Shown: positions 1 through 47,553 of the stretch, piece after piece
How positions within the stretch are numbered: the first letter of the stretch is position 1
Layout of the letters: every line of letters starts with the position of its first letter
Virus record (IMG/VR): IMGVR_UViG_2939177367_000001
Direction: 5' to 3' (one strand)
From: a virus
Lineage: Duplodnaviria; Heunggongvirae; Uroviricota; Caudoviricetes
Length of the DNA: 47,553 nucleotides
Position numbers and translations under genes: made by a program
The notes under the pieces: model-generated
Told to the model about the DNA's origin: nothing
Databases searched by the model: none
The model's input: the letters and a program-made list of their open reading frames with translations, nothing else

Positions 1-1254
1 ATGCTGGAACAAATGGGCATTGCCGCGAAGCAAGCCTCGTATAAATTAGCGCAACTCTCCAGCCGCGAAAAAAATCGCGTGCTGGAAAAAATCGCCGATG
101 AACTGGAAGCACAAAGCGAAATCATCCTCAACGCTAACGCCCAGGATGTTGCTGACGCGCGAGCCAATGGCCTTAGCGAAGCGATGCTTGACCGTCTGGC
201 ACTGACGCCCGCACGGCTGAAAGGCATTGCCGACGATGTACGTCAGGTGTGCAACCTCGCCGATCCGGTGGGGCAGGTAATCGATGGCGGCGTACTGGAC
301 AGCGGCCTGCGTCTTGAGCGTCGTCGCGTACCGCTGGGGGTTATTGGCGTGATTTATGAAGCGCGCCCGAACGTGACGGTTGATGTCGCTTCGCTGTGCC
401 TGAAAACCGGTAATGCGGTGATCCTGCGCGGTGGCAAAGAAACGTGTCGCACTAACGCTGCAACGGTGGCGGTGATTCAGGACGCCCTGAAATCCTGCGG
501 CTTACCGGCGGGTGCCGTGCAGGCGATTGATAATCCTGACCGTGCGCTGGTCAGTGAAATGCTGCGTATGGATAAATACATCGACATGCTGATCCCGCGT
601 GGTGGCGCTGGTTTGCATAAACTGTGCCGTGAACAGTCGACAATCCCGGTGATCACAGGTGGTATAGGCGTATGCCATATTTACGTTGATGAAAGTGTAG
701 AGATCGCTGAAGCATTAAAAGTGATCGTCAACGCGAAAACTCAGCGTCCGAGCACATGTAATACGGTTGAAACGTTGCTGGTGAATAAAAACATCGCCGA
801 TAGCTTCCTGCCCGCATTAAGCAAACAAATGGCGGAAAGCGGCGTGACATTACACGCAGATGCAGCTGCACTGGCGCAGTTGCAGGCAGGCCCTGCGAAG
901 GTGGTTGCTGTTAAAGCCGAAGAGTATGACGATGAGTTTCTGTCATTAGATTTGAACGTCAAAATCGTCAGCGATCTTGACGATGCCATCGCCCATATTC
1001 GTGAACACGGCACACAACACTCCGATGCGATCCTGACCCGCGATATGCGCAACGCCCAGCGTTTTGTTAACGAAGTGGATTCGTCCGCTGTTTACGTTAA
1101 CGCCTCTACGCGTTTTACCGACGGCGGCCAGTTTGGTCTGGGTGCGGAAGTGGCGGTAAGCACACAAAAACTCCACGCGCGTGGCCCAATGGGGCTGGAA
1201 GCACTGACCACTTACAAGTGGATCGGCATTGGTGATTACACCATTCGTGCGTAA
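1..1254 (+). CDS. proA: gamma-glutamyl phosphate reductase (complete, 417 aa)
   Basis: Full-length ORF starting at window position 1; translation matches my recollection of E. coli ProA end to end. Confidence 0.95.
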
Positions 1255-1368
1255 ATAAAACCGGGTGATGCAAAAGTAGCCATTTGATTCACAAGGCCAT
1301 TGACGCATCGCCCGGTTAGTTTTAACCTTGTCCACCGTGATTCACGTTCGTGAACATGTCCTTTCAGG

Positions 1369-1444
1369 GCCGATATAGCTCAGTTGGTAGAGCAGCGCAT
1401 TCGTAATGCGAAGGTCGTAGGTTCGACTCCTATTATCGGCACCA
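1369..1444 (+). tRNA. thrW: tRNA-Thr, anticodon CGT at 1402-1404
   Basis: 76-nt sequence GCCGATATAGCTCAGTTGGTAGAGC...GGTTCGACTCCTATTATCGGCACCA with cloverleaf arms and CCA end; lies between proA and the integrase, the known P22-type attachment site. Confidence 0.9.
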
Positions 1445-1458
1445 TTAAAATCAATAAG

Positions 1459-2622
1459 TTACACATCATTAGTACCTTCCTTATTTTTTGACTGGGACAA
1501 ATTTGGGACCGATGGGTTCAGGATCGAGTCTATTTGCCGTGCGTGTTCGGTAAGGTGATTAGGTGCAAGGTGAGCATATCGACGAACCATTTCGATAGAC
1601 TCCCAGCCTCCCATTTCCTGTAACACTGACAACGGGACTCCGGCTTGAACCAGCCAACTTGCCCAGGTGTGTCTCAAGTCGTGAAATCTGAAATCATCAA
1701 TACCAGCCCGTCTCAGCGCCGCTTTCCAGGCTGTGTTTGCGTCATACCGCATCTTCCTTACTGTTGGCGCTTTCGTTCCGTCTGGTTTGGTACAGCTTTC
1801 CTTGTACACAAATACCCAACGGTGATGATTCCCGATTTGTTTTTTCAATACGCGACATGCAGTATCATTCAGCGCAACGCCAATTGCGCGGTTTGATTTA
1901 CTCTCTTCCGGGTTTATCCATGCCACCCGGCGCTGCATATCTATTTGTTGCCATTCAAGGTTGATGATGTTCGAGCGTCTTAAGCCTGTTGCCAGTGCAA
2001 ATTCAACAACAGACTTTAATGGCTCCGGACATTCATCAATCAGCCTTTGTGCTTCATGGGGCTCCAGCCAGCGGATCCGTTTATTCTTTGGTTGAGGCAC
2101 TTTAATAATTGGTGCCTTATCCAGCATTTTCCATTCACGCTCTGCGGCTCTTAGTAGGGCCTTTATAAATGAAAGATGCGTAGCCTTCGTTGCAACGGAC
2201 GCTGGTTTTGGCGTGTATTCTGGAACAGGTTTCCCTTTTTTTCTGCATGCTTCTGCCCTGAGTTTCCAGTTTTCCTCATGACGCCGGTTCGTCATTTTCT
2301 GCATTGCTGAATAAATTTTTGATTCAGTAATGTCTCTTAGTTGCATTCCTGCGAAATGTTGAAGCCAGAATCCGATCCGGCTTTTGTCATCGTCCAGTGA
2401 TTTTTTATGTGCTTTCTCTTCAAGCCACCTGACACAAGCTTCCTCGAACGTTATATCAGGTATTTCACCAAGTTTGCTGACCCGCCATGCTTCAGCCTTT
2501 AGCTTGTCATGGAGTTCTGTCGCCTGCCTTTTGTCCTTTGTTCCAAGAGACTGTTTAAATCTTTTACCGTTCGGCAATGTGAAACTGGCGTACCATATTT
2601 CACCTCTGCGGAAGAGTGACAT
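1459..2622 (-). CDS. int: tyrosine integrase, phage P22 Int-like (387 aa)
   Basis: N-terminus [21 protein letters not shown] and C-terminal [16 protein letters not shown]...VRRYAHL catalytic region match recalled P22 Int; sits beside thrW. Confidence 0.9.
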
Positions 2623-2849
2623 TTTCTTTCCTCTGTTATGCCATCACCCGCGCTCACCTGGACAGTATGCAGCGGAGACTGAAGAGCCGCAATGCAGGCT
2701 TGTCGTGTTGTGAGGTAAGGAGATTTATTCTTAGTGGGATCTTTGCGTGTTGCCTGAAGACGCCCTGTGCGTATCCAGTTAATGGCAGTCGGTCTGGATA
2801 TCTTGAGAAAATGACAGGCCTCATCGAGTGTGAGGCTGTATGGCTCCAT
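2499..2849 (-). CDS. xis: excisionase (AlpA/Xis-like HTH), about 116 aa
   Basis: Internal Met start [31 protein letters not shown] (HTH); overlaps the int start as in P22; start shares one base with the upstream stop. Confidence 0.6.
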
Positions 2850-3154
2850 TATTTCACCTCTTGTTGTGACATTGTTGAAAAATGGATACCAGCTCGTTGC
2901 TGCCAGACGATCCAACCGAGAGTCATATCCCATGCCATGTATTCGTTATCGCCGTTTTTTGCTCTCCGACGATCTACTAAGTCACCGAAACGCTTTTCCA
3001 TGAATAATTCATAAGCTTCGCGTTCATCTGGTTCTACTTCCAGAGATAGGAGTGCGATTTCATAAGCACGGCGCTCAATATCGTCTCGCACGTCAAGGCT
3101 GCTGATACGCTCTTTAATTTCTTTAATCAGTTCTTTGTCGGTAAAAGTGGTCAT
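2849..3154 (-). CDS. hypothetical early-left protein (101 aa)
   Basis: ORF with GGAG RBS 5 nt before ATG; acidic, protein-like composition; translationally coupled to neighbours. Confidence 0.5.
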   Translation of the reverse strand: MTTFTDKELIKEIKERISSLDVRDDIERRAYEIALLSLEVEPDEREAYELFMEKRFGDLVDRRRAKNGDNEYMAWDMTLGWIVWQQRAGIHFSTMSQQEVK

Positions 3155-3516
3155 TATGCTCCAGCCTCCGGTGCTTTTGGCATTACTGCCCAGTGAGTGA
3201 TATTGACGTTTTCAAGGTCCCCGACCTGAAATGTCCACTGCCATTCTCCGGTTTCTTTTTGTCCCCAGGTGTACCAGAGAGAACGCCAGCCAATTAGCCA
3301 GCCTTCTCCGTTAGCATCGAATAACAAAACACTTTCATTTGCTGGTGGCAGTTCAGTTGACACTGGTATTACTTTGTTTTCCTGTGCTGCACATTTAGCT
3401 TCAAGCGCATCGAATTTACGCACCAGGTATTCAGCATCCGTTTCATTCACTTTCAGATCTCGCGGTACACATCTCCCACGAAGAAACCCTTCCATTTCGA
3501 AAACATTCATGCGCAT
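3154..3516 (-). CDS. hypothetical early-left protein (Trp-rich, possibly DUF551-like)
   Basis: 120-aa ORF with GGAG RBS; family assignment is from memory of motif style only. Confidence 0.45.
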   Translation of the reverse strand: MRMNVFEMEGFLRGRCVPRDLKVNETDAEYLVRKFDALEAKCAAQENKVIPVSTELPPANESVLLFDANGEGWLIGWRSLWYTWGQKETGEWQWTFQVGDLENVNITHWAVMPKAPEAGA

Positions 3517-4043
3517 TTGCGTAACTCCGATAATTCGTTAAAGCGTTCCATAAACATCCCGTAGGCATGGCCTGGAGCCAGTGGAATCACGTTGAACATC
3601 TCTGTTGCCGGGATACCTTCCAGCACAGGCCAGAAAGAGCCATCATCAAGCCCGAGATCGCGGCGTTCGGTTGCCAGCATAATGAGATCGGCATATTTCA
3701 CTGGCGTGCTCATAACAGGAGGTAACCCGTATTTCTCACGGATTACGGCGTCTATTTTTTCTTCCATCCGTTTATAGTCAGGAAGAAGTCGTTTCAGTGG
3801 TGCGGGGATGTCCTGGCAATATGCTTCTGTTGCATCATGCATTAAAGCTTCAAAAGCAAATTCCTGCGGCACCAGCTGGCTGCAAAGCACCGCATGTTGG
3901 GCGACACTGTAGAAGTGTGAAAGATGTCCTGCAAAGCGACAGATATTTGAAAGGGAAACCGCGATATCGTTAATAACGATGTCGTCTTTATTTATCCTGT
4001 CATAATAAAAATGCTTCCCGGAAAAAGTTTTAATAAATGACAT
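3507..4043 (-). CDS. HD-domain phosphohydrolase (178 aa)
   Basis: Motifs H..H (FAGHLSHFYSVAQHA) and HDATE typical of HD superfamily metal-dependent hydrolases; GGAG RBS 7 nt before ATG (MSFIKTF). Confidence 0.7.
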   Translation of the reverse strand: MSFIKTFSGKHFYYDRINKDDIVINDIAVSLSNICRFAGHLSHFYSVAQHAVLCSQLVPQEFAFEALMHDATEAYCQDIPAPLKRLLPDYKRMEEKIDAVIREKYGLPPVMSTPVKYADLIMLATERRDLGLDDGSFWPVLEGIPATEMFNVIPLAPGHAYGMFMERFNELSELRKCA

Positions 4044-4099
4044 TTTGTTCTCCACGTATATGCGCTGCACCGCGCTGAATTCCGGTAAAAGGAAGCCCT

Positions 4100-4587
4100 C
4101 ACCGTCCGGCGATTATTGAGTCAATTACATTTCCATAAATGCCCCCGTAGGGGCGGTTAGTTTCTCCACAAAACAGAGAAGAACACCTGCGGTGGCAGCC
4201 GCCCGGATGGATTGGGTTATGAGCCCGTCGTCCGGTGATGCTCTTCTCTGTTTTGTAAAAAGGACGGTACCAGCCGGAAGCAAGGGTACAAGCTGGTACC
4301 GCCAAGACTACACACAGCATAAAGTTGTGGTGCCGGGTGCCTCCCGGTGCCTGGCGAAGGTTGCACACCAGGCGGGTGGGTATCCACAGAAGGTCGACTG
4401 TCAGCCTCAACCTTAACCCGCGTGCGCTGAGCCGCATTCACCACAACGCTAAGGATTCTCTCTGGTTGAAAATACTTAGCTGTTATGTGCCTGCTTTTAG
4501 CCACATCAGGCGAGGTGGACCTAGTTATTCCCCAACAACAAGGATTCGGTTAATCTGGTTATCCCCAACAACGCAAAAGGAAAAGAA
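4100..4587. ncRNA. GC-rich hairpin-dense noncoding island; candidate structured RNA or regulatory leader (unclassified)
   Basis: No protein-like ORF on either strand; GC content far above flanking genes; 15-bp perfect inverted repeat 4168-4182/4242-4256, 9-bp stem 4266-4274/4292-4300, CCCC/GGGG hairpin 4143-4153, direct repeats GTTAT(T)CCCCAACAAC at 4524 and 4558. Confidence 0.25.
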
Positions 4588-5022
4588 ATGTCCGGTAATA
4601 TCTATACGCTGTACAAATCCCACTGTGAAAATGTTGGAAAGTATCGGGGCATTGAAATCAGTGGGGTAGTGTCATCAGTCGAAATAAGCAAAGTTGAATC
4701 AAGGGCAACATTACTTACTCTTTTGGACCTTGTCTTACATGAGCACCGGAAGAAATTCGGCACTCCCTATAATCAGTTGAATGGGAAAAAGGCTCTGGTT
4801 CACCTTATTCTGATGAAGCATCACTGGATGCCAAAACAGATTAATGAGATGAAATTTGATGAACTTCTTCTTTCAATTCAGGATGAACTCACACTTGATA
4901 AAATAAGCGTAACCGCCCAGAAATTTTTAGATTATCGAGACTGGAGATCACAAATTCATCACTTTGATGATTTTGACGAAAATGAATGGGATCCTAATTT
5001 GTCTGCACAATATCTAAAGTAA
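4588..5022 (+). CDS. hypothetical protein (144 aa), AT-rich orphan gene antisense to the early-left operon
   Basis: Long ORF in AT-rich DNA (about 38% GC) with AAGGA RBS 9 nt upstream; converges on and overlaps the 3' end of the minus-strand gene 4994..5200. Confidence 0.55.
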   Translation: MSGNIYTLYKSHCENVGKYRGIEISGVVSSVEISKVESRATLLTLLDLVLHEHRKKFGTPYNQLNGKKALVHLILMKHHWMPKQINEMKFDELLLSIQDELTLDKISVTAQKFLDYRDWRSQIHHFDDFDENEWDPNLSAQYLK

Positions 5023-5200
5023 CATCCTGTGATAAAACCGTGATTTCCTGATCCAGTTTTTTTAAGGAGTCTATTGTTTCCTGTCGATAAGACAGCACTT
5101 CACGAAGCTGGTTTATAGCTGCCAGCTTCTTTGTCATCCACTCATAAATTTCCTCATCTGTGTAGCCAGGCGCGACGATTTTGGGTTCTGTTTTGTGCAT
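4994..5200 (-). CDS. hypothetical small protein (68 aa), first gene of leftward early operon
   Basis: ATG with GAGGAG RBS 7 nt upstream; coiled-coil-like composition. Confidence 0.45.
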   Translation of the reverse strand: MHKTEPKIVAPGYTDEEIYEWMTKKLAAINQLREVLSYRQETIDSLKKLDQEITVLSQDVTLDIVQTN

Positions 5201-5404
5201 TTCACATCTCCTCAAGTTATCAGTTACTTGTTGATGGGGACCAGATTGTTAAAGAGCTAAGCGTCCTGTAGGGCGCTTTTTTGTTGCTAACGAATCATCC
5301 TGGACTTCATATGCCCCAGGCGGCTACTTCGTGGGCGTCCTGCCTGTTCGTTGTTTCGCTTGGGTACATTATGTATCTCAAAGGTACATTGTCAAGTATA
5401 AAAA

Positions 5405-5428
5405 AACCTGCCGAAGCAGGTTCATAAA
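5405..5428 (-). terminator. rho-independent terminator downstream of repressor gene
   Basis: Hairpin AACCTGC-CGAA-GCAGGTT preceded on + strand by A7 (U-run on minus transcript), immediately 3' of the repressor stop. Confidence 0.5.
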
Positions 5429-5434
5429 CATTGA

Positions 5435-6109
5435 TTAGGCTTTGATTTTGTATCTTCTTGGTTTTCCTGAGAAAATCACTGTACCAATTATAGAGCAATT
5501 ACCGTTGATCTTAATGTAAGGCTCAGGCCAGTTTGGGTTTAACGCTTTGAGATAACGCTGTGTCCCATCTTCTATCAACCTTTTGAAGGTGGTTTCACCT
5601 GTATCGTGCATCAATGCAATAACGTCGTCACCGTGGCAGGCAGGTACTTCAGGATCGACAAAAATCATGTCTCCCGGGCGGTACTCATCAATCATTGAAT
5701 CACCTATCACCCGCAAGATATAAGTCATTTCCCCACAGGGTACAGGGCAGGGATACGTTTCTGCTGTGCTCAAATCAACCTCAGAATATCCAACTTCTTT
5801 CCATGCTCCGGCCTGTACCCATGATATGACAGGGACTAATGTGATTTGTTTATTAGTGATTGAAACATCAGGTTTTTTTGTGATGTTCGTTGTCTGGTGT
5901 TCTTGATCGAGCCATCCGACAGGCAGGTCGAAACATTTTTCGATGTGTCGTGCCATGCTGTCACCGATATTTTTAGTAGCACCATCTCCCATAAACCTGC
6001 TGGTCTGGGTTGGCTCGCGATCAATCATAGTGGCAAAGGAAGAATTCCCGCCAACACCATCTCTCAGTTTTCTGGCGTTAGACCGCCGGATGTCATGGAT
6101 TGTTTTCAT
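5435..6109 (-). CDS. prophage repressor, CI-like with C-terminal S24 (LexA-type) peptidase domain (224 aa)
   Basis: C-terminal VIGDSM...PGDMIFVDPE...KRL matches the S24 Ser/Lys autopeptidase fold; divergently oriented from a Cro-like gene. Confidence 0.85.
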   Translation of the reverse strand: MKTIHDIRRSNARKLRDGVGGNSSFATMIDREPTQTSRFMGDGATKNIGDSMARHIEKCFDLPVGWLDQEHQTTNITKKPDVSITNKQITLVPVISWVQAGAWKEVGYSEVDLSTAETYPCPVPCGEMTYILRVIGDSMIDEYRPGDMIFVDPEVPACHGDDVIALMHDTGETTFKRLIEDGTQRYLKALNPNWPEPYIKINGNCSIIGTVIFSGKPRRYKIKA

Positions 6110-6124
6110 AACGAAATTAAAACC

Positions 6125-6145
6125 CTTGTACCGTTAAGGTACAAG
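6125..6145. promoter_or_regulatory. operator-like perfect palindrome CTTGTACC-N5-GGTACAAG in the cI/cro intergenic region
   Basis: 8-bp perfect inverted arms; GTAC-containing half-site motifs recur downstream of cI at 5366-5395. Confidence 0.5.
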
Positions 6146-6172
6146 TATCTTGAAGGTTCATTTCAATCATGT

Positions 6173-6197
6173 AATATGTACACCGGAGGTACATATT
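6173..6197. promoter_or_regulatory. 9-bp inverted repeat AATATGTAC-N7-GTACATATT enclosing the cro RBS
   Basis: Perfect 9-bp arms; the spacer contains the GGAGG RBS of the Cro-like gene. Confidence 0.4.
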
Positions 6198-6199
6198 GT

Positions 6200-6400
6200 A
6201 TGAAAGCGTATTGGGACTCTTTAACCAAAGAACAGCAGGGCGAGTTGGCCGGAAAAGTTGGCTCAACACCTGGCTACTTACGGCTGGTTTTCAATGGCTA
6301 TAAAAAAGCCAGTTTTGTGCTGGCTAAAAAACTTGAGCAATGCACGTCAGGTGCAATTACGAAATCTGACTTAAGACCGGATATCTATCCGAAAGATTAG
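6200..6400 (+). CDS. Cro-like HTH regulator, YdaS family (66 aa)
   Basis: GGAGG RBS; C-terminal TSGAITKSDLRPDIY resembles the Rac YdaS Cro-like family; position opposite repressor. Confidence 0.7.
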   Translation: MKAYWDSLTKEQQGELAGKVGSTPGYLRLVFNGYKKASFVLAKKLEQCTSGAITKSDLRPDIYPKD

Positions 6401-6431
6401 CAGAACACTTTCAATTTTTAACCACAGAACG

Positions 6432-6995
6432 ATGAGGCTAATCGTGGGTAAGCATCACTGGAAAATAGAAAAACAGCCTGAGTGGTACGTGAAAGCTGTC
6501 AGAAAAACTATCGCGGCGTTGCCGGGTGGTTACGCTGAAGCGGCTGACTGGCTCGATGTAACAGAAAACGCTTTATTCAACCGCCTTCGTGCAGATGGCG
6601 ATCAGATTTTCCCGCTGGGATGGGCAATGGTTTTACAGCGTGCTGGTGGCACTCACTTCATTGCTGATGCTGTGGCGCAGTCTGCAAATGGCGTCTTTGT
6701 GTCTCTTCCTGACGTCGAGGATGTGGACAACGCCGATATCAACCAACGCCTGCTGGAGGTCATTGAACAGATCGGCAGTTATTCAAAACAGATTCGTTCA
6801 GCAATTGAAGACGGTGTAGTGGAACCGCATGAGAAGACAGCAATTAACGACGAGTTGTACCTCTCAATTTCGAAGCTGCAGGAGCATGCAGCACTGGTCT
6901 ACAAAATTTTTTGCATTTCAGAAAGTAATGACGCCCGCGAGTGTGCAGCTCCGGGCGCCGTGGCGTGTCGTGACTGTGGAGAAACTAACGCATGA
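6432..6995 (+). CDS. phage regulatory protein, possibly YdaT/CII-position family (187 aa)
   Basis: Gene immediately after the YdaS-like cro as in Rac ydaS-ydaT; family call is from synteny and weak recollection. Confidence 0.4.
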
Positions 6996-7350
6996 ACAGT
7001 TTAACAACACACTACCGTCGCTCGCAACTGATTGCGCTTCCTGTACCGGGTGGAAAAGCGAAGGTGGAGTATTGCTATGCAGTGAATGTACCAGGTGACA
7101 GGGAAATTGTAACCCACAGCTTTGCAGAGTGGGCTGTGGGGGATTTCAACCGGCAGAAGGAGGCAGTCCTTTGCGACAAGTTAACCGCTGGTTCAAAGAT
7201 CACTACGGAGTGCCCGTCAGAGTCATTCGTTGGGAGCCGGAAACACAACGGGTTATCTACCTCCGTGAAGGCTATGAGCATGAGTGCTTCAGCCCGCTCG
7301 AACAGTTTCGTCGTAAATTCAGGGAAATAGAGGTCGGTCATGAGCACTAA
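6992..7350 (+). pseudogene. hypothetical gene with apparent frameshift (two protein-like half ORFs in different frames)
   Basis: Frame-2 ORF 6992..7330 is protein-like only in its N-half; frame-1 ORF 7129..7350 only in its C-half; a G5 run at 7138-7142 lies at the junction and one added G joins them into about 119 aa. Confidence 0.4.
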
Positions 7351-8281
7351 ATTAACCGGCTATGTATGGGATGGTTGCGCAGCGTCAGGCATGAAATTAT
7401 CCAGCGTGGCAATTATGGCCCGCCTGGCTGATTTCAGTAATGACGAAGGTGTGTGCTGGCCATCAATTGAAACCATTGCCCGCCAGATTGGCGCGGGGAT
7501 GAGTACCGTCAGAACGGCTATCGCACGGCTGGAAGCAGAAGGCTGGTTAACGCGTAAGGCGCGTCGCCAGGGTAACCGCAATGCGTCGAATGTTTATCAG
7601 CTTAACGTTGCGAAGCTTCAGGCAGCGGCATTTTCTCAACTGTCAGATTCTGACCCGTCAAAATCTGACGTATCAAAATCTGACCCGTCAAAATTTGATG
7701 CGTCGAAATCTGGCAAAAAAGCGGGTTTTCACCCGTCAGAATCTGGCGGGGATCCGTCAGTAAAATCAAAACATGATCCGTCAGATAAAAAACCTTCTCG
7801 TCCGGACGCTTCGCAACCGGACACGCAGACGGCTGAACAGGATTTTTTAACTCGCCATCCTGATGCGGTTGTATTCAGCCCTAAAAAGCGCCAGTGGGGA
7901 ACGCAGGATGATTTGACCTGCGCACAGTGGCTCTGGAAAAAAATCATTGCCCTGTACGAGCAGGCCGCCGAATGTGACGGCGAGGTGGTTCGTCCCAAAG
8001 AACCGAACTGGACAGCATGGGCAAACGAAATTCGCCTGATGTGTGTGCAGGATGGTCGTACTCACAAACAAATCTGCGAGATGTACAGCCGCGTCAGCCG
8101 CGATCCGTTCTGGTGCCGTAACGTGCTCAGCCCGTCGAAGTTGCGGGAAAAATGGGATGAGCTTTCCCTGCGCTTATCGCCGTCCGTCAGCACGCACACA
8201 GAAAAACGTGAAGACCCGTACTTCAAAGCCAGTTACGACAACGTGGACTACAGCCAGATCCCGGCAGGATTCAGGGGGTGA
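7340..8281 (+). CDS. replication initiator, lambda O-like (313 aa)
   Basis: N-terminal wHTH typical of O-like initiators; iterons embedded in the coding sequence as in lambda ori. Confidence 0.7.
   Translation: MSTKLTGYVWDGCAASGMKLSSVAIMARLADFSNDEGVCWPSIETIARQIGAGMSTVRTAIARLEAEGWLTRKARRQGNRNASNVYQLNVAKLQAAAFSQLSDSDPSKSDVSKSDPSKFDASKSGKKAGFHPSESGGDPSVKSKHDPSDKKPSRPDASQPDTQTAEQDFLTRHPDAVVFSPKKRQWGTQDDLTCAQWLWKKIIALYEQAAECDGEVVRPKEPNWTAWANEIRLMCVQDGRTHKQICEMYSRVSRDPFWCRNVLSPSKLREKWDELSLRLSPSVSTHTEKREDPYFKASYDNVDYSQIPAGFRG
7641..7790. repeat. origin iterons (about 6-7 copies of an 18-bp CCGTCA(A/G)AATCTGA-type unit) inside the O-like gene
   Basis: Tandem units visible in DNA; encode the repeated DPSKSD/VSKSD peptide. 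Confidence 0.6.
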
Positions 8282-8283
8282 TC

Positions 8284-8772
8284 ATGAGTCTTTTGAATGA
8301 CGTTCAGAAATTCATTGAAGCCCATCCGGGCTGTACTTCCGGAGACATTGCAGATGCTTTTGCTGGTTACTCACGGCAGCGCGTTCTGCAGTCAGCAAGC
8401 AAGTTACGTCAGAGTGGGCGTGTGGCTCACCGTTGTGAAGGAGATACACGCAGACATTTCCCGCGCCTGACTGAGAGAGCGCAGGAGCCGGAACCACAAT
8501 CTGTTCGTGAAACCAGACCTGTGCGCAATTTCTATGTCGGCACTAACGATCCCCGGGTGATTTTGTGCCTGACCCGCCAGGCTGAAGAGCTGGAGTCCAG
8601 GGGCTTATACCGTCGTGCTGCAACGGTGTGGATGGCGGCATTCCGTGAAAGTCACTCCCAGCCAGAACGAAACAACTTTCTGGCGCGTCGAGAGCGGTGC
8701 TTACGGAAAAGCAGCAAGCGCGCTGTATCGGGTGATGAATGGTATCTGTCAGGGAATTACGTGGGGGCTTAA
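8284..8772 (+). CDS. hypothetical protein with PerC-like C-terminal motif (about 162 aa)
   Basis: Motif GLYRRAATVWMAAF...RRERC resembles the PerC/Pch regulator signature (from memory). Confidence 0.4.
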   Translation: MSLLNDVQKFIEAHPGCTSGDIADAFAGYSRQRVLQSASKLRQSGRVAHRCEGDTRRHFPRLTERAQEPEPQSVRETRPVRNFYVGTNDPRVILCLTRQAEELESRGLYRRAATVWMAAFRESHSQPERNNFLARRERCLRKSSKRAVSGDEWYLSGNYVGA

Positions 8773-9098
8773 TGACGACGTTAACTCAGTGTCAGCAGCA
8801 GGTGCTGGATATGCTGATTTCTTATCAGAAAGAACGTGGCTTCCCGCCAACCAATCAGGAGGTGGCAACCATGCTGGGATACCGTTCAGTGAATGCAGCG
8901 GTGGAGCATCTTCGCGCACTGGAGAAAAAAGGCGTCATCACGATAAAGCGTGGCGTGGCCCGGGGCATCACGCTTCATACCGCGGTGAAGGACGACGACA
9001 GCGAGGCGGTCGGGATTATCCGCTCACTGCTTGCCGGTGAGGAAAACGCAAGGCTGCGTGCAACCCACTGGTTACATGAGAGGGGCCTGAAAGTATGA
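8772..9098 (+). CDS. LexA N-terminal DNA-binding domain paralogue lacking peptidase domain (108 aa)
   Basis: LTQCQQQVLDMLISYQKERGFPPTNQEVATMLGYRSVNAAVEHLRALEKKGVI aligns by eye to LexA residues about 1-70; no S24 domain follows. Confidence 0.65.
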   Translation: MTTLTQCQQQVLDMLISYQKERGFPPTNQEVATMLGYRSVNAAVEHLRALEKKGVITIKRGVARGITLHTAVKDDDSEAVGIIRSLLAGEENARLRATHWLHERGLKV

Positions 9099-9484
9099 AG
9101 CTGATCCTGCCTTTTCCGCCCAGCGTGAACACGTACTGGCGACACCCCAACAAAGGGGCGTTTGCTGGTAAGAGCCTGATAAGCGCGGCGGGGCGAAAAT
9201 TCCAGAGCGCGGCGTGCGCAGCAATAGTTGAGCAGTTACGTCGTCTGCCGAAACCAACGTCGGCACCTGCTTCAGTGGAGATCGTGTTGTTTCCTCCGGA
9301 TAACAGGATCCGCGATCTGGACAACTATAACAAGGCGCTGTTTGACGCCCTGACCCACGCGGGGGTGTGGGAAGACGACAGTCAGGTGAAAAGAATGCTG
9401 GTGGAGTGGGGACCGGTTATCCCGGAAGGGAAGGTCGAGATCACTATCAGTAAGTACGAGAAAACGGCGGGTGCAGCTGCCTGA
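9095..9484 (+). CDS. rusA: Holliday junction resolvase RusA (129 aa)
   Basis: Motifs LPFPPSVNTYWRH and RDLDNYNKALFDALT match the RusA family. Confidence 0.85.
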   Translation: MKLILPFPPSVNTYWRHPNKGAFAGKSLISAAGRKFQSAACAAIVEQLRRLPKPTSAPASVEIVLFPPDNRIRDLDNYNKALFDALTHAGVWEDDSQVKRMLVEWGPVIPEGKVEITISKYEKTAGAAA

Positions 9485-9503
9485 TTAAGAGGAGAAACGA
9501 AGT

Positions 9504-10313
9504 ATGAATAATCTGATGGTCATTGATGGTATTGAAGTTCGTCGTGATGCTTATGGGCGTTACAGCCTGAACGATCTGCATCGCGCAGCAGTAGCATCTG
9601 GTGCAAATGCCAGAACCAAGGAGCCAGGAAAGTTTCTTTCCAGCCAACAAACTGTTGAGCTTGTTCATGAATTAACCAACACCCAGAATTTGGGTGTTGA
9701 CCCGGTGAGTGTGATTCATGGGGGAAATGAACGGGGAACGTATGTCTGTAAGGAACTGGTGTATGCCTATGCAATGTGGATCAGCCCGTCATTCCATCTG
9801 AAGGTGATCCGTACTTTCGATATGGTAACCAGCGCGCCGGAAAAGTTATCCGGACAGGCTGCTGACAAGATGCAGGCTGGCGTGATTCTGCTGGACTTTA
9901 TGCGCCGGGAGTTAAACCTGTCTAACTCATCTGTGCTTGGTGCCTGTCAGAAACTCCAGGAGGCTGTTGGCTTACCGAATCTGGCACCGCGCTATGCCAT
10001 TGATGCTCCTGCTGACGCGCCTGATGGCTCAAGTCGCCCTACGCTGTCGCTGAGTGCACTGCTGAAACAGTATGGTATCCGCCTTACGGCTAATCAGGCA
10101 TATCACCAGATGGCGAAGCTGGGGATCGTCGAACAGCGCGAACGATACAGCCGTACAGCGATTAACAACATCAAAAAATTCTGGTCGCTGACGGCGAAAG
10201 GCTGCATGTTCGGCAAGAACATCACCAGTCCCGCAAATCCGCGCGAGACGCAGCCGCATTTCTTCGAATCCCGATTCCCAGAGCTGTTAAAGCTGCTCGA
10301 TACCGTTCATTGA
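9504..10313 (+). CDS. KilA-N domain protein (269 aa)
   Basis: N-terminal IDGIEVRRDAYGRYSLNDLHRAAVASG is the KilA-N signature; usual position near rusA/Q. Confidence 0.7.
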   Translation: MNNLMVIDGIEVRRDAYGRYSLNDLHRAAVASGANARTKEPGKFLSSQQTVELVHELTNTQNLGVDPVSVIHGGNERGTYVCKELVYAYAMWISPSFHLKVIRTFDMVTSAPEKLSGQAADKMQAGVILLDFMRRELNLSNSSVLGACQKLQEAVGLPNLAPRYAIDAPADAPDGSSRPTLSLSALLKQYGIRLTANQAYHQMAKLGIVEQRERYSRTAINNIKKFWSLTAKGCMFGKNITSPANPRETQPHFFESRFPELLKLLDTVH

Positions 10314-10314
10314 G

Positions 10315-11310
10315 GTGACCGTGAGAGCACTACTGACCCCTGAAATTGCCCCGCGTATGGGGATCGTATTGTTCAGGCCAGGTTCAGAGCTGATGCCCTT
10401 GTTTATGCAGGGGCGTGTCCTGCTGGAGCCTGAGCCGGAACGTTATTCATCTTTCGCCAGTGGTGCCGTTCCCGCGGCATCACAACCGCTGGCGGATGAT
10501 CCTGCCGTTCGGGCCGTGTTCCGCAATGAGGCAGTGATCCGTCGTGCTGGTGGCGTGGAATGTCTTGAAAGCTGGTTACTTCGTGAAAAAGGCTGCCAGT
10601 GGCTTCATTCCGACTGGCACAGCGAGAACATGACAACAATGCGACACGCTCCGGGCGCAATCCGTCTGTGCTGGCACTGCGATAACCAGCTGCGCGATCA
10701 GTTCACGGAACGGCTGGAATCAATGGCAACGGATAACTGTGCCCGCTGGGTGTTGTCTGTTGTGCGTCGGGATCTCGGTTTTGATGACAGTCACGTTGTG
10801 ACAATGCCGGAACTGTGCTGGTGGCTGATTCGTAATGACCTGGCGGACGCCTTACCGGAAAGTGCAGCCCGTAAGGCACTGAGATTACCGAAGCCTGTTG
10901 TGCCGTCTGTCACCCGGGAAAGTGACCTTGTGCCTTCGGTTCCTGCCACCAGCATCATCCAGGATAAGGCGAAAAAGGTGCTGGCGCTGAAAGTGGATCC
11001 GGAGTCGCCGGAGTCTTTTATGTTACGCCCAAAACGTCGCCGCTGGGTTAATGAAAAGTACACGCGCTGGGTTAAGACACAGCCGTGTGCATGTTGTGGA
11101 AAGCCCGCTGATGATCCCCACCACCTGATAGGTCACGGTCAGGGTGGAATGGGAACAAAAGCGCATGACCTTTTTGTGTTGCCTTTGTGCAGAAAGCATC
11201 ACGACGAGCTGCATGCGGATACCGTGGCATTTGAAGAGAAGTATGGCTCCCAGCTGGAGCTGATATTTCGTTTTATCGATCGTGCGCTGGCAATAGGTGT
11301 ACTGGCGTAA
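10315..11310 (+). CDS. DUF968-family protein with Cys/His-rich C-terminus (331 aa)
   Basis: C-terminal CACCGKPADDPHHL...CRKHHDELH motif recalled as DUF968, common in lambdoid nin regions. Confidence 0.55.
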   Translation: MTVRALLTPEIAPRMGIVLFRPGSELMPLFMQGRVLLEPEPERYSSFASGAVPAASQPLADDPAVRAVFRNEAVIRRAGGVECLESWLLREKGCQWLHSDWHSENMTTMRHAPGAIRLCWHCDNQLRDQFTERLESMATDNCARWVLSVVRRDLGFDDSHVVTMPELCWWLIRNDLADALPESAARKALRLPKPVVPSVTRESDLVPSVPATSIIQDKAKKVLALKVDPESPESFMLRPKRRRWVNEKYTRWVKTQPCACCGKPADDPHHLIGHGQGGMGTKAHDLFVLPLCRKHHDELHADTVAFEEKYGSQLELIFRFIDRALAIGVLA

Positions 11311-11323
11311 GTGGAGAACGAGC

Positions 11324-12076
11324 ATGAACCTTGAAGCCTTACCGAAATATTACTCCCCAAAATCTCCAAAATTGAGCGATGACGCACCGGCGACAGGCTC
11401 TGGTGGTTTAACAATTACGGATGTGATGGCTGCGCAGGGGATGGTGCAGTCGAAAGCACCGCTTGGGTTTGCCTTATTCCTGGCAAAAGTTGGTGTTCAG
11501 GATCCTCAGTTTGCGATTGAAGGTCTGCTCAATTACGCGATGGCACTGGATAACCCGACATTGAATAAATTGAGTGAAGAAACCCGGCTACAGATTATTC
11601 CTTACCTTGTGAATTTTGCCTTTGCTGATTATTCCAGGTCTGCGGCAAGTAAGGCTCGCTGTGAGCATTGTGCTGGTACTGGATTTCATAATGTATTGCG
11701 CGAAGTGGTGAAACACTCCAGAAGCGGGGAATCTGTTATCAAGGAAGAGTGGGTGAAGGAACTATGTCAGCATTGTCATGGTAAGGGAGAAGTCAGCACA
11801 GCGTGCAGAGGGTGTAAGGGTAAAGGTATTGTCCTGGATGAAAAAAGGACCCGGCTTCATGGCACGCCTGTTTATAAGATTTGTGGGCGTTGCAATGGAA
11901 ATCGGTTTAGCCGTTTACCGACCACACTGGCGCGGCATCATGTCCAGAATCTGGTAACAGACCTGACGGATTATCAGTGGTACAAAGGATATGCAGACGT
12001 CATTGATAAACTGGTTACAAAGTGCTGGCAGGAAGAAGCATATGCTGAAGCGCAATTGAGAAAAGTGACAAGATAA
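11324..12076 (+). CDS. Q: late-gene antiterminator Q (250 aa)
   Basis: CxxC...CxxC zinc-binding core (CEHCAGTG, CQHCHGKG, CRGCKGKG) and position before the lysis cassette; GGAG RBS. Confidence 0.75.
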   Translation: MNLEALPKYYSPKSPKLSDDAPATGSGGLTITDVMAAQGMVQSKAPLGFALFLAKVGVQDPQFAIEGLLNYAMALDNPTLNKLSEETRLQIIPYLVNFAFADYSRSAASKARCEHCAGTGFHNVLREVVKHSRSGESVIKEEWVKELCQHCHGKGEVSTACRGCKGKGIVLDEKRTRLHGTPVYKICGRCNGNRFSRLPTTLARHHVQNLVTDLTDYQWYKGYADVIDKLVTKCWQEEAYAEAQLRKVTR

Positions 12077-12182
12077 ATGATTTTCACCAAAGATAGCGAC
12101 ATGATGCTTGCATTTTTCAAAAAACATGGATAAGATTTTCTCAACGATGGGCTTTGTATGTCTACCGTTGATAAGTCCAAAA

Positions 12183-12213
12183 AACCGCAGCCGAGCGGGT
12201 TAAATTATTTTTT
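12183..12213 (+). terminator. late-promoter-proximal hairpin plus T-run (tR'-like)
   Basis: AACCGCAGCCGAGCGGGTT imperfect stem followed by a T-rich tract, downstream of Q. Confidence 0.3.
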
Positions 12214-12230
12214 CTTACACGGGGATATGG

Positions 12231-12761
12231 ATGTTATACCGAGATCTTCTGCCTATTTTCTCAGAAAGAACCATATTTGAAGCTCCTGAGGCTGAAAGAA
12301 TACTTCGTGAGCAATATTCTATCATTGCCCCCTCTCCTGTAATTCAGGAGATTTATTATGGATTGGTAGGCGATGACAGATTTCAGAAGCTTTATGGGGA
12401 TCTTGATATTGACCAAATTGAATGGAAATTGATTGAACTTCCCACTAAAAACTTTTTAACTATCGGGGATAATGCTACTTGCCCTGATTTTTTGCATGAG
12501 GTCGTTGAAGATTACATGACCCGTAAAGGTGATGTATTTATGGATGATGAAATAAAAGCGCATTGGTGTAATTTTGGCACATGGTGCGAACCACCATTTT
12601 TTATAGATCGAGCTTTGCTGAAAAGTAATACAACAGGGCTCCATTTAATGGAAGGGCATACAAGAGTTGGAACCCTGTTAGGGGCAGTTAAGTATAACTT
12701 CGTTAAGCTTGCTAATACTCATAAAATTTATTATGCGCAAGCAAAAGAATGTATTAAATAA
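12231..12761 (+). CDS. hypothetical moron protein (176 aa), AT-rich
   Basis: Long ORF in AT-rich DNA between Q and the lysis genes; followed by a strong terminator. Confidence 0.55.
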   Translation: MLYRDLLPIFSERTIFEAPEAERILREQYSIIAPSPVIQEIYYGLVGDDRFQKLYGDLDIDQIEWKLIELPTKNFLTIGDNATCPDFLHEVVEDYMTRKGDVFMDDEIKAHWCNFGTWCEPPFFIDRALLKSNTTGLHLMEGHTRVGTLLGAVKYNFVKLANTHKIYYAQAKECIK

Positions 12762-12798
12762 GTTGAGTGAAATTACTGTTGGTTTTTTAACAATACTT

Positions 12799-12820
12799 AC
12801 CGCGTTCTCGCGGTTTTTTT
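12799..12820 (+). terminator. rho-independent terminator
   Basis: CCGCG-TTCT-CGCGG hairpin followed by T7. Confidence 0.55.
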
Positions 12821-12918
12821 ATAAATTAAACATTGGTGCAGTACGGTAAACACGCTGGTGGTCGTGAATACTGACTGTTTATCTTGCTGGCTTTTTAGAC
12901 AAGAGTTATTGGTATGTC

Positions 12919-13137
12919 ATGTTAACCAGAAGGGAAAAAGACATGCTAAAACAGCAAGATATGACAGAAACGGCGAAAGTTGTTTTTAATGAATTAAGCA
13001 TCGAACCGGCAACAGTCGGGGAGATTGCACAAAACACATACCTTTCACGCGAACGCTGTCAGTTAATACTGACCCAGCTGGTTATGGCGGGGCTGGCAGA
13101 TTACCAGTTCGGCTGTTACAGACGCCTTCAGCAATGA
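12919..13137 (+). CDS. small putative winged-helix DNA-binding protein (72 aa)
   Basis: Short ORF upstream of the methyltransferase; wHTH-like segment ATVGEIAQNTYLSRERCQLILTQL. Confidence 0.4.
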   Translation: MLTRREKDMLKQQDMTETAKVVFNELSIEPATVGEIAQNTYLSRERCQLILTQLVMAGLADYQFGCYRRLQQ

Positions 13138-13286
13138 AGGGCTTTTAATTTGTGAAAATGGGCGGCTGGTGGGTGTTGGTAGCACCTGCCAGCCATTCGC
13201 TCATGCTTACTGGTCACAAGCGAACCACGGCCCACTGCTTTAGCGCAAAAGCAGAGTGAGCCTACCAGAGTTACGCTTACTGATCC

Positions 13287-14339
13287 ATGAAAAATACTGT
13301 AAAAATAAACAGTGTTGATTTAATCAACGCTGATTGCCTGCATTTTATTCAGTCCCTGCCTGATGATTCCATTGACCTGATTGTTACCGATCCGCCGTAC
13401 TTCAAGGTGAAACCCAACGGCTGGGACAATCAGTGGAAAGGGGACGAAGATTACCTTAAGTGGCTGGACCACTGTCTGGCCCAGTTCTGGCGGGTGTTAA
13501 AGCCTGCCGGAAGCCTTTACCTGTTCTGTGGGCATCGCCTGGCATCTGATATTGAGATCATGATGCGTGAACGTTTCAACGTGCTTAACCATATCATCTG
13601 GGCGAAGCCGTCCGGACGTTGGAATGGGTGTAATAAAGAAAGTCTGCGCGCATATTTTCCTGCCACAGAGCGCGTTCTGTTTGCTGAACATTACCAGGGG
13701 CCATATCGCGGCAAAAGTGACGGCTATGCGGCAAAAGAAAGGGAACTCAAACAGCACATAATGGCACCGCTGATATCGTATTTCAGGGATGCTCGTGCCG
13801 AACTGGGTATAACGGCAAAACAAATTGCCGAAGCCACAGGTAAGAAAAATATGGTTTCCCACTGGTTTGGTGCCAGTCAGTGGCAGTTGCCGAATGAGGC
13901 TGACTATCGGAAGTTACAGGCACTGTTTTCCCGTATAGCGGCAGAGAAGTTTCAGGAACAACAACTGGAACAACCACACCACCAGCTGGTGGCATCTTAT
14001 GATTCACTGAATCGCAAATATTCTGAATTGCTGGATGAGTTTAAATCTCTCCGGCGCTATTTCTCCGTATCAGTCTCCGTGCCTTATACCGATGTCTGGA
14101 TGCATAAACCCGTTCAGTTCTACCCGGGTAAACATCCGTGTGAGAAACCTGCGGATATGCTCCGGCAAATAATCAATGCCAGTAGTCGACCTGGTGATCT
14201 GGTTGCTGATTTTTTTATGGGATCCGGTTCCACAATAAAAGCAGCAATGGCGCTGGGGCGTCGGGCCTTAGGTGTTGAGCTTGAGTCAGAGCGGTTTAAC
14301 CAGACAGTGAAAGAGATAAACGAGCTGGTGGGGAAATAA
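13287..14339 (+). CDS. DNA methyltransferase, DPPY motif (N6-adenine/N4-cytosine class), orphan (350 aa)
   Basis: Catalytic motif IV DLIVTDPPYF near N-terminus, C-terminal AdoMet-binding FFMGSGST; no cognate endonuclease adjacent. Confidence 0.8.
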   Translation: MKNTVKINSVDLINADCLHFIQSLPDDSIDLIVTDPPYFKVKPNGWDNQWKGDEDYLKWLDHCLAQFWRVLKPAGSLYLFCGHRLASDIEIMMRERFNVLNHIIWAKPSGRWNGCNKESLRAYFPATERVLFAEHYQGPYRGKSDGYAAKERELKQHIMAPLISYFRDARAELGITAKQIAEATGKKNMVSHWFGASQWQLPNEADYRKLQALFSRIAAEKFQEQQLEQPHHQLVASYDSLNRKYSELLDEFKSLRRYFSVSVSVPYTDVWMHKPVQFYPGKHPCEKPADMLRQIINASSRPGDLVADFFMGSGSTIKAAMALGRRALGVELESERFNQTVKEINELVGK

Positions 14340-14343
14340 TCTG

Positions 14344-14366
14344 GTGGCCACGTAGGTGGCCTTTTT
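14344..14366 (+). terminator. hairpin plus T-run upstream of holin
   Basis: GGCCAC-GTAG-GTGGCC stem followed by TTTTTA. Confidence 0.45.
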
Positions 14367-14405
14367 ATTTCCATTACACAGCACCCGCATCTGCGAGGTG
14401 GGGTT

Positions 14406-14621
14406 ATGAAATCCATGGATAAGTTAACAACGGGTGTCGCCTATGGCACCTCAGCAGGTAGTGCCGGGTACTGGTTTTTACAGTTGCTCGATAAAGTCAC
14501 GCCCTCACAGTGGGCGGCAATAGGTGTGCTGGGTAGTCTGGTATTTGGCTTGCTGACGTATCTGACAAACCTTTATTTCAAGATTAAAGAAGACAAGCGT
14601 AAGGCTGCACGGGGAGAGTAA
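14406..14621 (+). CDS. S: pinholin, phage 21 S21-like (71 aa) with dual-start motif
   Basis: MKSMDK dual Met start and sequence match recalled S21 pinholin. Confidence 0.85.
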
Positions 14622-14625
14622 TTCA

Positions 14626-14970
14626 ATGACTCAAAAATATGAACTGATTGTGAAAGGGATCCGCAATTTTGAGAATAAAGTTACGGTAACTTTAGCGTTA
14701 CGGGACAAAGAACGCTTTGACGGTGAAATTTTTGACCTGGACATCTCGCTGGACCGTGTTGAAGGTGCCGCGCTGGAGTTTTATGAGGCAGCAGCCAGAA
14801 GGAGCATCAGACAGGTCTTCCTGGATGTTGCTGCCGGGTTATGTGAAGGGGATGAGCTGTCGCCGGAAAAGCGCCCCATAATTTTAGAGGCGCAGAATGT
14901 GTGGATAACCTACAAAGGAAAGCTACCGGGAAGAATTACTGGTTCTCTGAAGACTCCGCCGAAATGGTAA
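14626..14970 (+). CDS. hypothetical protein (114 aa) inserted between holin and endolysin
   Basis: ORF with RBS directly after the holin stop; not part of canonical phage-21 lysis cassettes. Confidence 0.45.
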   Translation: MTQKYELIVKGIRNFENKVTVTLALRDKERFDGEIFDLDISLDRVEGAALEFYEAAARRSIRQVFLDVAAGLCEGDELSPEKRPIILEAQNVWITYKGKLPGRITGSLKTPPKW

Positions 14971-15208
14971 TTTCACCAGCATATTTTTCTTCCAGTAATA
15001 CCGCCAGCCACTTGAAAGAATTTTGTTGTTGCTGGGACCATTTGGGGTTGAGTGATTCAAGCTGGAGCGATGCCAGTGTTGGTTGCATTTGTTCCTTGGG
15101 AATTGAGAATGCCAGATATGAAAATGCGACAGTAAGGGCATTTACATCATCCCGAAGCTTGGAAATGCAGTCGAGCAACTCCTGTAGAGAAATGGTGCTA
15201 TTGTCCAT
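14936..15208 (-). CDS. hypothetical protein (90 aa), convergent with 14626..14970
   Basis: ATG with GAGAGGA RBS 6 nt upstream; 3' ends of the two genes overlap by 35 bp. Confidence 0.4.
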   Translation of the reverse strand: MDNSTISLQELLDCISKLRDDVNALTVAFSYLAFSIPKEQMQPTLASLQLESLNPKWSQQQQNSFKWLAVLLEEKYAGEITISAESSENQ

Positions 15209-15313
15209 AAACAATCCTCTCTATTGTATTTAACTATTCCTTGCCTGATTCAACAGGCCGGGACAGATAAACATATCCAGGGTTCAGAAACCGATAAATC
15301 CTGATAAATATCC

Positions 15314-15856
15314 ATGAACGTAAAAATCAGATACGGCCTGTCGGCTGCCGTTCTGGCACTGATTGCCGTCGGTGCGCCTGCGCCTGATATTCTCGACCAG
15401 TTTCTGAATGAAAAAGAAGGTAACCACACAACGGCATACCGCGATGGTTCCGGCATCTGGACCATCTGTCGGGGTGCCACGGTGGTGGATGGAAAACCCG
15501 TTTTTCCCGGTATGAAACTGTCGAAGGAAAAATGCGACCAGGTTAACGCCATTGAACGGGATAAGGCGCTGGCATGGGTGGAGCGCAATATTAAAGTGCC
15601 ACTGACCGAACCACAGAAAGCGGGTATAGCGTCATTTTGTCCCTATAACATTGGCCCCGGTAAGTGTTTCCCGTCGACGTTTTATAAGCGGCTGAATGCC
15701 GATGATCGTAAGGGGGCATGCGAGGCGATTCGCTGGTGGATAAAAGATGGTGGGCGTGATTGCCGCCTGACAAAAGGGCAGAAGAATGGCTGTTATGGGC
15801 AGGTCGAGCGGCGCGATCAGGAAAGCGCACTGGCGTGCTGGGGGCTGGAGCAATGA
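15314..15856 (+). CDS. R: SAR endolysin (lysozyme, phage 21 R-like, 180 aa)
   Basis: N-terminal signal-anchor-release segment YGLSAAVLALIAVGA followed by a lysozyme-like domain. Confidence 0.85.
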   Translation: MNVKIRYGLSAAVLALIAVGAPAPDILDQFLNEKEGNHTTAYRDGSGIWTICRGATVVDGKPVFPGMKLSKEKCDQVNAIERDKALAWVERNIKVPLTEPQKAGIASFCPYNIGPGKCFPSTFYKRLNADDRKGACEAIRWWIKDGGRDCRLTKGQKNGCYGQVERRDQESALACWGLEQ

Positions 15857-16053
15857 AAATTAATCCGGATCTTATAGGCGTTGTCGTTATTGCTGGCCTT
15901 TCGGTCGCTCTCGTCAAGAGTTGCTCTCACGCCAGTAATCTTCAGAGCGATAACGACGTTCTGCGAAGTGACAACTCTATGCTGGGGCAGGTAATCGCCA
16001 CCCAGGCATTCAACTTCAATCGATTCAATCAGGTTGCAGAACATGCCAACTGA
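15853..16053 (+). pseudogene. Rz: Rz (i-spanin) N-terminal fragment, truncated by IS insertion; C-terminal remainder in frame at 17364..17702
   Basis: Start overlaps endolysin stop (ATGA); TM segment LIGVVVIAGLSVALV; stop codon is supplied by the first three bases of the IS; reading frame resumes after the IS and the AAC duplication. Confidence 0.7.
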
Positions 16054-16104
16054 ACCGCCCCGGGAATCCTGGAGACTAAACTTCCTGAGAAAGAGGTAAA
16101 CAGG

Positions 16105-16431
16105 ATGACTAAAAATACTCGTTTTTCCCCCGAAGTCCGTCAACGGGCAGTCCGTATGGTTCTGGAAAGTCAGAGCGAATATGACTCACAATGGGCGACA
16201 ATTTGTTCCATTGCTCCAAAGATTGGCTGTACGCCGGAGACTCTGCGTGTCTGGGTTCGCCAGCATGAGCGGGATACCGGGGGCGGTGATGGAGGGCTCA
16301 CCACCGCTGAACGTCAGCGTCTGAAAGAGCTGGAACGTGAAAATCGTGAACTGCGCCGCAGTAACGATATCCTTCGCCAGGCTTCCGCTTATTTTGCGAA
16401 GGCGGAGTTCGACCGCCTCTGGAAAAAATGA
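16105..16431 (+). CDS. IS629-like transposase OrfA (108 aa)
   Basis: HTH plus leucine-zipper protein matching recalled IS629 OrfA. Confidence 0.9.
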
Positions 16432-17318
16432 TGCCACTGCTGGATAAGCTGCGTGAGCAGTACGGGGTCGGACCGCTATGCAGCGAACTGCATATTGCCC
16501 CGTCAACGTATTACCACTGTCAGCAACAGCGACATCATCCGGATAAACGCAGTGCCCGTGCGCAGCGCGATGACTGGCTGAAGAAAGAGATACAGCGCGT
16601 ATACGATGAAAATCACAAGGTATACGGTGTGCGTAAAGTCTGGCGTCAGTTGTTACGGGAAGGTATCAGAGTGGCCAGATGCACTGTGGCACGTCTCATG
16701 GCGGTTATGGGACTTGCCGGTGTTCTCCGGGGTAAAAAGGTCCGTACGACCATCAGCCGGAAAGCCGTTGCCGCAGGCGACCGCGTAAACCGTCAGTTCG
16801 TGGCAGAACGACCTGACCAGCTGTGGGTGGCTGATTTTACTTACGTCAGCACATGGCGGGGCTTCGTCTATGTGGCGTTCATCATTGATGTGTTTGCCGG
16901 ATACATCGTGGGGTGGCGGGTCTCATCGTCCATGGAAACGACATTCGTGCTGGATGCACTGGAGCAGGCGTTATGGGCCCGTCGACCGTCCGGCACGGTC
17001 CATCACAGTGATAAAGGTTCTCAGTATGTATCGCTGGCCTACACACAGCGGCTTAAGGAAGCCGGATTACTGGCATCAACAGGAAGTACAGGCGACTCGT
17101 ATGACAACGCGATGGCGGAGAGCATCAATGGTCTTTACAAAGCGGAGGTAATACACCGTAAGAGCTGGAAAAACCGTGCAGAAGTGGAACTGGCCACACT
17201 CACGTGGGTGGACTGGTATAACAATCGACGATTGCTGGAAAGGCTGGGCCATACTCCTCCGGCAGAAGCAGAAAAAGCTTATTATGCTTCCATCGGAAAC
17301 GATGATCTGGCAGCCTGA
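16428..17318 (+). CDS. IS629-like transposase OrfB (DDE integrase core, 296 aa)
   Basis: DDE catalytic region (WVADFTY..., HSDKGSQY, ...[11 protein letters not shown]); overlaps orfA in the -1 frame across an A6 run, consistent with IS3-family frameshifting. Confidence 0.9.
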
Positions 17319-17430
17319 GTTCACAGATAAAACACTCTCCAGGAAACCCGGGGCGGTTCAAACAGTCTTAACTCCCTGATCGACACCAGCACCGAAAAAA
17401 CCGTAATCGAATACCGGGAGATTCTCCGCC

Positions 17431-17577
17431 GTGAAAAAACCTGTGATCTGCCTGTTCCTGCTGATATCGCTGGTGGGTTGCTCGAATACACGTACCGTTT
17501 ACGTGCCAGCGCCATGCACACCGATACCGGCAGACCTAATGAAGCCTATGATCGTACCGCTACCACCAGCTCAATGA
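17431..17577 (+). CDS. Rz1: Rz1 (o-spanin lipoprotein, 48 aa), embedded in the Rz C-terminal frame
   Basis: GTG start with GGGAG RBS; lipobox LVGC; Pro-rich C-terminus; nested out of frame within Rz as expected. Confidence 0.6.
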   Translation: MKKPVICLFLLISLVGCSNTRTVYVPAPCTPIPADLMKPMIVPLPPAQ

Positions 17578-17870
17578 CCTACTGCCAAGCTGTCTTGTGG
17601 ATTAAGCCGCTACTGGCGTTGATAGAAAAAGGAAATAATAATTTTTCGAGTATTCGTGAAATTGATGAGTTGCGTTACAGACCATCTGAGCATGGCCAGT
17701 AAGGTTGCAGGAAATTTAAAATCTGGCGATGAAATTTAATATTAGAAATTCATTGCCTAGTGAGATTAATAATGGGCATCCCTTTGTGACGATAAGCTTT
17801 AACACATTCACAAAGGGATATTTAATATAGGGTGGTTAATTCCCACTTGCTGTGGTGTTTAGGGGGTAAT

Positions 17871-18563
17871 TCAAATCTTATCTAACTCATTATAGGCTTC
17901 GATAATAAAAATTCTGATTTTAATAAGGCATGATTCAATGAAAGGAATTACTTCATGGTCATTCCCATGGAATCTTATTTTTTTCTCTTCGGTAATGACT
18001 ATGTTTAAAGGTACACCATTACCACTTCTTTGTAATTTCCCATTTTCGAAAGTAAAGTCTTCTAATTTTTTGCCATTGATGTGGTTGTTTTTAAAGAGAA
18101 TTTTTGCTGAGCTTCCTGCTGTGATTAAACCAAAACCATCTACGCTCACACTTAGGTCTTTAACAGAACTCTCTTCTCTTAAGGGGATTGGTTGTCTGTG
18201 CTTTACTTCATTAGTGAGATTACACATCATTTCCAACCAAGATTCGCCAGTGTGATAATCCTGTATAGAAGTAAAAATTTTATATAATGGAGAAGATGAT
18301 GGTGGGTTTATTTTTAGCGTCTTTGAGAAAAATTTATCAATAAACTCTCTTTTTCCGTAAGGGAAATATATTTTGGGGCGCTCATCATTACTGCGTGGAG
18401 AAATATATTTATCATAGGTATCATTAGCGAGATACTCTAAGGAACTTCGTAAGTTTTCCAAAATAGCTTTGACTTTTACAGGCTTGATATGCTGTGTCTG
18501 TCTCATTATGTCAAGACTTTCTTCAACTTCTTGCAATAAGTCCAACGAGCCTTCTCTAGACAT
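17871..18563 (-). CDS. hypothetical moron protein (230 aa) at the bor locus, AT-rich
   Basis: Long ORF in very AT-rich DNA, opposite strand to lysis and packaging genes, flanked by AT-rich promoter-like DNA; occupies the lambda bor position between Rz1 and terminase. Confidence 0.6.
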   Translation of the reverse strand: MSREGSLDLLQEVEESLDIMRQTQHIKPVKVKAILENLRSSLEYLANDTYDKYISPRSNDERPKIYFPYGKREFIDKFFSKTLKINPPSSSPLYKIFTSIQDYHTGESWLEMMCNLTNEVKHRQPIPLREESSVKDLSVSVDGFGLITAGSSAKILFKNNHINGKKLEDFTFENGKLQRSGNGVPLNIVITEEKKIRFHGNDHEVIPFIESCLIKIRIFIIEAYNELDKI

Positions 18564-19134
18564 ACAGGTAATTCTCCTTTATGAATTTTCAACATGTTAT
18601 AACTAATAATATATTTATCATATAACTGTATGAATAAATTGTGAGATTAGTAATGCAAGTTTCTATCCATAGTGTTCTCTAAGTACCCGCTTCCATCATG
18701 TTGTTACGGACGGTATGGCTAAAACAAAGCACCTGAAGTTAAACGTTCTGAACTTTATGCTCGTTGAGCATATGAATTATCTGTAACCCGATGCGCTGGT
18801 TGTGGTTCACATTGATGGTCGTAATCAGCAGCGGTGGTGCCTGATGGCATGCAACTTCTTACTTATAAAACTTCGTATGGAATTGTTGCCATAACGAGCC
18901 CAGCTTAGCAGTTTTTAATGGGTCCTCCCGGCAGTGTGTCCTGCCACGGGGCGGGAGCGTCGCGGAAAAAGGCTAGTTTTTGAAATTTCATTCGTCATCA
19001 CCACTACTGTAATGTATTGATATTACGGTTATTTTATTTTTATGGTGTCGATTTTGATTGTTTTTTGTTCACCACTAACACCGTTTGCCTAAAGTTGTTC
19101 GCAAGATGCATGTTTAAAACATTCTGGAGCGGGT

Positions 19135-19629
19135 ATGGATCGAGAGTTAAAAAATCTGACGCTGAATATCAGTCAACTGGCGGCACTGTCAGGTGTACAT
19201 CGCCAGACTGCTGCGGCAAGGCTGCAAAATCTACCCGTTGCAGGGGGGCATGAAAGCAACCTCAAGCTTTATCGGGTGGTTGATATTGTGTCGGCATTTC
19301 TGGCATTGCCACCGCCGGTTGCAGAAGGCGAAATGGACGCGCATGAGCGCAAAGCCTGGTATCAGTCTGAACGTGAGCGTCTTAAGTTCGAACAGGAAAC
19401 GGCACAACTCATTCCGGCCAGTGATGTCAGACGGGAGTTTGCCATCTGGGCAAAAGCGGTCGTGCAGGTGCTGGAGACATTACCGGATATTCTTGAACGT
19501 GACTGCGGTCTGCAGCCTGCCGCTGTGAGCCGTGTTCAGTCCATTATTGATGATCTGCGCGATCAGATAGCCCTGCGGGTGACTGAAGCAGGTGCGGATG
19601 ATGAGGAGGAATTACAGCAGGAGGAGTAA
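19135..19629 (+). CDS. terminase small subunit (164 aa)
   Basis: N-terminal HTH (LNISQLAALSGVHRQTAAARL), acidic C-terminus, directly upstream of and overlapping the large terminase. Confidence 0.65.
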   Translation: MDRELKNLTLNISQLAALSGVHRQTAAARLQNLPVAGGHESNLKLYRVVDIVSAFLALPPPVAEGEMDAHERKAWYQSERERLKFEQETAQLIPASDVRREFAIWAKAVVQVLETLPDILERDCGLQPAAVSRVQSIIDDLRDQIALRVTEAGADDEEELQQEE

Positions 19630-21731
19630 TGCTGAATCAGGAAACCGCAAAGGCAGCACGAACCGATTCAGGTTATATCCTTCGCGCACCGAGACGAATG
19701 CGGGTTGCTGATGCCGTTGCTCAGTATATGCGGGTGCCCATGGGGGCAGGGAACTCAGTCCCGTGGGATCCGCTGGTGGCACCGTATGTTATTGAGCCGA
19801 TGAACTGCCTGGCCTCGCGTGAATACGACGCAGTGATATTTGTTGGTCCGGCACGAACCGGCAAGACTATCGGCCTGATTGACGGCTGGGTGATTTACAA
19901 CGTGATTTGCGATCCTGCGGATATGCTGATCATTCAGATGACGGAGGAAAAAGCCCGCGAACACTCCAAAAAACGACTTGCCAGAACGTTTCGCGTCAGC
20001 CCGGAAGTGGTCAGTCGCCTGAGTCCGAACAAAAATGACAACAACGTTTATGACAGAACATTCCTTGCTGGCAACTACCTGAAAATCGGCTGGCCGTCAG
20101 TCAATATCATGTCCTCATCAGATTATAAATGCGTGGCGCTGACGGATTATGACCGTTTTCCGGAAGATATTGATGGCGAGGGGGATGCCTTCTCTCTTGC
20201 CTCAAAACGTACCACCACATTTATGTCCAGTGGTATGACGCTGGTGGAGAGTTCCCCCGGCAGGGATGTGAAGGATGTGAAATGGCGACGGACTTCACCG
20301 CATGAGGCTCCACCAACCACGGGGATACTGTCGCTCTATAACCGTGGCGATCGCCGTCGCTGGTACTGGCCCTGTCCACACTGTGGTGAGTATTTTCAGC
20401 CCTGCGGCGATGTGGTTGCTGGTTTCCGTGATATTGCCGATCCCGTGCTGGCAAGTGAGGCGGCTTATATTCAGTGTCCTTCCTGTTCAGGACGGATTAT
20501 GCCTGAACAAAAACGTGAGCTGAACGGACGTGGGGTCTGGTTGCGGGATGGTGAATCCATCAATGCGGATGGCAGTCGTTATGGTGATCCCCGACGCTCA
20601 CGTATTGCGTCATTCTGGATGGAGGGTCCGGCAGCTGCTTACCAGACACTCTCGCAACTCGTTTACAAACTGCTTACTGCAGAACAGGAATACGAGACAA
20701 CCGGAAGTGAAGAAACACTCAGGGCGGTTATCAACACCGACTGGGGATTACCTTATCTTCCCCGCGCCAGCATGGAGCAACGAAAAAGTGAACTGCTTGA
20801 GCAGCGGGCAGAGCCAGTTCCTTCCCACAGTGTGCCGGATGGCGTTAATTTCCTTGTGGCGACAGTGGATGTGCAGGCGGGACGTCATCGCCGTTTTGTG
20901 GTTCAGGTAACGGGCTATGGCAGCCGTGGCGAACGCTGGATTATTGATCGTTACAACATCACGCAGTCATTGCGCGGTGACAGCGACGGGGAGAGCCAGC
21001 GAATTGATCCGGCCAGCTATCCGGAAGACTGGGATGTCCTGCTGACGGATGTTTTTCATAAAAGCTGGCCGCTGGCCTCCGATCCTTCTCAACAAATGCG
21101 ACTGATGGCAATGGCGGTGGACTCCGGCGGTGAAGACGGGGTCACTGATAATGCCTATAAATTCTGGCGTCGTTGCCGTCGTGATGGCCTTGGTAAACGT
21201 ATTTACCTGTTTAAGGGCGACAGCATCCGGCGCGCAAAACTGATCACTCGTACATTCCCTGATAACACCGGACGAACGGGCCGACGGGCGCAGGCCGCAG
21301 GTGATGTGCCGCTCTGGCTTCTTCAGACGGATGCACTGAAAGACCGGGTGAATAACGCGTTATGGCGTGACTCGCCAGGTCCCGGCTATGTGCATTTCCC
21401 TGACTGGCTGGGGAGCTGGTTTTACGACGAACTGACGTATGAAGAGCGGAGCAGTGACGGGAAATGGAGTAAGCCTGGTCGCGGTGCCAACGAAGCTTTT
21501 GACCTGATGGTGTATGCCGAGGCTCTGGTCATTCTGCATGGATACGAAAAGATCCGCTGGCCGGATGCACCGGAGTGGGCGAGCCGGGAAACCTGGCTGG
21601 AGTGTGTCCAGGACAGTACCGAACCGTCATCCTCACCGGAACCGGTATCCACGCCTGTTAAAAAACAAAAACGGAAGAAAACAGTAACTGACGATGTTAA
21701 CCCCTGGCTGACTTCCGGAGGATGGTTATGA
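19629..21731 (+). CDS. A: terminase large subunit, lambda gpA family (700 aa)
   Basis: Size, Walker A-like VGPARTGKT, Cys cluster CPHCGEYF...CPSCSG as in GpA-type terminases. Confidence 0.9.
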   Translation: MLNQETAKAARTDSGYILRAPRRMRVADAVAQYMRVPMGAGNSVPWDPLVAPYVIEPMNCLASREYDAVIFVGPARTGKTIGLIDGWVIYNVICDPADMLIIQMTEEKAREHSKKRLARTFRVSPEVVSRLSPNKNDNNVYDRTFLAGNYLKIGWPSVNIMSSSDYKCVALTDYDRFPEDIDGEGDAFSLASKRTTTFMSSGMTLVESSPGRDVKDVKWRRTSPHEAPPTTGILSLYNRGDRRRWYWPCPHCGEYFQPCGDVVAGFRDIADPVLASEAAYIQCPSCSGRIMPEQKRELNGRGVWLRDGESINADGSRYGDPRRSRIASFWMEGPAAAYQTLSQLVYKLLTAEQEYETTGSEETLRAVINTDWGLPYLPRASMEQRKSELLEQRAEPVPSHSVPDGVNFLVATVDVQAGRHRRFVVQVTGYGSRGERWIIDRYNITQSLRGDSDGESQRIDPASYPEDWDVLLTDVFHKSWPLASDPSQQMRLMAMAVDSGGEDGVTDNAYKFWRRCRRDGLGKRIYLFKGDSIRRAKLITRTFPDNTGRTGRRAQAAGDVPLWLLQTDALKDRVNNALWRDSPGPGYVHFPDWLGSWFYDELTYEERSSDGKWSKPGRGANEAFDLMVYAEALVILHGYEKIRWPDAPEWASRETWLECVQDSTEPSSSPEPVSTPVKKQKRKKTVTDDVNPWLTSGGWL

Positions 21732-21940
21732 ACCAGAATGATATCGAAGCCATGATTCAGCGTTATATGGAAGCTGAAATGGCGGTGCTGGACGGAAAAT
21801 CCGTCACCTTTAATGGTCAGCAGATGACCATGGAAAACTTATCTGAGATCCGGCAGGGACGGCAGGAGTGGGAGCGCCGCCTTGCGGCTCTGATTACACG
21901 ACGACGGGGGCATCCCGGGTACCGGCTGGCGAGGTTCTGA
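21728..21940 (+). CDS. W: head-tail joining protein W-like (about 70 aa)
   Basis: Small ORF between terminase and portal; gpW-like size and RRRG motif. Confidence 0.55.
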   Translation: MNQNDIEAMIQRYMEAEMAVLDGKSVTFNGQQMTMENLSEIRQGRQEWERRLAALITRRRGHPGYRLARF

Positions 21941-23448
21941 TGGCAATTCTTGATGATGTGATTGGCGTTTTTTCACCTGGATGGAAAGCGGCAAGGCTGC
22001 GTTCCCGTGCGGTGATCCAGGCTTATGAAGCCGTAAAAACGACGCGGACACACAAAGCCCGACGGGAGAACCGAACTGCCGACCAGCTAAGCCAGTACGG
22101 GGCCGTGTCGTTACGTGAGCAGGCCCGTTACCTTGATAACAACCACGATCTGGTTATTGGTGTATTTGACAAGCTGGAAGAACGGGTGGTGGGGAAAAAC
22201 GGGATTATTGTCGAGCCACATCCGGTATTACGCAATGGGGCCATTGCCCGTGACCTGGCTGCGGAGATTCGCACCCGATGGAGTGAATGGTCTGTCAGCC
22301 CGGAAGTCACCGGGCAGTTTACCCGTCCGATGCTGGAACGTCTGATGCTGCGTACCTGGCTGCGCGATGGTGAGGTGTTTGCCCAGATGGTTTCCGGGCG
22401 CATAAACAGCCTGACGCCTTCTGCCGGTGTTCATTTCTGGCTGGAGGCGCTCGAGCCAGACTTTATTCCCATGACCAGTGATGAGAGCAACAGGCTGAAT
22501 CAGGGCGTGTTTGTTGATGACTGGGGGCGTCCCGAAAAATATCTGGTGTATAAAAGCCGTCCCGTATCCGGACGGCAGATGGAAACCAAAGAAGTGGATG
22601 CAGAGCGAATGCTGCATCTTAAATTTGTTCGCCGTCTGCACCAGATGCGCGGGACGTCTTTGTTGTCCGGTGTGCTGATCCGCCTCAGTGCCCTGAAAGA
22701 TTATGAAGATTATGAGCTGACTGCAGCAAGGATCGCCGCTGCTCTGGGGATGTACATCCGCAAAGGCGACGGGCAGAGCTATGAACCGGATGGTAATGGC
22801 AGCAAGGATAAGGAACGCGAGCTTACCATTCAGCCAGGCATTATTTACGACGATCTGAAACCCGGCGAAGAAATCGGAATGGTGAAGTCGGATCGCCCCA
22901 ATCCTAACCTTGAAACTTTTCGTAATGGTCAGTTGCGTGCCGTGGCGGCGGGCAGTCGTCTGAGTTTTTCCAGTACAGCGCGCAACTATAACGGCACTTA
23001 CAGCGCCCAGCGTCAGGAGCTGGTTGAATCTACTGATGGCTACCTGATCCTGCAGGACTGGTTTATTGGTGCCGTCACCCGCCCGATGTATCGTGCATGG
23101 CTGAAACAGGCTGTGGCATCCGGTGTTATCAGGCTACCCCGCGATCTTGACCGTTCTTCACTGTATACCGCGGTGTATTCCGGACCGGTGATGCCGTGGA
23201 TTGACCCTGTTAAGGAGGCTGAGGCCTGGAAAATCCAGATTCGTGGTGGAGCGGCGACAGAATCAGACTGGGTACGTGCTGGTGGTCGTAATCCGGATGA
23301 TGTCAAACGTCGGCGCAAGGCCGAAATTGATGAAAACCGCAAGCTGGATCTGGTATTTGATACCGATCCGGCCAGTGATAAAGGAGGCAGCAGTGCCGCA
23401 ACGAAACGACAGGAGCCGCAGCACACCGACGACCAGTCCGAAGAATAA
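21940..23448 (+). CDS. B: portal protein, lambda gpB family (502 aa)
   Basis: Size and position; start overlaps W stop (TGATG). Confidence 0.85.
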   Translation: MAILDDVIGVFSPGWKAARLRSRAVIQAYEAVKTTRTHKARRENRTADQLSQYGAVSLREQARYLDNNHDLVIGVFDKLEERVVGKNGIIVEPHPVLRNGAIARDLAAEIRTRWSEWSVSPEVTGQFTRPMLERLMLRTWLRDGEVFAQMVSGRINSLTPSAGVHFWLEALEPDFIPMTSDESNRLNQGVFVDDWGRPEKYLVYKSRPVSGRQMETKEVDAERMLHLKFVRRLHQMRGTSLLSGVLIRLSALKDYEDYELTAARIAAALGMYIRKGDGQSYEPDGNGSKDKERELTIQPGIIYDDLKPGEEIGMVKSDRPNPNLETFRNGQLRAVAAGSRLSFSSTARNYNGTYSAQRQELVESTDGYLILQDWFIGAVTRPMYRAWLKQAVASGVIRLPRDLDRSSLYTAVYSGPVMPWIDPVKEAEAWKIQIRGGAATESDWVRAGGRNPDDVKRRRKAEIDENRKLDLVFDTDPASDKGGSSAATKRQEPQHTDDQSEE

Positions 23449-25420
23449 TTCCTGGTTCAGGATGCAGGCTGGTCACCAGAGTGACGCGGATATTTATATT
23501 TATGACGAGATTGGTTTCTGGGGTGTTACAGCGAAGCAGTTTATCAGTGATCTGAATGCACTGGGCGATATCACCCACATTAATCTCCATATTAATTCAC
23601 CGGGTGGCGATGTCTTTGAAGGCATCGCCATTTTTAATGCGCTGAAAACACATGGTGCGTCCATTACCGTTTATGTCGACGGTGTGGCGGCGTCAATGGC
23701 GTCGGTCATTGCGATGGTGGGAAACCCGGTCATTATGCCGGAAAACACCTTCATGATGATTCATAAACCATTTGGCTTTACGGGCGGTGATGCGGAGGAC
23801 ATGCGCACCTATGCCGACCTGCTCGATAAGGTTGAGGCGGTTCTGTTACCCGCTTATGCACAGAAAACCGGGAAAACCACCGATGAAATTGCTGCCATGC
23901 TGGCGGATGAGACCTGGATGTCCGGTGCCGAATGTCTGGCACAGGGATTTGCTGATCAGGTGACGCCAGCCGTTAAGGCAATGGCATGTATTCAGTCAAA
24001 ACGTACAGAGGAATTTAAAAAGATGCCGGAATCCATTCGAAACATGATTACTCCGCCACGCAACAGTGCTCCACGCGTACAGGATGATGAACCTGCAGCC
24101 TCCCGGACGCCAGTGCAGGCAGCAGCACCCGTGGTGGATGAAAACAGCATCCGTGCGCAGGTCCTGGCAGAGCAAAAAGCGCGTGTAAACGGTATTAATG
24201 ATCTGTTTGCCATGTTTGGCGGGCGTTATCAGGCGCTGCAGGCTCAGTGTCTTGCCGATCCTGAATGTTCGCTGGAGCAGGCCCGCGAAAAGCTGTTGAA
24301 CGAGATGGGGCGCGAGTCCACGCCATCCAATAAAAATACCCCGGCTCATATTTATGCCGGTAACGGTAATTTTGTGGGGGACGGGATCCGCCAGGCGCTG
24401 ATGGCGCGTGCCGGATTTGAAAAAACCGAACGTGATAATGTCTACAACGGGATGACCCTGCGTGAATATGCCCGTATGTCACTGACTGAACGGGGTATTG
24501 GGGTTTCCAGTTATAACCCGATGCAGATGGTCGGTGCGGCGTTCACACACAGTACGTCTGACTTCGGTAATATTCTGCTGGATGTTGCGAACAAAGCCAT
24601 TCTGCAGGGCTGGGAAGATGCCCCTGAAACCTATGAACAGTGGACGCGGAAAGGTCAGTTGTCTGATTTTAAAATTGCCCATCGTGTGGGTATGGGGGGC
24701 TTCAGTGCTCTGCGTCAGGTGCGTGAAGGGGCGGAATATAAATACGTCACCACCGGAGATAAACAGGCCACTATTGCACTGGCGACCTATGGCGAGCTGT
24801 TCAGTATCACCCGTCAGGCCATTATCAATGATGATCTGAATATGCTGACCGATGTCCCGATGAAACTGGGCCGTGCGGCGAAATCCACTATTGCCGATCT
24901 GGTTTATGCCATTCTGACGTCTAACCCGAAAATCTCCACAGATAATGTAAGTCTGTTCGATAAAGCGAAACATGCAAACGTACTGGAGAGCGCTGCAATG
25001 GACGTGGCATCGCTGGATAAAGCCCGCCAGTTGATGCGCGTTCAGAAAGAGGGTGAGCGTCATCTGAATATTCGTCCTGCGTTCGTACTGGTACCGACGG
25101 CGATGGAGTCTGTTGCTAACCAGGTCATTCGCTCCTCAAGTGTCAAGGGGGCTGACATTAACGCCGGTATTATTAACCCGGTGAAAGATTTTGCGACCGT
25201 TATTGCAGAGCCTCGTCTTGATGATAACAGCCAGACCACCTTCTACCTGGCTGCGTCCAAAGGCTCCGATACGATTGAAGTGGCTTATCTCAACGGTGTG
25301 GATACGCCATATATTGATCAGATGGAGGGCTTCAGTGTGGATGGCGTGACAACGAAAGTGCGTATTGACGCTGGTGTCGCGCCAGTTGATCACCGCGGTC
25401 TGGTGAAATGTACGGCGTAA
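23402..25420 (+). CDS. prohead protease (ClpP/S49-like) fused in one ORF to scaffold and major capsid domains (672 aa)
   Basis: N-terminal ClpP-like block (INSPGGDV...ASMASVIAM), Ala/Gln-rich linker, C-terminal capsid-like domain; AGGAGG RBS 5 nt before GTG start. Confidence 0.7.
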   Translation, partial: RNDRSRSTPTTSPKNNSWFRMQAGHQSDADIYIYDEIGFWGVTAKQFISDLNALGDITHINLHINSPGGDVFEGIAIFNALKTHGASITVYVDGVAASMASVIAMVGNPVIMPENTFMMIHKPFGFTGGDAEDMRTYADLLDKVEAVLLPAYAQKTGKTTDEIAAMLADETWMSGAECLAQGFADQVTPAVKAMACIQSKRTEEFKKMPESIRNMITPPRNSAPRVQDDEPAASRTPVQAAAPVVDENSIRAQVLAEQKARVNGINDLFAMFGGRYQALQAQCLADPECSLEQAREKLLNEMGRESTPSNKNTPAHIYAGNGNFVGDGIRQALMARAGFEKTERDNVYNGMTLREYARMSLTERGIGVSSYNPMQMVGAAFTHSTSDFGNILLDVANKAILQGWEDAPETYEQWTRKGQLSDFKIAHRVGMGGFSALRQVREGAEYKYVTTGDKQATIALATYGELFSITRQAIINDDLNMLTDVPMKLGRAAKSTIADLVYAILTSNPKISTDNVSLFDKAKHANVLESAAMDVASLDKARQLMRVQKEGERHLNIRPAFVLVPTAMESVANQVIRSSSVKGADINAGIINPVKDFATVIAEPRLDDNSQTTFYLAASKGSDTIEVAYLNGVDTPYIDQMEGFSVDGVTTKVRIDAGVAPVDHRGLVKCTA

Positions 25421-25506
25421 TCGTCGCAGATAACAACTCTGATGGCCCGTAAGGGCTTTTTTTGTACCTGAAATCAGCCCCTGAACGGGGCTGTGCGGAG
25501 ACAGTT

Positions 25507-25830
25507 ATGGCAAAGAATTTTGTAGAAGAAGGAAAAACGGTGGCGATTGTTGCCAGTGCAGCCATCAGCAGCGGAGATCTGGTGCAGGTGGGTGATATTT
25601 TTGCGGTGGCGCTGACCGATATTCAACAGGGTGAAACAGGCGACGGCATGACCGAAGGTGTGTTTATGCTGCCTAAGCTGAAAACGGATGACATGAAAAC
25701 GGGTAAGAAGGTTTATCTGAAGTCCGGAAAAGTTCAGCTGACTAACAGCGGCTCTGATCCGCTGGTCGGGGTTGTCTGGGCAGATGCCGGAACCAGTGCA
25801 GAAGAAGTGCCGGTAAAACTCAATGTCTGA
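25507..25830 (+). CDS. small head protein (decoration or DUF2190-like, 107 aa)
   Basis: Position after capsid gene; GGAG RBS; Gly/Val-rich beta-like composition. Confidence 0.45.
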   Translation: MAKNFVEEGKTVAIVASAAISSGDLVQVGDIFAVALTDIQQGETGDGMTEGVFMLPKLKTDDMKTGKKVYLKSGKVQLTNSGSDPLVGVVWADAGTSAEEVPVKLNV

Positions 25831-26098
25831 TCCCTTTTCCCGGCTGGCAGCGCGTATGGATGCGATCACGGTCAGAAAGATGGGAAAGACAGCCTCGATT
25901 AATGATGTCGATATGACTGTGATCCCGGGAGAAACACTGGCAGAGCTGAATGCTCTGTCCGGACCTGCGGTCTCTCTGGTGGTGTTTTCTTCGGGATACC
26001 GCCCACGGCGCGGGGATCGCGTTGTTTATGACGGACAACATTGGACGGTCACACGGCATGAACGCTTTAACGGTAAGCCAATGATCTTTATTGAGTAA
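25823..26098 (+). CDS. head-tail connector / head completion protein (91 aa)
   Basis: Synteny between head and tail genes; start overlaps upstream stop. Confidence 0.45.
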   Translation: MSDPFSRLAARMDAITVRKMGKTASINDVDMTVIPGETLAELNALSGPAVSLVVFSSGYRPRRGDRVVYDGQHWTVTRHERFNGKPMIFIE

Positions 26099-26109
26099 AG
26101 AGGTGTGGG

Positions 26110-26688
26110 ATGAAGGGGCTTGAGAATGCCATCCGCAATCTGAACAGCCTTGATACCCGTATGGTGCCACAGGCCAGCGCATGGGCGATAAACCGTGTTG
26201 CACAGAAAGCGGTCTCGGTTGCCACCCGGCAGGTTGCCGGGAATACCGTTGCGGGAGATAACCAGGTGAAAGGGATACCCCTGAAACTGGTACGTCAGCG
26301 TGTCCGGGTGTTTAAAGCCAGTCCGTCAGGAAAAATGACGGCCAGGATCCGCGTTAACCGGGGCAATCTGCCTGCCATTAAGCTGGGGACCGCCCGGGTC
26401 AGACTGACCCGGCGTGGTGGAAAACTGCAGTACCGTGGCAGTGTGCTGAAGGTGGGTAAATATCTTTTCCGGGATGCGTTTATTCAGCAACTGGCGAATG
26501 GTCGCTGGCATGTGATGCGGCGTATTGATGGCAAAAATCGTTACCCCATTGATGTGGTGAAAGTCCCGCTGTCCGGACCGCTGACACAGGCATTTGAAGA
26601 TGCCCGCGACCGCATTATTGCTGCGGAAATGCCGAAACAGCTGGGGTATGCACTGAAACAACAACTGAGGTTATGGCTGACCCGATGA
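26110..26688 (+). CDS. Z: minor tail protein Z-like (192 aa)
   Basis: Length equals lambda gpZ; synteny before U and V. Confidence 0.65.
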   Translation: MKGLENAIRNLNSLDTRMVPQASAWAINRVAQKAVSVATRQVAGNTVAGDNQVKGIPLKLVRQRVRVFKASPSGKMTARIRVNRGNLPAIKLGTARVRLTRRGGKLQYRGSVLKVGKYLFRDAFIQQLANGRWHVMRRIDGKNRYPIDVVKVPLSGPLTQAFEDARDRIIAAEMPKQLGYALKQQLRLWLTR

Positions 26689-27086
26689 ACCGACATACAC
26701 AAATCCGCCAGGCCGTACTGGCACGCCTTCGGGAACAGTGTGGAGACAGCGCCACGTTTTTTGACGGGCTTCCGGCATTTATTGATGCGCAGGAACTGCC
26801 TGCCGTGGCGGTGTGGCTGAGTGATGCTCAGTACACCGGAAAAATGACGGATGAAGATGACTGGCAGGCTGTTCTGCATATTGCTGTCTTCATCCGGGCA
26901 CAGGCACCGGATTCAGAGCTGGATATGTGGATGGAGAGCACTATTTTCCCGGCCCTGAATGATGTACCGGCACTTTCCGGACTCATCGACACCCTGATCC
27001 CACTCGGTTTTAACTATCAACGTGATAATGAGATGGCCACCTGGGCGATGGCGGAAATCACGTACCAGATCACGTACACGAATTAA
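26673..27086 (+). CDS. U: tail terminator protein U-like (137 aa)
   Basis: Size and synteny immediately upstream of the major tail protein. Confidence 0.65.
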   Translation: MADPMNRHTQIRQAVLARLREQCGDSATFFDGLPAFIDAQELPAVAVWLSDAQYTGKMTDEDDWQAVLHIAVFIRAQAPDSELDMWMESTIFPALNDVPALSGLIDTLIPLGFNYQRDNEMATWAMAEITYQITYTN

Positions 27087-27096
27087 GGAGGTGGCA

Positions 27097-27840
27097 ATGA
27101 CCACACCAAATCCACTGGCAAAAACGAAAGGTGCGGGAACGACGTTCTGGATGTACACCGGCAAGGGCGATGCGTTTGCGAACCCTTTATCGGACACTGA
27201 CTGGCTGCGTCTTGCGATGGTGAAGGATCTGCAACCTGGCGAAATGACCGCTGATGCAGAAGATGACACTTATCTCGATGATGAAGATGCAGACTGGAAA
27301 ACGACAACCCAGGGGCAGAAATCCGTCGGTGATACTTCGGCGACGCTGGCCTGGCGTCCGGGTGACAGCGGGCAGAAAAAACTGGTTCAGTTGTTCGACT
27401 CCGGTGAAGTCTGCGCGTTTCGTATCAAATATCCCAACGGCACTGTTGATGTTTTCCGTGGCTGGCTGAGCTCACTGGGTAAAACCATTGCCTCAAAAGA
27501 CGTGATGACCCGCACAGTGAAAATCAGCGGTGTGGGGCGTCCGTATCTGGCAGAGGAAGGCACTGAAACAGTGAGCGTTACCGGGCTGACGGTGGCACCG
27601 GCATCTGCCAGTGTAAAAGTGGGAGCAACCACCACGCTGACCTTTACAGTAAAACCTGACGGAGCCAGTGACAAAGCGATCAGTGTGCATTCGACAGATC
27701 CACAGACTGCCACGGTGACCCTGAACGGGCTTGTGGCCACGGTGAAAGGCGTGAAGCAGGGCAGTGTCAGCATTGTGGGCATGACTTCTGACGGCGATTT
27801 TGTGGCCGTGGCTGCGGTGGCTGTCAGCGCCGCAGGTTAA
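27097..27840 (+). CDS. V: major tail protein V with C-terminal Ig-like (Big_2) domain (247 aa)
   Basis: AAGGAGG RBS; C-terminal Thr/Val-rich Ig-like segment as in lambda gpV. Confidence 0.85.
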   Translation: MTTPNPLAKTKGAGTTFWMYTGKGDAFANPLSDTDWLRLAMVKDLQPGEMTADAEDDTYLDDEDADWKTTTQGQKSVGDTSATLAWRPGDSGQKKLVQLFDSGEVCAFRIKYPNGTVDVFRGWLSSLGKTIASKDVMTRTVKISGVGRPYLAEEGTETVSVTGLTVAPASASVKVGATTTLTFTVKPDGASDKAISVHSTDPQTATVTLNGLVATVKGVKQGSVSIVGMTSDGDFVAVAAVAVSAAG

Positions 27841-27860
27841 CAGGACGATACTCATCATTT

Positions 27861-27885
27861 GCCCCGGTTATCCGGGGCTTTTTTG
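27861..27885 (+). terminator. hairpin plus T-run between V and G
   Basis: CCCCGG-TTAT-CCGGGG followed by TTTTTTG. Confidence 0.5.
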
Positions 27886-27900
27886 CAGGTGGAGAACATG

Positions 27901-28287
27901 ATGTTTCTGAAACAGGGCTCGTTTAATTATGAAAAGCAGTCCGTGGTGCTCAGTGAGCTGTCCGGGCTGCAGAGAATTGAATATCTGGCGTTTGTTCAGC
28001 AGCGAACGGCAAAGTTTGATGCCGAAGAGGGAGAACTGCCGGAGGCTGAACGACAGATTGCTTTTCTGCGGATGGGGATGGATATCAATGCCTGGCTGGT
28101 TTCCCGCTCACTGTGGAATGCGGAACAGTCTCAGGATGTTGAGACGCTTTGCGCATCCGTTATTACAACATGGTCGTATGATGCCCTGGGAGCGGGGGCG
28201 GAGATGGTTCTGTCGCTGAGCGGTATGGGAGCCATTGAGAATGCCGGGGATTTGGAGCATGAGGTGCTGACGCCGGAAAAGTCCTGA
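27901..28287 (+). CDS. G: tail assembly chaperone G
   Basis: MFLKQGSF...LSELSGLQRIEYLAF matches lambda gpG N-terminus. Confidence 0.8.
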   Translation: MFLKQGSFNYEKQSVVLSELSGLQRIEYLAFVQQRTAKFDAEEGELPEAERQIAFLRMGMDINAWLVSRSLWNAEQSQDVETLCASVITTWSYDALGAGAEMVLSLSGMGAIENAGDLEHEVLTPEKS

Positions 28288-28625
28288 CGCGGGAAATGCA
28301 GTTTGTCATGCGGCTTGCCCGGGAGTTCCGGCGGGCAGACTGGCGGCGGATGCTGTCGGAAATGTCGGCCACTGAGCTTGGTGAATGGGGCGATTATTTC
28401 CAGATGCAGAGCTTCAGTGATGTGTGGATGGATGCGCAGTTTGCCTCGCTGAAGGCATTGATCGTGAGAATGGTGTCCGGTAGCAGTGATGCTGCGGTGG
28501 CTGATTTCAGCCTTTTACCGGAAGAGAACGGGATACCGGAGCGAACGGACGAAGAACTGATGCATCTTGGGGAAGGTATTTCCGGAGGTGTGCGTTATGG
28601 ACCAGATAGCCAACCTGGTCATTGA
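28263..28625 (+). CDS. T: T segment of the G-T tail assembly chaperone, reached by -1 frameshift from G
   Basis: ORF in the -1 frame overlapping the G 3' end and extending to the tape-measure start; candidate slip region CCGGAAAAG at 28273-28281. Confidence 0.55.
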   Translation, partial: GADAGKVLTREMQFVMRLAREFRRADWRRMLSEMSATELGEWGDYFQMQSFSDVWMDAQFASLKALIVRMVSGSSDAAVADFSLLPEENGIPERTDEELMHLGEGISGGVRYGPDSQPGH

Positions 28626-31600
28626 TTTGGGGATTGATGCGGCAGAGTTTAAAAATGAAATTCCCCGTATCAAAAACCTTCTGAATGGTGCAGCCAGCGA
28701 TGCAGAACGGTCTTCTGCCCGTATGCAGCGTTTTATGGAGCGTCAGACTCAGGCCGCCCGGCAGACAATGCAGGCGGCTTCTTCGGCTGCAACAGCCGCA
28801 TCCGTCCATGCGCAGACGGTGGAGAAGAGCGCACAGGCTCATGAACGCATGGCCCGCGAGGTGGAGCAAACCCGCCAGCGTATGGAGGCACTGAGCCAGA
28901 AAATGCGCGAGGAACAGGCGCAGGCCATGGCTCTGGCGGAGGCTCAGGATAAAGCGGCTGCCGCGTTTTATCGTCAGATTGACAGTGTGAAACAGGCCAG
29001 TGCGGGGCTGCAGGAATTACAGCGTATTCAGCAGCAGATCCGACAGGCCAGAAACAGTGGCGGGATTGGTCAGCAGGATTATCTGGCGCTGATTTCTGAG
29101 GTTACGGCGAAAACCCGTGTTCTTACGCAGGCTGAGGCAGAGGCTACCCGACAGAAAGTGGCGTTTATCCGTCAGCTTAAAGAGCAGGCAACCCGCCTGA
29201 ATCTTTCTTCTTCTGAGTTGCTTCGTGCTAAGGCTGCCCAGCTGGGGGTAAGCAGTGCTGCAGAAGTGTATATCCGCAAAATGGAGCAGGCAGGAAAAGC
29301 CACGCATTCGCTGGGTCTGAAAAGTGCAGCGGCCCGCCAGGAGATAGGCGTTCTGATAGGTGAACTGGCTCGCGGCAATTTAGGGGCGCTGAGGGGATCC
29401 GGGATAACGCTGGCTAACCGTGCCGGATGGATAGACACACTGATGTCACCGAAAGGCATGATGCTGGGCGGGGTTATTGGCGGTATTGCCGCGGCCGTCT
29501 ATGGTCTGGGTAAAGCCTGGTATGATGGTCAGAAGGAGGGGGAAGAATTTAACCGCCAGTTGTCGCTGACGGGGCATTATGCCGGAGTCACTGCCGGGCA
29601 GCTGTGGACGCTCAGTCGTGCTATTTCCGGGAATGGTATTACGCAACATGCTGCAGCCGGTGCGCTGGCTCAGGTGGTGGGGAGTGGTGCATTTCGTGGA
29701 AACGATATCGGTATGGTGGCGAGAGCTGCCGCACAGATGGAGCGATCGGTTGGCCAGTCGGTCAGCGATACCATAAATCAGTTTAAGCGGCTGAAGGATG
29801 ATCCTGTAAATGCCGCGAAGGCTCTGGACAATGAGCTGCATTTTCTTACTGCCACTCAGCTTGAGCAGATACGCGTCCTTGGGGAACAGGGGCGGTCCAG
29901 TGATGCGGCACGGATAGCCATGTCTGCACTGGCAGAGGAAACCGGTCGACGTACTGCGGATATTGATAATAACCTCAATGCGCTGGGCAGTACGCTGAAG
30001 TATCTGTCTGATTTATGGAGTCGTTTCTGGGATGCGGCCATGAATATTGGTCGTGAAGACTCGCTGGATGAACAGATTACCGCTTTACAGGAGAAAGTGT
30101 CGCGGGCGAAAAGACTCCCCTGGACGGCATCATCTTCTCAGGTTGAATACGATCAGCAGCGTCTTAACGATCTTCAGGAGAAAAAACGCCAGAAGGATTT
30201 GCAGGATGCAAAAGAGCAGGCAGAGCGGAATTATCAGGAGCAACAGAAACGACGTAATGCTGAAAATGCTGCACTGAACCGGATGAATGAAACGGAAGCA
30301 GCACGACATCAGCGTGAAATTGCGCGTATTAATGCCATGCAGTACGCCGATCAGGCTGTCAGGGATGCGGCGATACAACGTGAAAATGAACGTTACGAGA
30401 AAGCCCTGGCATCCGGTAAGAAAAAAACACGCGAAACCCGTAATGATGAGGCCACCCGGTTATTGCTGCAGTACAGTCAGCAACAGGCACAGGTGGAAGG
30501 ACAGATTGCTGCTGCCAGACAGTCAGCAGGCATTGCCACGGAAAGGATGACAGAAGCGCATAAACAGCTTCTGGCTCTGCAGCAGCGCATCAGCGACCTG
30601 GACGGGAAAAAACTGACGGCAGATGAAAAGAGTGTACTGGCCCGTAAAGATGAACTGATTCAGGCACTGACGCTGCTGGATGTAAAACAGCAGGAGCTTC
30701 AGAAACAGACGGCACTCAACGAGCTGAAGAAAAAAACAATTCAGCTGACCAGTCAACTGGCTGAAGAAGAGCGCGCTCAGCGTCAGCAACATGACCTGGA
30801 TATCGCCACGGTGGGTATGGGTGATCAGCAGCGGCAGCGATATCAGGTACAACTGAGTCTTCGCCAGAAATACCAGCAACAGCTGGAGCAGTTGAGGCGG
30901 GATAGTGAGCAGAAAGGGACATATAACACGGATGACTACAGAAAGGCCGAGCAGGCGCTGACGGAGAGCCTGAACCGACAACTGAATGAGAATCGCCGTT
31001 ACTGGCAACAGCTTGAAGTTGTGCAGGGTAACTGGAAAAACGGAGTCCTGCGTGCATTTCAGGATTTTACCGTGGATGCAGATAATACGGCAGGAACAGC
31101 AGAACAGGTGTTCTCGTCAGCCTTCAGCAACATGGGAAATGGCCTGGCAACTTTTGTCACTACCGGCAAACTCAATTTCAAATCCTTCACCTCTTCTGTG
31201 CTGTCAGATATGGCGAAAATCCTGGCGCAGGCAACCATGATGAAATCGATAAAAGGGATTGGCAGTGTACTGGGATTTGATCTCAGCAGCCTTTCCCTGA
31301 ATGCCAATGGGGGGATTTATCAGTCTGCTGATTTGAGTCGTTACAGTGGCACGGTGGTTAACCGTCCGACGTTTTTTGCTTTTGCAAAAGGTGCAGGTGT
31401 GATGGGGGAAGCTGGGCCTGAAGCCATTCTGCCACTGCGTCGTGGTGCTGACGGTAAGCTGGGGGTTGTGGCGGATATTGGTGGTTCAGGTATGGCGATG
31501 TTTGCCCCGCAGTACAACATTGAGATCAATAACGATGGCACGAACGGGCAGATAGGTCCGGCTGCCCTGAAGGTGGTTTATGACCTCGGGAAAAAAGCAG

Positions 31601-31662
31601 CAGCGGACTTTATGCAACAGCAGTCCCGTGATGGTGGTCTGTTCTCTGGAGGTGGACGATGA
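28597..31662 (+). CDS. H: tail tape measure protein H (1021 aa)
   Basis: N-terminus MDQIANLVIDLGIDAAEF and C-terminus NNDGTNGQIGPAALKVVYD...DGGLFSGGGR match lambda gpH. Confidence 0.9.
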   Translation: MDQIANLVIDLGIDAAEFKNEIPRIKNLLNGAASDAERSSARMQRFMERQTQAARQTMQAASSAATAASVHAQTVEKSAQAHERMAREVEQTRQRMEALSQKMREEQAQAMALAEAQDKAAAAFYRQIDSVKQASAGLQELQRIQQQIRQARNSGGIGQQDYLALISEVTAKTRVLTQAEAEATRQKVAFIRQLKEQATRLNLSSSELLRAKAAQLGVSSAAEVYIRKMEQAGKATHSLGLKSAAARQEIGVLIGELARGNLGALRGSGITLANRAGWIDTLMSPKGMMLGGVIGGIAAAVYGLGKAWYDGQKEGEEFNRQLSLTGHYAGVTAGQLWTLSRAISGNGITQHAAAGALAQVVGSGAFRGNDIGMVARAAAQMERSVGQSVSDTINQFKRLKDDPVNAAKALDNELHFLTATQLEQIRVLGEQGRSSDAARIAMSALAEETGRRTADIDNNLNALGSTLKYLSDLWSRFWDAAMNIGREDSLDEQITALQEKVSRAKRLPWTASSSQVEYDQQRLNDLQEKKRQKDLQDAKEQAERNYQEQQKRRNAENAALNRMNETEAARHQREIARINAMQYADQAVRDAAIQRENERYEKALASGKKKTRETRNDEATRLLLQYSQQQAQVEGQIAAARQSAGIATERMTEAHKQLLALQQRISDLDGKKLTADEKSVLARKDELIQALTLLDVKQQELQKQTALNELKKKTIQLTSQLAEEERAQRQQHDLDIATVGMGDQQRQRYQVQLSLRQKYQQQLEQLRRDSEQKGTYNTDDYRKAEQALTESLNRQLNENRRYWQQLEVVQGNWKNGVLRAFQDFTVDADNTAGTAEQVFSSAFSNMGNGLATFVTTGKLNFKSFTSSVLSDMAKILAQATMMKSIKGIGSVLGFDLSSLSLNANGGIYQSADLSRYSGTVVNRPTFFAFAKGAGVMGEAGPEAILPLRRGADGKLGVVADIGGSGMAMFAPQYNIEINNDGTNGQIGPAALKVVYDLGKKAAADFMQQQSRDGGLFSGGGR

Positions 31663-31988
31663 AAACCTTCCGCTGGAAAGTGAAACCCGGTATGGATGTG
31701 GCTTCGGCCCCTTCCGTAAGAAAGGTGCGCTTTGGTGATGGCTATTCTCAGCGTGCGCCTGCCGGGCTGAACGCTGACCTGAAAACGTACAGCGTGACGC
31801 TTTCTGTTCCCCGCGAGGAGGCCACGGCACTGGAATCGTTTCTGGCTGAGCACGGGGGCTGGAAGGCCTTTCTGTGGACGCCGCCTTATGGCTATCGGCA
31901 GATAAAGGTGACCTGCGCAAAATGGTCGTCGCGGGTCAGTATGTTGCGTGTTGAGTTTAGCGCAGAGTTTGAACAGGTGGTGAACTGA
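31659..31988 (+). CDS. M: minor tail protein M (109 aa)
   Basis: Same length as lambda gpM; synteny. Confidence 0.85.
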   Translation: MKTFRWKVKPGMDVASAPSVRKVRFGDGYSQRAPAGLNADLKTYSVTLSVPREEATALESFLAEHGGWKAFLWTPPYGYRQIKVTCAKWSSRVSMLRVEFSAEFEQVVN

Positions 31989-32686
31989 TGCAGGATATCC
32001 GACAGGACACACTGAATGAATGCACCCGTGCGGATCAGTCGGCCAGCGTGGTGCTCTGGGAAATCGATCTGACAGAGATCGGTGGAGAACGTTATTTTTT
32101 CTGTAATGAGCAGAACGAAAAAGGTGAGCCGGTCACCTGGCAGGGGAGACAATATCAGGCGTATCCCATTCAGGGGAGTGGTTTTGAACTGAATGGCAAA
32201 GGCACCAGTACGCGCCCCACGCTGGCAGTCTCTAACCTGTATGGCATGGTCACCGGGATGACGGAAGATCTGCAGAGTCTGGTCGGCGGAACGGTGGTCA
32301 GGCGTAAGGTTTACGCCCGTTTTCTGGATGCGGTGAACTTCGTCAACGGAAACAGCGACGCCGATCCGGAGCAGGAGGTGATCAGTCGCTGGCGCATCGA
32401 GCAGTGCAGCGAACTGAGCGCGGTGAGTGCCTCTTTTGTACTGTCCACGCCGACGGAAACGGACGGCGCTGTTTTTCCGGGACGTATCATGCTGGCCAAC
32501 ACCTGCACCTGGACCTATCGCGGCGATGAGTGCGGTTATCACGGTCCGGCTGTCGCGGATGAATATGACCAGCCAACGTCCGATATCACGAAGGATAAAT
32601 GCAGCAAATGCCTGAGCGGTTGTAAGTTCCGCAATAACGTCGGCAACTTTGGCGGCTTCCTTTCCATTAACAAACTTTCGCAGTAA
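31988..32686 (+). CDS. L: minor tail protein L (232 aa)
   Basis: Same length as lambda gpL, Cys cluster near C-terminus. Confidence 0.9.
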   Translation: MQDIRQDTLNECTRADQSASVVLWEIDLTEIGGERYFFCNEQNEKGEPVTWQGRQYQAYPIQGSGFELNGKGTSTRPTLAVSNLYGMVTGMTEDLQSLVGGTVVRRKVYARFLDAVNFVNGNSDADPEQEVISRWRIEQCSELSAVSASFVLSTPTETDGAVFPGRIMLANTCTWTYRGDECGYHGPAVADEYDQPTSDITKDKCSKCLSGCKFRNNVGNFGGFLSINKLSQ

Positions 32687-32691
32687 ATCCC

Positions 32692-33435
32692 ATGACACAG
32701 ACAGAATCAGCGATTCTGGCGCACGCCCGGCGATGTGCGCCAGCGGAGTCGTGCGGCTTCGTGGTGAGAACGCCGGAGGAGGAAAGATATTTTCCCTGCG
32801 TGAATATCTCCGGTGAGCCGGAGGCGTATTTCCGTATGTCGCCGGAAGACTGGCTGCAGGCAGAAATGCAGGGTGAGATTGTGGCGCTGGTCCACAGCCA
32901 CCCCGGTGGTCTGCCCTGGCTGAGTGAGGCCGACCGGCGGCTGCAGGTGCAGAGTGATTTGCCGTGGTGGCTGGTCTGCCGGGGGACGATTCATAAGTTC
33001 CGCTGTGTGCCGCATCTCACCGGGCGGCGTTTTGAGCACGGGGTGACAGACTGTTATACGCTGTTCCGCGATGCCTATCATCTTGCAGGTATCGATTTGC
33101 CGGATTTTTACCGACATGATGACTGGTGGAAATCAGGTCAGAATCTCTATCTGGATAATCTGGAGGCCACAGGGCTGTATCAGGTGCCGTTGTCATCAGC
33201 ACAACCGGGCGATGTGCTGCTGTGCTGCTTTGGTTCATCGGTGCCGAATCATGCCGCCATTTACTGTGGTGACGGCGAGCTGCTGCACCATATTCCTGAA
33301 CAACTGAGCAAACGAGAGAGGTATACCGACAAATGGCAGCGACGCACACACTCCCTCTGGCGTCACCAGGCATGGCACGCATCTGCCTTTACGGGGATTT
33401 ACAACGATTTGGCCGCCGCATCGATCTGCGTGTGA
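32692..33435 (+). CDS. K: tail tip assembly protein K (JAB/MPN plus NlpC/P60 domains); alternative internal start at 32836
   Basis: HSHP (JAB-like) and Cys/His NlpC/P60-like motifs; overlaps I by 103 nt as in lambda. Confidence 0.85.
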   Translation: MTQTESAILAHARRCAPAESCGFVVRTPEEERYFPCVNISGEPEAYFRMSPEDWLQAEMQGEIVALVHSHPGGLPWLSEADRRLQVQSDLPWWLVCRGTIHKFRCVPHLTGRRFEHGVTDCYTLFRDAYHLAGIDLPDFYRHDDWWKSGQNLYLDNLEATGLYQVPLSSAQPGDVLLCCFGSSVPNHAAIYCGDGELLHHIPEQLSKRERYTDKWQRRTHSLWRHQAWHASAFTGIYNDLAAASICV

Positions 33436-33974
33436 AAACGGGGGCCGAAGCCATCCGGGCGCTGGCCATGCAGATCCCGGCGTTTCGTCAGAAGCTGAGC
33501 GACGGCTGGTATCAGGTACGCATTGCCGGGCGTGATACAGGTGAAACGGAATTATCAGCCCGTCTTAATGAACCGCTGGCAAATGGTGCTGTGATCCATA
33601 TCGTGCCGCGTCTGGCAGGAGCCAAAAGTGGCGGTGTGTTTCAGGCTGTGCTGGGGGCGGCTGTTATGGCGGTTGCTATATGGATGCCGGGGGTAGGAAT
33701 TATGGCGAGTAATCTGCTGTTTTCTCTCGGTGCCAGTATGACGCTTGGCGGTGTTGCACAGATGCTGGCCCCTAAACCCAAAACCCCCCGCACACAGACA
33801 ACGGATAACGGCAAACAGAACACCTATTTTTCTTCACTGGATAATATGGTTGCCCAGGGCAATGTTCTGCCCGTTCTGTACGGTGAAATGCGCGTGGGAT
33901 CACGTGTGGTATCTCAGGAGATCAGCACAGCAGACGAAGGGGACGGTGGTCAGGTTGTGGTGATTGGTCGCTGA
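33333..33974 (+). CDS. I: tail tip assembly protein I (213 aa)
   Basis: MAATHTLPLASPGMARICLYGDLQRFGRR and C-terminus match lambda gpI. Confidence 0.85.
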   Translation: MAATHTLPLASPGMARICLYGDLQRFGRRIDLRVKTGAEAIRALAMQIPAFRQKLSDGWYQVRIAGRDTGETELSARLNEPLANGAVIHIVPRLAGAKSGGVFQAVLGAAVMAVAIWMPGVGIMASNLLFSLGASMTLGGVAQMLAPKPKTPRTQTTDNGKQNTYFSSLDNMVAQGNVLPVLYGEMRVGSRVVSQEISTADEGDGGQVVVIGR

Positions 33975-34034
33975 TGAAAAACGTTTTATGTGAAACCGCC
34001 TGCGGGCGGTTTTGTCATTTATGGAGCGTGAAGA

Positions 34035-37000
34035 ATGGGTAAAGGCAGCAGTAAGGGGCATACCCCGCGCGAAGCGAAGGACAACCTGAAGTCCACGCAG
34101 TTGCTGAGTGTGATCGATGCCATCAGCGAAGGGCCGGTTGAAGGTCCGGTGGAGGGATTAAAAAGTGTGCTGCTGAACAGTACGCCGGTGCTGGACACTG
34201 AGGGGAATACCAACATCTCCGGCGTCACGGTGGTGTTCCGGGCCGGTGAGCAGGAGCAGACACCGCCGGAGGGATTTGAATCCTCCGGCTCCGAGACGGT
34301 GCTGGGTACGGAAGTGAAATACGACACGCCGATCACCCGGACCATCACGTCGGCAAACATTGACCGACTGCGTTTTACCTTCGGCGTGCAGGCACTGGTG
34401 GAAACCACCTCAAAGGGGGACAGGAATCCGTCGGAAGTCCGACTGCTGGTTCAGATACAACGTAACGGTGGCTGGGTGACGGAAAAAGACATCACCATTA
34501 AAGGCAAAACCACCTCACAGTATCTGGCCTCGGTGGTGGTGGGTAACCTGCCGCCGCGCCCGTTCAGTATCCGGATGCGCAGGATGACGCCGGACAGCAC
34601 CACAGACCAGCTGCAGAACAAAACGCTCTGGTCGTCATACACCGAAATCATCGATGTGAAACAGTGCTACCCGAACACGGCACTGGTCGGCGTGCAGGTG
34701 GACTCTGAGCAGTTCGGCAGCCAGCAGGTGAGCCGTAATTATCATCTGCGCGGGCGTATTCTGCAGGTGCCGTCGAATTATAACCCGCAGACGCGGCAAT
34801 ACAGCGGTATCTGGGACGGAACGTTTAAACCGGCATACAGCAACAACATGGCCTGGTGTCTGTGGGATATGCTGACCCATCCGCGCTACGGCATGGGGAA
34901 ACGTCTTGGTGCGGCGGATGTGGATAAATGGGCGCTGTATGTCATCGGCCAGTACTGCGACCAGTCAGTGCCGGACGGTTTTGGCGGCACGGAGCCGCGC
35001 ATTACCTGTAATGCGTACCTGACCACACAGCGCAAGGCGTGGGATGTGCTCAGTGATTTCTGCTCGGCGATGCGCTGTATGCCGGTATGGAACGGGCAGA
35101 CGCTGACGTTCGTGCAGGACCGACCGTCGGATAAGGTGTGGACCTATAACCGCAGTAATGTGGTGATGCCGGATGATGGCGCGCCGTTCCGCTACAGCTT
35201 CAGCGCCCTGAAGGACCGCCATAATGCCGTTGAGGTGAACTGGATTGACCCGAATAACGGCTGGGAGACGGCGACAGAGCTTGTGGAGGACACGCAGGCC
35301 ATTGCCCGTTACGGTCGTAACGTCACGAAGATGGATGCTTTTGGCTGTACCAGCCGGGGGCAGGCACATCGCGCCGGGCTGTGGCTGATTAAAACAGAAC
35401 TGCTGGAAACGCAGACCGTGGACTTCAGCGTGGGTGCCGAAGGGCTTCGCCATGTACCGGGCGATGTCATTGAAATCTGCGATGATGACTATGCCGGTAT
35501 CAGCACCGGCGGGCGCGTGCTGGCGGTAAACAGCCAGACCCGGACGCTGACGCTCGACCGTGAAATCACGCTGCCATCTTCCGGCACCACGCTGATAAGC
35601 CTGGTTGACGGGCAGGGGAGTCCGGTCAGCGTGGAGGTTCAGTCCGTCACCGACGGCGTGAAGGTAAAAGTGAGCCGTGTTCCTGACGGTGTTGCTGAAT
35701 ACAGCGTATGGGGGCTGAAGCTGCCGACGCTGCGCCAGCGACTGTTCCGCTGCGTGAGTATCCGTGAGAACGACGACGGCACGTATGCCATCACCGCCGT
35801 GCAGCATGTGCCGGAAAAAGAGGCCATCGTGGATAACGGGGCGCACTTTGACGGCGACCAGAGCGGCACGGTGAATGGTGTCACGCCGCCAGCGGTGCAG
35901 CACCTGACTGCCGAAGTCACCGCAGACAGCGGGGAGTATCAGGTACTGGCCCGCTGGGACACGCCGAAGGTGGTGAAGGGGGTGAGCTTTATGCTTCGCC
36001 TGACCGTGGCAGCGGATGACGGCAGTGAGCGGCTGGTCAGCACGGCCCGGACGACGGAAACCACGTACCGCTTCACGCAACTGGCGCTGGGGCGGTACAC
36101 GCTGACAGTCCGGGCGGTAAATGCGAGGGGACAGCAGGGCGATCCGGCGTCGGTATCGTTCCGGATTGCCGCACCGGCAGCGCCGTCTCGGATTGAGCTG
36201 ACACCGGGCTATTTTCAGATAACCGCCACGCCGCATCTTGCGGTTTATGATCCGACGGTACAATTTGAGTTCTGGTTCTCGGAAACGCGGATTACCGATA
36301 TCAGGCAGGTTGAAACCACAGCCCGCTACCTTGGCACGGGGCTGTACTGGATAGCCGCCAGTATCAATATCAAACCGGGCCATGATTATTACTTTTATAT
36401 CCGCAGTGTGAACACCGTTGGCAAATCGGCATTCGTGGAGGCCGTCGGTCGGGCGAGCGATGATGCGGAAGGTTACCTGGATTTTTTCAAAGGCAAGATA
36501 ACCGAATCCCATCTTGGTAAAGAGCTGCTGGAAAAAGTCGACCTGACGGAGGATAACGCCAGCAAACTGGAGCAGTTTTCGAAAGAGTGGAAGGATGCCA
36601 ACGATAAATGGAATGCCATGTGGGCTGTCAAAATTGAGCAGACCAAAGACGGCAAACATTATGTCGCGGGTATTGGCCTCAGTATGGAGGACACGGAGGA
36701 AGGCAAACTGAGCCAGTTTCTGGTTGCCGCTAACCGTATCGCGTTTATTGACCCGGCAAACGGGAATGAAACGCCGATGTTTGTGGCGCAGGGCAATCAG
36801 ATATTCATGAACGACGTGTTCCTGAAACGCCTGACGGCCCCCACCATTACCAGTGGTGGAAATCCACCGGCATTTTCCCTGACACCGGATGGGCGGCTGA
36901 CGGCGAAAAATGCCGATATCAGCGGTAACGTGAATGCGAACTCCGGGACGCTCAACAACGTCACGATTAACGAGAACTGTCGGGTTCTGGGAAAACTGTC

Positions 37001-37430
37001 CGCGAACCAGATTGAAGGCGATCTCGTTAAAACAGTGGGCAAAGCTTTCCCCCGGGACTCCCGTGCACCGGAACGGTGGCCATCAGGGACCATTACCGTC
37101 AGGATTTATGACGATCAGCCGTTTGACCGGCAGATTGTTATTCCGGCGGTGGCATTCAGCGGTGCTAAACATGAGAGAGAGCATACTGATATTTACTCCT
37201 CATGCCGCCTGATAGTGAAGAAAAATGGTGCTGAAATTTATAACCGTACCGCGCTGGATAATACGCTGATTTACAGTGGTGTTATTGATATGCCAGCTGG
37301 TCACGGCCACATGACGCTGGAGTTTTCGGTGTCAGCATGGCTGGTAAATGACTGGTATCCCACAGCAAGTATCAGCGATTTGCTGGTTGTGGTGATGAAG
37401 AAAGCCACCGCAGGCATCAGTATCAGCTGA
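34035..37430 (+). CDS. J: central tail fibre / host specificity protein J (1131 aa)
   Basis: Length and sequence lambda J-like through the C-terminal receptor-binding region. Confidence 0.95.
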
Positions 37431-37497
37431 ATTTTATAACCCATATACGGGCGCCAGAAATGGCGCCTTTTTTATTGCAGAAAAGCGAGAGGTAATT

Positions 37498-38097
37498 ATG
37501 CGTAAAGTTTGTGCAGCCATTTTGTCCGCAGCCATCTGTCTGGCCGTATCCGGTGCGCCTGCATGGGCGTCTGAGCAGCAGGCCACACTGAGCGCAGGGT
37601 ATCTTCATGCCCGTACGAACGCTCCCGGCAGCGAAAATCTGAACGGGATTAACGTGAAATACCGTTATGAGTTTACGGACACGCTGGGGCTGATTACGTC
37701 ATTCAGTTATGCCAACGCTGAAGATGAGCAAAAAACGCATTACAGCGATACCCGCTGGCATGAGGATTCCGTGCGTAATCGCTGGTTCAGCGTGATGGCG
37801 GGGCCGTCTGTGCGCGTGAATGAATGGTTCAGCGCGTATGCGATGGCGGGTATGGCTTACAGCCGTGTGTCGACTTTCTCCGGGGATTATATCCGCGTAA
37901 CTGACAACAAGGGGAAAACGCACGATGTGCTGACCGGAAGTGATGACGGTCGCCACAGCAACACGTCTCTGGCGTGGGGAGCTGGCGTGCAGTTTAACCC
38001 GACCGAATCCGTGGCCGTTGACGTCGCTTATGAAGGCTCCGGCAGCGGTGACTGGCGTACCAACAGTTTCATCGTTGGTGTCGGTTATAAATTCTGA
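37498..38097 (+). CDS. lom: Lom/Ail-family outer membrane beta-barrel protein (199 aa)
   Basis: Signal peptide, conserved GINVKYRYE and C-terminal DWRT..FIVGVGYKF as in lambda Lom. Confidence 0.85.
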   Translation: MRKVCAAILSAAICLAVSGAPAWASEQQATLSAGYLHARTNAPGSENLNGINVKYRYEFTDTLGLITSFSYANAEDEQKTHYSDTRWHEDSVRNRWFSVMAGPSVRVNEWFSAYAMAGMAYSRVSTFSGDYIRVTDNKGKTHDVLTGSDDGRHSNTSLAWGAGVQFNPTESVAVDVAYEGSGSGDWRTNSFIVGVGYKF

Positions 38098-38161
38098 TTA
38101 GCCAGGTAACACAGTGTTATGACAGCCCGCCGGTTCAGGCGGGCTTTTTTGTGGGGGGAAT

Positions 38162-41100
38162 ATGGCAGTACGGATTTCAGGTGTACTGAAAGATGGCGCA
38201 GGTAAGCCGATACAAAACTGCACCATTCAGCTAAAGGCCAGGCGCAACAGCACCACGGTGGTGGTGAACACAGTGGCCTCAGAAAACCCGGATGAAGCCG
38301 GGCGTTACACAATGGACGTCGAGTATGGTCAGTACAGCGTCAGTCTGTTGGTGGAGGGATTCCCGCCGTCACACGCCGGGATTATCACCGTATATGAGGA
38401 CTCAAAGCCGGGCACACTGAATGATTTCCTCGGTGCAATGACGGAGGATGATGTCCGGCCAGAGGCACTGCGCCGTTTTGAACTGATGGTGGAAGAGGTG
38501 GCGCGTAACGCGTCCGCAGTGGCACAGAACACGGCAGCCGCGAAGAAGTCAGCCGGCGATGCCGGCACATCTGCCCGTGAGGCGGCAACCCATGCGACTG
38601 ATGCTGCAGGCTCAGCACGCGCAGCCAGCACGTCAGCCGGACAGGCCGCTTCGTCGGCTCAGTCAGCGTCTTCCAGCGCAGGAACGGCATCAGCAAAGGC
38701 CACTGAAGCATCAAAAAGTGCTGCCGCTGCAGAGTCCTCAAAAAGCGCGGCGGCCACCAGTGCCGCTGCGGCAAAAACGTCAGAAACGAATGCGGCAGCG
38801 TCACAACAATCAGCAGCCACTTCAGCATCCACCGCGACCACGAAAGCGTCAGAAGCTGCCACCTCAGCCCGGGATGCGTCGGCTTCAAAAGAGGCGGCAA
38901 AATCATCAGAAACGAGCGCAGCCTCGAGCGCCAGCAGCGCAGCTTCCTCGGCAACGGCGACAGCAAATTCTGCGAAGGCGGCAAAAACGTCCGAGACGAA
39001 CGCCAAGGCTTCTGAAACGGCAGCGGGACAGAGTGCCTCAGCTGCGGCAGGCTCAAAAACAGCGGCTGCGTCGTCTGCCAGTGCCGCGTCAACAAGTGCC
39101 GGGCAGGCCTCAGCCAGTGCCACCGCCGCCGGAAAATCGGCAGAAAGTGCTGCATCGTCCGCTTCAACAGCCACAACGAAGGCTGGCGAAGCCGCTGTAC
39201 AGGCCAGCGCAGCAGCGAGGTCTGCTTCCGCAGCGAAGACATCCGAAACGAATGCGAAAGCGTCGGAAACCCGTGCAGAATCCTCAAAAACGGCAGCCGC
39301 ATCGTCCGCCAGTTCGGCAGCGTCATCGGCATCATCTGCGTCTGCTTCAAAAGATGAGGCGACCAGACAGGCGTCAGCAGCGAAGAGCAGCGCCACGACG
39401 GCATCCACGAAGGCGACAGAGGCAGCTGGCAGTGCGACGGCAGCAGCTCAGAGCAAAAGTACGGCGGAATCCGCAGCAACGCGCGCTGAGACAGCGGCAA
39501 AACGGGCAGAGGATATTGCATCCGCCGTGGCGCTTGAGGATGCGAGCACGACGAAAAAGGGGATAGTACAGCTCAGCAGTGCGACCAACAGTTCGTCTGA
39601 AACGCTGGCGGCAACGCCAAAGGCAGTAAAATCAGCCTATGACAATGCAGAGAAACGTCTGCAGAAAGACCAGAACGGCGCTGATATACCCGATAAGGGA
39701 CGCTTCCTGAACAACATTAACGCGGTCAGTAAAACAGACTTTGCTGATAAGCGTGGTATGCGTTATGTGCGGGTTAACGCTCCTGCAGGTGCAATATCTG
39801 GAAGATATTACCCTGTTGTTGTTATGCGTTCTGCTGGCTCAGTAAGCGAACTGGCATCAAGGGTCATTATCACCACGGCAACGCGAACCGCAGGCGATCC
39901 GATGAATAACTGCGAGTTTAACGGGTTTGTTATGCCTGGTGGCTGGACTGACAGGGGGCGTTATGCTTATGGAATGTTCTGGCAATATCAAAACAATGAA
40001 CGAGCCATCCACTCAATAATGATGAGTAATAAGGGCGATGATTTGCGCTCTGTGTTCTATGTTGATGGTGCTGCTTTCCCTGTTTTTGCGTTTATTGAAG
40101 ATGGCCTGTCAATATCCGCACCTGGTGCTGATCTCGTTGTTAATGATACGACCTATAAGTTTGGGGCAACAAATCCAGCGACTGAATGTATCGCGGCGGA
40201 CGTTATCCTTGATTTTAAGAGTGGCCGTGGTTTTTATGAGTCTCATTCGTTAATCGTTAACGATAACTTGTCGTGCAAAAAACTTTTTGCCACAGACGAA
40301 ATTGTAGCGCGTGGTGGTAATCAGATTCGAATGATAGGTGGGGAGTATGGTGCATTATGGCGTAATGATGGCGCTAAAACTTACCTGCTGCTTACCAATC
40401 AAGGTGATGTTTATGGTGGCTGGAATACATTAAGACCGTTTGCTATTGATAACGCAACCGGCGAACTGGTTATTGGAACCAAACTGTCCGCAAGTCTGAA
40501 CGGTAATGCATTAACAGCAACAAAGCTGCAAACGCCAAGACTGGTTTCTGGTGTTGAGTTTGATGGTTCCAAAGATATTACTTTAACCGCCGCGCATGTG
40601 GCTGCTTTTGCCAGAAGGGCAACGGATACATATGCCGATGCGGATGGTGGCGTTCCCTGGAATGCCGAATCAGGCGCTTATAATGTCACCCGCTCTGGCG
40701 ACAGCTATATTCTGGTTAACTTCTATACCGGAGTCGGAAGTTGCCGGACCCTGCAGATGAAGGCGCATTACAGAAATGGTGGTCTGTTCTACCGTTCTTC
40801 AAGAGATGGCTATGGTTTTGAGGAAGACTGGGCAGAAGTTTATACCTCGAAAAATCTTCCACCAGAAAGCTACCCAGTCGGCGCACCAATCCCGTGGCCA
40901 TCAGATACCGTTCCGTCTGGTTATGCCCTGATGCAGGGGCAGACTTTTGACAAATCTGCCTACCCGAAACTTGCAGCCGCTTATCCGTCAGGCGTGATCC
41001 CTGATATGCGTGGCTGGACGATTAAGGGCAAACCTGCCAGTGGTCGTGCCGTATTGTCTCAGGAACAGGACGGCATTAAATCGCACACCCACAGCGCCAG

Positions 41101-41575
41101 CGCATCCAGTACGGATTTGGGGACGAAAACCACATCGTCGTTTGATTACGGCACTAAATCCACGAATAACACCGGGGCGCATACGCACAGTCTGAGTGGC
41201 TCTACGGGGTCTGCCGGTGCTCATACTCATGGTAATGGTATTCGTTGGCCAGGAGGCGGCGGTTCTGCGTTAGCATTTTATGATGGCGGTGGGTTCACTT
41301 ATGTCAAGGATTCACAGTATCAAGTAAGCCCGGGGACTTCTTCCAGTAGATCGTATTATCAACGTATTCAGACACAGTCAGCAGGTGCTCATACCCACTC
41401 GCTGTCTGGTACTGCAGCAAGTTCTGGCGCACATGCACATACTGTAGGTATTGGTGCGCATACGCACTCGGTTGCGATTGGCTCACATGGACACACCATC
41501 ACCGTTAACGCTGCTGGTAACGCGGAAAACACCGTCAAAAACATCGCATTTAACTATATTGTGAGGCTCGCATAA
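38162..41575 (+). CDS. stf: side tail fibre protein Stf-like (1137 aa) with long Ala/Ser/Thr-rich repeat region and C-terminal His-box repeats
   Basis: N-terminus [29 protein letters not shown] and C-terminal GAHTHS repeats match lambda Stf; central low-complexity repeats. Confidence 0.9.
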
Positions 41576-42156
41576 TGGCATTCAGAATGAGTGAACAAGC
41601 ACGGACCATAAAAATTTATAACCTGCTGGCCGGAACTAATGAATTTATTGGTGAAGGTGACGCATATATTCCGCCTCATACAGGTCTGCCTGCAAACAGT
41701 ACCGATATTGCACCGCCAGATATTCCGGCAGGCTTCGTGGCTGTTTTCAACAGTGATGAGGCATCGTGGCATCTCGTTGAAGACCATCGTGGTAAAACGG
41801 TCTATGACGTGGCTTCCGGCGACGCGTTATTTATTTCTGAACTCGGCTCATTACCGGAAAATGTCACCTGGTTATCCCCGGAAGGGGAGTTTCAGAAGTG
41901 GAACGGTACAGTCTGGGTGAAGGATACGGAAGCAGAAAAACTGTTCCGGATCCGGGAGGCGGAAGAAACAAAAAACAGCTTGATGCAGGTAGCCAGTGAG
42001 CATATAGCGCCGCTTCAGGATGCTGTAGATCTGGAAATCGCAACGGAGGAAGAAATCTCGTTGCTGGAAGCCTGGAAGAAGTATCGGGTGTTGCTGAACC
42101 GTGTTAATACAACAACTGCACCGGATATTGAATGGCCAGTAGCACCTATAGGGTAA
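41575..42156 (+). CDS. tfa: tail fibre assembly protein Tfa (193 aa)
   Basis: Size and synteny after stf; start overlaps stf stop. Confidence 0.85.
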
Positions 42157-43238
42157 ATTCGTAATGATTACCTAAATACGTTATTCTTTTGTTCAAAAAG
42201 TGATTTTGCTATAGGTAGGGAGTATGTTCTTGGATTAAGAATAAAAAATCGCCATGAAAGAGCTTCATGGCGAGTACATAAACGTACAAAATGTGATGAA
42301 AGTAGAGTGGCGTAAGCCACTATATTAAGATATGACAATAGCGAAGAAAAGTAAATAACATTTTATGGACGTTTAATTTTTAATTATAAAAACTAGAGTG
42401 CCCGATATTGTTTATCTTGCTTTAAAATAATGTACTCAAACCAAATTTTTGAGCTAAAAGCTCAAATAATATAAATGCAATAATAATGTTTAATAAGACA
42501 ATTAGCTTGCTTTGTATTTTCATTTCGGAATACTGTTAAGTAACTTTGATGACCCTAACAATAGATCGGAATTTTCTTAGAGTCAATGGTCACTGTTTTT
42601 GCTTGCAAAGCAAATGTTTTGGTGGTTATAAGTTGTCTTAATATAGTCACGCATGCAACTTGTTCCATGCGGAGATTAAAGATTGGAATATAACGCGAAG
42701 ATGGAATTAAATTACATTTGCAATAATCAATTTATTATTACTCAATAATTACCGATATTATTATTGTAAATTAATCATTAGAGTGCAAAAAGAAATGTAA
42801 CGGCAAAATAAGAGGACGATAGCTGAGAAAAAAGCGTGCTTTCCCAATCTGGGGCAAATCACGTCTGAATGACACCTGAAAACAGGTGGTAGCCTCAAGA
42901 AGGCTTGGAATATTCTTCTTTAATGTTATGTAATTCATTGATTTTTCGTGTACGATTTTAAGACATTTATTCCAAGAAAAATTTTTAACTCTTTGATTTT
43001 TCGACTCTGTATCATCGGTCTCGAAAACCGTAGACACATAGTATGCGTTAATTTATGAACAAACTACTTGTCTGCTGTTTTTCTGTCATTAGTCGTATAT
43101 AGAATGATTCTCTATGCCTAACAAAGCATCACCAGTGCTAGATTACGTTGTAGTCACTGTTTAAATATCCAGATAAAACATTTCCTTCTGGGTTGAATGA
43201 GTGATAAAGTTTCACCCATTAGACCCCTTGGAGGAATT

Positions 43239-44672
43239 ATGTCTGAATTTGAAGTGTTGGCACAGCATCTGCTGAAGGAAGCCGAGGCGGAAGAAAAGCT
43301 GCGACAGGAAAATGATAAAAAGCTTATCGAGAAAGTGCTGGAAATCTATGATCAGAAGTATGTGGCTGAATTACTGAGAAAAGTCGGAAAAAATGAGTGG
43401 AGCCGTGAAACCATTAACCGCTGGATTAATGGCAAGTGTTTACCAAAATCGTTGACTTCAGTAGAAGAGTCTCTTCTGCGTAAGATGCTACCAGAACCAC
43501 CTGCAAACCATCCGGAATATGCTTTCCGCTTCATTGACTTATTTGCTGGAATTGGAGGGATACGGAAAGGTTTTGAGGCCATTGGAGGCCAGTGTGTTTT
43601 TACCAGTGAATGGAATAAAGATGCTGTGCGTACATACAAGGCCAACTGGTTTAACGATGAACAGGTGCATAAATTCAATCTCGATATTCGGGAAGTCACG
43701 CTGAGTGATAAAACCGATGTATTGGAAACGGATGCTTATGCATATATTGATGAGCATGTGCCGGATCATGATGTGCTTCTTGCGGGGTTCCCGTGCCAGC
43801 CATTTAGCCTTGCTGGTGTTAGTAAGAAAAACTCACTTGGTCGTGCGCATGGTTTTGAATGTGAAGCACAAGGAACACTTTTTTTTGACGTGGCACGTAT
43901 TATACGAGCAAAAAAACCGGCAATTTTTGTGCTGGAAAATGTCAAAAATCTGAAGAGCCATGATAAGGGTAAAACTTTCAAAGTCATTATGGAGACCCTT
44001 GACGAGCTGGGCTACGAAGTTGCCGATGCTGCAGAAATGGGAAAAAACGATCCAAAGATTATCGATGGGAAGCATTTTTTGCCTCAGCATCGTGAACGCA
44101 TTGTTCTGGTCGGATTTAGACGAGATCTGAATATTCACAAGGGGTTTACCTTGCGTGATATCAGTCGTTTTTATCCGGAACACCGCCCATCATTTGGTGA
44201 ATTGCTGGAGCCTGTAGTCGACAGTAAATATATACTTACGCCAAAACTATGGGAGTACCTTTATAACTACGCCAAAAAGCATGCAGCCAAGGGGAATGGT
44301 TTTGGCTTTGGGTTGGTCAATCCTGAGAATAAGGAAAGCATTGCACGCACACTTTCTGCCAGATATCACAAAGACGGATCAGAAATTCTTATTGATCGTG
44401 GTTGGGATATGGCAACGGGAGAGGCTGACTTTATGAATGAGAGTAATCAGGCTCGTCGACCACGCAGGCTGACTCCCCGAGAGTGCGCACGCCTTATGGG
44501 ATTTGAAAAACCTGGAGGGAAACCATTCCGTATTCCGGTTTCAGATACTCAGTCATATCGGCAGTTCGGTAACTCAGTTGTGGTGCCAGTATTTGAAGCT
44601 GTTGCCAGACTTCTGGAACCCTATATCCTCAAAGCTGTTTCTGCTGATGCTGGTAAGACTGGGCAGCCTTGA
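43239..44672 (+). CDS. ecoRIIM: DNA cytosine-5 methyltransferase, M.EcoRII/Dcm-like (477 aa)
   Basis: Motifs [10 protein letters not shown] (AdoMet binding), GFPCQPFS (catalytic PC), ENV, QFGNSV; GGAGG RBS before MSEFEVLAQ; length equals M.EcoRII. Confidence 0.9.
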
Positions 44673-44678
44673 GAACAT

Positions 44679-44701
44679 CTCCCGGCCTTTTAAGCCGGGA
44701 G
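44679..44701. terminator. bidirectional hairpin between convergent M and R genes
   Basis: CTCCCGGC-loop-GCCGGGAG 8-bp stem located between the two stops. Confidence 0.5.
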
Positions 44702-44706
44702 TCAGC

Positions 44707-45915
44707 CTATGATAGTTCAGCGTAAAGCTCTATCAGCTCAGTAATGAATGCTCCGAGCGTTATTAATTCTTCTCTAACTGCTTCTGGGTATTTTTTATGT
44801 AAAGTTGATGGTACAACGAGTCTGACACCCGCATCTTTCATTTCTCGGTATTGTGCTGAAGAAACACCTTCTTGCAGTGTAAATAAATGTACCTGATGGA
44901 TTTTATCTGCTTCATTCAGTATCTGACGCCAGCGATCTTTGCAGGTGGTCTTTACTGCCAGCATACGTAAGTTTTCTACAGGAAATTCAACGTTATGATA
45001 TGCCTCTGCTGAAGGAAACAGGAAATCTGGTTTTTTATTACCTTCAGTAACTGCCTGAGTGGAGAAATGCCGTAGTCCGTGCTCGATAAAAAGCTTCTCT
45101 AGGTGAAGTTCAAGTGATTTGCCTGCCCTTGATTTACGTCGATTACTGACAGAGTTGGCTAATGCAATAAACTCATCTACAGAATCGAATCCTTTCTTAA
45201 TAATATCAAGAACATGTAATTCCTCGACGAGTAGAAAAATATCATACTCGACACGCCGACGGTCAATCAGTTGCTCATCTGGATCCTTGGAGTTTTTAGC
45301 ATAATGGCCAGCAGCATATTGAATAATTTCGTTTCCAGAAGGAAAACGCTTCTTCCAGTCTTCAGGAATAACATATTTATGATTTACTGGAGTTTGCTGA
45401 AGAGACAATCCGCCCAAAATTTGTCCGGCAGGGCCGGAAATTAGGGTTCCAGGTATGATTTCGCCAATAGCAGACTCGATGATATCCTCTTCATCGGGAT
45501 TGACGCAGACCCATATATCTACCTCGGAACAGTCAGTGTTCTGTTCGTTTAACCTGAAAGCAAGAATTGTGAGGGCTCCTGTATTTTCAGGGTTCTGTAA
45601 TGGACTTCCTCTCCCCCAGCGCGTAATTCTTTTTTCGTTTCGGGTCTTACCAAAATAACGGTTGTTGTAATAAATTGCGCGTGCTTGGGTATCAGGGCAA
45701 TCATGGGATGATACATGCGCAGTAAGGAAGACTGAAGGGTTCAGTTCGCGAGTATGATTGATAGATGGAAAAAGCTTTTCAACGATATTTGAGGGGATAT
45801 AAAGTCCGACCTGATGGCCACCTGTTGCGCCTGTGTCGTTTGCAGAAAGGCGTTTGATGTAGATAAAGTAATTCCCGCTTGCGATATCAAGCAGCCAGTT
45901 ATGAAAAACCGACAT
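44707..45915 (-). CDS. ecoRIIR: type IIE restriction endonuclease, EcoRII-like (about 402 aa)
   Basis: Translation MSVFHNWLL...YIKRLSANDTGATGGHQVGLYIP matches recalled R.EcoRII; convergent with its methyltransferase. Confidence 0.85.
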   Translation of the reverse strand: MSVFHNWLLDIASGNYFIYIKRLSANDTGATGGHQVGLYIPSNIVEKLFPSINHTRELNPSVFLTAHVSSHDCPDTQARAIYYNNRYFGKTRNEKRITRWGRGSPLQNPENTGALTILAFRLNEQNTDCSEVDIWVCVNPDEEDIIESAIGEIIPGTLISGPAGQILGGLSLQQTPVNHKYVIPEDWKKRFPSGNEIIQYAAGHYAKNSKDPDEQLIDRRRVEYDIFLLVEELHVLDIIKKGFDSVDEFIALANSVSNRRKSRAGKSLELHLEKLFIEHGLRHFSTQAVTEGNKKPDFLFPSAEAYHNVEFPVENLRMLAVKTTCKDRWRQILNEADKIHQVHLFTLQEGVSSAQYREMKDAGVRLVVPSTLHKKYPEAVREELITLGAFITELIELYAELS

Positions 45916-46000
45916 ATACATCCCTTTGTTAACATACAGTCAGGGTTAACATTTTTCCATAGTTATAGATAAGCGGCTAGGAACTTAAGGGAAAAACAAA

Positions 46001-46020
46001 AAGCCCGCATAAGCGGGCTT
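46001..46020. terminator. symmetric hairpin flanked by A-run and T-run (bidirectional terminator-like)
   Basis: AAGCCCGC-ATAA-GCGGGCTT with A and T tracts on either side. Confidence 0.45.
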
Positions 46021-46587
46021 TTGTGTCACTCGAGAGCCGCGGCTCCTTTGCGTATCCTTTTTTGTCTCCTCACCGTCTGGTCGGTGTCCTGCTAAGACTG
46101 CTAACTTCCTGTTTTTGTTGGTGTTGTCCTTACACCGTCCAATCATGATTGGTGGGCTGGCGGGAGTTGAAACCGCAGCCACGTCGTATGCAAGAACGTG
46201 CTGCGGTTGGCTGGTGAACTTCCGATAGTGCGAGTATTGAATGATTTCCAACTGTTATCGATTTTGCGTATTTTTTGCATGAGAGGATTTTTACCTCCTC
46301 CCGCCGATCCTCCATGGCTTTACGCCTGTGTCTCTGGTCTGCTCTGTGCCAATTGCAGACGTTGTTGCACTGCAAAAATATCTTGTCCGGATCAAGGTAT
46401 CGCCACCACTTGTTAGGTGGATTAATCCGTATTTATAACAAATACAATTCCCGGCTGTACCTATAAGCTGTTGTCAGTTATACAAAAGCGATGTAGTGTT
46501 CCACACATTAAATTTACAAACGTGGAAAAGTCCGTGTTTAGATACAGATTTTTCCGCTGAATAACCGCATATTTCCAAAGGTTTATC

Positions 46588-47553
46588 ATGAGTAAGTGGC
46601 TATTAGACAGGCTATTTGAAGCCGGTGATCAGGCAGAGCCCCGGTTTGCGTTTCAGGGGACTGTAAATTGGATGAGGGCCCTTGCCGAAGTCGTTAACGG
46701 TGGCGCTTGTGCCGATGATAAACTAAATGATTTATATGCTCGGGTACAACGTAGACCTGTCAATCGTGAAGCTGATACGCTTGTGTTTGAGAACACAATG
46801 ATGGCCTTACATAATCTGTCATCTTTGAAAAGTATGAATAAAGATGTCGAAGATAAATATGACATATGTCGTTCAGCTATTATTTCTTGGTATTACAGTA
46901 TCTATTTTTCCGCTAGCGCGATGGTTGCAGCATCTTCTGGTTCTATTCAAGAGACACATACAGCCACAGCAAAAGTTTGGCAGTCAGATATCGCGGAAAA
47001 AGAACTTATCCCATATCCATTTAATCTTCTTCTAACTAGTTTAGTTTCAAACACTGCTGATGCCGAGATTGCTGCATATAGAGGTGCTAACCGTTTCGAC
47101 CTGAATAATAGAGCTTATGATAATGAAACTGCTCATGGTGCACTGGTTTCCTATCTAAAGGGGACTCATGGCTACAAAAAGTGGGAAACAGAAGAGAGGG
47201 TGAGAACTTCTCGTGATTTCAAAGCTCTTGGTGTTGACAACTTTCGCACGAAAGCTGCTCGCGAAGTTCGCGATCACGCACTAGAAAAAGGACAAGTTAA
47301 TTTCCTTATTCAGGCATTTAGATACCGTGGTAAAGCGAACTATCGTGACTCTATATTTTTATCCTACGGTGACAACAACGAAGCTATTATAGAAGAATTT
47401 ATCCAAGATTTGTATGATGTCGCTATTGGCTTCATTAGGGCTACTTCGCATTATTGCAGTCGAAGAGTCGAGAGAGGTACGTGGGCTGAGTTTGTCGAGG
47501 ATATTTCTGATAACTCAAGGTTGTCTATTGACTCTGTCGTGCTTGAAATATAA
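46588..47553 (+). CDS. hypothetical protein (321 aa), unknown function
   Basis: Complete ORF ending at the last base of the window; protein-like composition; preceded by a 660-bp intergenic region with promoter-like AT-rich DNA. Confidence 0.6.
   Translation: MSKWLLDRLFEAGDQAEPRFAFQGTVNWMRALAEVVNGGACADDKLNDLYARVQRRPVNREADTLVFENTMMALHNLSSLKSMNKDVEDKYDICRSAIISWYYSIYFSASAMVAASSGSIQETHTATAKVWQSDIAEKELIPYPFNLLLTSLVSNTADAEIAAYRGANRFDLNNRAYDNETAHGALVSYLKGTHGYKKWETEERVRTSRDFKALGVDNFRTKAAREVRDHALEKGQVNFLIQAFRYRGKANYRDSIFLSYGDNNEAIIEEFIQDLYDVAIGFIRATSHYCSRRVERGTWAEFVEDISDNSRLSIDSVVLEI

What the first reader, a model, noticed from the sequence alone, without database searches (positions are those of the whole stretch)
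4100..5022. GC-rich hairpin-dense noncoding island coupled to an AT-rich orphan gene lying antisense inside the early-left operon
Between the HD hydrolase gene and the 4588..5022 ORF is about 490 bp with no plausible coding frame, far higher GC than its neighbours, and dense secondary structure. It contains a 15-bp perfect inverted repeat (4168-4182 with 4242-4256) enclosing a branched interior of about 60 nt, a 9-bp stem (4266-4274 with 4292-4300), a CCCC/GGGG hairpin and two direct repeats GTTAT(T)CCCCAACAAC 34 bp apart just before the start codon. The 144-aa gene that follows is AT-rich, has no recognisable domain, and points against the leftward early operon. A structured-RNA-plus-small-protein module in a prophage accessory slot is the architecture of RNA-guided or RNA-antitoxin defence and addiction modules, yet there is no reverse transcriptase (so not a retron) and no tandem toxI-type repeats.
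Basis: seen in the sequence. Interest (0 to 1): 0.7.

Follow-up and report, generated by a model that had tools for sequence, protein, structure and literature searches.

The report
Structured early-left leader RNA of prophage
The GC-rich island is a conserved, multi-part structured RNA on the opposite strand from the 144-aa gene: a DicF/STnc100-type small-RNA unit ending in a terminator, followed by an undescribed three-way-junction RNA that copies the anticodon hairpin of initiator tRNA. The 144-aa gene is a separate, swappable cargo gene.

Summary
In detail: the inverted repeats, hairpins, direct repeats and GC contrast are all at the stated coordinates. The interpretation (an RNA-plus-protein defence or addiction module) does not hold.

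The structure lies on the minus strand, the sense strand of the repressor-controlled early-left operon, and has two parts:
- **Small-RNA unit, 4447..4257.** This 191-nt unit is an STnc100-type multibranch, a conserved single-stranded stretch and an intrinsic terminator. It has the same build as the 190-nt long form of DicF in the Qin dicBF operon.
- **Module A, 4267..4160.** This three-way junction is absent from Rfam. It shows strong covariation and conserved G·U pairs. Its apical hairpin GGGCUCAUAACCC is identical to the anticodon stem-loop of E. coli initiator tRNA.

Module A occurs in more than 100 phage contigs, only about 14 of which carry the 144-aa gene. A relative of that gene occurs without module A.

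The 144-aa protein belongs to a real all-alpha family (ECs1072) with no known fold or domain. It travels with a convergent, overlapping 68-aa gene.

Most likely mechanism, by analogy with DicF: termination and RNase III/E processing release small RNAs, while read-through transcripts carry module A as a cis-regulatory leader. The function of module A is not shown.

The parts
5368..5395 (-). Promoter-like site TTGACA-16-CATAAT, taken as the early-left promoter pL (context). It is flanked by repeated GGTACATT operator-like half sites, just downstream of the terminator of the repressor gene ymfK.
   Evidence: 11 of 12 matches; terminator-like site at 5423..5404; sequence; annotation.
5246..5278 (-). 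Hairpin followed by AGCUCUUUAACAA, a near-perfect rrn-type boxA, in the first 120 nt of the presumed pL transcript (context).
   Evidence: The exact 12-mer occurs once in the window; 0.31 matches with up to one mismatch are expected by chance. The same motif is found on the sense strand only, 900-1700 nt upstream of module A, in 21 of 127 loci.
4994..5200 (-). 68-aa ORF (phrog_1744), the first ORF after pL. It is convergent with the 144-aa gene and overlaps its 3' end by 29 nt.
   Evidence: It co-occurs with divergent relatives of the 144-aa protein in L022 and L121. Similar convergent small ORFs occur in L134, L240 and L242.
4588..5022 (+). 144-aa gene of the ECs1072 family (NF033230, phrog_5286). 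The protein is all-alpha with no known domain or fold. It is an independent cargo gene.
4524..4572 (.). Two direct repeats (GTTATTCCCCAACAAC and GTTATCCCCAACAAC on the plus strand; UUGUUGGGGA on the minus strand). They lie in the 5' untranslated region of the 144-aa gene. On the minus strand, the proximal copy is the loop of a hairpin (H0) whose stem covaries in other phages.
   Evidence: Conserved in F1055, Kp4866-6, L117 and L120; stems CUUGG/CCAAG, GCUGG/CCAGC and ACUGG/CCAGU are seen.
4482..4518 (-). Conserved box CCACCUCGCCUGAUGUGGCUAAAAGCAGGCACAUAAC. It marks the 5' edge of the shared leader. Its role is unresolved: an RNA hairpin GCCUG/CAGGC, or a plus-strand promoter/operator.
   Evidence: In phage LLS it lies about 13 nt after the predicted start of the pL transcript. 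One compensatory variant GCCGG/CCGGC occurs in L241.
4448..4480 (-). Hairpin ('domain c') just 5' of the small-RNA domain. It is variable and much larger in other phages.
   Evidence: (I2).
4324..4447 (-). STnc100-type multibranch domain closed by GUUGUGGUG / CACCACAAC, with the family core GGUGAAU...CACCGGGAGGCACCCGGCACCA.
   Evidence: RF02076, 43.4 bits, gathering score 47, E 1e-7; I5; 12 of 25 consensus pairs have compensatory changes.
4302..4323 (-). Conserved single-stranded stretch UUUAUGCUGUGUGUAGUCUUGG, a candidate seed. It occupies the position of the 5' half of DicF.
4257..4303 (-). Intrinsic terminator: a hairpin of up to 13 bp followed by UCCUUUUU (U tract 4261..4257). The stem differs, with both arms changed, between phages.
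   Evidence: I4. Different stems are visible. Equivalent terminators were called by the scan in LLS and phiES15.
4160..4267 (-). Module A, a three-way-junction RNA. P1 is 23 bp and includes the terminator U tract paired with GGAGA. P2 is a conserved arm. P3 is a hairpin of variable length.
   Evidence: 97% of cells paired against 40-54% when the partners are slid; 9 pairs and 44 cells with double changes; 0 of 500 shuffles reach this. (covariance model R1: 114 bits on the minus strand, 38 on the plus). No Rfam family matches.
4214..4226 (-). Apical hairpin of P2, GGGCUCAUAACCC. It is identical to positions 29-41 of E. coli initiator tRNA-fMet: three G-C pairs plus the loop CUCAUAA with anticodon CAU.
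   Evidence: unique in the window; 0.04 expected by chance. The tRNA sequence was verified. With flanks, 17 of 20 bases are identical.
4140..4155 (-). Small GC hairpin between module A and the first early-left gene. This 84-nt segment travels with the upstream side of yfdR.
   Evidence: the segment 4071-4154 matches the region upstream of yfdR homologues in L003 and L004.
3507..4043 (-). yfdR (HD-domain 5'-deoxynucleotidase), the first early-left gene after the leader in this prophage. yfdP and yfdQ, present in relatives, are absent here.

Best explanation
The island is the structured leader and small-RNA region of the repressor-controlled early-left operon, read on the minus strand. It is not a partner of the 144-aa gene.

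**Proposed path of the transcript.** Transcripts that start at pL (about 5361) cross the 68-aa ORF and the antisense of the 144-aa gene. They then enter a conserved leader made of hairpin H0, the box, a hairpin, an STnc100-type multibranch, a conserved single-stranded stretch and a strong intrinsic terminator.

**Small RNAs.** The 191 nt from 4447 to 4257 have the same build as the 190-nt long form of DicF in the Qin dicBF operon. By that analogy, termination together with RNase III and RNase E processing would release a small RNA of about 190 nt and a shorter one of about 60 nt. These would be Hfq-type small RNAs that act in trans through the conserved single-stranded stretch.

**Read-through.** Transcripts that pass the terminator fold module A, whose long P1 helix takes in the terminator U tract. 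I take module A to be a cis-acting element that sets the processing, stability or translation of the downstream early-left genes (yfdR ... xis, int). It would do so through a factor that recognises its copy of the initiator-tRNA anticodon hairpin.

**The protein genes.** The 144-aa gene and the convergent 68-aa gene form a separate two-gene cargo cassette in the same slot.

**Shown:** strand, structure, covariation, modularity, family resemblance, and independence from the 144-aa gene.
**Inferred:** transcription from pL, RNase processing, Hfq dependence, and every functional role of module A.
For: **Strand and structure**
- Minus-strand fold z = -7.9 against -4.3 for the plus strand.
- Module A: 97% of cells paired; 9 pairs and 44 cells with double changes; conserved U·G pairs that would be C·A mismatches on the plus strand; 0 of 500 shuffles reach the observed values; slid controls give 40-54%.
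- Covariance model R1 scores 114 bits on the minus strand against 38 on the plus.

**Not coding**
- Substitutions are even over codon positions.

**Family**
- STnc100 scores 43.4 bits, E 1e-7.
- The shared architecture has 12 of 25 pairs with compensatory changes, across 4 early-left and 13 canonical members.

**Position**
- In e14, SfV, SfII, SfIV, ST64B, mEp460, Stx2c phages, phiES15, F1055, Kp4866-6 and LLS the homologous segments lie between the repressor gene and the first early-left gene.
- In LLS, L033 and L080 the leader follows the predicted pL directly, with no ORF in between.

**DicF parallel**
- The Qin locus has a box-like element, a hairpin, an STnc100-like domain, DicF (76.7 bits), a second STnc100-like domain (38.8 bits) and then dicB.
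- The window's stretch plus terminator aligns with DicF and shares UUGGCGGUAYCAG.

**Independence from the 144-aa gene:**

**Initiator-tRNA hairpin:**
Against: - There is no transcript, processing or Hfq-binding data for this locus or its close relatives.
- The STnc100 and DicF matches are below Rfam's gathering scores (43.4 against 47; 19.4 against 48).
- No promoter other than the distant pL was found, and pL itself is only a consensus match.
- How the polymerase passes the strong terminator is unknown. No N-like protein and no second copy of any leader element downstream of pR was found.
- Conservation of the tRNA-like loop is partly a product of my search pattern, which required GGGCTCAT. 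The e14 copy has UUAAUAA.
- Relatives of the 144-aa protein do recur next to hairpin H0 and the box (window, L022, L134, L241). Some regulatory link at that edge, such as a shared promoter or operator, is therefore not excluded.
Confidence: 0.7

Rival explanations
1. One reading: the structured RNA and the 144-aa protein form one defence or addiction module, with the RNA as antitoxin or guide and the protein as effector.
For: - The two are adjacent.
- Relatives of the protein at 72%, 36% and 30% identity also start next to hairpin H0 and the box (L134, L022, L241).
- Two repeats lie directly upstream of the start codon.
- The slot next to the repressor is a usual place for genes expressed from a prophage (established knowledge of lambda rexAB and sieB).
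- An ECs1072 probe gave a signal in an O157 lysogen (PMC2241611).
Against: - The covarying structure is on the other strand.
- Module A and the STnc100-type domain occur without the protein in more than 100 loci.
- The protein family occurs without module A (L133, L240, L241).
- There is no tandem array, no PADLOC hit, no fold match to any toxin, and no terminator between the repeats and the gene.
Confidence: 0.07
2. Module A, alone or with the box, is a cis-acting processive antitermination RNA comparable to HK022 put. It would let the polymerase read through terminators of the early-left operon in a phage that has no N protein.
For: - The prophage has Q but no N-like gene.
- In LLS, L033 and L080 the leader elements come straight after pL, as putL does (PMC9378689).
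- A strong terminator sits in the leader with no ORF before it in LLS.
Against: - There is no sequence or shape similarity to putL or putR.
- No second copy lies downstream of pR.
- Module A lies after, not before, the leader terminator in nearly all loci.
- In the window the leader is about 800 nt from pL.
- No strong intrinsic terminators were found further down the operon.
Confidence: 0.1
3. Module A is mainly an RNase III processing site. Its 23-25 bp P1 helix would separate the small RNA from the early-left mRNA, and the tRNA-like hairpin would be incidental.
For: - P1 is a long, nearly perfect duplex that abuts the terminator.
- RNase III processing is documented in the homologous dicBF leader.
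Against: - The most conserved part of module A is P2 with its loops, not P1, whose sequence varies with compensation. RNase III would not need P2.
- The mapped RNase III site in Qin is 5' of the STnc100-like domain, and Qin has no module A.
Confidence: 0.15
4. The island is a decayed protein-coding remnant, a ymfH-type pseudogene as annotated.
For: - PGAP annotates 'protein YmfH' over the e14 copy and a frameshifted hypothetical protein here.
- Stop-free stretches of 79-126 codons exist in the sense frames.
Against: - Substitutions show no third-position excess.
- The 112-aa ORF has no NCBIfam hit.
- Conservation follows base-pairing with compensatory changes.
- The segments shuffle independently at sub-ORF scale.
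Confidence: 0.03

Closest known systems
DicF and the dicBF operon leader of the Qin cryptic prophage (E. coli K-12)
   Same: - It lies in the repressor-controlled early-left-type operon of a lambdoid prophage.
- An STnc100-like multibranch domain is followed by a single-stranded stretch and an intrinsic terminator. The unit is about 190 nt (191 nt here).
- The start of the terminator stem shares UUGGCGGUAYCAG.
- It sits upstream of the first larger early-left gene.
   Different: - The Rfam DicF score is only 19.4 bits against a gathering score of 48.
- The single-stranded stretch differs (UGCUGUGUGUAGUCUU against UUUCUGGUGACGUU), so the targets should differ.
- The multibranch is of another subtype.
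- Qin has a second STnc100-like domain instead of module A before dicB.
STnc100 (Rfam RF02076) and PasD, prophage-encoded Hfq-associated small RNAs
   Same: - Closing stem, GGUGAAU, first hairpin, central helix and the invariant CACCGGGAGGCACCCGGCACCA.
- A 3' intrinsic terminator.
- Compensatory changes link the window copy to canonical members.
   Different: - The score is below the gathering score (43.4 against 47).
- The first hairpin is GCGGCUCAGCGC instead of CCCCCUGUGCGGAGGGG.
- It lies in the early-left leader, not downstream of Q or stx, where canonical copies lie.
- No promoter of its own was seen, whereas some members have one right at the closing stem (L137, L139, L143).
HK022 putL/putR antiterminator RNAs
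   Same: A cis-acting structured RNA placed early in the pL transcript of a lambdoid phage that lacks N.
   Different: No similarity in sequence or shape. There is a single copy only. Module A lies downstream of the terminator.
mRNA leaders that mimic a tRNA anticodon arm (the thrS operator bound by threonyl-tRNA synthetase; from my own knowledge), and the initiator tRNA anticodon arm as substrate of enteric VapC toxins
   Same: A hairpin in an mRNA leader copies the anticodon stem-loop of a specific tRNA. Here it is the three G-C pairs and the CUCAUAA loop of tRNA-fMet. Enteric VapC cuts that stem-loop between A38 and C39 (PMC4105405).
   Different: No binding partner is known here. The rest of the tRNA is not copied in the window. 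The hairpin sits in a three-way junction about 170 nt upstream of the next start codon, not at a ribosome-binding site.
Cargo genes next to the immunity region that are expressed from the prophage (lambda rexAB and sieB type; from my own knowledge)
   Same: The 144-aa/68-aa cassette sits between the repressor gene and the early-left genes. Its members differ from phage to phage (ymfI/ymfJ in e14, other genes elsewhere).
   Different: There is no homology to any known exclusion or defence protein. Its orientation is opposite to that of the repressor gene.

Membership tests
STnc100 (RF02076) | Score at or above Rfam's gathering score (47 bits) | tested here: not met
   43.4 bits, E 1e-7, model positions 1-206. 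Related early-left copies score 40.6 and 35.1 bits.
STnc100 (RF02076) | Family architecture: closing stem, GGUGAAU, 5' hairpin, central helix, penultimate hairpin, CCGGG-AGGCA-CCCGG hairpin next to the 3' strand of the closing stem | tested here: met
   The consensus of 17 sequences includes the window copy. 12 of 25 pairs have changes on both sides.
STnc100 (RF02076) | Ends in an intrinsic terminator | tested here: met
   Hairpin 4303..4263 plus UCCUUUUU. The stem differs between phages with pairing kept.
STnc100 (RF02076) | Expressed small RNA that binds Hfq | not testable with these tools
   No expression data for this locus.
DicF (RF00039) | Score at or above Rfam's gathering score (48 bits) | tested here: not met
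   19.4 bits, E 0.022 in a 116-nt search. Authentic DicF scores 76.7 bits.
DicF (RF00039) | Placed after an STnc100-like domain in the early-left-type operon, and forming with it a unit of about 190 nt that ends at a terminator | tested here: met
   Window 4447..4257 is 191 nt. For Qin.
DicF (RF00039) | [quoted passage not shown] | not testable with these tools
   The single-stranded stretch differs from DicF. Targets were not searched.
Retron (msr-msd plus reverse transcriptase) | A reverse transcriptase gene directly next to the non-coding RNA | tested here: not met
   Neighbours are yfdR and the 144-aa gene. The only reverse transcriptase in the window is at 46275-47498, 42 kb away, with its own Ec48-type effector.
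Type III toxin-antitoxin (ToxIN, CptIN, TenpIN) | A tandem array of antitoxin RNA repeats on the same strand upstream of the toxin gene, separated from it by a terminator | tested here: not met
   Tandem Repeats Finder finds no array. There are only two 15-16 nt repeats. No plus-strand terminator lies between them and the start codon.
Type III toxin-antitoxin (ToxIN, CptIN, TenpIN) | A toxin of the ToxN/AbiQ endoribonuclease fold | tested here: not met
HK022 put-type antiterminator RNA | A two-stem RNA of about 70 nt just after pL, with a related copy after pR | tested here: not met
   No similarity to putL or putR. Model R1 finds one copy only in the window.
ECs1072 family phage-associated protein (NF033230) | Score above NCBIfam's cut-off (70 bits) over the full length | tested here: met
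   157.8 bits, residues 4-144. It also matches phrog_5286 at 302 bits.
Mimic of the initiator tRNA anticodon arm | Three consecutive G-C pairs closing a 7-nt loop CUCAUAA (anticodon CAU) | tested here: met
   GGGCUCAUAACCC at 4226..4214 is identical to tRNA-fMet positions 29-41. It is predicted as an apical hairpin.
Mimic of the initiator tRNA anticodon arm | Binding to, or cleavage by, a factor that recognises the initiator anticodon arm (30S P site/IF3, MetRS, VapC) | not testable with these tools
   No experiment was possible.

The most novel reading that the evidence does not exclude
Module A is a previously undescribed class of phage leader RNA, widespread in lambdoid prophages of Escherichia, Shigella, Salmonella, Klebsiella, Citrobacter and Enterobacter. 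Its conserved arm would be a working mimic of the initiator-tRNA anticodon stem-loop. It would either engage the translation-initiation machinery (30S P site/IF3, or MetRS) to set expression of the early-left genes, or act as a decoy or sensor for anticodon nucleases that cut tRNA-fMet, such as the VapC/MvpT toxins of Shigella and Salmonella.
Probability: 0.22. Interest if true: 0.8.

Novelty: new variant of a known kind. Interest (0 to 1): 0.6.

Why it matters
- **The small-RNA unit widens the DicF paradigm.** Small RNAs processed from a repressor-controlled early-left prophage transcript are shown to have the same build in many lambdoid phages. The finding also ties DicF, STnc100 and PasD together as variations on one modular RNA build. 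That gives a concrete prediction for where the 190-nt form of DicF comes from: STnc100-like domain plus DicF.
- **Module A is common but uncurated.** Some part of the queried stretch is present in about half of complete E. coli genomes (2783 of 5426), and module A is the most widespread piece. It has no Rfam family and I found no paper on it. It carries an exact copy of the initiator-tRNA anticodon hairpin. If that copy is functional, it would be a new way for temperate phages to connect early gene expression to the host's initiation machinery or to tRNA-cutting toxins.
- **The ymfH and 'frameshifted hypothetical protein' annotations over this RNA are probably wrong.** This matters for reading screens such as the retron-Sen2 trigger screen, in which a 'ymfH' clone scored.

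Tried and rejected
- **Rfam at gathering scores.** Nothing in the island. In E-value mode only sub-threshold STnc100 and weak DicF matches appear.
- **HK022 put.** I fetched putL and putR; there is no similarity.
- **Second copy of module A downstream of pR.** None found.
- **Retron.** No adjacent reverse transcriptase.
- **Type III toxin-antitoxin.** No tandem array and no PADLOC hit.
- **Coding remnant.** Rejected by the codon-position test. The indel counts in that script are unreliable, because gap columns shared by all rows were counted, and I do not use them.
- **tRNA genes.** ARAGORN calls none in the leaders of nine loci.
- **Fold of the 144-aa protein.**
  - The PDB sequence profile search found nothing.
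  - The afdb50 library was not available.
- **Unbiased sampling of the tRNA-like loop.** My pattern for genome contigs was too degenerate.
- **Promoter for the 144-aa gene.** None found by the consensus scan. An extended -10-like TGGTATNNT inside the box is conserved in e14, phiES15, L022, L083 and L241 but is broken in the window (my reading).
- **Complement of the candidate seed.** It has no other site in the window. Host targets could not be searched.
- **boxA.** It is present only in loci with this immunity type (21 of 127), so it is not a general part of the leader.
Full report
**Setting**

The window is a lambda-like prophage of E. coli integrated at the proA/thrW site. It is 100% identical over the queried stretch to strain NS-NP030. 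From the left end the order is as follows.
- Minus strand: integrase, an excisionase-like HTH gene, yfdT, a phage gene, then yfdR (an HD-domain 5'-deoxynucleotidase, 3507-4043).
- The island.
- The 144-aa gene (4588-5022, plus strand).
- A 68-aa ORF (4994-5200, minus strand).
- The LexA-like repressor ymfK (5435-6109, minus strand), followed on the plus strand by cro-like ymfT and ymfL.

A consensus promoter, TTGACA-16-CATAAT, lies at 5395..5368 on the minus strand. It sits just past the repressor's terminator and among repeated GGTACATT half sites. I take it as the early-left promoter pL. This is a consensus match, not proof. The prophage has a Q antiterminator gene but no N-like gene.

**The observation**

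- The GC contrast is real but moderate: 0.53-0.58 against 0.35-0.46.
- The island folds far better than shuffled sequence, and better on the minus strand (z = -7.9) than on the plus strand (z = -4.3).
- ORFs of up to 112 codons do cross it, and public annotation calls them YmfH or a frameshifted pseudogene.
- Substitutions against three relatives are spread evenly over codon positions, so it is not under coding selection.

**What the island is made of**

BLAST shows that the island is a mosaic of separately mobile segments. I extracted the homologous regions from ten phages and prophages of Escherichia, Shigella, Salmonella, Klebsiella and Cronobacter. In every one the segments lie between the repressor gene and the first sizeable early-left gene, and they share one order on the early-left sense strand. 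In window coordinates, read 5' to 3' on the minus strand, the order is:
1. The two repeats UUGUUGGGGA. The proximal one forms the loop of hairpin H0, whose stem changes with compensation between phages (CUUGG/CCAAG, GCUGG/CCAGC, ACUGG/CCAGU).
2. A 37-nt conserved box (4518..4482).
3. A hairpin (4480..4448).
4. A multibranch closed by GUUGUGGUG/CACCACAAC (4447..4324).
5. A conserved single-stranded stretch (4323..4302).
6. An intrinsic terminator (hairpin 4303..4263, U tract 4261..4257).
7. A three-way junction that I call module A (4267..4160).
8. A small GC hairpin (4155..4140).

In phage LLS the predicted pL fires straight into the box, and no ORF precedes the terminator. In L033 the order is pL, terminator, module A. 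In L080 pL is followed directly by module A. The elements are therefore leader RNA of the early-left operon, and in this window a two-gene cassette sits between pL and the leader.

**The small-RNA unit**

Rfam in E-value mode matches STnc100 (RF02076) over 4477..4254 on the minus strand. The score is 43.4 bits against a gathering score of 47, with E = 1e-7. Early-left copies in phiES15 and ST64B score 40.6 and 35.1 bits.

A scan of viral contigs with the invariant core ACCGGGAGGCACCCGGCACCA returned many family members. An alignment of 17 diverse sequences, the window included, gives a common architecture in which 12 of 25 pairs carry compensatory changes. Some members have a sigma-70 promoter with the start right at the closing stem (L137, L139, L143). 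The window copy has none that I could see.

According to the literature held here, STnc100 and the related PasD are prophage-encoded Hfq-associated small RNAs. They usually lie near Q, stx or the lysis genes (bioRxiv 10.64898/2026.05.13.724894; PMC12370729).

The decisive comparison is with the Qin prophage. Between ydfC and dicB lie a box-like element, a hairpin, an STnc100-like domain, DicF (76.7 bits) and a second STnc100-like domain of the window's subtype (38.8 bits).

DicF is known to exist in two forms. The 190-nt form has a 5' end made by RNase III, and the 53-nt form has a 5' end made by RNase E. Both are cut from the DicA-repressed polycistronic transcript, with no internal promoter (bioRxiv 10.1101/2023.04.14.536235, citing Faubladier et al. 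1990). In the Qin sequence, 190 nt upstream of the end of the DicF terminator is the start of the STnc100-like domain. The long form is therefore that domain plus DicF.

The window's counterpart, 4447..4257, is 191 nt. Its stretch plus terminator aligns with DicF and shares UUGGCGGUAYCAG. The DicF model scores only 19.4 bits, and the single-stranded stretch is different. I therefore file this part as a relative of DicF and STnc100 in build and position. It is not a member of either Rfam family by their thresholds.

**Module A**

There were 58 distinct sequences of the element.

On 24 diverse sequences RNAalifold gives a three-way junction.
- P1 has 23 pairs.
- P2 has 10 pairs, with near-invariant loops.
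- P3 is a hairpin whose length varies from about 15 to 45 nt.

The counts for this structure are:
- 97% of cells form standard pairs, against 40-54% when the partners are slid.
- 9 pairs and 44 cells have changes on both sides, for example G-C 13 / C-G 11 at one pair.
- None of 500 shuffles reaches the observed pairing or covariation.
- Several pairs are conserved U·G, which would be C·A on the other strand.
- The covariance model R1 scores 114 bits on the minus strand and 38 on the plus strand.

The outer end of P1 pairs the terminator's U tract with the conserved GGAGA that follows the junction. This explains why GGAGAA is conserved. In almost all loci the terminator abuts P1. No Rfam family matches, and I found no paper describing the element.

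The apical hairpin of P2 reads GGGCUCAUAACCC (4226..4214). This is identical to positions 29-41 of E. coli initiator tRNA-fMet, that is the three G-C pairs that mark initiator tRNAs plus the loop with anticodon CAU. With flanks, 17 of 20 bases match (CGACGGGCUCAUAACCCAAU against CGUCGGGCUCAUAACCCGAA). I checked the tRNA sequence against 5425 genomes: 100% identity, a median of four copies per genome, annotated tRNA-Met. The 13-mer is unique in the window, with 0.04 expected by chance.

Three caveats apply.
- My viral scan pattern required GGGCTCAT, so loop conservation in that set is not independent evidence.
- Copies found by BLAST have CUCAUAA or CUCAUUA (Salmonella, Klebsiella), and the defective e14 has UUAAUAA.
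- Four copies found with a loop-free pattern all have CUCAUAA.

In Salmonella and Klebsiella relatives the hairpin domain upstream also holds T-arm-like hairpins, for example GUCCGUUCAAUUCGGAC compared with the tRNA-fMet T arm GUCGGUUCAAAUCCGGC. ARAGORN calls no tRNA there.

What the mimic does is unknown. Factors known to read this hairpin are the 30S P site with IF3, and MetRS (my own knowledge). The VapC toxins of Shigella and Salmonella also read it, and cut tRNA-fMet between A38 and C39 (PMC4105405).

**The 144-aa gene**

The protein matches NF033230, 'ECs1072 family phage-associated protein' (157.8 bits), and phrog_5286. It has no Pfam or PADLOC hit.

An exhaustive HMMER search of 1.8 billion cluster representatives finds 65 relatives, nearly all 145-155 aa. 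H72 and W134 are invariant, and R39, L46, L50, R54, L64, G66, A69 and W80 are nearly so.

AlphaFold2 with 38 sequences gives a confident all-alpha model (pLDDT 93.9, pTM 0.88). It has no significant match in PDB or BFVD.

The gene is convergent with the 68-aa ORF, and the two overlap by 29 nt.
- Both recur together at 36-45% identity in L022 and L121.
- A small convergent ORF overlaps relatives of the protein in L134, L240 and L242.

This is a conserved two-gene cassette of unknown function. e14 has the unrelated pair ymfI/ymfJ in the same arrangement. An ECs1072 probe changed 2.1-fold between growth phases in O157 Sakai, so a family member is transcribed in a lysogen (PMC2241611).

**Are the RNA and the protein coupled?**

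The evidence against coupling:
- Of about 128 loci with module A, about 14 encode this protein, and four more have weak partial matches, only one of them next to module A.
- The 56%-identical relative in L133 has no module A beside it, and has an STnc100-like domain on its other side.
- The relative in L240 has a 103-nt spacer to a phage CsrA gene and no leader RNA.
- The relative in L241 has H0, the box and an STnc100-like domain, but no module A.

What does recur next to the start codon of family members is the H0/repeat motif and the box. That edge may hold the gene's promoter, operator or 5' untranslated region. On the plus strand the box carries an extended -10-like TGGTATNNT in several phages, but this is broken in the window. 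The repeats there read ACAAGGA, which resembles a CsrA site, and one copy overlaps the ribosome-binding site. These are leads only.

**Mechanism, with its status**

- **Shown:** the strand, the structures, their covariation, their modular spread, their position in the early-left leader, the family resemblance, and the independence of module A from the 144-aa gene.
- **Inferred from the DicF precedent:**
  - transcription from pL after derepression, or at a low level in lysogens;
  - partial termination at 4257-4261;
  - RNase III and RNase E cuts that release small RNAs of about 190 nt and about 60 nt;
  - Hfq-dependent action in trans through the conserved stretch.
- **Inferred from anatomy only:** module A acts in cis on read-through transcripts. 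My split among its possible roles is:
  - a leader that controls translation or stability through a factor that reads the initiator-like hairpin, 0.35;
  - an RNase III site, 0.2;
  - a decoy or sensor for an anticodon nuclease, 0.15;
  - antitermination, 0.1-0.15;
  - other, the remainder.
- **Unexplained:** how the terminator is passed.

**Verdict**

The proposed RNA-protein module is not supported. The island is a DicF/STnc100-type small-RNA unit plus an undescribed, widespread, strongly covarying leader RNA that carries an exact copy of the initiator-tRNA anticodon hairpin.

Noticed in passing
window 45512-47498 (-): A retron of the Ec48 type lies at the right end of the window: a reverse transcriptase (46275-47498) plus a 'retron Ec48 family effector membrane protein' (45512-46258). 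Its msr-msd would lie beyond or at the window edge. It has nothing to do with the island 42 kb away.
   Followed up: no
window 5246-5278 (-): About 85-115 nt after the presumed pL start there is a hairpin followed by AGCUCUUUAACAA, almost the rrn boxA consensus (UGCUCUUUAACAA, from memory). The order is hairpin then boxA, as in rrn leaders rather than as in lambda nut. The motif is present on the sense strand only in 21 of 127 related loci.
   Followed up: partly
window 4588-5200; L022, L121, L134, L240, L242: The 144-aa gene and a small ORF on the other strand overlap at their 3' ends. They recur together at 35-45% identity, so they form a conserved convergent two-gene cassette of unknown function. 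e14 has the unrelated pair ymfI/ymfJ in the same geometry.
   Followed up: partly
L240 2-169 (-), next to the P0016 gene at 273-713: In one contig, a relative of the 144-aa protein (38% identity) sits 103 nt from a phage-encoded CsrA-family gene. The repeats upstream of the 144-aa gene in the window read ACAAGGA on the plus strand, which is close to the CsrA consensus, and the second copy overlaps the ribosome-binding site.
   Followed up: no
L007 about 2700-2830, L008, L009 (minus strand of each locus): In Salmonella and Klebsiella relatives, the hairpin domain upstream of the STnc100-like domain is a 119-nt multibranch with two T-arm-like hairpins (CUGGUUCGAUUCCAG and GUCCGUUCAAUUCGGAC). The second resembles the T arm of tRNA-fMet. 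ARAGORN calls no tRNA there.
   Followed up: partly
L363 1370-1558 (Qin dicF locus, E. coli SK1144): The published 190-nt long form of DicF corresponds in the sequence to an STnc100-like domain plus the 53-nt DicF. A second STnc100-like domain (Rfam 38.8 bits) lies between DicF and dicB. This link between DicF and STnc100 is not mentioned in the papers I read.
   Followed up: partly
e14 ymfH (L002 2981-3292, minus strand): A plasmid clone of 'ymfH' was a trigger of the retron-Sen2 toxin RcaT in a published screen (bioRxiv 10.1101/2020.06.22.160242). That ORF is the sense strand of module A plus part of the STnc100-type domain, so the active agent may have been the RNA.
   Followed up: no
window 41918-42116 (+) and 16386-16502 (+): There are two Rfam matches above their gathering scores. 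IS009 (220 bits) lies antisense within the GIY-YIG domain gene at 41548-42321. The ALIL pseudoknot (120 bits) lies near bor, with no IS3-family transposase annotated there.
   Followed up: no
L003 5562-5750 and L006 5732-5920 (+): The Stx2c phage and ST64B carry an isrK plus C4 antisense RNA pair (Rfam 60-80 bits) downstream of the replication-side early genes. The window has no such pair.
   Followed up: no
window 11734-13133 (-): Two minus-strand genes, a DUF6731 family protein and a hypothetical protein, sit directly after the Q antiterminator gene and against the direction of late transcription. This is another cargo slot. Canonical STnc100 copies sit near here in other phages, but none is found here.
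   Followed up: no

Follow-up and report, generated by a model that had tools for sequence, protein, structure and literature searches.

What does a LexA-type DNA-binding domain do in the replication operon of a prophage, when the autopeptidase that accompanies it in LexA is missing? Prophage induction, the release of Shiga toxin, mutagenesis and antibiotic tolerance are all under the control of the SOS response, and a LexA-derived regulator that is immune to RecA* and made just when LexA is destroyed could reshape expression in the induced cell. The DNA analyzed here, a stretch of 47,553 nucleotides (the window), belongs to an SfV-like prophage at thrW and contains such a gene (Table 1). We conclude that its product very probably is a gene regulator proof against DNA damage, as predicted from its sequence and setting. 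The complete reading that we lean towards, a small RecA*-proof transcription regulator that acts after induction through a diverged, LexA-related palindrome, is a tentative one.

The open reading frame runs from the ATG at 8772 to the TGA at 9096-9098 and encodes a 12-kDa product. An alternative upstream ATG at 8739 would extend the protein to 119 aa in the ORF listing; all RefSeq copies fetched have the 327-nt form of the coding sequence, and the homologues share the start at 8772. The family is already annotated in the databases, with the RefSeq label "LexA family transcriptional regulator". A pham assigned to pfam01726 ("LexA family"), recorded without functional data in 15 Stx phages (PMC8136144), probably corresponds to this gene, and full-text literature searches found no functional study of PHROG 362 family members.

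Table 1. Positions in the window of the gene under study, its parts and the features around it
Feature	Position	Strand	Basis or remarks
Immunity repressor with S24 autopeptidase	5435..6109	-	PF00717 E=1.5e-26; 100% identical to SfV cI
O-like replication gene	7340-8281		neighbour on upstream side
PerC-like gene	8278..8772	+	PF06069 E=1.8e-9; phrog_1324; same position in relatives
LexA-like gene	8772..9098	+	complete, 108 aa; PHROG 362; orthologue of SfV orf42 and mEp460 gp46
LexA-type winged helix-turn-helix, residues 1-69	8772..8978	+	AF2 model, Foldseek, phmmer
Predicted recognition helix, residues 40-52, VNAAVEHLRALEK	8889..8927	+	alignments, contact lists, per-position variability, LexA conservation
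Acidic linker, residues 70-74, TAVKD continuing into DDSE, low-confidence	8979..8993	+	AF2 pLDDT
Two-helix hairpin tail, family-specific, residues 75-103	8994..9080	+	AF2, family conservation
RusA Holliday-junction resolvase, complete	9095..9484	+	PF05866 E=6e-15
Candidate LexA-type operator TACTGTAAAAATAAACAGTG	13295..13314	.	16/20 to SOS consensus; sole exact CTGT-N8-ACAG in window

The winged helix and the C-terminal tail

The first 69 residues constitute a LexA-type winged helix-turn-helix. The Pfam family LexA_DNA_bind (PF01726) matches with E=2.9e-19 over profile positions 1-65 of 65, and there is no match to Peptidase_S24 (PF00717), the protein ending at residue 108, which bears out the original prediction of a LexA DNA-binding-domain paralogue devoid of the autopeptidase. 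A closer match to a different winged-helix family was sought (some database members are called "Rrf2 family" by their source) and none was found: the runner-up, HTH_Crp_2 (E=0.0016), is under its own cut-off, and LexA_DNA_bind is ahead by 16 orders of magnitude. In a phmmer search of the PDB, the N-terminal domain of LexA (1LEA) aligned without gaps over residues 2-69 (E=7e-16), a segment that is ~50% identical to E. coli LexA, with 43% identity across 90 aligned residues. For LexA proper (COG1974), the equivalog model TIGR00498 yields 70.8 bits, below its cut-off of 110.95 bits, and is matched only at positions 1-91 of 203. As a structural model we used an AF2 prediction built from a 36-sequence alignment (pLDDT ~89 in residues 1-69); single-sequence AlphaFold, with a pLDDT of 54.5, was uninformative and was set aside. 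The model has helices at 6-22, 28-35 and 40-52 and wing strands at 56-58 and 66-68, and Foldseek superimposes it on the LexA-DNA complex 3jso_B with an rmsd of 1.0 Å over 68 columns at 50% identity. By homology and from the model, helix 40-52 would be docked in the major groove, with residues 56-68 as the wing. On sequence grounds, the protein appears to be derived from the N-terminal domain of gammaproteobacterial LexA.

The remainder of the protein has no such counterpart. Profile-profile alignment to LexA with hhalign stops at residue 76, leaving the tail unaligned to any part of LexA, and Foldseek found no PDB counterpart of the two-helix hairpin; judged by sequence, the tail is not homologous to the cleavage region of LexA. 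It does belong to the family, as the phrog_362 profile (E=1.1e-59) aligns residues 1-108 with profile positions 1-106 of 106, tail included. The tail is retained in members of 38-57% identity from at least nine genera, with A97 and L101 invariant. Its helices span residues 75-88 and 93-103 in the AF2 model (pLDDT 78-87); the block 71-80 averages 60, and since pTM is 0.57 despite a whole-model mean pLDDT of 83.5, the model does not define how the tail is oriented towards the winged helix. We infer that the tail serves dimerisation: in place of the S24 domain, the hairpin would pair two subunits, allowing a palindrome to be read. It is not indispensable to the family, as relatives in the same genomic slot include an 82-aa Pseudescherichia protein without the tail and a Raoultella protein with a different C-terminal domain. 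PADLOC gave no match of the protein to an anti-phage defence component; the winged helix matched a CARF model only weakly (E=3.6e-4).

Because there is no autopeptidase, and with it no equivalent of the Ser119/Lys156 dyad of E. coli LexA, self-cleavage stimulated by RecA* cannot inactivate the protein. Together with the lack of a conserved cleavage site (see below), this implies that its activity would outlast the cleavage of both the host LexA and the phage cI.

Operon setting, distribution and selection

The gene belongs to the early-right replication/nin operon, with the O-like and PerC-like genes upstream and RusA, DUF968, a KilA-N gene and the Q antiterminator (PF03589), on which late transcription in the prophage depends, among its other neighbours. 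A separate S24 repressor is transcribed divergently at the immunity switch, so that the location given in the original prediction stands. The stop codon of the PerC-like frame overlaps the start of the LexA-like gene (TAATG), and the stop of the latter overlaps the start of rusA (ATGA), which indicates that the gene is embedded in the operon. No promoter-like or terminator-like site was found at the gene on the plus strand, and Rfam returned nothing relevant in 6000-15000. Judging from its position, the protein would be made from the early rightward operon alongside the O-like, PerC-like, RusA, antirepressor-like, DUF968 and Q proteins, and such a position implies that it is present upon prophage induction or infection and absent from the quiet lysogen.

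This arrangement is widely conserved. RusA is directly downstream in loci of E. coli, Shigella, Salmonella, Citrobacter, Cronobacter, Atlantibacter, Leclercia, Kosakonia, Raoultella and Pseudescherichia. Among the copies at 95-100% nucleotide identity, most have a gene for a Dam-type methyltransferase between the PerC-like and LexA-like genes; CFT073 and the window lack it. The Klebsiella and Enterobacter relatives of the gene come after dinI and are preceded by a promoter with a canonical SOS box. Linkage to a particular immunity or Q type was considered and rejected, as an identical allele occurs beside differing cI and Q genes; for the same reason oR/oL and qut are unlikely targets.

The family as a whole (PHROG 362) is a set of Enterobacterales prophage genes, found at one and the same syntenic position in 11 genera or more. 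Among 5426 complete E. coli genomes, 2232 (~41%) have the gene and 2222 have it intact; carriers include Stx2c-converting phages and the O104:H4, ST131 and CFT073 lineages. In a comparison of eight copies from E. coli, Shigella and phages, dN/dS ranges from 0.03 to 0.3, apart from one pair at 0.48, and there is not a single amino-acid change in residues 21-54. By these sequence measures, this is a real gene under purifying selection. It evolves faster than the flanking genes, with 47-58% identity across the same loci versus 69-81% for RusA and 61-69% for DUF968. Some database entries are frameshifted or fused variants, with the adjacent genes Dam, RusA and O-like among the fusion partners.

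The recognition helix, the operator and competing readings

Five residues, S39, N41, A42, E44 and E45, are listed as base contacts of LexA in papers that cite the LexA-DNA structure (PMC3091678, PMC13416735). Conservation of the DNA-contact residues was a check proposed with the original prediction, and the alignment supports mimicry of SOS-box binding only in part. S39, N41, A42 and E45 are retained, as are H46, L47, K53, R64 and G65, but E44, which is conserved in at least 90% of true LexAs, is replaced by V, and R28, invariant in the alignment of true LexAs, by N; P40 is replaced by V. Across the family, S39, N41, K53, R64, G65 and I66, which are scaffold and backbone positions, are invariant, whereas positions 28, 40, 44 and 45 are among the most variable of the winged-helix domain. 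A fixed scaffold combined with such hypervariable positions is the pattern of a DNA binder with diversifying specificity, and since the host genera share one SOS box, the variation fits operators that have diverged within the family. The operator is therefore most likely, in our view, to be a palindrome related to the LexA box that has departed, in ways that vary with the subfamily, from the canonical SOS box. Such a divergence would parallel that of GIL01 gp6, a truncated LexA homologue of separate origin with a site of its own.

The main competitor is the original suggestion that a non-cleavable repressor occupies SOS boxes. In this account the protein binds CTGT-N8-ACAG and re-silences LexA-controlled promoters during lytic growth: those of the host SOS regulon, those from which competitors express antirepressors, colicins or toxins, and those of the prophage's own box-bearing methyltransferase genes. 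The resistance to RecA* on which it depends is borne out by the missing S24 domain; the occupancy of SOS boxes is not secured. Similarity to the LexA N-terminal domain, including the nine retained residues listed above, argues for it, as does the SOS-related setting in Klebsiella and Enterobacter, and the N-terminal fragment of LexA on its own still has a weak affinity for operators. So, too, do the LexA-box-like sites. A search of the window for CTGT-N8-ACAG returned one exact box, at 13295, which overlies codons 3-9 of an N6/N4 DNA methyltransferase gene in the late operon; sites matching at least 16/20 number one against 0.003 expected. With a second site at 43155 (14/20), two LexA-box-like sites are observed against 0.05 expected, and none of 300 shuffles gave two. 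In the Kosakonia copy of the 13295 box the arms are kept while the spacer and the encoded residues are changed.

The box does not, however, depend on the LexA-like gene: phage phiNP has the box but no LexA-like gene, so that host LexA is enough to explain it, and in the phage collection the 5' region of the methyltransferase gene (28 records) and the LexA-like gene (50 records) coincide only partly. Further points against SOS-box occupancy are the loss of both E44 and R28 and the divergence of positions 28, 40, 44 and 45 between subfamilies whose hosts share one SOS box; behind a similar upstream box, the recognition helix reads SNAVLLH in Klebsiella and PNAAAEH in Enterobacter. The precedent of gp6 likewise indicates that LexA homologues, once truncated, drift towards new sites (PMC6182141). 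We therefore regard binding to the SOS box as unlikely. Its fullest form, in which a RecA-proof LexA stand-in re-occupies LexA-type boxes after induction, shuts the host SOS regulon, silences LexA-controlled antirepressors, colicins or toxins of rivals and takes charge of the prophage's own box-bearing methyltransferase genes, seems to us slightly less likely again. If SOS boxes were bound, the gene would be a widespread phage-encoded SOS brake, an anti-SOS factor present in ~41% of sequenced E. coli; if the protein has an operator of its own, it would represent an unrecognised layer of lambdoid early-to-late regulation.

Such an operator was sought as a site that tracks the recognition-helix variants. 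None was found among short inverted repeats in 4000-14500, nor among palindromes in the spacer between RusA and the antirepressor in 13 loci. The recurrent "palindrome" of this spacer corresponds to an RNA hairpin that shows compensatory changes and G.U pairs; two loci (L011 and L012) encode the same LexA-like protein and differ in the stems of this hairpin.

A role other than transcription regulation, as an accessory of the nin-region neighbours that would, for example, direct RusA or the DUF968/HNH-like protein to particular DNA or hold it back there, is improbable. In every enterobacterial locus DUF968 is encoded no more than 2 kb downstream, even in the Klebsiella loci that lack RusA, RusA is translationally coupled to the LexA-like gene in most loci, and one database protein (P0158) has a LexA-like winged helix fused to the C-terminus of DUF968. 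Synteny in the lambdoid nin region, though, is generally kept whatever the function, phiNP carries DUF968 without the LexA-like gene, and P0158, which lacks two thirds of DUF968, resembles a deletion fusion, fusions to other adjacent genes also being present in the databases.

Still less probable is a decoy or poison subunit that forms heterodimers with host LexA, as suggested in the original prediction, or mimics its cleavage site towards RecA* or S24 proteases, and so uncouples phage or host genes from SOS. LexA subunits pair through a C-terminal domain that the LexA-like protein lacks, and the tail that takes the place of this domain is unrelated. Pairwise HMMER and BLAST alignments do extend into the linker of LexA, with A88-G89 facing the cleavage bond A84-G85; a relic cleavage site was nevertheless rejected, because A88-G89 is not conserved in the family, whose members have ERES, TRKE, DDQP, AEEP and other sequences at this stretch, and because the profile alignment ends well before it. 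Passive carriage of a functionless, truncated lexA-like remnant would account for the architecture and for the broken variants in databases, but is extremely improbable for a full-length frame that is intact in thousands of genomes, has low dN/dS values and has kept its tail across genera at 38-57% identity.

Relation to LexA, CI and GIL01 gp6

The small regulator favoured here shares with E. coli LexA (1LEA, 3JSO) a homologous winged helix. It differs in having no S24 domain, no conserved cleavage bond and an unrelated two-helix tail, and in being encoded in a prophage early operon, whereas LexA is the product of an autoregulated chromosomal gene. Its architecture recalls the autocleavage fragment LexA(1-84), which is the N-terminal domain without the dimerisation and protease domain, binds operators weakly and is a short-lived degradation intermediate. 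The LexA-like gene, in contrast, is stand-alone, under purifying selection and has an added, conserved tail. The lambdoid CI encoded at the immunity switch is likewise a phage DNA-binding regulator tied to the logic of the LexA superfamily, but it combines an HTH_3-type domain with a cleavable S24 domain, while the LexA-like protein has a LexA-type winged helix, cannot be cleaved and is unlinked to immunity type. SfV orf42, mEp460 gp46 and the Stx2c-phage and CFT073 copies are the same gene, at 95-100% nucleotide identity and in the same operon position.

By analogy, the closest characterised counterpart appears to be gp6 of the Bacillus phage GIL01 (Tectiviridae), a truncated LexA homologue. 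It recognises a palindrome of its own that overlaps the -35 element of the late promoter P3, and activates this promoter (PMC6182141). Both are phage-encoded, stand-alone LexA-type DNA-binding domains without a protease domain, and both belong to an early operon, beside replication genes, and would act after SOS induction. The differences are considerable: gp6 is a tailless protein of 66 aa compared with 108 aa including the tail, and GIL01 has neither a cI-type repressor nor a Q antiterminator, both of which the SfV-like prophage possesses. No candidate site of such a kind was found in the SfV-like prophage, and the two proteins give no BLASTP alignment at E<=100. As each resembles the LexA of its own host, the two domains are likely to have been captured independently. 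[quoted passage not shown]

A LexA winged helix without the protease

[quoted passage not shown] The Pfam profile LexA_DNA_bind is matched over its full length (1–65 of 65, E = 2.9e-19), no S24 domain is present in the 108-aa protein, and no Pfam winged-helix family fits better, the runner-up HTH_Crp_2 (E = 0.0016) falling under its cut-off. The lexA equivalog model TIGR00498 is aligned only over positions 1–91 of 203, with 70.8 bits against a cut-off of 110.95. The top match among PDB sequences is the DNA-binding domain of E. coli LexA (1LEA; E = 7e-16, no gaps, residues 2–69), and BLASTP against full-length LexA gave 43% identity over 90 residues (E = 8e-22). An AlphaFold2 model generated from 36 family sequences (mean pLDDT 83.5) contains helices at residues 6–22, 28–35 and 40–52 and wing strands at 56–58 and 66–68, followed in the C-terminal half by a low-confidence linker and helices at 75–88 and 93–103. 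The N-terminal part superimposes on LexA in the LexA–DNA crystal complex (3jso_B) with an rmsd of 1.0 Å over 68 columns and 50% identity; structure comparison of the model revealed no PDB counterpart of the tail.

When the family profile is aligned with that of ten true LexA proteins (probability 99.9%, 75 columns), the match ends at residue 76 of the window protein, corresponding to LexA residue 74. Judging from this alignment, the tail is not the LexA cleavage region, and the protein has neither a protease domain nor a conserved cleavage site. Pairwise alignments extend farther and place A88–G89 opposite the LexA cleavage bond; this candidate relic was rejected because the stretch is not conserved in the family and the profile alignment stops at 76, and we regard the match as accidental or, at most, the trace of a lost site. 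The helical tail itself is conserved: the two-helix module is found in all full-length relatives, with A97 and L101 invariant and hydrophobic residues conserved at positions 79, 82, 83 and 86.

Operon position and distribution

From the integrase onward the window consists of an SfV-like lambdoid prophage. The original prediction correctly placed the gene in the replication/nin region and correctly recognized a separate S24-containing repressor, the cI-like gene, at the immunity switch. The genes around it include O-like, PerC-like, RusA, DUF968 and Q genes. The LexA-like reading frame starts at the ATG of a TAATG whose TAA is the PerC-like stop codon and ends in an ATGA whose ATG is the RusA start, so that the gene is translationally embedded in the early rightward operon; neither a promoter-like nor a terminator-like site was found at the gene on the + strand.

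Genes of the prophage and its flank in the window
Feature	Coordinates	Strand	Remark
proA	1–1254		window start
tRNA-Thr(CGU), thrW	1369–1444		
Tyrosine integrase	1459–2622	-	
cI-like repressor	5435–6109	-	S24 domain
CII/CP76-like gene	6432–6995		
O-like replication gene	7340–8281		carries 15-bp iterons at 7649–7712
PerC-like gene	8278–8772	+	
LexA-like gene	8772–9098	+	
RusA	9095–9484	+	
KilA-N antirepressor-like gene	9504–10313		
DUF968	10315–11310		
Q antiterminator	11297–12076		
N6/N4 DNA methyltransferase	13287–14339		late operon; lysis genes next
EcoRII-type C5 methyltransferase	43197–44672	+	N-terminal DNA_meth_N domain
R.EcoRII	44707–45921	-	convergent to the C5 methyltransferase

The window protein is matched over its full length by phrog_362, 'transcriptional repressor' (PHROGs, E = 1.1e-59). 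Of 5426 complete E. coli genomes, 2232 carry the 327-nt gene at a nucleotide identity of at least 95% (median one copy, maximum four), as do 50 phage records, among them SfV (orf42), mEp460 (gp46), SfIV and 15 Stx2c-converting phages; CFT073, the O104:H4 strain HUSEC2011 and one ST131 strain carry copies. Exhaustive HMMER and profile searches yielded full-length relatives of 105–135 aa and 38–60% identity in Salmonella, Citrobacter, Cronobacter, Atlantibacter, Leclercia, Kosakonia, Klebsiella and Enterobacter. In the first six of these genera, as in E. coli and Shigella, the order is replication gene, PerC-like gene, where present one or two DNA methyltransferases from various families, LexA-like gene, RusA, antirepressor-like gene, DUF968 and Q; in Klebsiella and Enterobacter it is SOS-box promoter, dinI, small ORF, LexA-like gene, small ORF and DUF968. 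Pseudescherichia prophages (L036, 9392–9640, and L037) encode a tail-less version of 82 aa, and a Raoultella prophage (L025, 4835–5338) one of 167 aa that ends in a different domain of about 90 aa, both in the same slot before rusA; the winged helix is thus constant and the C-terminal module exchangeable. The LexA-like protein diverges faster than its neighbours (47–58% identity, against 69–81% for RusA and 61–69% for DUF968 in the same loci). Among eight copies of the gene, pairwise dN/dS is 0.03–0.3, with one pair at 0.48; residues 21–54 show no amino-acid change, and synonymous changes are found in the tail as well.

Several features of the surrounding module deserve mention. The four iterons (TCTGACCCGTCAAAA) code for a repetitive SDPSKSD stretch of the O-like protein and presumably constitute the phage origin. 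The PerC-like protein combines a C-terminal PerC domain with weak N-terminal matches to MarR-type and BilQ-type winged helices (PHROGs, NCBIfam), and its gene is the fastest-diverging of the module, at 25–47% identity in the majority of distant syntenic loci and at least 64% in E. coli, Shigella and phage copies. The slot immediately upstream of the LexA-like gene is a variable methylase slot: it holds a Dam-type gene in SfV, mEp460 and most E. coli genomes listed (L001, 29614–30267; mEp460, 35775–36428), one or two methyltransferases of other families in relatives from other genera, and none in the window (junction at 8772) and CFT073. The EcoRII-type pair occupies the prophage's right end, beyond the tail-fibre assembly gene.

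Contact residues and LexA-type boxes

Two papers that cite the NMR and crystal studies name S39, N41, A42, E44 and E45 as DNA-contacting residues of E. coli LexA (PMC3091678; PMC13416735); the window protein shares S39, N41, A42 and E45 but has V44. In the alignment of true LexA proteins R28 is invariant and E44 at least 90% conserved, the window protein having N28 and V44. Its winged helix is of LexA type, with scaffold and backbone-contact positions intact. Among 14 non-redundant family members, S39, N41, K53, R64, G65 and I66 are invariant, and entropy at positions 28, 40, 44 and 45 reaches 2.1–2.9 bits against a domain mean of 1.10; the recognition helix occurs as VNAAVEH, VNTITGH, HNAAAEH, PNAATDM, PNAANDH, HNSARDT, GNAAFEH, SNAVLLH, PNAAAEH, PNAAATH and SNAAAQQ. 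The host genera of the family all share one LexA and one SOS box, so that family-wide mimicry should have fixed these four positions, which instead vary. The proposal that the protein could occupy SOS boxes is partly supported by the contact residues that are kept and weakened by the variable ones, and we regard a true LexA surrogate as rather unlikely. A scaffold held invariant while the base-contact positions vary points to DNA binding whose specificity has diversified; binding of CTGT-type half-sites by the window's own subfamily is possible, if not secured.

The prophage scan for CTGT-N8-ACAG suggested in the original prediction returned one exact site, at 13297–13312. With its flanks (13295–13314, TACTGTAAAAATAAACAGTG; hereafter the 13295 box) it shares 16 of the 20 bp of the SOS consensus and covers codons 3–9 of the N6/N4 methyltransferase. 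A second LexA-box-like site (43155–43174, CACTGTTTAAATATCCAGAT, 14/20) ends 23 nt upstream of the C5 methyltransferase gene and could be that methylase's own autoregulatory operator instead of a LexA box. Compared with dinucleotide shuffles of the window (n = 300), two sites of at least 14/20 stand against 0.05 expected, two being reached in none of the 300, and the chance of one or more sites of at least 16/20 is about 0.003. SfV, mEp460, a Salmonella prophage and Citrobacter phage phiNP all carry the 13295 box unchanged; at a Kosakonia locus (L028, 6794; TACTGTAAATTTAAACAGTA) the spacer and three encoded residues differ, the CTGT/ACAG arms are kept and the score is higher (17/20). We take it as a candidate for a genuine LexA-type operator, which suggests LexA control or a roadblock of the late-operon methylase. 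It is not evidence of the paralogue's specificity: phiNP has the box and lacks the LexA-like gene, and the 28 phage records matching the methyltransferase 5' region overlap only partially with the 50 matching the LexA-like gene, so that host LexA explains the box without the paralogue.

On its right arm the 13295 box is overlapped by a second imperfect palindrome (13307–13335, AAACAGTGTTGATT/AATCAACGCTGATT), which might form a hairpin at the mRNA 5' end or serve as another operator. One-mismatch matches to CTGT-N8-ACAG number 28 in the whole window against 15.4 +/- 4.4 in shuffles (1 of 100 reached 28), five of them within 1.25 kb (13056–14307) around the N6/N4 methyltransferase gene. In Klebsiella/Enterobacter prophages a canonical SOS-box promoter stands about 600 nt upstream of the LexA-like gene (L003, box 5385–5404, genes 5425–6393; likewise L030 at 9311, L034 at 9467 and L035 at 9306) and drives dinI and a small ORF, the box in one example (TACTGTTTATTTATACAGTA) overlapping the -10 element; there the paralogue may itself be SOS-induced. 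Immunity regions of related prophages also hold strong LexA boxes (16–18/20), as inside the mEp460 cI-like gene, in its 5' part (31970–31989), and ahead of the CII-like gene in a Shigella (L020, 7103–7122) and a Citrobacter prophage (L022, 1865–1884); two further strong boxes lie at the mEp460 dinI promoter (23255, 23283).

In the search for another operator, neither short inverted repeats of the early region nor palindromes in the spacer between RusA and the antirepressor-like gene (13 loci) tracked the recognition-helix variants. The same LexA-like allele is found with different cI and Q genes, which argues against oR/oL or a Q site as targets. The spacer region does contain an RNA-type hairpin, GGCGG-GTGCAG-CTGCC (9466–9481), at the 3' end of rusA and about 20 nt ahead of where the KilA-N gene starts. 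It is kept in 11 syntenic loci, always directly before the antirepressor-like gene, to whichever family the latter belongs, with a constant (G/U)UGCAG loop and a covarying stem. Of the cells, 96.4% are paired, three of five pairs show compensatory changes, G.U pairs are present and none of 500 shuffles reaches the observed score, although the alignment is anchored on the hairpin itself, which biases the counts in favour of the structure. No Rfam match was obtained for it.

Proposed regulatory role and known analogues

The most likely mechanism, to which we give just short of an even chance, is that of a RecA-proof regulator with its own operator. From its operon position, the gene would be expressed in the delayed-early phase; the tail, a two-helix hairpin behind a flexible acidic linker and with a conserved face rich in Ala and Leu, would mediate dimerisation; the target palindrome would be related to the SOS box, probably diverged from it; and regulation would outlast the RecA*-dependent destruction of LexA and cI. 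An accessory role with the neighbouring nucleases is improbable: in a 240-aa database protein (P0158) the winged helix of this family is fused to the HNH-like C-terminal portion of DUF968, but the fusion is more probably the product of a deletion between near-adjacent genes than a Rosetta stone, and fusions to Dam, RusA and the O-like gene are found too (P0022, P0254, P0001). A LexA decoy is less probable still, and, the gene being under purifying selection, a functionless remnant is the least credible.

Full-text literature searches brought up no functional work on this LexA-like prophage family. A pfam01726 'LexA family' pham, probably the same gene, is recorded for 15 phages in a survey of Stx phages that reports no experiments on it (PMC8136144). 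Among pathogenic lineages of E. coli the gene is very prevalent. Existing annotations of the copies read 'LexA family transcriptional regulator', 'LexA family protein' or 'LexA repressor', and predicted viral structures often include stand-alone LexA-domain proteins of 65–150 aa. Among characterised proteins the nearest analogue is gp6 of the Bacillus tectivirus GIL01, a 66-aa truncated LexA homologue, 44% identical to host LexA, which is expressed from the early operon and binds its own palindrome centred at -43.5 of the late promoter P3, a promoter activated by gp6 and repressed by host LexA (PMC6182141). The architecture of the window protein is common in phages. Gp6 and the window protein share no BLASTP similarity, the latter resembling E. 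coli LexA.

Follow-up and report, generated by a model that had tools for sequence, protein, structure and literature searches.

The interval between the antiterminator gene Q and the lysis genes of this E. coli lambdoid prophage probably holds two independent pieces of cargo, both directly 3' of a pR'-tR' module: a methyltransferase cassette that would be expressed only late in lytic growth, and a 176-aa gene that would act in phage-host conflict. Overall, the locus combines one enzyme that is already known with an RNA motif and a protein family that are both new.

The features of the window (the whole 47,553-nt stretch of DNA in IMG/VR record IMGVR_UViG_2939177367_000001) that bear on this account are collected in Table 1. 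Three ORFs lie on the + strand in the Q-to-holin interval, at the coordinates at which a preliminary description had placed them, and their RefSeq annotation is identical in 100%-identical prophages. The upstream neighbour of the block is Q (PF03589), and downstream of it are the holin, YdfR and lysozyme genes. The proposal that the block is cargo inserted between Q and the lysis genes was borne out: O157 prophages fill the same slot with Q, the small gene, the methyltransferase and tRNAs. A tRNA scan of the block itself returned no match. The further placement of the genes in a "late-operon leader" was right as to their position between Q and lysis, but they do not form part of an untranslated leader; lying downstream of the pR'/tR' module, they belong to the 5' portion of the late operon.

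Table 1. Features of the Q-to-holin interval, in window coordinates
Feature	Position	Strand	Basis
Antiterminator Q (context; YdfT/PF03589 type)	11324..12076	+	Pfam Antiterm 4.3e-53; phrog_127; PGAP start 11324
pR'-like late promoter	12108..12136	+	TTGCAT, 17-nt spacer, TAAGAT; read from sequence
Decayed tR' terminator	12185..12213	+	4-bp stem, then interrupted U-tract UUAAAUUAUUUUUU
176-aa cargo gene	12231..12761	+	N-terminal helical domain and predicted C-terminal ParB/Srx-like domain with E141-G-H-T-R145 box
Intrinsic terminator closing the 176-aa gene	12799..12821	+	ACCGCG-TTCT-CGCGGT + T7 (hairpin 12799-12814); -9.7 kcal/mol, z -3.65
Small putative winged-helix protein, 64 aa	12943..13137	+	phrog_331 5e-35; PGAP start 12943
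Terminator-like hairpin, 3' end of small gene	13125..13150	+	Sequence scan and folding
Conserved structured leader RNA	13159..13279	+	Covarying alignments A7, A8
Leader helix P1	13159-63/13230-34	+
Leader helix P2	13164-75/13183-94	+
Leader helix P3	13196-205/13215-24	+
Leader helix P4	13235-41/13248-54	+
Leader helix P5	13257-61/13275-79	+
M.EcoGII-family beta-class N6-adenine DNA methyltransferase, 350 aa	13287..14339	+	Identity to M.EcoGII; Pfam PF01555
Intrinsic terminator, methyltransferase-holin gap	14346..14366	+	GGCCAC-GTAG-GTGGCC + T5; -12.3 kcal/mol; annotated in Ayreon
Holin (context; phage 21 S type)	14406..14621	+	PF04971 2e-35

Treating the three genes as one unit proved untenable, because they differ in occurrence and because a Salmonella homologue of the 176-aa gene follows Q with no methyltransferase nearby. 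Of 5426 complete E. coli genomes, 1265 (23%) carry the methyltransferase, 2182 the small-gene region and only 89 the 176-aa gene, a rare insertion.

The methyltransferase shows the motif order of the beta class, with DPPY at residues 35-38 and FMGSGST near residue 310, and the Pfam N6_N4_Mtase model (PF01555) spans its residues 29-341 (E 2.2e-42). It is 80.5% identical to M.EcoGII over the full length, 89% to Anc291 and 70% to SUPREM/Anc284, as compared with M.EcoGII and Anc sequences that were machine-read from a supplement, in which a few residues may be misread. Anc291 is experimentally non-site-specific, and the methyltransferase falls in a clade bounded by non-site-specific enzymes; the nearest site-specific relative, M.PflMI, is 27% identical to M.EcoGII (PMC11551740). 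M.EcoGII is a non-specific adenine methyltransferase that is toxic on expression, unexpressed in the lysogen, and fully active alone in vitro (PMC5778455). Judging from this identity, the enzyme in the window would methylate adenine regardless of context. The preliminary description had presented it as an orphan with a target motif to be found. Its orphan status was confirmed: no restriction endonuclease gene adjoins it or lies in the block, its neighbours being the small winged-helix gene and the holin, and PADLOC run on the block matched only the methyltransferase's own families (MTase_II, oMTase, MTase_III), with no endonuclease or other defence system. The second part fails, in that no target motif is expected of a member of the characterised M.EcoGI/GII non-specific adenine family. 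The enzyme resembles M.EcoGII and M.EcoGI from the prophage of E. coli O104:H4 C227-11 (Murray et al. 2018) in its length, beta-class architecture and lambdoid prophage origin, and any-context adenine methylation and silence in the lysogen would be expected here too. Unlike M.EcoGII, this allele has ~19% of its residues changed, and the published work on M.EcoGII makes no mention of a Q-proximal position, flanking terminators or a structured leader.

Homologues of M.EcoGI and M.EcoGII yielded neither a methylation signal nor a transcript in lysogens (PMC5778455, PMC6602927, PMC4659465). The silent lysogens are O104:H4, which carries M.EcoGI/GII, and O111 and ST131, which carry homologues, and constitutive expression was deleterious. 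These observations bear on the earlier suggestion that the methyltransferase acts epigenetically on host gene expression in the lysogen. Some prophage methyltransferases, such as M.EcoGIII, do alter host expression (cited in PMC6602927), but the silence of M.EcoGI/GII and their homologues in all three lysogens, the harm done to the cell by constitutive expression, and the three terminators that precede the methyltransferase, together with a leader that lacks a Shine-Dalgarno sequence, make such a role highly improbable in this prophage. The terminators flank the cassette, lying 5' of the small gene, 3' of the small gene and 3' of the methyltransferase; at the second of these sites, the O157 counterpart of the hairpin has a canonical U-run.

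The 150 nt 5' of the methyltransferase are conserved and covarying, and the leader itself occupies ~120 nt of them. With the proposed helices, which were derived from the same sequences used in the covariation test (sequences that represent few clades), 82.4% of alignment cells are paired, compared with 33-45% when the structure is slid along the alignment; 17 pairs show compensatory change, and none of 500 shuffles equalled the observed values. The compensatory changes occur on both sides of pairs, with up to three Watson-Crick types per pair, and are located in P2, P3, P4 and P5, while P1 is invariant and thus uninformative. The G-U pairs fit only the mRNA strand, since they become A-C mismatches on the other. 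The leader has an MFE z of -3.5, and both strands of the region fold well. An all-pairs column covariation scan was too noisy, owing to clade structure, to add to this. RNAalifold and the single-sequence MFE favour a partly different 5' topology, which we did not adopt because compensatory changes favour P3 (pairs 63-89 and 66-86); it is kept here as a possible alternative fold.

Of 80 diverse methyltransferase loci, a covariance model recovered the leader in 68, in each case directly against the ATG; it gave no other match at E <= 0.001 in ~725 kb, where weak reverse-strand hairpin matches reached only E 0.3-0.8. No Rfam 15 family matched positions 11900-14700 on either strand at E<=1. The leader constitutes a new RNA motif, which a large proportion of enterobacterial prophages carry. 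Of 74 leader loci, only 47 have a detectable small gene upstream; the other 27 keep the leader without one. The leader is therefore tied to the methyltransferase and not to the winged-helix gene, and the idea that the winged-helix protein binds the leader is weakened by the same 27 loci.

Could these 150 nt be conserved as DNA, either as an operator for the winged-helix protein or as a recombination junction, or simply through recent common descent? The region lies directly 3' of the gene for a putative DNA-binding protein, few clades are represented, P1 and several other stretches are invariant, and both strands fold well. We nevertheless regard this as unlikely in view of the compensatory changes on both sides of 17 pairs, the frequent G-U pairs that would be A-C mismatches on the opposite strand, the 27 loci that retain the leader although no winged-helix gene can be detected there, and a level of conservation that exceeds that of the adjoining coding sequence. 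As a putative cis-regulatory RNA, the leader resembles riboswitches and ribosomal-protein leaders, being a conserved multi-helix 5' leader that abuts the start codon of a gene harmful if unregulated; like other cis-regulatory leaders it may adopt two alternative folds, and unlike the known ones it matches no Rfam family. Control in classical restriction-modification systems is exerted on DNA by a C-protein; the leader described here, by contrast, is kept even where the small winged-helix gene is missing.

For the small gene, the start at 12943 was chosen by PGAP and is preceded by an AAGGGA ribosome-binding site, and most homologues are 63-64 aa long; the protein is more likely 64 aa, the 72-aa version (start 12919) being merely the longest ORF. 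Its Pfam matches are weak: DprA_WH at E 0.005 (17.2 bits, cut-off 22.9) and TrmB at E 0.008 (16.4 bits, cut-off 25.6). Its 329 homologue clusters carry the NCBI name TrmB-family, and some members have a precomputed PF17782 match. Of the former "72-aa putative DNA-binding protein", the DNA-binding part is in keeping with these weak winged-helix matches and with the TrmB-family naming, while the length of 72 aa is not retained. This putative winged-helix type is very common in enterobacterial prophages.

We propose that the methyltransferase belongs to a widespread cassette consisting of a terminator, often a small winged-helix gene, the ~120-nt leader RNA, an M.EcoGII-family methyltransferase and a second terminator. 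Transcription of the cassette would occur only when Q-modified RNA polymerase passes the terminators during lytic growth, and in the lysogen the terminators would keep the methyltransferase off because the enzyme is toxic. There is no purine-rich Shine-Dalgarno sequence 5' of the methyltransferase ATG; the leader would stand in for a normal ribosome-binding site and, as an inferred step, most likely gates translation. The enzyme would then methylate adenines of the progeny phage genomes largely or wholly regardless of sequence, which would shield this DNA broadly from restriction in the next host. M.EcoGII is in wide use, both as a reagent for footprinting chromatin and RNA and as a means of getting past restriction barriers. 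How a phage controls a toxic, sequence-blind enzyme of this type has no published description, and a leader that lacks a ribosome-binding site and sits between terminators in a Q-dependent operon would provide a concrete control mechanism.

The 176-aa gene was initially described as AT-rich, unrecognisable and equipped with its own terminator, and each of these traits held: its GC content is 0.36-0.39 compared with ~0.50 in the flanks, it has no match to a named family, and the hairpin at 12799-12814 closes it. Loci that share this Q comprise 18 in which the slot is empty, 9 in which it is filled by another cargo and 2 that contain the 176-aa cargo. The gene resembles the lambdoid morons (bor, lom, stx and others; the Hendrix/Juhala concept) in its deviant composition, its absence from otherwise identical phages, its position between functional modules and its own terminator. 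It differs from them in having no room for a promoter of its own: the ATG follows the tR' remnant after only 17 nt, and a promoter scan found no promoter-like site for the gene. Instead, its transcription is likely borrowed from pR', apparently by way of a destroyed tR' U-tract.

The pR'-like promoter is invariant in mEp460, Ayreon and IHE3034, which have the same Q; it scores under the threshold of a consensus scanner, and the assignment is therefore based on position and conservation. Homology to mEp460 and Ayreon stops exactly at the tR' U-tract, which marks the cargo junction, and Ayreon has an annotated terminator at the equivalent position. In mEp460, tR' folds at -14.1 kcal/mol with a 10-bp stem and U7, compared with -6.8 kcal/mol (z -0.48) in the window. 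Because the junction falls exactly at the U-tract, the 176-aa gene may be read from pR' without Q. We thus picture a rare AT-rich insertion whose junction removed the tR' U-tract, and whose transcript would run from pR', probably by read-through of the decayed tR' even without Q, and would stop at its own strong terminator. The junction suggests a simple route by which a late-operon slot could become a lysogen-expressed slot. In Hafnia, merely 35 nt lie between Q and the 176-aa homologue, so the promoter arrangement there differs.

Searches with the 176-aa protein alone and with a profile of 119 sequences produced no match in Pfam, NCBIfam, PADLOC or PDB sequences, and PHROGs added only an unannotated PHROG. 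A match to a known nin-region protein, which had been raised as a possibility, was looked for and is absent. The family comprises ~295 representative sequences and has no Pfam model: 119 members matched no ParB-type Pfam model at E<=1, the family profile matched no PDB sequence at E<=10, and PADLOC 2.0 recognised neither the protein nor six longer relatives. Alignment of the family profile by hhalign was not significant either to one GmrSD_N protein (probability 0.6%) or to a human sulfiredoxin sequence.

A structure model built from a 119-sequence alignment reached a pLDDT of 93.6; it replaced a first, poor model from 11 sequences (pLDDT 64). Its C-terminal ~75 residues are predicted to superpose on the ParB/Srx fold, and the fold matches of the model include the type IV enzymes BrxU, GmrSD and SspE, while a Foldseek search of the model against the PDB gave no significant match. 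The residues E141-G142-H143-T144-R145 are invariant or near-invariant in the 119 sequences, and in the model this box begins where strand 137-141 ends and runs into helix 143-155. Across the family, P34, W112, W118 and R145 are invariant and the box EG(H)T(R) is near-invariant. The N-terminal ~100 residues form a unique helical domain with conserved P34, Y55 and W65. The predicted C-terminal fold is that of the ParB/Srx-fold proteins PadC, pNOB8 ParB-N, sulfiredoxin, the SbnI/SerK kinases, DndB and Osa, and of the DUF262 heads of BrxU/GmrSD/SspE; the acidic-Gly-x-x-Arg box lies at the strand-to-helix junction where ParB/Srx proteins bind nucleotide phosphate. Box variants in ParB/Srx proteins include DGQQR, DGQHR, GGCHR and GERR. 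Unlike those proteins, the 176-aa protein has no detectable profile similarity, HTH, nuclease or dimerisation domain, and its family stands alone at 165-185 aa. The model thus points to a new family with a ParB/Srx-like C-terminal domain that carries a nucleotide- or phosphate-binding-type box. A DNA mimic of the Ocr/ArdA type was ruled out by the protein's mild acidity (pI ~5, net charge -8).

Members of the family are the first gene 3' of three different Q types, in E. coli, Hafnia and Salmonella, and other copies have mobile-element contexts (terminase, MobA/transposase, integrase). Restriction-modification, BREX, GmrSD, STAND or Abi genes adjoin 7 of the 20 distant relatives examined. Their neighbours include BREX genes, type I hsdM/S, SWI2/SNF2 helicases, Abi_C, HsdR with GmrSD, and a STAND NTPase. 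One distant homologue lies in a tight five-gene operon with genes for an MmeI-like enzyme, a 426-aa protein, a helicase and T5orf172, its start abutting the MmeI-like stop, and another lies 20 nt upstream of a SWI2/SNF2 helicase. An all-against-all BLAST of 107 neighbours from 19 of the 20 distant loci (locus L010, in which the target ORF was not assigned, was left out) revealed no conserved partner gene.

Many phage and plasmid N6/N4 methyltransferases bear an N-terminal ParB domain, and the 176-aa protein might be such a domain in detached form, serving as an accessory subunit of the adjoining methyltransferase. The ParB/Srx-like fold, the nearness of the two genes in both E. coli and Hafnia, and the methyltransferase-containing enzymes (MmeI-like, HsdM) beside distant relatives would all fit. 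We consider this improbable, given that the methyltransferase occurs in 1265 genomes and the 176-aa gene in 89, that the Salmonella homologue has no methyltransferase nearby, that a terminator separates the two genes, and that M.EcoGII needs no partner for full activity in vitro (PMC5778455).

Two further readings give the protein a more specific role, and we hold each as a tentative possibility. In the first, it would be an anti-restriction or anti-BREX protein that counters host defence, produced at an early point of the late phase to shield replicating or newly injected phage DNA. Carriage of the family by prophages and other mobile elements, the anti-restriction methyltransferase beside it in E. 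coli and Hafnia, and its place directly 3' of Q are consistent with such a factor, but several chromosomal copies are co-oriented and tightly packed with restriction genes, down to the abutting MmeI-like stop and the 20-nt spacing from the helicase, which is unusual for an inhibitor, and the protein is not a DNA mimic. Alternatively, and just as tentatively, it could be a moron-like defence or superinfection-exclusion factor expressed in the lysogen from constitutive pR' through the decayed tR'. Here the replacement of the tR' U-tract exactly at the cargo junction, the further weakening of the stem in the window, the strong terminator that insulates the genes 3' of it, the relatives in defence islands beside BREX, HsdR, GmrSD, STAND NTPase and Abi genes, and the ParB/Srx domains that head BrxU, GmrSD and SspE would fit; against it are the lack of an effector domain (nuclease, pore or toxin) in its 176 aa, of a PADLOC match and of a conserved partner gene.

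The broader reading that we prefer is that the 176-aa gene encodes a small cytosolic protein whose ParB/sulfiredoxin-type domain would bind nucleotides or phosphate, that its family is carried by mobile elements and defence islands, and that it would serve as a nucleotide-dependent modulator, rather than as a nuclease, in conflicts directed at DNA, whether through restriction, BREX-type immunity or the evasion of such immunity. Given its ParB/Srx-type box, its presence on mobile elements and its repeated occurrence next to restriction, BREX, GmrSD and STAND genes, the family may reasonably be considered a candidate new player in phage-host conflict. A more detailed joint reading of the locus, which we put forward as speculative, is that the leader class swaps folds, licenses translation of the methyltransferase only in lytic growth and may sense the methyltransferase itself, which also binds and methylates RNA, and that the ParB/Srx-like family modulates restriction or BREX and is expressed in the lysogen via pR'. 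Both the decayed tR' and the structured leader RNA had been overlooked in the preliminary description.

The stretch carries an Escherichia coli lambdoid prophage. Its 3.7-kb Q-ydfR segment matches a porcine ETEC chromosome at 100% identity, and pieces of this segment are found in 5202 of 5426 complete E. coli genomes. Pfam places Q (PF03589) directly 5' of a three-gene cargo block, and a phage-21-type holin, YdfR and a lysozyme 3' of it. The preliminary description had proposed these three genes, all of which lie on the plus strand, and RefSeq carries the same three. Its account of the first, encoding 176 amino acids, as AT-rich and equipped with its own terminator is likewise borne out: GC content is 0.36-0.39, against ~0.50 in the surroundings, and the terminator is strong. 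The small second gene exists as proposed; a length of 64 aa is more likely than 72 aa, since an AAGGGA ribosome-binding site serves the RefSeq start and homologues mostly measure 63-64 aa.

Features of the cargo block and of the leader RNA preceding the methyltransferase
Feature	Coordinates	Strand	Remarks
pR'-like promoter site	12108-12136		TTGCAT-17-TAAGAT
176-aa ORF	12231-12761	+	ORF call; same gene in RefSeq
Terminator closing 176-aa gene	12799-12814 + T7		strong
Small gene	12919-13137	+	longest ORF, 72 aa; RefSeq start 12943, 64 aa
Terminator-like hairpin closing small gene	13125-13140		
Leader helix P1	13159-63 / 13230-34		5' arm / 3' arm
Leader helix P2	13164-75 / 13183-94		5' arm / 3' arm
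Leader helix P3	13196-205 / 13215-24		5' arm / 3' arm
Leader helix P4	13235-41 / 13248-54		5' arm / 3' arm
Leader helix P5	13257-61 / 13275-79		5' arm / 3' arm
Methyltransferase ORF	13287-14339	+	350 aa; ORF call; same gene in RefSeq
Terminator-like hairpin closing methyltransferase	14346-14361		

The methyltransferase is of the beta-class N6/N4 type (PF01555, 2.2e-42), and its gene occurs in 1265 of the 5426 E. coli genomes. It shares 80.5% identity over a full-length alignment with M.EcoGII (sequence taken from the PMC11551740 supplement), 89% with the reconstructed ancestor Anc291 and 70% with Anc284/SUPREM; the family is already known. M.EcoGII methylates adenine regardless of sequence context; its constitutive expression is deleterious, and it is silent in its own lysogen (PMC5778455). 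The ancestors likewise act without site specificity, and M.PflMI, the nearest relative that is site-specific, shares just 27% identity with M.EcoGII (PMC11551740). No methylation signal from M.EcoGII homologues was detected in O111 STEC, nor any transcript in ST131 EC958 (PMC6602927, PMC4659465). From these identities and the published behavior of homologues, we infer that the prophage enzyme would methylate adenine without sequence specificity and be off in the lysogen. It had been described as an orphan, correctly, as no endonuclease is adjacent. A target motif, which methylome profiling had been expected to reveal, is unlikely given the lack of site specificity in M.EcoGII and the ancestors, and the O111 and ST131 homologues make an epigenetic role in the lysogen unlikely as well.

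A second methyltransferase gene lies in the early (nin-like) region of the same prophage, at ~8122-8775. Its counterpart in the EC21Z-144 prophage, which aligns with 6416-8775 at 97% identity, is annotated 'phage N-6-adenine-methyltransferase'; the prophage is thus predicted to encode both an early Dam-like and a late non-specific enzyme.

Five sequences (the window, mEp460, IHE3034, an O157 prophage and a Hafnia prophage) were aligned over the interval that begins at the cargo terminator and ends at the start of the methyltransferase gene. Conservation was higher in the 150 nt separating the small gene from the methyltransferase than in the coding sequence of the small gene. A wider set of 80 diverse methyltransferase loci from IMG/VR (72-81% identity to Anc284) contained 61 distinct leaders, 40 of them long-form. 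Five helices, P1 to P5, were found by inspection and then by counting, with every 3' partner slid by 1-3 alignment columns as the covariation control. In the 40 long-form leaders, standard pairs occupied 82.4% of cells (33-45% when slid), 17 pairs were altered on both sides (5-10 when slid) and 105 cells held compensatory changes (18-48 when slid), the helix model having been built on the very sequences, from few clades, on which it was tested. None of 500 shuffles matched the observed pairing, both-sided changes or covariation score. As many as three Watson-Crick types occur at a single pair: for instance, columns 63-89 are CG in 16 leaders, UA in 10 and AU in 9, and columns 30-56 are UA in 32, AU in 4 and GC in 4. 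G-U pairs, compatible with the mRNA strand alone, are frequent. The window leader has a folding energy of -56.9 kcal/mol (z -3.5). P1 is invariant and therefore uninformative for covariation; RNAalifold and the MFE fold favor an AUGGG/CUCAU pairing over P1 and P3. Variation at columns 66 and 68 fits both alternative folds, leaving room for a switch.

A covariance model of the leader matched only directly 5' of methyltransferase start codons, on the plus strand, in 68 of the 80 diverse loci and in all E. coli and Hafnia loci. No further match reached E <= 0.001 in ~725 kb (only weak reverse-strand P2 hairpins, E 0.3-0.8), and none lay in a Salmonella prophage without the methyltransferase. The small gene is detectable upstream in just 47 of 74 loci and the leader is kept in the remaining 27, which argues that the leader belongs to the methyltransferase. 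The leaders contain no purine-rich Shine-Dalgarno sequence before the methyltransferase start, which is preceded by an invariant GAUC(Y)AUG. The leader most likely serves to gate translation of a toxic enzyme. Both the leader and the regulatory anatomy of the cassette (terminators plus leader) have apparently not been described before: Rfam lacks them (no match to the leader at E<=1 in Rfam 15), and no mention was found in the literature retrieved.

At window positions 13283-13289 a GATC (Dam site) lies right before the methyltransferase ATG, and GAT and ATG are nearly invariant across all leaders. Seven loci (L122, L124, L127, L128, L130, L131 and L136) carry a short-form leader ~160 nt upstream of the methyltransferase, in which a P2-like hairpin and some of P3 are retained and P4 and P5 are missing. 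The covariance model scored L122, L124, L130 and L136 weakly (E ~0.01-0.04) and gave no score at E <= 1 for L127, L128 and L131; the short form may be a second motif variant.

The small gene matches phrog_331 (unknown function), with sub-threshold matches to DprA_WH and TrmB. Its 329 homologue clusters are all enterobacterial, many named TrmB-family, and its region occurs in 2182 of 5426 genomes. The product is plausibly a winged-helix DNA-binding protein. In O157 prophages (locus L028, 3025-4704, of O157:H7 FRIK2533) the small gene, leader and methyltransferase follow a DUF1133 gene that sits after RusA, where the window has Q; tRNA-Ile and tRNA-Arg come next, the position of the stx genes in Stx phages.

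The 155 nt 3' of Q, conserved in mEp460, Ayreon and IHE3034, all with the same Q, hold the pR'-like promoter site and a hairpin (tR'). In mEp460, tR' is a canonical terminator with a 10-bp stem and U7 (-14.1 kcal/mol, z -3.5), and a terminator is annotated at the equivalent position in Ayreon. In all carriers of the 176-aa gene examined, homology ends exactly at the tR' U-tract, there UUAAAUUAUUUUUU. The window stem is also down to 4 bp (-6.8 kcal/mol, z -0.5), and just 17 nt separate the tR' remnant from the ATG at 12231. The 176-aa gene would thus be transcribed from pR' through a disabled tR', and by such readthrough may be expressed without Q. The terminator at 12814 would shield the genes 3' of it; with this terminator after the cargo gene and a terminator-like hairpin after the small gene, methyltransferase transcription should need Q-modified polymerase. 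The moron concept fits, with the twist that this insertion seems to borrow pR' through destruction of tR'.

The 176-aa gene is rare: it is present in 89 of 5426 genomes, each time as a single chromosomal copy, and in just one phage record. IMG/VR loci that share this pR' have nothing in the slot in 18 cases, unrelated cargo of the mEp460 gp51 type in 9 and the 176-aa gene in 2. The few direct homologues are enterobacterial. A profile run against 1.84 billion representatives recovered 295 relatives, 141 below 1e-10, mostly of 165-185 aa. The product had been called unrecognizable, and none of 119 family members matched Pfam, NCBIfam, PADLOC or PDB sequences. It represents a new family of known fold, the structure model having a ParB/sulfiredoxin-like C-terminal domain. 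The gene is the first after three different Q types, in E. coli, in Hafnia and in a Salmonella Gifsy-2-like element, whose locus has no methyltransferase; a role as accessory of the adjacent methyltransferase is unlikely. In the Salmonella ZC-S1 prophage (L029, 5709-6395) a PipA/GogA-family effector protease gene shares the Q-to-holin slot with a 174-aa homologue, showing that this slot collects virulence cargo in Salmonella.

Around 20 distant homologues (25-45% identity), neighbors include BREX PglZ/BrxL, type I hsdM/hsdS, SWI2/SNF2 helicases, HsdR with GmrSD, a STAND NTPase and, on a phage contig, Abi_C, as well as integrases, transposases, MobA and a DUF5906 primase-like gene. At one locus (L009) the stop of an MmeI-like enzyme gene abuts the start of the family member. 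No neighbor is conserved across these loci; the pattern, in small numbers, is the signature of defense-island or mobile-element cargo. Our reading is that the 176-aa protein modulates DNA-directed conflict in a nucleotide-dependent way, with defense and counter-defense about equally likely. The L009 locus (2340-9893, from a metagenome-assembled genome) is a tight five-gene operon of the MmeI-like type IIG enzyme, a 177-aa family member, a 426-aa unknown, a DEAD/ResIII helicase and a T5orf172 protein, and may be an undescribed multi-gene defense system using the family member.

Relative to the ETEC4090 prophage, 99.98% identical elsewhere, the window has a 1.3-kb insertion (16051-17360) with two overlapping ORFs (16105-16431 and 16428-17318) resembling an IS3-family transposase pair. 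It falls in the ORF after the lysozyme gene, annotated as a hypothetical protein in ETEC4090 and, by position, presumably an Rz-type lysis gene, so the prophage may be lysis-defective. A tRNA-Thr (CGU) gene lies at 1369-1444; its EC21Z-144 counterpart adjoins an integrase gene, making it the likely attachment site. The right end of the window (42821-47553) shares 99.96% identity with a host region of EC21Z-144 annotated as a DNA cytosine methyltransferase and a type II restriction endonuclease, which points to a complete restriction-modification system just outside the prophage.

Follow-up and report, generated by a model that had tools for sequence, protein, structure and literature searches.

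Between the holin and endolysin genes of the viral sequence IMGVR_UViG_2939177367_000001 (Caudoviricetes), there are two small genes on opposite strands whose 3' ends overlap. The whole 47,553-nucleotide stretch of this record is referred to below as the window. The question raised by this locus is whether the two genes arrived together and work together, or whether they are neighbours of separate origin. The original prediction took the former view: that about 690 bp had been inserted into a cassette in which the pinholin gene is normally followed directly by the endolysin gene, and that the convergent pair might be a module resembling a toxin-antitoxin system. In order to answer the question, we consider in turn the cassette, the two genes, the limits of the insertion, and the ways in which the two genes could be related.

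The lysis cassette and ydfR

The holin gene (14406..14621, plus strand) encodes a class II holin of S21 type with 71 residues, identified by Pfam PF04971 (E=2e-35) and by holin PHROGs. Its N-terminus reads MKSM in the sequence, which is the M1/M4 dual-start motif. The endolysin (15314..15856, plus strand) is an R21-type lysozyme of 180 residues (PF00959, E=1e-23), whose N-terminus is rich in Gly and Ala, is uncharged, and on reading the sequence resembles a SAR domain. The gap from the holin stop to the lysozyme start is 692 bp. It holds ORF-A, of 114 residues (14626..14970, plus strand), which starts 4 nt past the holin stop, and ORF-B (14936..15208, minus strand), which has 90 residues when read from the ATG at 15208; an alternative TTG start at 15214 would give 92 residues (14936..15214, minus strand). 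The ORF list and the sequence both confirm the coordinates and lengths given in the original prediction, and the convergent 3' overlap of 35 bp (14936..14970). Each ORF was also correctly said to have its own ribosome-binding site, there being Shine-Dalgarno-like sequences upstream of both: GGGGAGAG ahead of ORF-A and GAGAGG (15216-15221) ahead of ORF-B.

The late-gene context is clear. A Q antiterminator gene (11297-12076, PF03589) and a DNA methylase gene (13287-14339, PF01555) lie upstream, and the terminase is found from position 19135 on. The scan located a hairpin resembling a terminator, with a T-run after it, in the interval from the methylase gene to the holin (14346..14361, plus strand), and since this precedes the holin, late transcription from the Q gene region must read through it. 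On the other side of the lysozyme is the 5' part of the Rz spanin gene (15853-16050, plus strand). Rz is split by an IS629-like element of the IS3 family, 1310 bp long with a target duplication AAC (16051-17360), and the remainder of Rz and the Rz1 lipoprotein gene are located after the element. The spanin pair is therefore not intact. An Rfam scan of positions 13200-16200 gave no relevant match.

ORF-A is readily identified as ydfR. It matches Pfam family PF07041 (DUF1327) over residues 1-112 with 145.1 bits, the cut-off being 25 (E=7.6e-43), and phrog_406 over its full length (E=2.6e-67); DUF1327 is the only family that it matches in Pfam. The matching gene order in the cryptic prophage Qin of E. 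coli K-12 is essQ-ydfR-rrrQ-rzpQ, in which, as in the window, an S21-type holin is followed after 4 nt by ydfR (YdfR UniProt P76160) and then by lysozyme and spanins. The Qin locus differs from the window in two respects. Its YdfR has 103 residues and departs from the window's form after residue 74, and ydfR abuts rrrQ directly, with no antisense gene between them. The order holin-ydfR-lysozyme recurs at further loci examined.

It is also a common gene. Using the first 225 bp as query, ydfR was found in 4250 of 5426 complete E. coli genomes (approximately 78%), often in several copies per genome, and the phage records that bear it include H-19B, BP-4795 and many Stx1a phages. Within the phage collection the S21-type holin is present in 438 records and YdfR in only 101. 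Many of the related S21-type cassettes therefore lack these genes, and the expectation that the endolysin gene follows the pinholin gene directly is correct for many phages, but not for the large sub-lineage that bears YdfR. In that sub-lineage ydfR is a regular and already annotated resident, not an insert. The proviso attached to the original prediction, that both ORFs might be a conserved part of the lineage, thus applies to ydfR, as its presence in Qin, H-19B, Stx1 phages and most of the complete genomes indicates.

The YdfR proteins fall into size classes of 114, 116, 176/183 and 104 residues, which have residues 1-112 in common and diverge thereafter. In the window's YdfR, residues 75-112 form a C-terminal module that is also found in the 116-, 176- and 183-residue alleles. 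The N-terminal domain (residues 1-74) is predicted to consist of three β-strands and one helix, and is 82% identical in the window to that of K-12 YdfR. The K-12 protein has been reported to bind the N-terminal catalytic half of RNase E, in a two-hybrid assay and by co-purification, with the interaction surface within residues 1-72. RNA co-purifies with it, and its over-production altered few transcripts and caused no growth defect (2026 study, PMC13232886). At 82% identity, the RNase E-binding segment would appear to be conserved in the window's allele. It should be borne in mind that the link to RNase E comes from K-12 YdfR, which has a different C-terminus. A literature search for ydfR together with holin found nothing.

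Phage proteins that modulate RNase E include phiKZ Dip (gp37), T7 gp0.7 and T4 Srd. The part of RNase E on which Dip acts is the C-terminal scaffold, in contrast to the N-terminal catalytic half to which the binding of K-12 YdfR was mapped. Comparison of the YdfR model with the Dip fold gave weak scores, the model itself being of low confidence (pLDDT 57.6).

Because ydfR starts 4 nt past the holin stop, with no terminator between them, it would be part of the late transcript. The suggestion that the insert is co-transcribed with the late genes is thus upheld, by position, for ydfR; it fails for ORF-B, which is on the strand opposite to the late operon, so that the late transcript cannot be its mRNA. 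The N-terminal domain of the window's YdfR matches the reported RNase E-binding part of the K-12 protein, and for this reason the most likely role of ydfR would be that of a late-phase modulator of host RNA decay and not of a lysis effector.

The limits of the insertion

Only part of the gap turns out to be inserted. In the alignment, homology to phages that lack ORF-B ends at 14965 and restarts at 15258, and the junctions, taken against the ORF-B-less phage PhiR40_1, are at 14965/14966 and 15257/15258. The true insertion relative to collinear relatives is thus 292 bp (14966..15257), replacing 19 bp of the PhiR40_1 allele, and not the approximately 690 bp first proposed. It contains codons 1-81 of ORF-B and 49 bp of sequence upstream of it, and ydfR owes to it its two final codons (KW) and its stop codon. 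The GC content of the insert is about 44%. Taken separately, ORF-B has 0.44 and the sequence upstream of it 0.38, and both are below the window (0.50) and the lysozyme gene (0.54). At the right edge of the insert there is an inverted repeat, GCCTG-N6-CAGGC (15243..15258), read from the sequence.

A different cargo is found at almost the same place in other phages, for example PhiR63_1, and is here called type II. Its break points, at 14962 and 15270, are nearly those of the ORF-B insert, the junctions in both cases being near codon 112 of ydfR on one side and some 45-55 bp ahead of the endolysin gene R on the other. The type II cargo lengthens ydfR by 64-71 codons, giving YdfR-176/183, and carries an antisense ORF (phrog_2572, 86 residues, pI 4.6) that overlaps the longer ydfR allele by 53 bp. 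It therefore resembles the ORF-B cargo in being convergent and overlapping, and in having a small acidic product. It differs in extending ydfR, and in having no detectable homology to ORF-B: BLASTP found nothing between the two proteins and hhalign gave a probability of 0.5%.

With a threshold of at least 80% of the query covered, 1120 of the 5426 complete E. coli genomes have ORF-B; the type II cargo is found in 294. In E. coli B/BL21 the module is part of the Rac remnant, where the gene order in strain C3029 is essD-ydfR-WP_000370546.1-rrrQ. There are only three phage records with ORF-B, namely Chlobot, vB_EcoS-783R2 and phiSTEC1575-Stx2k. As there are three alleles at one site, we regard the interval from the end of ydfR to a point some 50 bp ahead of the endolysin start as a cargo slot, for which at least three states are known. 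The best explanation for the site is that it is a recombination hot spot inside the S21/R21-type lysis cassette.

The same comparison bears on the overlap. The stretch that encodes the last nine codons of ORF-B and its stop (14936-14965) belongs to ydfR, and alleles that lack ORF-B have it just the same. The insert thus has no stop codon of its own, and the tail of ORF-B is the antisense of the conserved end of ydfR. On these grounds the overlap is best explained as a by-product of the junction, and not as a designed antisense device: recombination would have joined the cargo to ydfR without its own stop codon, so that ORF-B came to run into the antisense of the ydfR 3' end. The codons of ORF-B inside the overlap encode the low-confidence tail of its structure model.

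ORF-B as a protein-coding gene

ORF-B matches phrog_2411 over all of its 90 residues (residues 1-90, E=2.2e-59), and is catalogued in RefSeq as a hypothetical protein (WP_000370545.1). The possibility had been raised that one of the two ORFs is an antisense artefact. Here the candidate for the genuine feature would be a plus-strand frame encoding 110 residues (14901..15233), or an extension of ydfR, with ORF-B being non-coding. This frame has its wobble positions in common with ORF-B, and a shadow ORF of this kind can imitate the signal of purifying selection. Over the non-overlapping part of ORF-B, in 20 distinct alleles, the frame of ORF-B has a dN/dS of 0.31, compared to 0.88-1.2 for four of the others; in the shadow frame it is 0.22, which is even lower. 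The coding strand was thus not decidable by dN/dS alone. The shadow frame is, moreover, open in most of the close alleles. It is the divergent alleles that settle the matter in favour of ORF-B: in the three most divergent ones the shadow frame gains one or two stop codons and ORF-B remains open, and in the homologue at locus L106 the shadow frame is open over only 61 codons. It also lacks both an ATG and a ribosome-binding site, and the Ser/Cys-rich translation is not protein-like. For ORF-B, on the other hand, there is a strong Shine-Dalgarno sequence, the model is folded (pLDDT 70), and remote homologues exist. We therefore judge the plus-strand frame to be the artefact, and regard it as very improbable that ORF-B is. 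ORF-B is a genuine gene under purifying selection. Nonsense mutations were seen in three of 95 copies (the window and 94 fetched loci).

The remote homologues were obtained by searching 1.84 billion representative proteins with a profile, which gave 18 matches. Among these are proteins 81-97 residues long with 26-56% identity to ORF-B, and the motif in common is ELL..I..LR..VN.L..AFSYLAFS...E....TI.AL.FES.N. They are found in varied places. One (P0188, 36% identity) lies between the lambda-like tail genes M and L, antisense to both; another (P0191, 35%), on a short contig, comes directly after tail gene M, also antisense; and a third (P0186, 36%) is antisense upstream of the terminase region. 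P0194 (26%) is from short metagenomic contigs. Two (P0184, 56%, and P0192, 30%) are in ordinary-looking chromosomal surroundings, and P0195 (30%) is chromosomal, between dinI and bssS. Scans of viral contigs with the remote homologues added only two further loci.

Within E. coli, ORF-B is accompanied by neighbours of quite variable sequence. Relative to the window, the holin beside it is 74-100% identical, YdfR 61-100% and the lysozyme 83-100%. In the Stx phages with ORF-B a quite different cassette follows downstream, encoding two holins and an M15 peptidase, and the join falls precisely on the next start codon. At four loci (L089-L092) the first 73 codons of ydfR have been replaced and the rest contains stop codons; here ORF-B is intact, with 76% identity.

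The protein encoded by ORF-B is acidic (pI 4.3, net charge -6.5), and its predicted structure (pLDDT 69.8) consists of four helices and a disordered tail. ORF-B and its family members gave no credible match in Pfam, NCBIfam, PADLOC or the sequences of the PDB, and comparison of the fold with the PDB and BFVD gave no match that indicates a function. A literature search on its RefSeq protein accessions found nothing. Our best guess is that the product may be a protein-binding inhibitor or modulator, as is typical of small acidic phage accessory proteins.

As ORF-B points against late transcription, it must use its own promoter. A consensus scan of the window found no sigma-70-type promoter or intrinsic terminator for it, and scans of four related loci gave no consistent promoter or terminator. 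The signals that can be recognised at its 5' end (15216..15253, minus strand) are the Shine-Dalgarno sequence GAGAGG (15221-15216) and two hexamers, TACAAT (15228-15223) and TTGAAT (15253-15248), 19 nt apart. The hexamers are below the scan threshold, and a promoter there would leave almost no leader for ORF-B, so that they are at best a weak candidate promoter. The upstream signals hold their position in most of the diverged alleles. On the 3' side, a hairpin followed by UUUU (-11.8 kcal/mol; 14865..14893, minus strand) lies 43 nt past the ORF-B stop, inside ydfR. It is a weak candidate for a terminator and is not specific to alleles with ORF-B. The fold of the 3' flank is not special, with a z-score of -0.73.

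Relationship between the two genes

ORF-B has several features of a moron. It is present or absent in otherwise collinear genomes with sharp junctions (292 against 19 bp), and its base composition is unlike that of its neighbours, the lower GC of the insert being in keeping with such an origin. Across its family it behaves as a self-contained accessory gene, found at varied sites in late operons and facing against late transcription. Well known lambdoid morons are lambda bor, which lies just after Rz and is transcribed against the late operon, and HK97 gp15, among the late genes (Juhala/Hendrix; Barondess and Beckwith; Cumby et al.). ORF-B is like these in being a small extra gene of lower GC in the late region, variably present in collinear genomes, and like bor it points against late transcription. 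It differs from them in that no recognisable pair of promoter and terminator was found, in that its product looks acidic and cytoplasmic and is not a lipoprotein or membrane protein, and in that it lies inside the lysis cassette with its last codons borrowed from the neighbouring gene.

On balance we consider it probable that the locus combines a late accessory gene, ydfR, probably acting on RNase E or RNA, with an unrelated antisense moron, and that the overlap between them is incidental. The 292-bp insert (14966-15257) carries ORF-B, the gene of a small acidic helical protein, whose expression from a promoter of its own would most plausibly fall in the lysogen or in early infection; the weak promoter-like site described above is the only one found. 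The timing and mode of action of ORF-B, and the relevance of RNase E to the window's YdfR allele, are what we would infer from this arrangement. The identities of the genes, the junctions, the purifying selection on ORF-B, the independence of the two genes and their distribution are established by the comparisons above.

The original prediction of a toxin-antitoxin-like module belongs to a wider set of proposals, in which one of the two proteins, ORF-B or YdfR, neutralises or regulates the other in the style of a toxin and antitoxin or of an effector and inhibitor, and so tunes RNase E or lysis. What speaks for a coupled pair is mainly arrangement. In five of five phage contexts, the gene of the ORF-B family converges on a small ORF in the late direction with an overlap of 7-35 bp, which could be a hint of functional coupling, and at the site studied here a second, unrelated small acidic antisense ORF (phrog_2572) occupies the same place with its overlap of 53 bp. 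The partner ORFs, however, show no significant similarity among themselves or to YdfR (BLASTP found nothing, and shuffle tests gave p = 0.06-0.98). A C-terminal motif in the partner ORFs that by eye resembled that of YdfR (KG...ITGSLK.PP) was dropped on the result of the same shuffle test. Furthermore, the majority of ydfR copies are without ORF-B, ORF-B persists where ydfR is deleted or decayed (L089-L092), its relatives lie in unrelated contexts, the chromosomal ones having no such partner, and the alleles of its neighbours vary. The genes of a type II toxin-antitoxin system are co-transcribed and always found together, but these two are convergent and frequently separate. Neither has similarity to toxin, antitoxin or defence families, with no such match in Pfam or PADLOC, and over-production of K-12 YdfR is not toxic (PMC13232886). 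We therefore reject the toxin-antitoxin proposal, and a coupled pair of any kind seems rather unlikely.

Two further readings give a function to the layout itself. Transcription of ORF-B in the lysogen, running on into ydfR and the holin or colliding with late transcription, might damp leaky expression of the lysis genes, the protein then being secondary. The orientation is suitable, and on the ORF-B strand there is no strong terminator ahead of ydfR and the holin, only the weak hairpin and U4 at 14893-14865. Against this, selection clearly acts on the protein as such, given the purifying-selection signal and the remote homologues at unrelated sites; the promoter scan gave no good candidate; and the same cargo lies beside quite different holin and endolysin alleles. 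An antisense lock of this kind is possible as a side effect, and as the main explanation we think it improbable. A similarly low probability is given to the idea that the junction of ydfR and the endolysin gene is a dedicated cargo slot, whose alternative small acidic products, encoded backwards (phrog_2411 in the window, phrog_2572 elsewhere), would be expressed by the lysogen and have as their target either the YdfR/RNase E axis or the lysis cassette itself, for example as an inhibitor that keeps leaky late products harmless until induction. The recurring overlap of convergent genes would then serve a function and not be an accident.

RefSeq and the phage records already annotate both ORFs, each of which also has a PHROG family, and ydfR is a named Pfam family for which a first biochemical lead exists. 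What is new here is the exact limits of the insert, the cargo slot with its alternative antisense genes, the family of remote homologues of ORF-B, and the rejection of the toxin-antitoxin idea. If ORF-B is a moron beside a resident ydfR, little changes for the biology of lysis, and ORF-B is added to the uncharacterised accessory genes of phages. The finding would gain weight if ORF-B acts on YdfR, on RNase E or on the timing of lysis; as it adjoins a protein newly reported to bind RNase E, it is a cheap place to seek a regulator encoded by a prophage. ORF-B is carried by about a fifth of complete E. coli genomes and its type II site-mate by about a twentieth, and the carriers include laboratory E. 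coli B strains and Stx-converting phages.

Occupants of the ydfR-endolysin slot

The slot between the 3' end of ydfR and the endolysin start does not always carry ORF-B, the 90-residue antisense gene found there in the window (14936-15208). In other prophages it is occupied by an unrelated antisense ORF of 86 residues, also acidic and belonging to phrog_2572, as at loci L004 (2732-2992, minus strand) and L097 (2979-3239, minus strand). The YdfR protein of these two prophages is longer, at 176/183 residues, and its gene overlaps the antisense ORF by 53 bp. Some 294 of the complete E. coli genomes contain this alternative ORF, which the PhiR63_1 record does not annotate. The stretch preceding the endolysin start (15290-15316, CCTGATAAATATCCATG) is kept across all cargo states, namely no cargo, ORF-B and the phrog_2572 ORF; no obvious Shine-Dalgarno sequence is seen within it at the endolysin start codon.

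Opposite ORF-B, the plus strand contains a shadow ORF of 110 residues (14901-15233), which has wobble positions in common with ORF-B. Its dN/dS of 0.22, against 0.31 for ORF-B, the real frame, is low but misleading, and the two frames were told apart solely by stop codons in divergent alleles.

ORF-B in Stx phages and bacterial chromosomes

In some Stx2 phages (L086-L088 and L113, the last being phiSTEC1575-Stx2k), the S21 holin, ydfR and ORF-B are followed by a second and different lysis cassette, in which the lysozyme gives way to a pair of holin-family genes plus an M15 peptidase. Three holin-like genes therefore stand one after another in these phages. The ORF-B block meets the second cassette exactly at the start codon of the next gene. 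In one Stx prophage (L085), the ORF-B start is preceded at a distance of about 41 bp by an inserted IS66-family element (about 2930-3000), which interrupts the TTGAAT hexamer and has removed the lysis genes downstream.

A complete essD-ydfR-ORF-B-rrrQ block is found adjoining trkG in the Rac remnant of E. coli B strain C3029 (L112). A homologue of ORF-B with 30% identity, P0195 (L116, 3001-3279), is located in an enterobacterial chromosome, with dinI on one side and bssS on the other. Its contig also carries the RNase E gene, at a distance of about 1.7 kb, which is worth remark given that YdfR is reported to bind RNase E, although the proximity is probably a coincidence.

Spanin genes and unmatched ORFs

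The Rz spanin gene of the window (15853-16050, resuming past 17360) is split by an IS629-like element of the IS3 family (1310 bp, 16051-17360). The element ends in terminal repeats TGAACCGCCCCGGG, and its target duplication is the 3-bp AAC. This insertion probably makes the prophage spanin-defective. Farther downstream, the Rz1 lipoprotein reading frame looks intact.

Two sizeable ORFs in the window have no Pfam match: one of 176 residues after Q (12231-12761, plus strand), and one of 230 residues between the lysis genes and the terminase (17871-18563, minus strand). The latter is a further backward-facing gene within the late region.

Follow-up and report, generated by a model that had tools for sequence, protein, structure and literature searches.

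An IS629 insertion in the Rz-like spanin gene of a lambdoid prophage at thrW in Escherichia coli

In phage lambda, the spanins Rz and Rz1 act last in the holin-endolysin-spanin pathway (PMC5295617). Loss of either subunit gives spherical cells and a lysis block that is absolute unless shear is applied, nonsense mutations throughout the periplasmic domain of Rz are lysis-defective, and Rz1 cannot work alone without Rz (PMC5295617). The pinholin/SAR pathway of phage 21 likewise needs spanins (PMC6139136). Spanin mutants still lyse in shaken, low-cation cultures (PMC6139136), so the practical cost of spanin loss may be small. A curated family of embedded inner- and outer-membrane subunits (i- and o-spanins) includes HK225, ZF40 and mEp237 (Kongari et al. 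2018, PMC6139136). IS629, a member of the IS3 family, is known from E. coli O157:H7, Shigella and Stx phages, and has the near-identical isoforms IS1203 and IS3411. Its target duplications are 3-4 bp, and 62% of the IS629 copies of E. coli O157 reside in prophages (PMC3271280). Simple inactivation of a phage gene by IS629 is seen in a regulatory gene of Stx2_499, where the duplication is CCAG, and in the phage 21 int gene of strain EC38 (AF017626.1), where it is ATA. In the locus described here the target differs from both, being an Rz gene. Among the papers searched none links IS629 to the disruption of a spanin, and a single one names both, in passages unrelated to each other.

The DNA analysed (the window, 47,553 nucleotides) carries a lambdoid prophage integrated at thrW, adjoining proA, in E. 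coli. The features of its lysis region are collected in Table 1. The holin, first gene of the cassette, is 100% identical to EssD of ETEC1706 and is of the phage 21 type and unlike lambda S. The endolysin is 100% identical to RrrQ WP_001101168.1, and its TGA stop codon overlaps the ATG start of Rz (ATGA), so that, as in mEp237, the spanin gene directly follows the endolysin gene. Downstream of the cassette, the ORF at 17871-18563, one of the unannotated ORFs of the window, was assigned no known function by domain and family searches. Our overall reading, which we hold with high confidence, is that one IS629 transposition truncated Rz and that loss of the spanin step is to be expected.

Table 1. 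Positions of the lysis genes, the inserted element and its parts in the window.
Feature	Coordinates	Strand	Remarks
Holin, S21/EssD type	14406..14621	+	First lysis-cassette gene; Pfam Phage_holin_2_1, 2e-35
Lysozyme-type endolysin	15314..15856	+	Weakly hydrophobic SAR-like N-terminus; Pfam Phage_lysozyme, 1e-23
Rz codons 1-66	15853..16050	+	N-terminal transmembrane segment (about residues 7-21) and beginning of periplasmic domain
AAC target-site duplication, left copy	16048..16050		Read from sequence
IS629 (IS3 family), complete	16051..17360	+	1310 bp; same orientation as the lysis operon
Left inverted repeat (IRL) of IS629	16051..16075	+	25 nt; first bases TGA are the stop that ends Rz
orfA	16105..16431	+	108 aa, helix-turn-helix; Pfam HTH_Tnp_1, 7e-13
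ALIL pseudoknot, -1 frameshift stimulator	16386..16502	+	Rfam RF01497, 120.2 bits (gathering score 50), full-length
orfB	16428..17318	+	296 aa, DDE transposase catalytic domain; Pfam rve, 8e-28
Right inverted repeat (IRR) of IS629	17336..17360	-	25 nt; terminates ...CA
AAC target-site duplication, right copy	17361..17363		Read from sequence
Rz codons 67-178 and stop	17364..17702	+	Without start codon or membrane anchor
Rz1	17431..17577	+	48-aa lipoprotein precursor; GTG start, not ATG; intact

The preliminary description had recognized a complete IS629-like element with intact orfA and orfB at this position, and this was borne out by the size of the element, by the domains of both products and by the IS3 transposase model, NCBIfam NF033516, which OrfB matched with 314.6 bits (cut-off 160). 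IS3 family elements measure about 1.2-1.5 kb and have imperfect terminal inverted repeats with 5'-TG...CA-3' ends. Here the ends read TGAACC...GGTTCA, and each occurs as a single copy within the window. The repeats had been given as imperfect and 24 bp long; imperfect they are, but their length is 25 nt, with 23 of the 25 positions pairing (92%). The orfB frame lies at -1 relative to orfA (frames 0 and 1, respectively) with an ATGA overlap, and the ALIL pseudoknot spans an A6 run (16423-16428) where the two ORFs overlap, so that frameshifting is predicted to yield an OrfAB fusion of 404 aa. OrfB also carries the candidate catalytic motifs ADFTY, SDKGSQY and AMAES. Named insertion sequences are treated as isoforms at a nucleotide identity of at least 95%. 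The copy in the window is 99.5% identical to the annotated IS629 of Stx2_499, from which it differs at 6 of 1310 nt and by 1 aa in each ORF, the length of its OrfA being that of the annotated product; it is 100% identical to the copy in AF017626.1, and its identity to the IS1203 of ETEC1706 is 96.2%. Size, inverted repeats, overlapping ORFs with a frameshift signal, the transposase model and the target duplication all place it with IS629 in the IS3 family. No structural difference from known IS629 was seen, the likeness extending over the 1310-bp length, the 25-nt repeats, the ORF sizes, the A6 run with ALIL, the 3-bp duplication and the location in a prophage. From the integrity of its sequence this copy looks active and may still be mobile.

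The left junction reads ...GCCAAC/TGAACCGCC... (the slash marking the boundary of the element), and AAC flanks the element on both sides. In E. coli ECC-1470 the empty site reads ...CATGCCAACAGTCTT..., where AAC occurs once only, as would be expected of the 3-bp duplication that had been proposed. A 3-bp match alone would arise by chance in 1 of 64 cases, but the perfect reconstruction of the empty site makes such a chance match irrelevant. When 16051..17363 (the element and one AAC copy) was deleted, an open Rz frame of 178 codons ending at 17702 was restored, in agreement with the continuity of the frame asserted earlier. The restored 537-bp gene is base-for-base the intact gene of E. coli ECC-1470 and ETEC4090. 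The comparison with uninterrupted relatives suggested at the outset was extended to the surroundings, and the reconstructed empty site (788 bp) was found with 100% identity in at least 20 complete E. coli genomes. The structure is therefore that of a single, simple IS629 transposition at Rz codon 66/67 with duplication of AAC.

Misplacement of the multi-copy IS629 into Rz by a mis-joined contig would be an artefact of assembly, and many E. coli genomes do carry multiple copies of the element. The junction is also absent from the other records searched. A 2.5-kb query running from the lysozyme gene through the interrupted Rz did not find the same insertion in complete E. coli genomes or phage records, and scans for the exact left-junction pattern gave zero matches in GTDB representative genomes, JGI metagenomes and IMG/VR. 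The sole record covering at least 80% of the 2.5-kb query, CUPS TF 6/1_01, was rejected, as it joins a truncated Rz to a tail-fibre gene and another IS3 copy in an unrelated arrangement. An exact-protein look-up of the 66-aa stub, which by its nature yields only contigs that stop at this codon, gave two metagenome contigs from ENA (samples ERZ28641245 and ERZ28574574). Both match the window with 100% identity as far as 16050, end exactly there, and are the sole hint of the allele in other records. Such ends would be consistent with an assembly that branches where alleles with and without the insertion diverge, and a chance truncation is possible. Against a mis-join stand these two independent contigs breaking at the same base, together with junctions that are exact to the base on both sides, a perfect 3-bp duplication, which a mis-join would not generate, and a perfectly restored gene. 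We regard an artefact as extremely improbable.

The simple transposition into Rz also looks recent and strain-specific. It had been called probably recent before, and this fits flanks that are 100% identical to empty-site alleles and an element that is 100% identical to another deposited copy; the absence of the exact junction from every collection searched suggests that it is particular to this strain.

The interrupted gene had been named Rz. On sequence grounds it is an Rz-like i-spanin of the embedded family of HK225, ZF40 and mEp237, and only membership in the lambda Rz family proper did not hold. The restored protein (178 aa; WP_000700651.1) matched PHROG 214 'Rz-like spanin' at 2e-54, and its closest phage homologue is the 'Rz-like spanin' of mEp237, with 83.5% identity over 170 aa; the Rz of the window differs from that of mEp237 in a C-terminal tail that diverges and is 7 residues longer, and in being split by the IS. 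It has the features of an i-spanin, namely an N-terminal anchor (hydropathy peak at residues 7-21), a periplasmic domain and a place adjoining the endolysin in the lysis cassette, and its cysteines C24, C93 and C140 could supply the periplasmic residues for disulfides. The lambda Rz family (Pfam PF03245, Phage_lysis) was considered and rejected, the restored protein having no Pfam match at E<=0.01, and tblastn with lambda Rz and Rz1 gave no match in the window. The pair in the window thus resembles lambda Rz/Rz1 in layout and presumably in mode of action (one partner is a type II inner-membrane protein whose periplasmic domain is helical, the other an outer-membrane lipoprotein encoded in the +1 frame), but shows no detectable sequence relationship to it.

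Rz1 is nested in the +1 frame of Rz, covering 0.49-0.77 of the Rz length, and has the attributes of an o-spanin: it is a small lipoprotein with a signal peptide and lipobox cysteine, encoded in another frame within the i-spanin gene. Its lipobox is LVGC (MKKPVICLFLLISLVGC), with C17 as the lipidated cysteine, and the mature part of 32 aa is proline-rich (8 Pro) and has a further cysteine, C29. The match to PHROG 456 'Rz-like spanin' was at 1.3e-6, and mEp237 contains an embedded +1-frame ORF whose start, 48-aa length and LVGC lipobox match those of Rz1 in the window. Rz1 had been described as intact and as separated from the late promoter by the element. Intact it is, but the separation is doubtful as an obstacle. 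Q antiterminates the late transcripts of lambdoid phages, and the + strand of IS629 showed a single, weak terminator-like site; a polar effect on Rz1 is therefore doubtful and the separation is probably minor.

As had been claimed, the in-frame TGA at 16051-16053 takes the place of codon 67 in the frame opened by the ATG at 15853 and ends Rz after 66 residues. The resulting stub comprises little beyond the membrane anchor. The other 112 codons have neither start nor anchor, the earliest in-frame start after the element being a TTG at 17478, and Rz1 is untouched but partnerless. On induction, holin and endolysin would be expected to act as before, the inner membrane becoming permeable and the cell wall being degraded, whereas the final step, disruption of the outer membrane by Rz-Rz1, would fail, leaving fragile spherical cells unless these were broken by shear or low divalent cations. 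We infer this lysis defect by analogy with the genetics of lambda and phage 21, the two phages in which the need for spanins is established; the same need in the HK225/ZF40/mEp237-type family would likewise follow by analogy.

The insertion could instead be without real phenotypic effect, the outer membrane being disrupted by spanins of a co-resident prophage, by shear or by an unrecognised disruptor, with the phage fully competent. Shaken cultures can do without spanins when no divalent cations are added (PMC6139136), the other prophage genes compared are all intact, and some unannotated ORFs, including the one noted above, have no known function. Several lambdoid lysis cassettes are typically present in an E. 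coli genome, and the 2.5-kb query had a median of 5 matching places in each, in part because of the IS that it contains. Co-induced prophages elsewhere in the genome could supply spanins, the present comparison covering the window. Complementation in trans would, however, require that another prophage be induced at the same time, and the lambda lysis block is absolute without shear on loss of either subunit (PMC5295617). Within the window, tblastn and a lipobox regular expression (a crude pattern that could miss atypical signal peptides) revealed no further Rz, Rz1 or lipobox ORF, and hence no sign of the intact Rz elsewhere in the prophage that the preliminary description had raised as possible counter-evidence. 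An insertion without effect seems quite unlikely.

The remainder of the prophage bears on whether truncation of Rz stands by itself. Roughly 50 other prophage genes were compared with relatives and all were full length, among them the integrase, LexA-like repressor, Q, holin, endolysin, terminase, portal, capsid, all tail genes, J and the gene for tail-fibre assembly, so that the Rz disruption appears to be the single lesion in an otherwise complete prophage. No attR repeat of the thrW end, of 12 nt or more, was found in the window. The sibling prophages at thrW in ETEC1706 and ETEC4090 have a deletion of about 20 kb from terminase to tail fibre and also bear IS1203, IS100 or ISCro1 insertions, so that decay through IS activity does occur in the thrW lineage. 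The prophage in the window might already be dead or under host selection for decay, with the IS as one step of an ongoing domestication and not an isolated recent accident. The genes from integrase through tail-fibre assembly are nevertheless full length, there is just one IS in the window, with flanks 100% identical to intact alleles, and the evidence in the window gives no sign of selection. We consider this course unlikely, and domestication of the prophage is speculation.

A truncation of Rz by a recent transposition makes this a clean, ordinary IS knock-out of a phage lysis gene, of a kind already known and understood. More far-reaching roles can be imagined. Given the orientation of the element and the lack of a strong + strand terminator, induction might drive read-through into orfA/orfB and so couple IS629 transposition to induction, delayed rupture giving IS copies a chance of being packaged or of spreading to other phage genomes in the cell; or a spanin-null prophage might be kept for holding virions or cargo in spherical cells until mechanical disruption. 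Both ideas are very improbable. The insertion adds to the cases of E. coli prophages shaped by IS629, beside thrW siblings that decay by other IS insertions and deletions, and is of little general importance. It does mark the prophage as probably spanin-defective, which is relevant when induction or phage release is measured. RefSeq labels the intact Rz family "hypothetical protein" and leaves its Rz1 without annotation throughout, so that automated pipelines would miss a lysis-gene disruption of this kind. The strain-specific junction could be used as a typing marker.

The Rz gene of this prophage is interrupted by an IS629 element of 1310 bp. Script-based reading and slicing of 15600-17900 placed the left junction at 16050/16051 (...GAACATGCCAAC / TGAACCGCCCCGGGAATCCTGGAGA...) and the right junction at 17360/17361 (...TCTCCAGGAAACCCGGGGCGGTTCA / AACAGTCTTAAC...), with AAC on each side of the element, in agreement with the target duplication proposed in a preliminary description. 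The inverted repeats reported there are present, but at 25 nt (92% complementary in a repeat search) the arms are one base longer than the 24 bp given; each terminus occurs once within the 47.5-kb window. Deletion of 16051-17363, removing the element and one AAC, restored a continuous 178-codon ORF ending at 17702, as had been described. The comparison with uninterrupted prophages proposed at that time showed the restored 537-bp gene to be identical at every base to the WP_000700651.1 genes of E. coli ECC-1470 and ETEC4090. At least 20 complete genomes carry the reconstructed 788-bp empty site at 100% identity, and its coverage reached at least 80% in 115 genomes. This proves that the insertion was a simple one, with a 3-bp duplication, and, as originally suggested, argues for a recent event.

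Features of the prophage and of related sequences (window coordinates unless another sequence is named)
Feature	Coordinates	Strand	Remark
tRNA-Thr (thrW)	1369-1444		
Segment not aligning to ETEC1706	8693-9492		800 bp
Q homologue	11297-12076		
DNA methyltransferase	13287-14339	+	350 aa
S21-type holin	14406-14621		5' of lysozyme gene
DUF1327/YdfR gene			5' of lysozyme gene
Lysozyme gene	15314-15856		Pfam Phage_lysozyme
Rz (interrupted)	15853-17702		
IS629	16051-17360		arms 16051-16075, 17336-17360
orfA	16105-16431		108 aa; HTH_Tnp_1
ALIL pseudoknot	16386-16502		
A6 run	16423-16428		
orfB	16428-17318		296 aa; HTH_21 + rve
Terminator-like site	16818-16833	+	weak
Rz1	17431-17577		48 codons
Putative moron	17871-18563	-	230 aa
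Restriction-modification pair	43197-44672; 44707-45921	+; -	type II
Right-edge ORF	46588-47553	+	321 aa
Contig ERZ28641245	1-657		window 15394-16050
Contig ERZ28574574	1-620		window 15431-16050
Intact Rz, ECC-1470	20154-20690		
Intact Rz, ETEC1706	29179-29715		
Intact Rz, ETEC4090	32598-33134		
ISEc52, ECC-1470	18167-19336		frameshifted
Sibling loci, ETEC1706	24348-27252; 38157-43645		
Sibling loci, ETEC4090	27767-30671; 41432-44047		
IS629, AF017626.1	623-1932		E. coli EC38

Both transposase ORFs are intact, as reported, and have the same lengths as those of the annotated IS629 of Stx2a phage Stx2_499, to which the element shows 99.5% DNA identity (6 differences, 1 aa per ORF). The NCBIfam IS3 transposase equivalog model (cut-off 160) gave OrfB a score of 314.6 bits. 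The orfB frame is -1, overlapping orfA at ATGA with the A6 run ahead of the overlap, and the ALIL frameshift pseudoknot gave a full-length Rfam match (120 bits, gathering score 50); frameshifting by -1 at the A6 run would yield a 404-aa OrfAB. A 100% identical copy, flanked by an ATA/ATA 3-bp duplication, splits the phage 21 int gene in AF017626.1; the IS1203 copy of ETEC1706 shows 96.2% identity. IS629 is reported to generate duplications of 3-4 bp, and in E. coli O157 62% of its copies to lie inside prophages (PMC3271280). Based on the ORFs, domains, pseudoknot, identity to known copies and published duplication size, the element is a complete, apparently functional IS629.

The Rz ATG at 15853 overlaps the lysozyme stop codon. 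Restored Rz had no Pfam or NCBIfam match but matched PHROG 214 "Rz-like spanin" (2e-54), and the protein is hydrophobic at residues 7-21 and contains three Cys. Its nearest phage homologue is the "Rz-like spanin" of mEp237 (88.6% nt, 83.5% aa identity), which sits in the curated embedded spanin family HK225/ZF40/mEp237 (PMC6139136). RefSeq/PGAP labels intact Rz a 'hypothetical protein' and the embedded Rz1 is never annotated; automated annotation would therefore miss the IS hit as a lysis-gene disruption. In ECC-1470 an ISEc52 lies between ydfR and the lysozyme gene of the same lysis cassette, in a Qin-like prophage beside rspB with identical lysozyme and Rz genes.

By its sequence the GTG-initiated ORF in the +1 frame of Rz is Rz1: its product would be MKKPVICLFLLISLVGC followed by a proline-rich mature part of 32 residues, it matches PHROG 456, and mEp237 has an ORF matching it in start, length and lipobox. 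The earlier argument that the IS separates Rz1 from the late promoter is weak, as the plus strand of the element contains a single weak terminator-like site and a Q homologue is present. Since a GGGAGA motif is retained 9 nt 5' of the GTG, and late transcription of lambdoid phages is Q-antiterminated, Rz1 is probably still expressed. The polarity question is moot, as Rz1 depends on Rz.

The first three IS bases are an in-frame TGA that stops Rz after 66 residues, as described. The distal 112 Rz codons share the frame of orfB, but because TGA (17316) and TAA (17328) separate them from it, and they offer no in-frame start before a TTG at 17478, an anchored C-terminal fragment cannot be made. The 47.5-kb window, searched for an intact Rz elsewhere as the preliminary description had suggested, yielded no second Rz or Rz1 and no further lipobox ORF. 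In lambda, lysis is abolished by nonsense mutations all along the periplasmic domain of Rz, and cells lacking either spanin subunit become spheres enclosed by the outer membrane (PMC5295617). Spanins are likewise needed in the phage 21 pinholin/SAR-endolysin pathway; in shaken flasks to which no divalent cations are added, they can be dispensed with (PMC6139136). From the stop after residue 66 and these genetics we infer that the prophage would be spanin-null, with a defect expected mainly under static or cation-rich conditions. The disruption first described is real and was correctly read; element, mode of action and class of gene are all already known.

The Rz::IS629 allele was absent from complete E. 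coli genomes and phage records, and the exact junction from GTDB representative genomes, JGI metagenome contigs and IMG/VR contigs. The sole high-coverage match to the region was rejected as a false join. A pair of independent metagenome contigs from ENA match the window at 100% identity and end precisely at 16050, an end point that exact-protein look-up favours; these ends are suggestive of an assembly branch where Rz alleles with and without the element diverge, or may reflect chance.

Gene order in the window is proA, tRNA-Thr, integrase, early genes, LexA-like repressor, Q, DNA methyltransferase, lysis cassette, terminase, portal, capsid, tail genes, J, Lom, tail fibre and a type II restriction-modification pair. 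About 50 reference proteins of relatives correspond to full-length window ORFs, with Rz the sole exception. Sibling prophages at the same thrW/proA site in pig ETEC strains have an uninterrupted Rz, lack some 20 kb of morphogenesis genes (terminase to tail fibre), and carry IS1203 (in ymfL), IS100 or ISCro1. These are independent decay routes within one prophage lineage, in which, judging from the siblings' deletion and other ISs, IS-driven decay occurs. As a single lesion is visible in the window, the suggestion that this prophage is on the way to domestication stays a conjecture.

Just past the tail-fibre genes, the restriction-modification pair consists of a C5 cytosine methyltransferase and a restriction endonuclease (PADLOC 4e-230, 2e-234), and is also present in ETEC1706 and ETEC4090. 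The other methyltransferase (PADLOC MTase_II, 3e-152) lies in the late operon between the Q antiterminator and holin, with no partner nuclease nearby. An opposite-strand ORF separating Rz from the gene for the small terminase, 99.6-100% identical in relatives, matched PHROG 13652 (unknown function) and neither Pfam nor PADLOC; it looks like a moron. A search of 20000-47553 for direct repeats (12 nt or longer) of the thrW end (1369-1500) found none; the right attachment site lies beyond the window, or is shorter or degenerate. Rightward of about 46364 the window does not align with ETEC1706, and the right-edge ORF has no Pfam or NCBIfam match. The non-aligning early-region segment, where ETEC1706 carries a truncated PerC-family gene, looks like a mosaic replacement.

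Follow-up and report, generated by a model that had tools for sequence, protein, structure and literature searches.

Several described systems bear on the locus analyzed here. HepS of the Salmonella prophage Gifsy-1 is a solo HEPN abortive-infection protein, a nuclease that a lambdoid prophage carries in one of its cargo slots (Sargen et al., Nature 2026, PMC13043305). It is triggered by the tail-tip protein J and targets tRNA anticodon loops; its gene lies between replication and antirepressor genes, and its homologues are recognized by a length of <250 aa and a canonical RX4-6H motif, R100-H105 in HepS itself (PMC13043305). Another HEPN type, HEPN-T, is represented by AF0298 of Archaeoglobus (PDB 2hsb; UPF0332; PF05168; ~125 aa). 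AF0298 has been grouped with AbiV, a stand-alone, single-gene abortive-infection protein of Lactococcus (~200 aa, on Gram-positive plasmids); in both, the His of the Rx4-6H motif is missing, often with Asp instead, and a second conserved His lies further upstream (Anantharaman 2013, PMC3710099). The EcoRII restriction-modification (R-M) system, carried by an IncN-type plasmid, comprises a two-domain type IIE endonuclease (EcoRII-N effector, EcoRII-C catalytic) and a Dcm-type C5 methyltransferase with an N-terminal DNA_meth_N domain, encoded by convergent genes. Finally, the Z/fun locus of phage P2 is a variable hotspot from which tested cargo has repeatedly proven to be anti-phage. The mechanism by which cargo is exchanged at the P2/P4 hotspots is called unknown in two papers on them (2022, 2026). 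In this current study, we analyzed the right end of a prophage contained in a 47,553-nt stretch of viral DNA (IMG/VR record IMGVR_UViG_2939177367_000001), hereafter the window. The best explanation, to which we assign a probability of roughly 0.6, is that this region is the cargo end of a prophage at thrW, where an EcoRII-type pair is accompanied by a HEPN cassette that encodes a solo RNase for defense and moves by cassette exchange.

The integration site of the prophage, on the attL side, is thrW (tRNA-Thr(CGT), identified by ARAGORN at 1369-1444, plus strand), which is adjoined by an integrase ORF at 1459-2622 (minus strand) in the ORF list. At the other end, the last structural gene is tfa (tail fibre assembly; 41575-42156, plus strand; Pfam Caudo_TAP, E 4e-43). 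An Rfam IS009 match (220 bits) falls within tfa. The original prediction placed an AT-rich spacer of about 1 kb after tfa. The composition was as described (42157-43196, GC 0.317 vs 0.515 for the prophage), and only short ORFs were found there, none with a family match. However, the segment is no anonymous spacer: positions 42157-43030 are 99.0-99.3% identical to DNA located right after tfa or stf in PhiR70_1, ev099, and mEp332, and by this similarity the segment is shared lambdoid b-region phage DNA. Further to the right, positions 46168-46336 hold a conserved backbone segment common to HK97, HK106, phage 21, phi458, and CP081704 (a circular, 43.7-kb phage-like replicon), which ends at the boundary site of a cassette encoding a 321-aa protein. 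The DNA flanking the 321-aa gene on both sides is lambdoid backbone common to phage 21, phi458, and HK97-like phages; in phage 21, the equivalent slot beside attP is occupied by a different gene.

No copy of the thrW 3′ end is present in 41500-47553, as predicted, where matches were at chance level (11-25 nt), and no attR lies immediately to the right of tfa. The window ends with the stop codon of the 321-aa ORF, before attR is reached, and the positions of attR and of the right-hand boundary site were therefore inferred from relatives. Loci L001 and L015, in E. coli genomes identical to the window over 4.7 kb, have a 46-nt copy of the thrW 3′ end (attR) at a distance of ~390 nt to the right of the ORF stop; a truncated LysR gene and paoDCBA come next. 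Because attR lies past the 321-aa ORF in these near-identical genomes, the R-M pair and the 321-aa gene most likely belong to the prophage as cargo. The feature names under two phage matches had raised the idea of tRNA-Ser or tmRNA att remnants. This was rejected: neither a tRNA nor a tmRNA was detected in 41500-47553 by ARAGORN or Rfam, and the two matches are therefore to flanking phage DNA.

The prediction had left open whether these genes were prophage cargo or a separate defense islet. In the islet scenario, the pair and the 321-aa gene would be parts of an integrative element that already occupied thrW when the prophage inserted in tandem next to it. Such a history would suit thrW, which is a multi-occupancy site; in strain EC21Z-144, an attR-like copy is followed by a second element containing an integrase fragment, a 1069-aa reverse transcriptase, and AbiEi/AbiEii. 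It would also suit the left neighbor of the R-M block, which varies by genome (the AT-rich segment here, a GGDEF or GIY-YIG gene elsewhere), and strain EC0026B, where the cargo is intact and the prophage heavily decayed. However, a tandem arrangement is at odds with the window, in which tfa and the cargo are not separated by a thrW copy. In L001, L002, and L015, each of which showed one copy, on the right, a search of the 12 kb leftward from the cargo found no other. Moreover, phage backbone lies between and around both modules, the R-M block occupies the same slot in a circular phage-like genome, and the 321-aa cassette is found inside P2-like and lambdoid phage genomes. We thus regard a separate islet as quite unlikely. 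On the combined similarities, this region most likely represents the cargo-bearing end of a lambdoid prophage that entered at thrW, with two independent accessory modules.

The first module contains the convergent EcoRII-type genes that had been predicted, arranged tail to tail with a gap of 34 nt. The methyltransferase (M.EcoRII/Dcm subfamily of C5-cytosine methyltransferases; 477 aa) is encoded at 43239-44672 on the plus strand; its ORF extends from 43197, and the ATG at 43239 is the likely start, as judged from an upstream GGAGG and from the annotation of RefSeq relatives (477 aa). It matched Pfam DNA_methylase and DNA_meth_N, NCBIfam PRK10458 with 927 bits (cut-off 710), and PADLOC MTase_II (E 4e-230). 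The endonuclease (R.EcoRII homologue, type IIE; 402 aa) is encoded on the minus strand at 44707-45915, the annotated start lying at 45915 within an ORF spanning 44707-45921. It contains EcoRII-N (PF09217, E 4e-61) and EcoRII-C (PF09019, E 2e-71), and it aligned end to end with R.EcoRII of PDB 1NA6 (E 1e-242; ~86% identity as counted from the alignment). By these matches, the pair is an intact, true EcoRII-family type IIE R-M system, which by homology should methylate and cut CCWGG and would thereby restrict incoming unmethylated DNA; from the ~86% identity to R.EcoRII, the endonuclease would also be expected to need at least two copies of its site. Domain composition and gene order are those of EcoRII, whereas the present genes are prophage-borne rather than carried by an IncN-type plasmid. 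The pair is a homologue and not the same allele, because identity to the plasmid-borne genes is ~86% for amino acids and ~80% for nucleotides. Upstream of ecoRIIR, a consensus scan detected a terminator-like GC hairpin with a T run on the minus strand (45999-46022; 10-bp stem, 6 GC pairs), which would stop minus-strand read-through into the endonuclease gene. The two genes and their flanks form a transferable block (43016-46276). A 98.5% identical block is present in CP081704, between tail-fibre cargo and dinI-int and without the 321-aa gene; on many enterobacterial plasmids, the block is found at ~80% nucleotide identity. Its left junction (43016) recurs in ~30 E. coli genomes. The R-M pair in itself is routine.

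The second module is a single-gene cassette on the plus strand, delimited by similarity to three other contexts within unrelated flanks; it occupies 46337-47553 and continues for 143 nt past the window end. These contexts are a P2-like phage, another lambdoid cargo slot, and a Silvania chromosome, none of them with the R-M pair. Among L017, L018, L221/L222, and L223/L224, the cassette was a unit of 1349-1360 nt with 99.3-99.6% identity. It is thus a discrete unit, present in four contexts without relation to each other, one of which is the P2 Z/fun hotspot. One lambdoid prophage has a 99% identical copy in its replication-to-Q slot, which we take to be the kind of slot that holds hepS. In P2 itself, boundary sites of the two types described below, R and L, surround fun(Z), with the R site at 15335-15358. 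In the P2-like carrier, similarity to P2 ends at the R site (P2 15361) and restarts at the L site (17434), and the cassette therefore replaces fun(Z) in this phage. Because the same cassette resides in a variable P2 locus known for anti-phage genes, it is a credible candidate for a new defense gene. The mcrA slot of e14 was also considered as a homologous slot and was rejected, as K-12 e14 showed neither nucleotide similarity nor the site.

At the left end of the cassette, an R-type boundary site, GTCTGC-TCT-GTGCCA-ATT-GCAGAC, is located at 46337-46360 (plus strand), and similarity to the other contexts begins at its first to fourth base. At the right end, an L-type site, GCCCGC-TTT-TCGCTC-ATA-ACAGAC, was read in L001 and L220 at window-equivalent positions 47673-47696. 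The general forms are GTCCGC-NNN-GTGCCA-NNN-GCGGAC (R, left) and GTCCGC-NNN-TCGCTC-NNN-GCGGAC (L, right); both are related inverted repeats of 24 nt with 9-nt arms, which differ only in the 6-nt center (GTGCCA vs TCGCTC). The R site type was found in at least 119 viral stretches, and many phage contigs have cargo flanked by such sites. No sites of this type surround the R-M block, and the window contains only one. Two other identities for the boundary site were rejected. As an RNA hairpin, it showed no compensatory covariation (C-G 70, T-G 17, C-A 15, T-A 2) and no Rfam match; as an integron attC, it lacks the RYYYAAC and GTTRRRY boxes (R''/R' consensus).

These features suggest that the cassette may move from one phage cargo slot to another when its two end sites take part in exchange, and that shared arms with different 6-nt centers would let cargo be replaced through pairing of like sites (R with R, L with L) but would not let it be excised. 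It is possible, if somewhat doubtful, that the end sites serve as heterospecific cores for a dedicated system of site-specific recombination, which would swap single defense cassettes among P2-like phages, lambdoid phages, satellite-like arrays, and chromosomes. Like integron cassettes, these are promoter-to-terminator single-gene units, joined head to tail in arrays by imperfect palindromic sites; they differ in that each unit has a site at either end, of only 24 nt, the integron boxes are absent, and no intI gene was seen. With heterospecific lox/FRT cassette exchange they share two site types that have common arms and different centers, and, as in both systems, one cassette is found at different platforms. 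Short-homology recombination may instead account for the exchange. A 2004 paper by Nilsson et al. (Mol Biol Evol 21:1) reportedly speaks in its title of site-specific recombination in P2-like phages, and among the papers citing it no description of the sites was found. If dedicated recombination at these sites proves true, recombinase-mediated cassette exchange would have a counterpart in nature, which would supply the missing mechanism for the rapid turnover of defense hotspots; the end sites make the question of exchange at the P2/P4 hotspots directly testable.

The gene within the cassette (46588-47553, plus strand) encodes the 321-aa protein RefSeq WP_000049501.1, and the ORF is complete, as had been stated. 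The claim that the product has no recognizable domain held for sequence libraries: there were no matches in Pfam, NCBIfam, PADLOC, PHROGs, or PDB sequences, nor to any PADLOC-DB 2.0 family at E ≤0.01, and no housekeeping enzyme was matched. It did not hold for the fold. The predicted model (pLDDT 90) has a HEPN helical-bundle fold, in which an AF0298/UPF0332-like core is joined to an N-terminal extension (residues 1-55) and interrupted by a ~75-residue insertion (~141-217). Foldseek returned no significant whole-chain match against PDB and BFVD. In HMMER alignments, residues 93-128, including His124, aligned to the helix-2/His region of AF0298. Pfam HEPN (PF05168) was the commonest weak match, in 4 of 51 family members (best E 0.027, always under the gathering threshold), and a profile reached the PDB HEPN protein 9xbd at E 1e-3 only when the insertion was spliced out. 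As modeled, the protein is thus a member of the HEPN superfamily of the AF0298/UPF0332 (HEPN-T) type. It differs from AF0298 in being 2.5 times larger, owing to the 55-residue extension and the insertion between core helices, in lacking an MNT partner gene, and in falling below the Pfam threshold. With AbiV, it has no detectable sequence match (PADLOC and Pfam negative).

The helix-4 motif of the 321-aa protein, FRYRGKANYRD, has no conserved His of the Rx4-6H type. Found instead was the clade-specific variant with Arg247, Asp254, and a His124 that aligns with the AF0298 His. His124 was at least 90% conserved down to 25% identity and invariant in 40 closer relatives, and Arg247 and Asp254 were nearly so. 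Because the canonical His is absent, RNase activity would rest on the alternative active site that has been proposed, not proven, for the HEPN-T clade. We propose that the protein may be an abortive-infection RNase that stands alone and is normally latent, and that would use upstream H124 together with helix-4 R247 and D254. The additional helical parts (1-55 and ~141-217) would act as a sensor or autoinhibitor from which a phage product releases the enzyme, as with HepS of Gifsy-1 and Tha of staphylococcal prophages. With HepS it shares the organization as a single HEPN protein without partner gene in lambdoid prophage cargo. However, it fails both parts of the HepS homologue rule (PMC13043305), being neither <250 aa nor in possession of a canonical motif such as R100-H105.

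The same residues could be read differently, with the protein as a non-catalytic HEPN derivative, either an RNA or nucleotide binder acting as regulator or scaffold, like sacsin HEPN or MtlR, or a factor for superinfection exclusion or counter-defense on behalf of the phage. Inactive HEPN domains that serve as binders have been noted (Anantharaman 2013, PMC3710099), and a helix-4 motif without a conserved His is what such a protein would have; its conserved R245/R247/K249/R253 cluster would suit phosphate binding, and neither a toxin-antitoxin partner nor a PADLOC match was found. On the other hand, the conserved His124, Arg247, and Asp254 match the alternative site proposed for AF0298 and AbiV, tested solo HEPN proteins of prophage cargo are nucleases (HepS), and a very patchy distribution driven by horizontal gene transfer, together with residence in P2 Z/fun, fits conflict genes. 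We therefore consider a non-catalytic role rather unlikely. As a putative latent RNase, the product makes this gene a clonable candidate for a new single-gene abortive-infection nuclease with a non-canonical HEPN active site. No mention of WP_000049501 was found in the literature covered by our search, including parts of tables; the "Putative HEPN" from the P2 hotspot tested by Rousset 2022 is a different protein.

The family to which the protein belongs comprises 397 clusters at 50% identity and occurs in 152 of 185,579 species genomes from more than 15 phyla, with a fixed length of ~321 aa; members from different genera can be as much as 99% identical. Among 2.9 million viral contigs, only 7 carried a member. 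It is an uncharacterised, widely transferred family of enlarged stand-alone HEPN-T proteins. The original prediction had suggested a defense function by association with the neighboring R-M genes. A specific form of this idea would be that the protein is coupled to EcoRII as a PrrC-like back-up, firing upon inhibition of restriction. In all 41 complete E. coli carriers of the gene, the R-M pair adjoins it, and HEPN-T genes at times cluster with R-M operons (Anantharaman 2013, PMC3710099). Yet all 41 carriers share one locus, and the linkage counts therefore as a single event. Moreover, L017, L018, L221, and L224 have the gene but not EcoRII, and conversely CP081704 and, in more distant form, plasmids have the R-M block but not the gene. 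R-M components were rare among 140 adjacent genes at 76 other loci, and the protein has no PrrC-like ABC-ATPase domain. Such coupling is thus very improbable. Because the two modules are distinct and have had different histories, adjacency to EcoRII is weak evidence for a defense function; residence in phage cargo hotspots is the better association.

A survey of neighbors at ~76 loci also led us to reject a conserved partner gene or operon, including a PrrC-like embedding in a type I R-M system: large neighbors were heterogeneous, no partner recurred, and integrases were the most frequent neighbors (7 of ~76 loci) and the only ones to recur. At the same loci, no minimal nucleotidyltransferase gene recurred next to the homologues as in a HEPN-MNT pair. 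An NTP_transf_2 gene was observed two genes away from the homologue in Aeromonas only. In a raw count, ~15 of the 140 adjacent genes were defense genes; genes adjoining the homologues included GajA, SduA, PglX, DrmMI, a type I REase, SoFic, LmuB, Abi_C, and HigB. Some homologues, for example in Psychrobacter, were located among housekeeping genes.

The organization of the lambdoid prophage was examined from its attachment site to the right end of the window. At the left, thrW (tRNA-Thr CGT, 1369-1444) was found with an adjoining integrase ORF, and proA was also present at the window start. Toward the right, the side tail fibre gene (38162-41575) was followed by tfa (41575-42156; Caudo_TAP, E 4e-43) and then by 1040 nt of AT-rich DNA (GC 0.317, compared with 0.515 for the prophage). 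A full-length match to the Rfam family IS009 (220 bits, E 9e-55) was noted at 41918-42116, wholly within the tfa coding sequence; here, this 'sRNA' family coincides with a conserved protein-coding segment of tfa. Beyond the AT-rich stretch, a C5-methyltransferase ORF (43197-44672; likely start at 43239, preceded by GGAGG and giving 477 aa, as in RefSeq relatives) was convergent with a minus-strand endonuclease gene (44707-45915/45921). A 666-nt intergenic region then led to a complete 321-aa ORF (46588-47553), the stop codon of which is the window end. The methyltransferase matched DNA_methylase and DNA_meth_N, as well as NCBIfam PRK10458 with 927 bits (cut-off 710). The endonuclease carried both EcoRII domains (Pfam), and 401 residues were aligned with crystallised R.EcoRII (1NA6) at E 1e-242, with ~86% identity counted from the alignment. 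These matches therefore confirmed the original prediction of a 1-kb AT-rich spacer, a convergent EcoRII-type restriction-modification (R-M) pair, and a complete 321-aa ORF. By homology, the pair would methylate CCWGG and restrict incoming DNA through type IIE cleavage, and it is in itself ordinary. A strong GC hairpin (45999-46022), whose T runs fall on the minus strand, separates the ecoRIIR start from the phage backbone and probably insulates the endonuclease gene from read-through; a weak match to Rfam STnc350 (45971-46031; 27 bits, below threshold) was also seen over this hairpin.

The original prediction had left open whether these genes were prophage cargo or a separate defence islet. 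The spacer (42157-43030) was found to be 99% identical to DNA following tfa or stf in PhiR70_1, ev099, and mEp332, in which other cargo (an AraC regulator, IS2 fragments) lies beyond that segment; in ev099, int is found further on. At 90% identity, the final 138 nt of this AT-rich phage DNA (42893-43030) matched the sequence immediately preceding a tRNA-Ser attR remnant in phage SerU-LTIIb. Since the R-M block (43016-46276) starts at 43016, lambdoid phages appear to have a recurrent junction between modules at 43016-43030. Hundreds of enterobacterial plasmids carry a version of the R-M block at ~80% identity, and a 98.5% identical copy is present in a circular 43.7-kb 'plasmid'. Given its baseplate genes, tfa, dinI, int, exonuclease, and rdgC, this replicon is plainly a phage genome, and the block lies in it between tail-fibre cargo and dinI-int. 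Moreover, the DNA at 46168-46336 is common to HK97-like phages, phage 21, and phi458, and 200 nt starting ~120 nt past the ORF stop are again common to phage 21 and phi458; the equivalent slot of phage 21, just left of attP, is occupied by a different gene.

In line with the original prediction, 41500-47553 contained no second thrW 3' end. The R-M pair and the 321-aa ORF occurred together in 41 of 5426 complete E. coli genomes, with 99.8-100% identity across stretches of up to 4.7 kb. In the carriers inspected, a 46-nt thrW 3' segment was located ~390 nt past the ORF stop, followed by a truncated LysR gene and then paoDCBA, the genes that normally border the thrW island on the right. From these comparisons, we conclude that the R-M pair and the 321-aa gene are both cargo of the prophage tail-end region, with the qualification that attR itself is situated outside the window. 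The cautious reading of the original prediction was mostly right; of its two options, these comparisons favour cargo over a separate islet. In E. coli EC21Z-144 (L002), the attR-like thrW copy is followed by a second element (17286-23705), comprising an integrase fragment, an Ash-family gene, a 1069-aa reverse transcriptase, and an AbiEi/AbiEii pair. In this strain, thrW is therefore shared in tandem with another element bearing defence genes, which lies past the cargo genes and not between cargo and prophage. In two further E. coli genomes (L001 10272-11603; L015 8044-8817), different cargo separates tfa from the R-M block, one encoding a GGDEF diguanylate cyclase and the other a LEM-3-like GIY-YIG protein; this slot adds a third site of variation to the end of the prophage.

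With respect to the 321-aa protein (WP_000049501.1), the prediction of no recognisable domain held for every sequence library searched (Pfam, NCBIfam, PADLOC, PHROGs, and PDB), but not at the level of fold. An AlphaFold2 model built with 40 homologues was all-helical (pLDDT 90, pTM 0.89), and Foldseek searches of PDB and BFVD with this model returned no significant whole-chain match. The family profile weakly matched AF0298, with WYYxxYxxAxAMxxAxxGxxxxxH aligned to YYAMFHAAKAMLLGYGRDSKTH; when the insertion at 141-217 was spliced out, the PDB HEPN proteins 9xbd and 9xbc were matched at E 1e-3. Pfam HEPN was also the commonest sub-threshold match of the family. Polar residues conserved down to 25% identity were His124, Arg228-Asp229, and a helix-4 block, F-R245-Y-R247-G-K-A-N-Y252-R253-D254, and no His was found at the position of the Rx4-6H His of HEPN nucleases. 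Anantharaman et al. (PMC3710099) reported that the AF0298 clade and AbiV are without the motif His, often having Asp instead, that a second conserved His N-terminal to the motif could form an alternative active site, and that the AF0298 clade sometimes clusters with R-M operons. The missing motif His and the N-terminal His124 resemble this arrangement, so the protein appears to work like HEPN-T proteins and most probably belongs, as a divergent member, to their clade; a 55-residue N-terminal extension and a ~75-residue insertion account for its larger size. The gene encodes an undescribed HEPN-T variant and makes a good candidate for a role in defence.

Homologues comprised at least 767 clusters at 90% identity (397 at 50%), nearly all 318-330 aa in length. 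Family members were present in 152 of 185,579 species-representative genomes, spanning Gammaproteobacteria, Alphaproteobacteria, Campylobacterota, Nitrospirota, Planctomycetota, Cyanobacteria, Bacteroidota, Chloroflexota, Deinococcota, Acidobacteriota, and others, and copies were 93-99% identical across genera. The family is thus patchy in distribution, horizontally transferred, and under strong constraint. Disrupted copies were also noted (NZ_AP027783.1 [H105, H131], P0016, L058, and L068), including an ISVsa5 insertion, a 239-aa truncated form in E. coli, a Providencia copy retaining only the C-terminal 142 codons, and a split ORF in a Chloroflexi MAG; these are compatible with a costly or toxic gene and prove nothing. 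Six loci were examined in detail, and ORFs were called in 80 fetched loci, ~76 of which were analysable. No recurrent partner gene was found among these ~76 loci; 7 loci had a tyrosine integrase gene, the commonest neighbour family, within 6 kb. The immediate neighbours, 140 genes, were assigned to 153 Pfam families, and ~15 of the 140 gave strong PADLOC matches (GajA, SduA, PglX or a type IIG enzyme, DrmMI, a type I REase, HerA, SoFic, LmuB, and the candidates PDC-S06, PDC-S19, and PDC-S24), an enrichment taken as qualitative. Abi_C and HigB-like genes were also found beside homologues, and some copies were located among housekeeping genes.

We infer that the 321-aa protein may be a HEPN RNase that is complete in itself and stays latent until an infecting phage triggers it; His124, Arg247, and Asp254 would form the catalytic set and the non-core helices would serve as sensor or lid. 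In function, the nearest known parallels are HepS, from Gifsy-1, and Tha, from staphylococcal prophages. HepS is a HEPN protein that acts alone and is encoded in the cargo slot of a lambdoid prophage; it is inactive until it meets the tail-tip protein J and then cuts tRNA anticodon loops (PMC13043305). HepS family members are defined as <250 aa with a canonical RX4-6H (PMC13043305), unlike the 321-aa protein; therefore, by analogy, it is proposed to work like HepS, not to be a member of the HepS family.

The most interesting result, beyond the original question, is the cassette carrying the 321-aa gene, together with its end sites. This unit, running from 46337 to the window equivalent of 47696 (1349-1360 nt), was 99.3-99.6% identical in four otherwise unrelated settings: the present lambdoid tail-end slot; a P2-like phage, in which similarity to P2 ends at 15361 and resumes at 17434, so that the cassette stands in place of fun(Z); the replication-to-Q region of a second lambdoid prophage, where genes for a STAND-like NTPase and a DUF3800 protein share a row with it; and the Silvania confinis chromosome. 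In the third setting (L224, IMG/VR UViG_2588254050_000004), the row occupies 3577-8419, between replication genes and LexA-like/DUF968/Q genes, and encodes a 673-aa STAND-like NTPase, the 321-aa HEPN protein, and a 390-aa DUF3800 protein.

Both cassette ends are marked by 24-nt sites with 6+3-nt inverted arms (GTCCGC NNN / NNN GCGGAC) around an asymmetric 6-nt centre, GTGCCA at the left 'R' site (46337-46360; GTCTGC-TCT-GTGCCA-ATT-GCAGAC) and TCGCTC at the right 'L' site (GCCCGC-TTT-TCGCTC-ATA-ACAGAC; window-equivalent end 47696). As judged from relatives, the L-type site GCCCGCTTTTCGCTCATAACAGAC would lie ~120 nt past the 321-aa ORF stop, beyond the window. From one context to another, the outer arm follows the flanking DNA and the inner arm follows the cassette, with the centre shared by both; therefore, the junction lies within or next to the centre. 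In P2, an R site (15335-15358) and an L site (17432-17455) flank fun(Z). The R pattern was present in at least 119 IMG/VR stretches, and in these (1.13 Mb) the L pattern, which was unused in choosing them, occurred 86 times, compared with 1.0 in shuffles (maximum 3). Among the matches listed, 63 R sites had a same-strand L site 0.5-5.9 kb downstream, and 31 were preceded by an L site, in 28 cases at 33 nt start-to-start; such L-R pairs are junctions between neighbouring cassettes in arrays. Also among the matches listed, one backbone, the P2-type tfa end, led over 19 instances into 15 different downstream sequences, and identical cargo was found behind two or three different backbones.

No compensatory covariation was detected in the site stems, which argues for putative protein-binding DNA sites over RNA structure. 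Reading the sites as integron attC was rejected, as attC boxes were absent. The sites could be heterospecific core sites of a putative recombinase, which would allow cargo replacement and not excision, or else conserved islands at which phage recombinases would swap cargo through short homology. Such sites are not mentioned in Rousset et al. 2022 or in the 2026 NAR study of P2/P4 hotspots, both of which called the exchange mechanism unknown; Nilsson et al. 2004 may describe them. Further sites of this kind were found in L001, an E. coli genome with the same cargo (16853-16876), and in L018, a cassette-bearing contig (1129-1198, 2507-2576, and 3988-4057), in which a GNAT-like 182-aa gene was observed as a further cassette.
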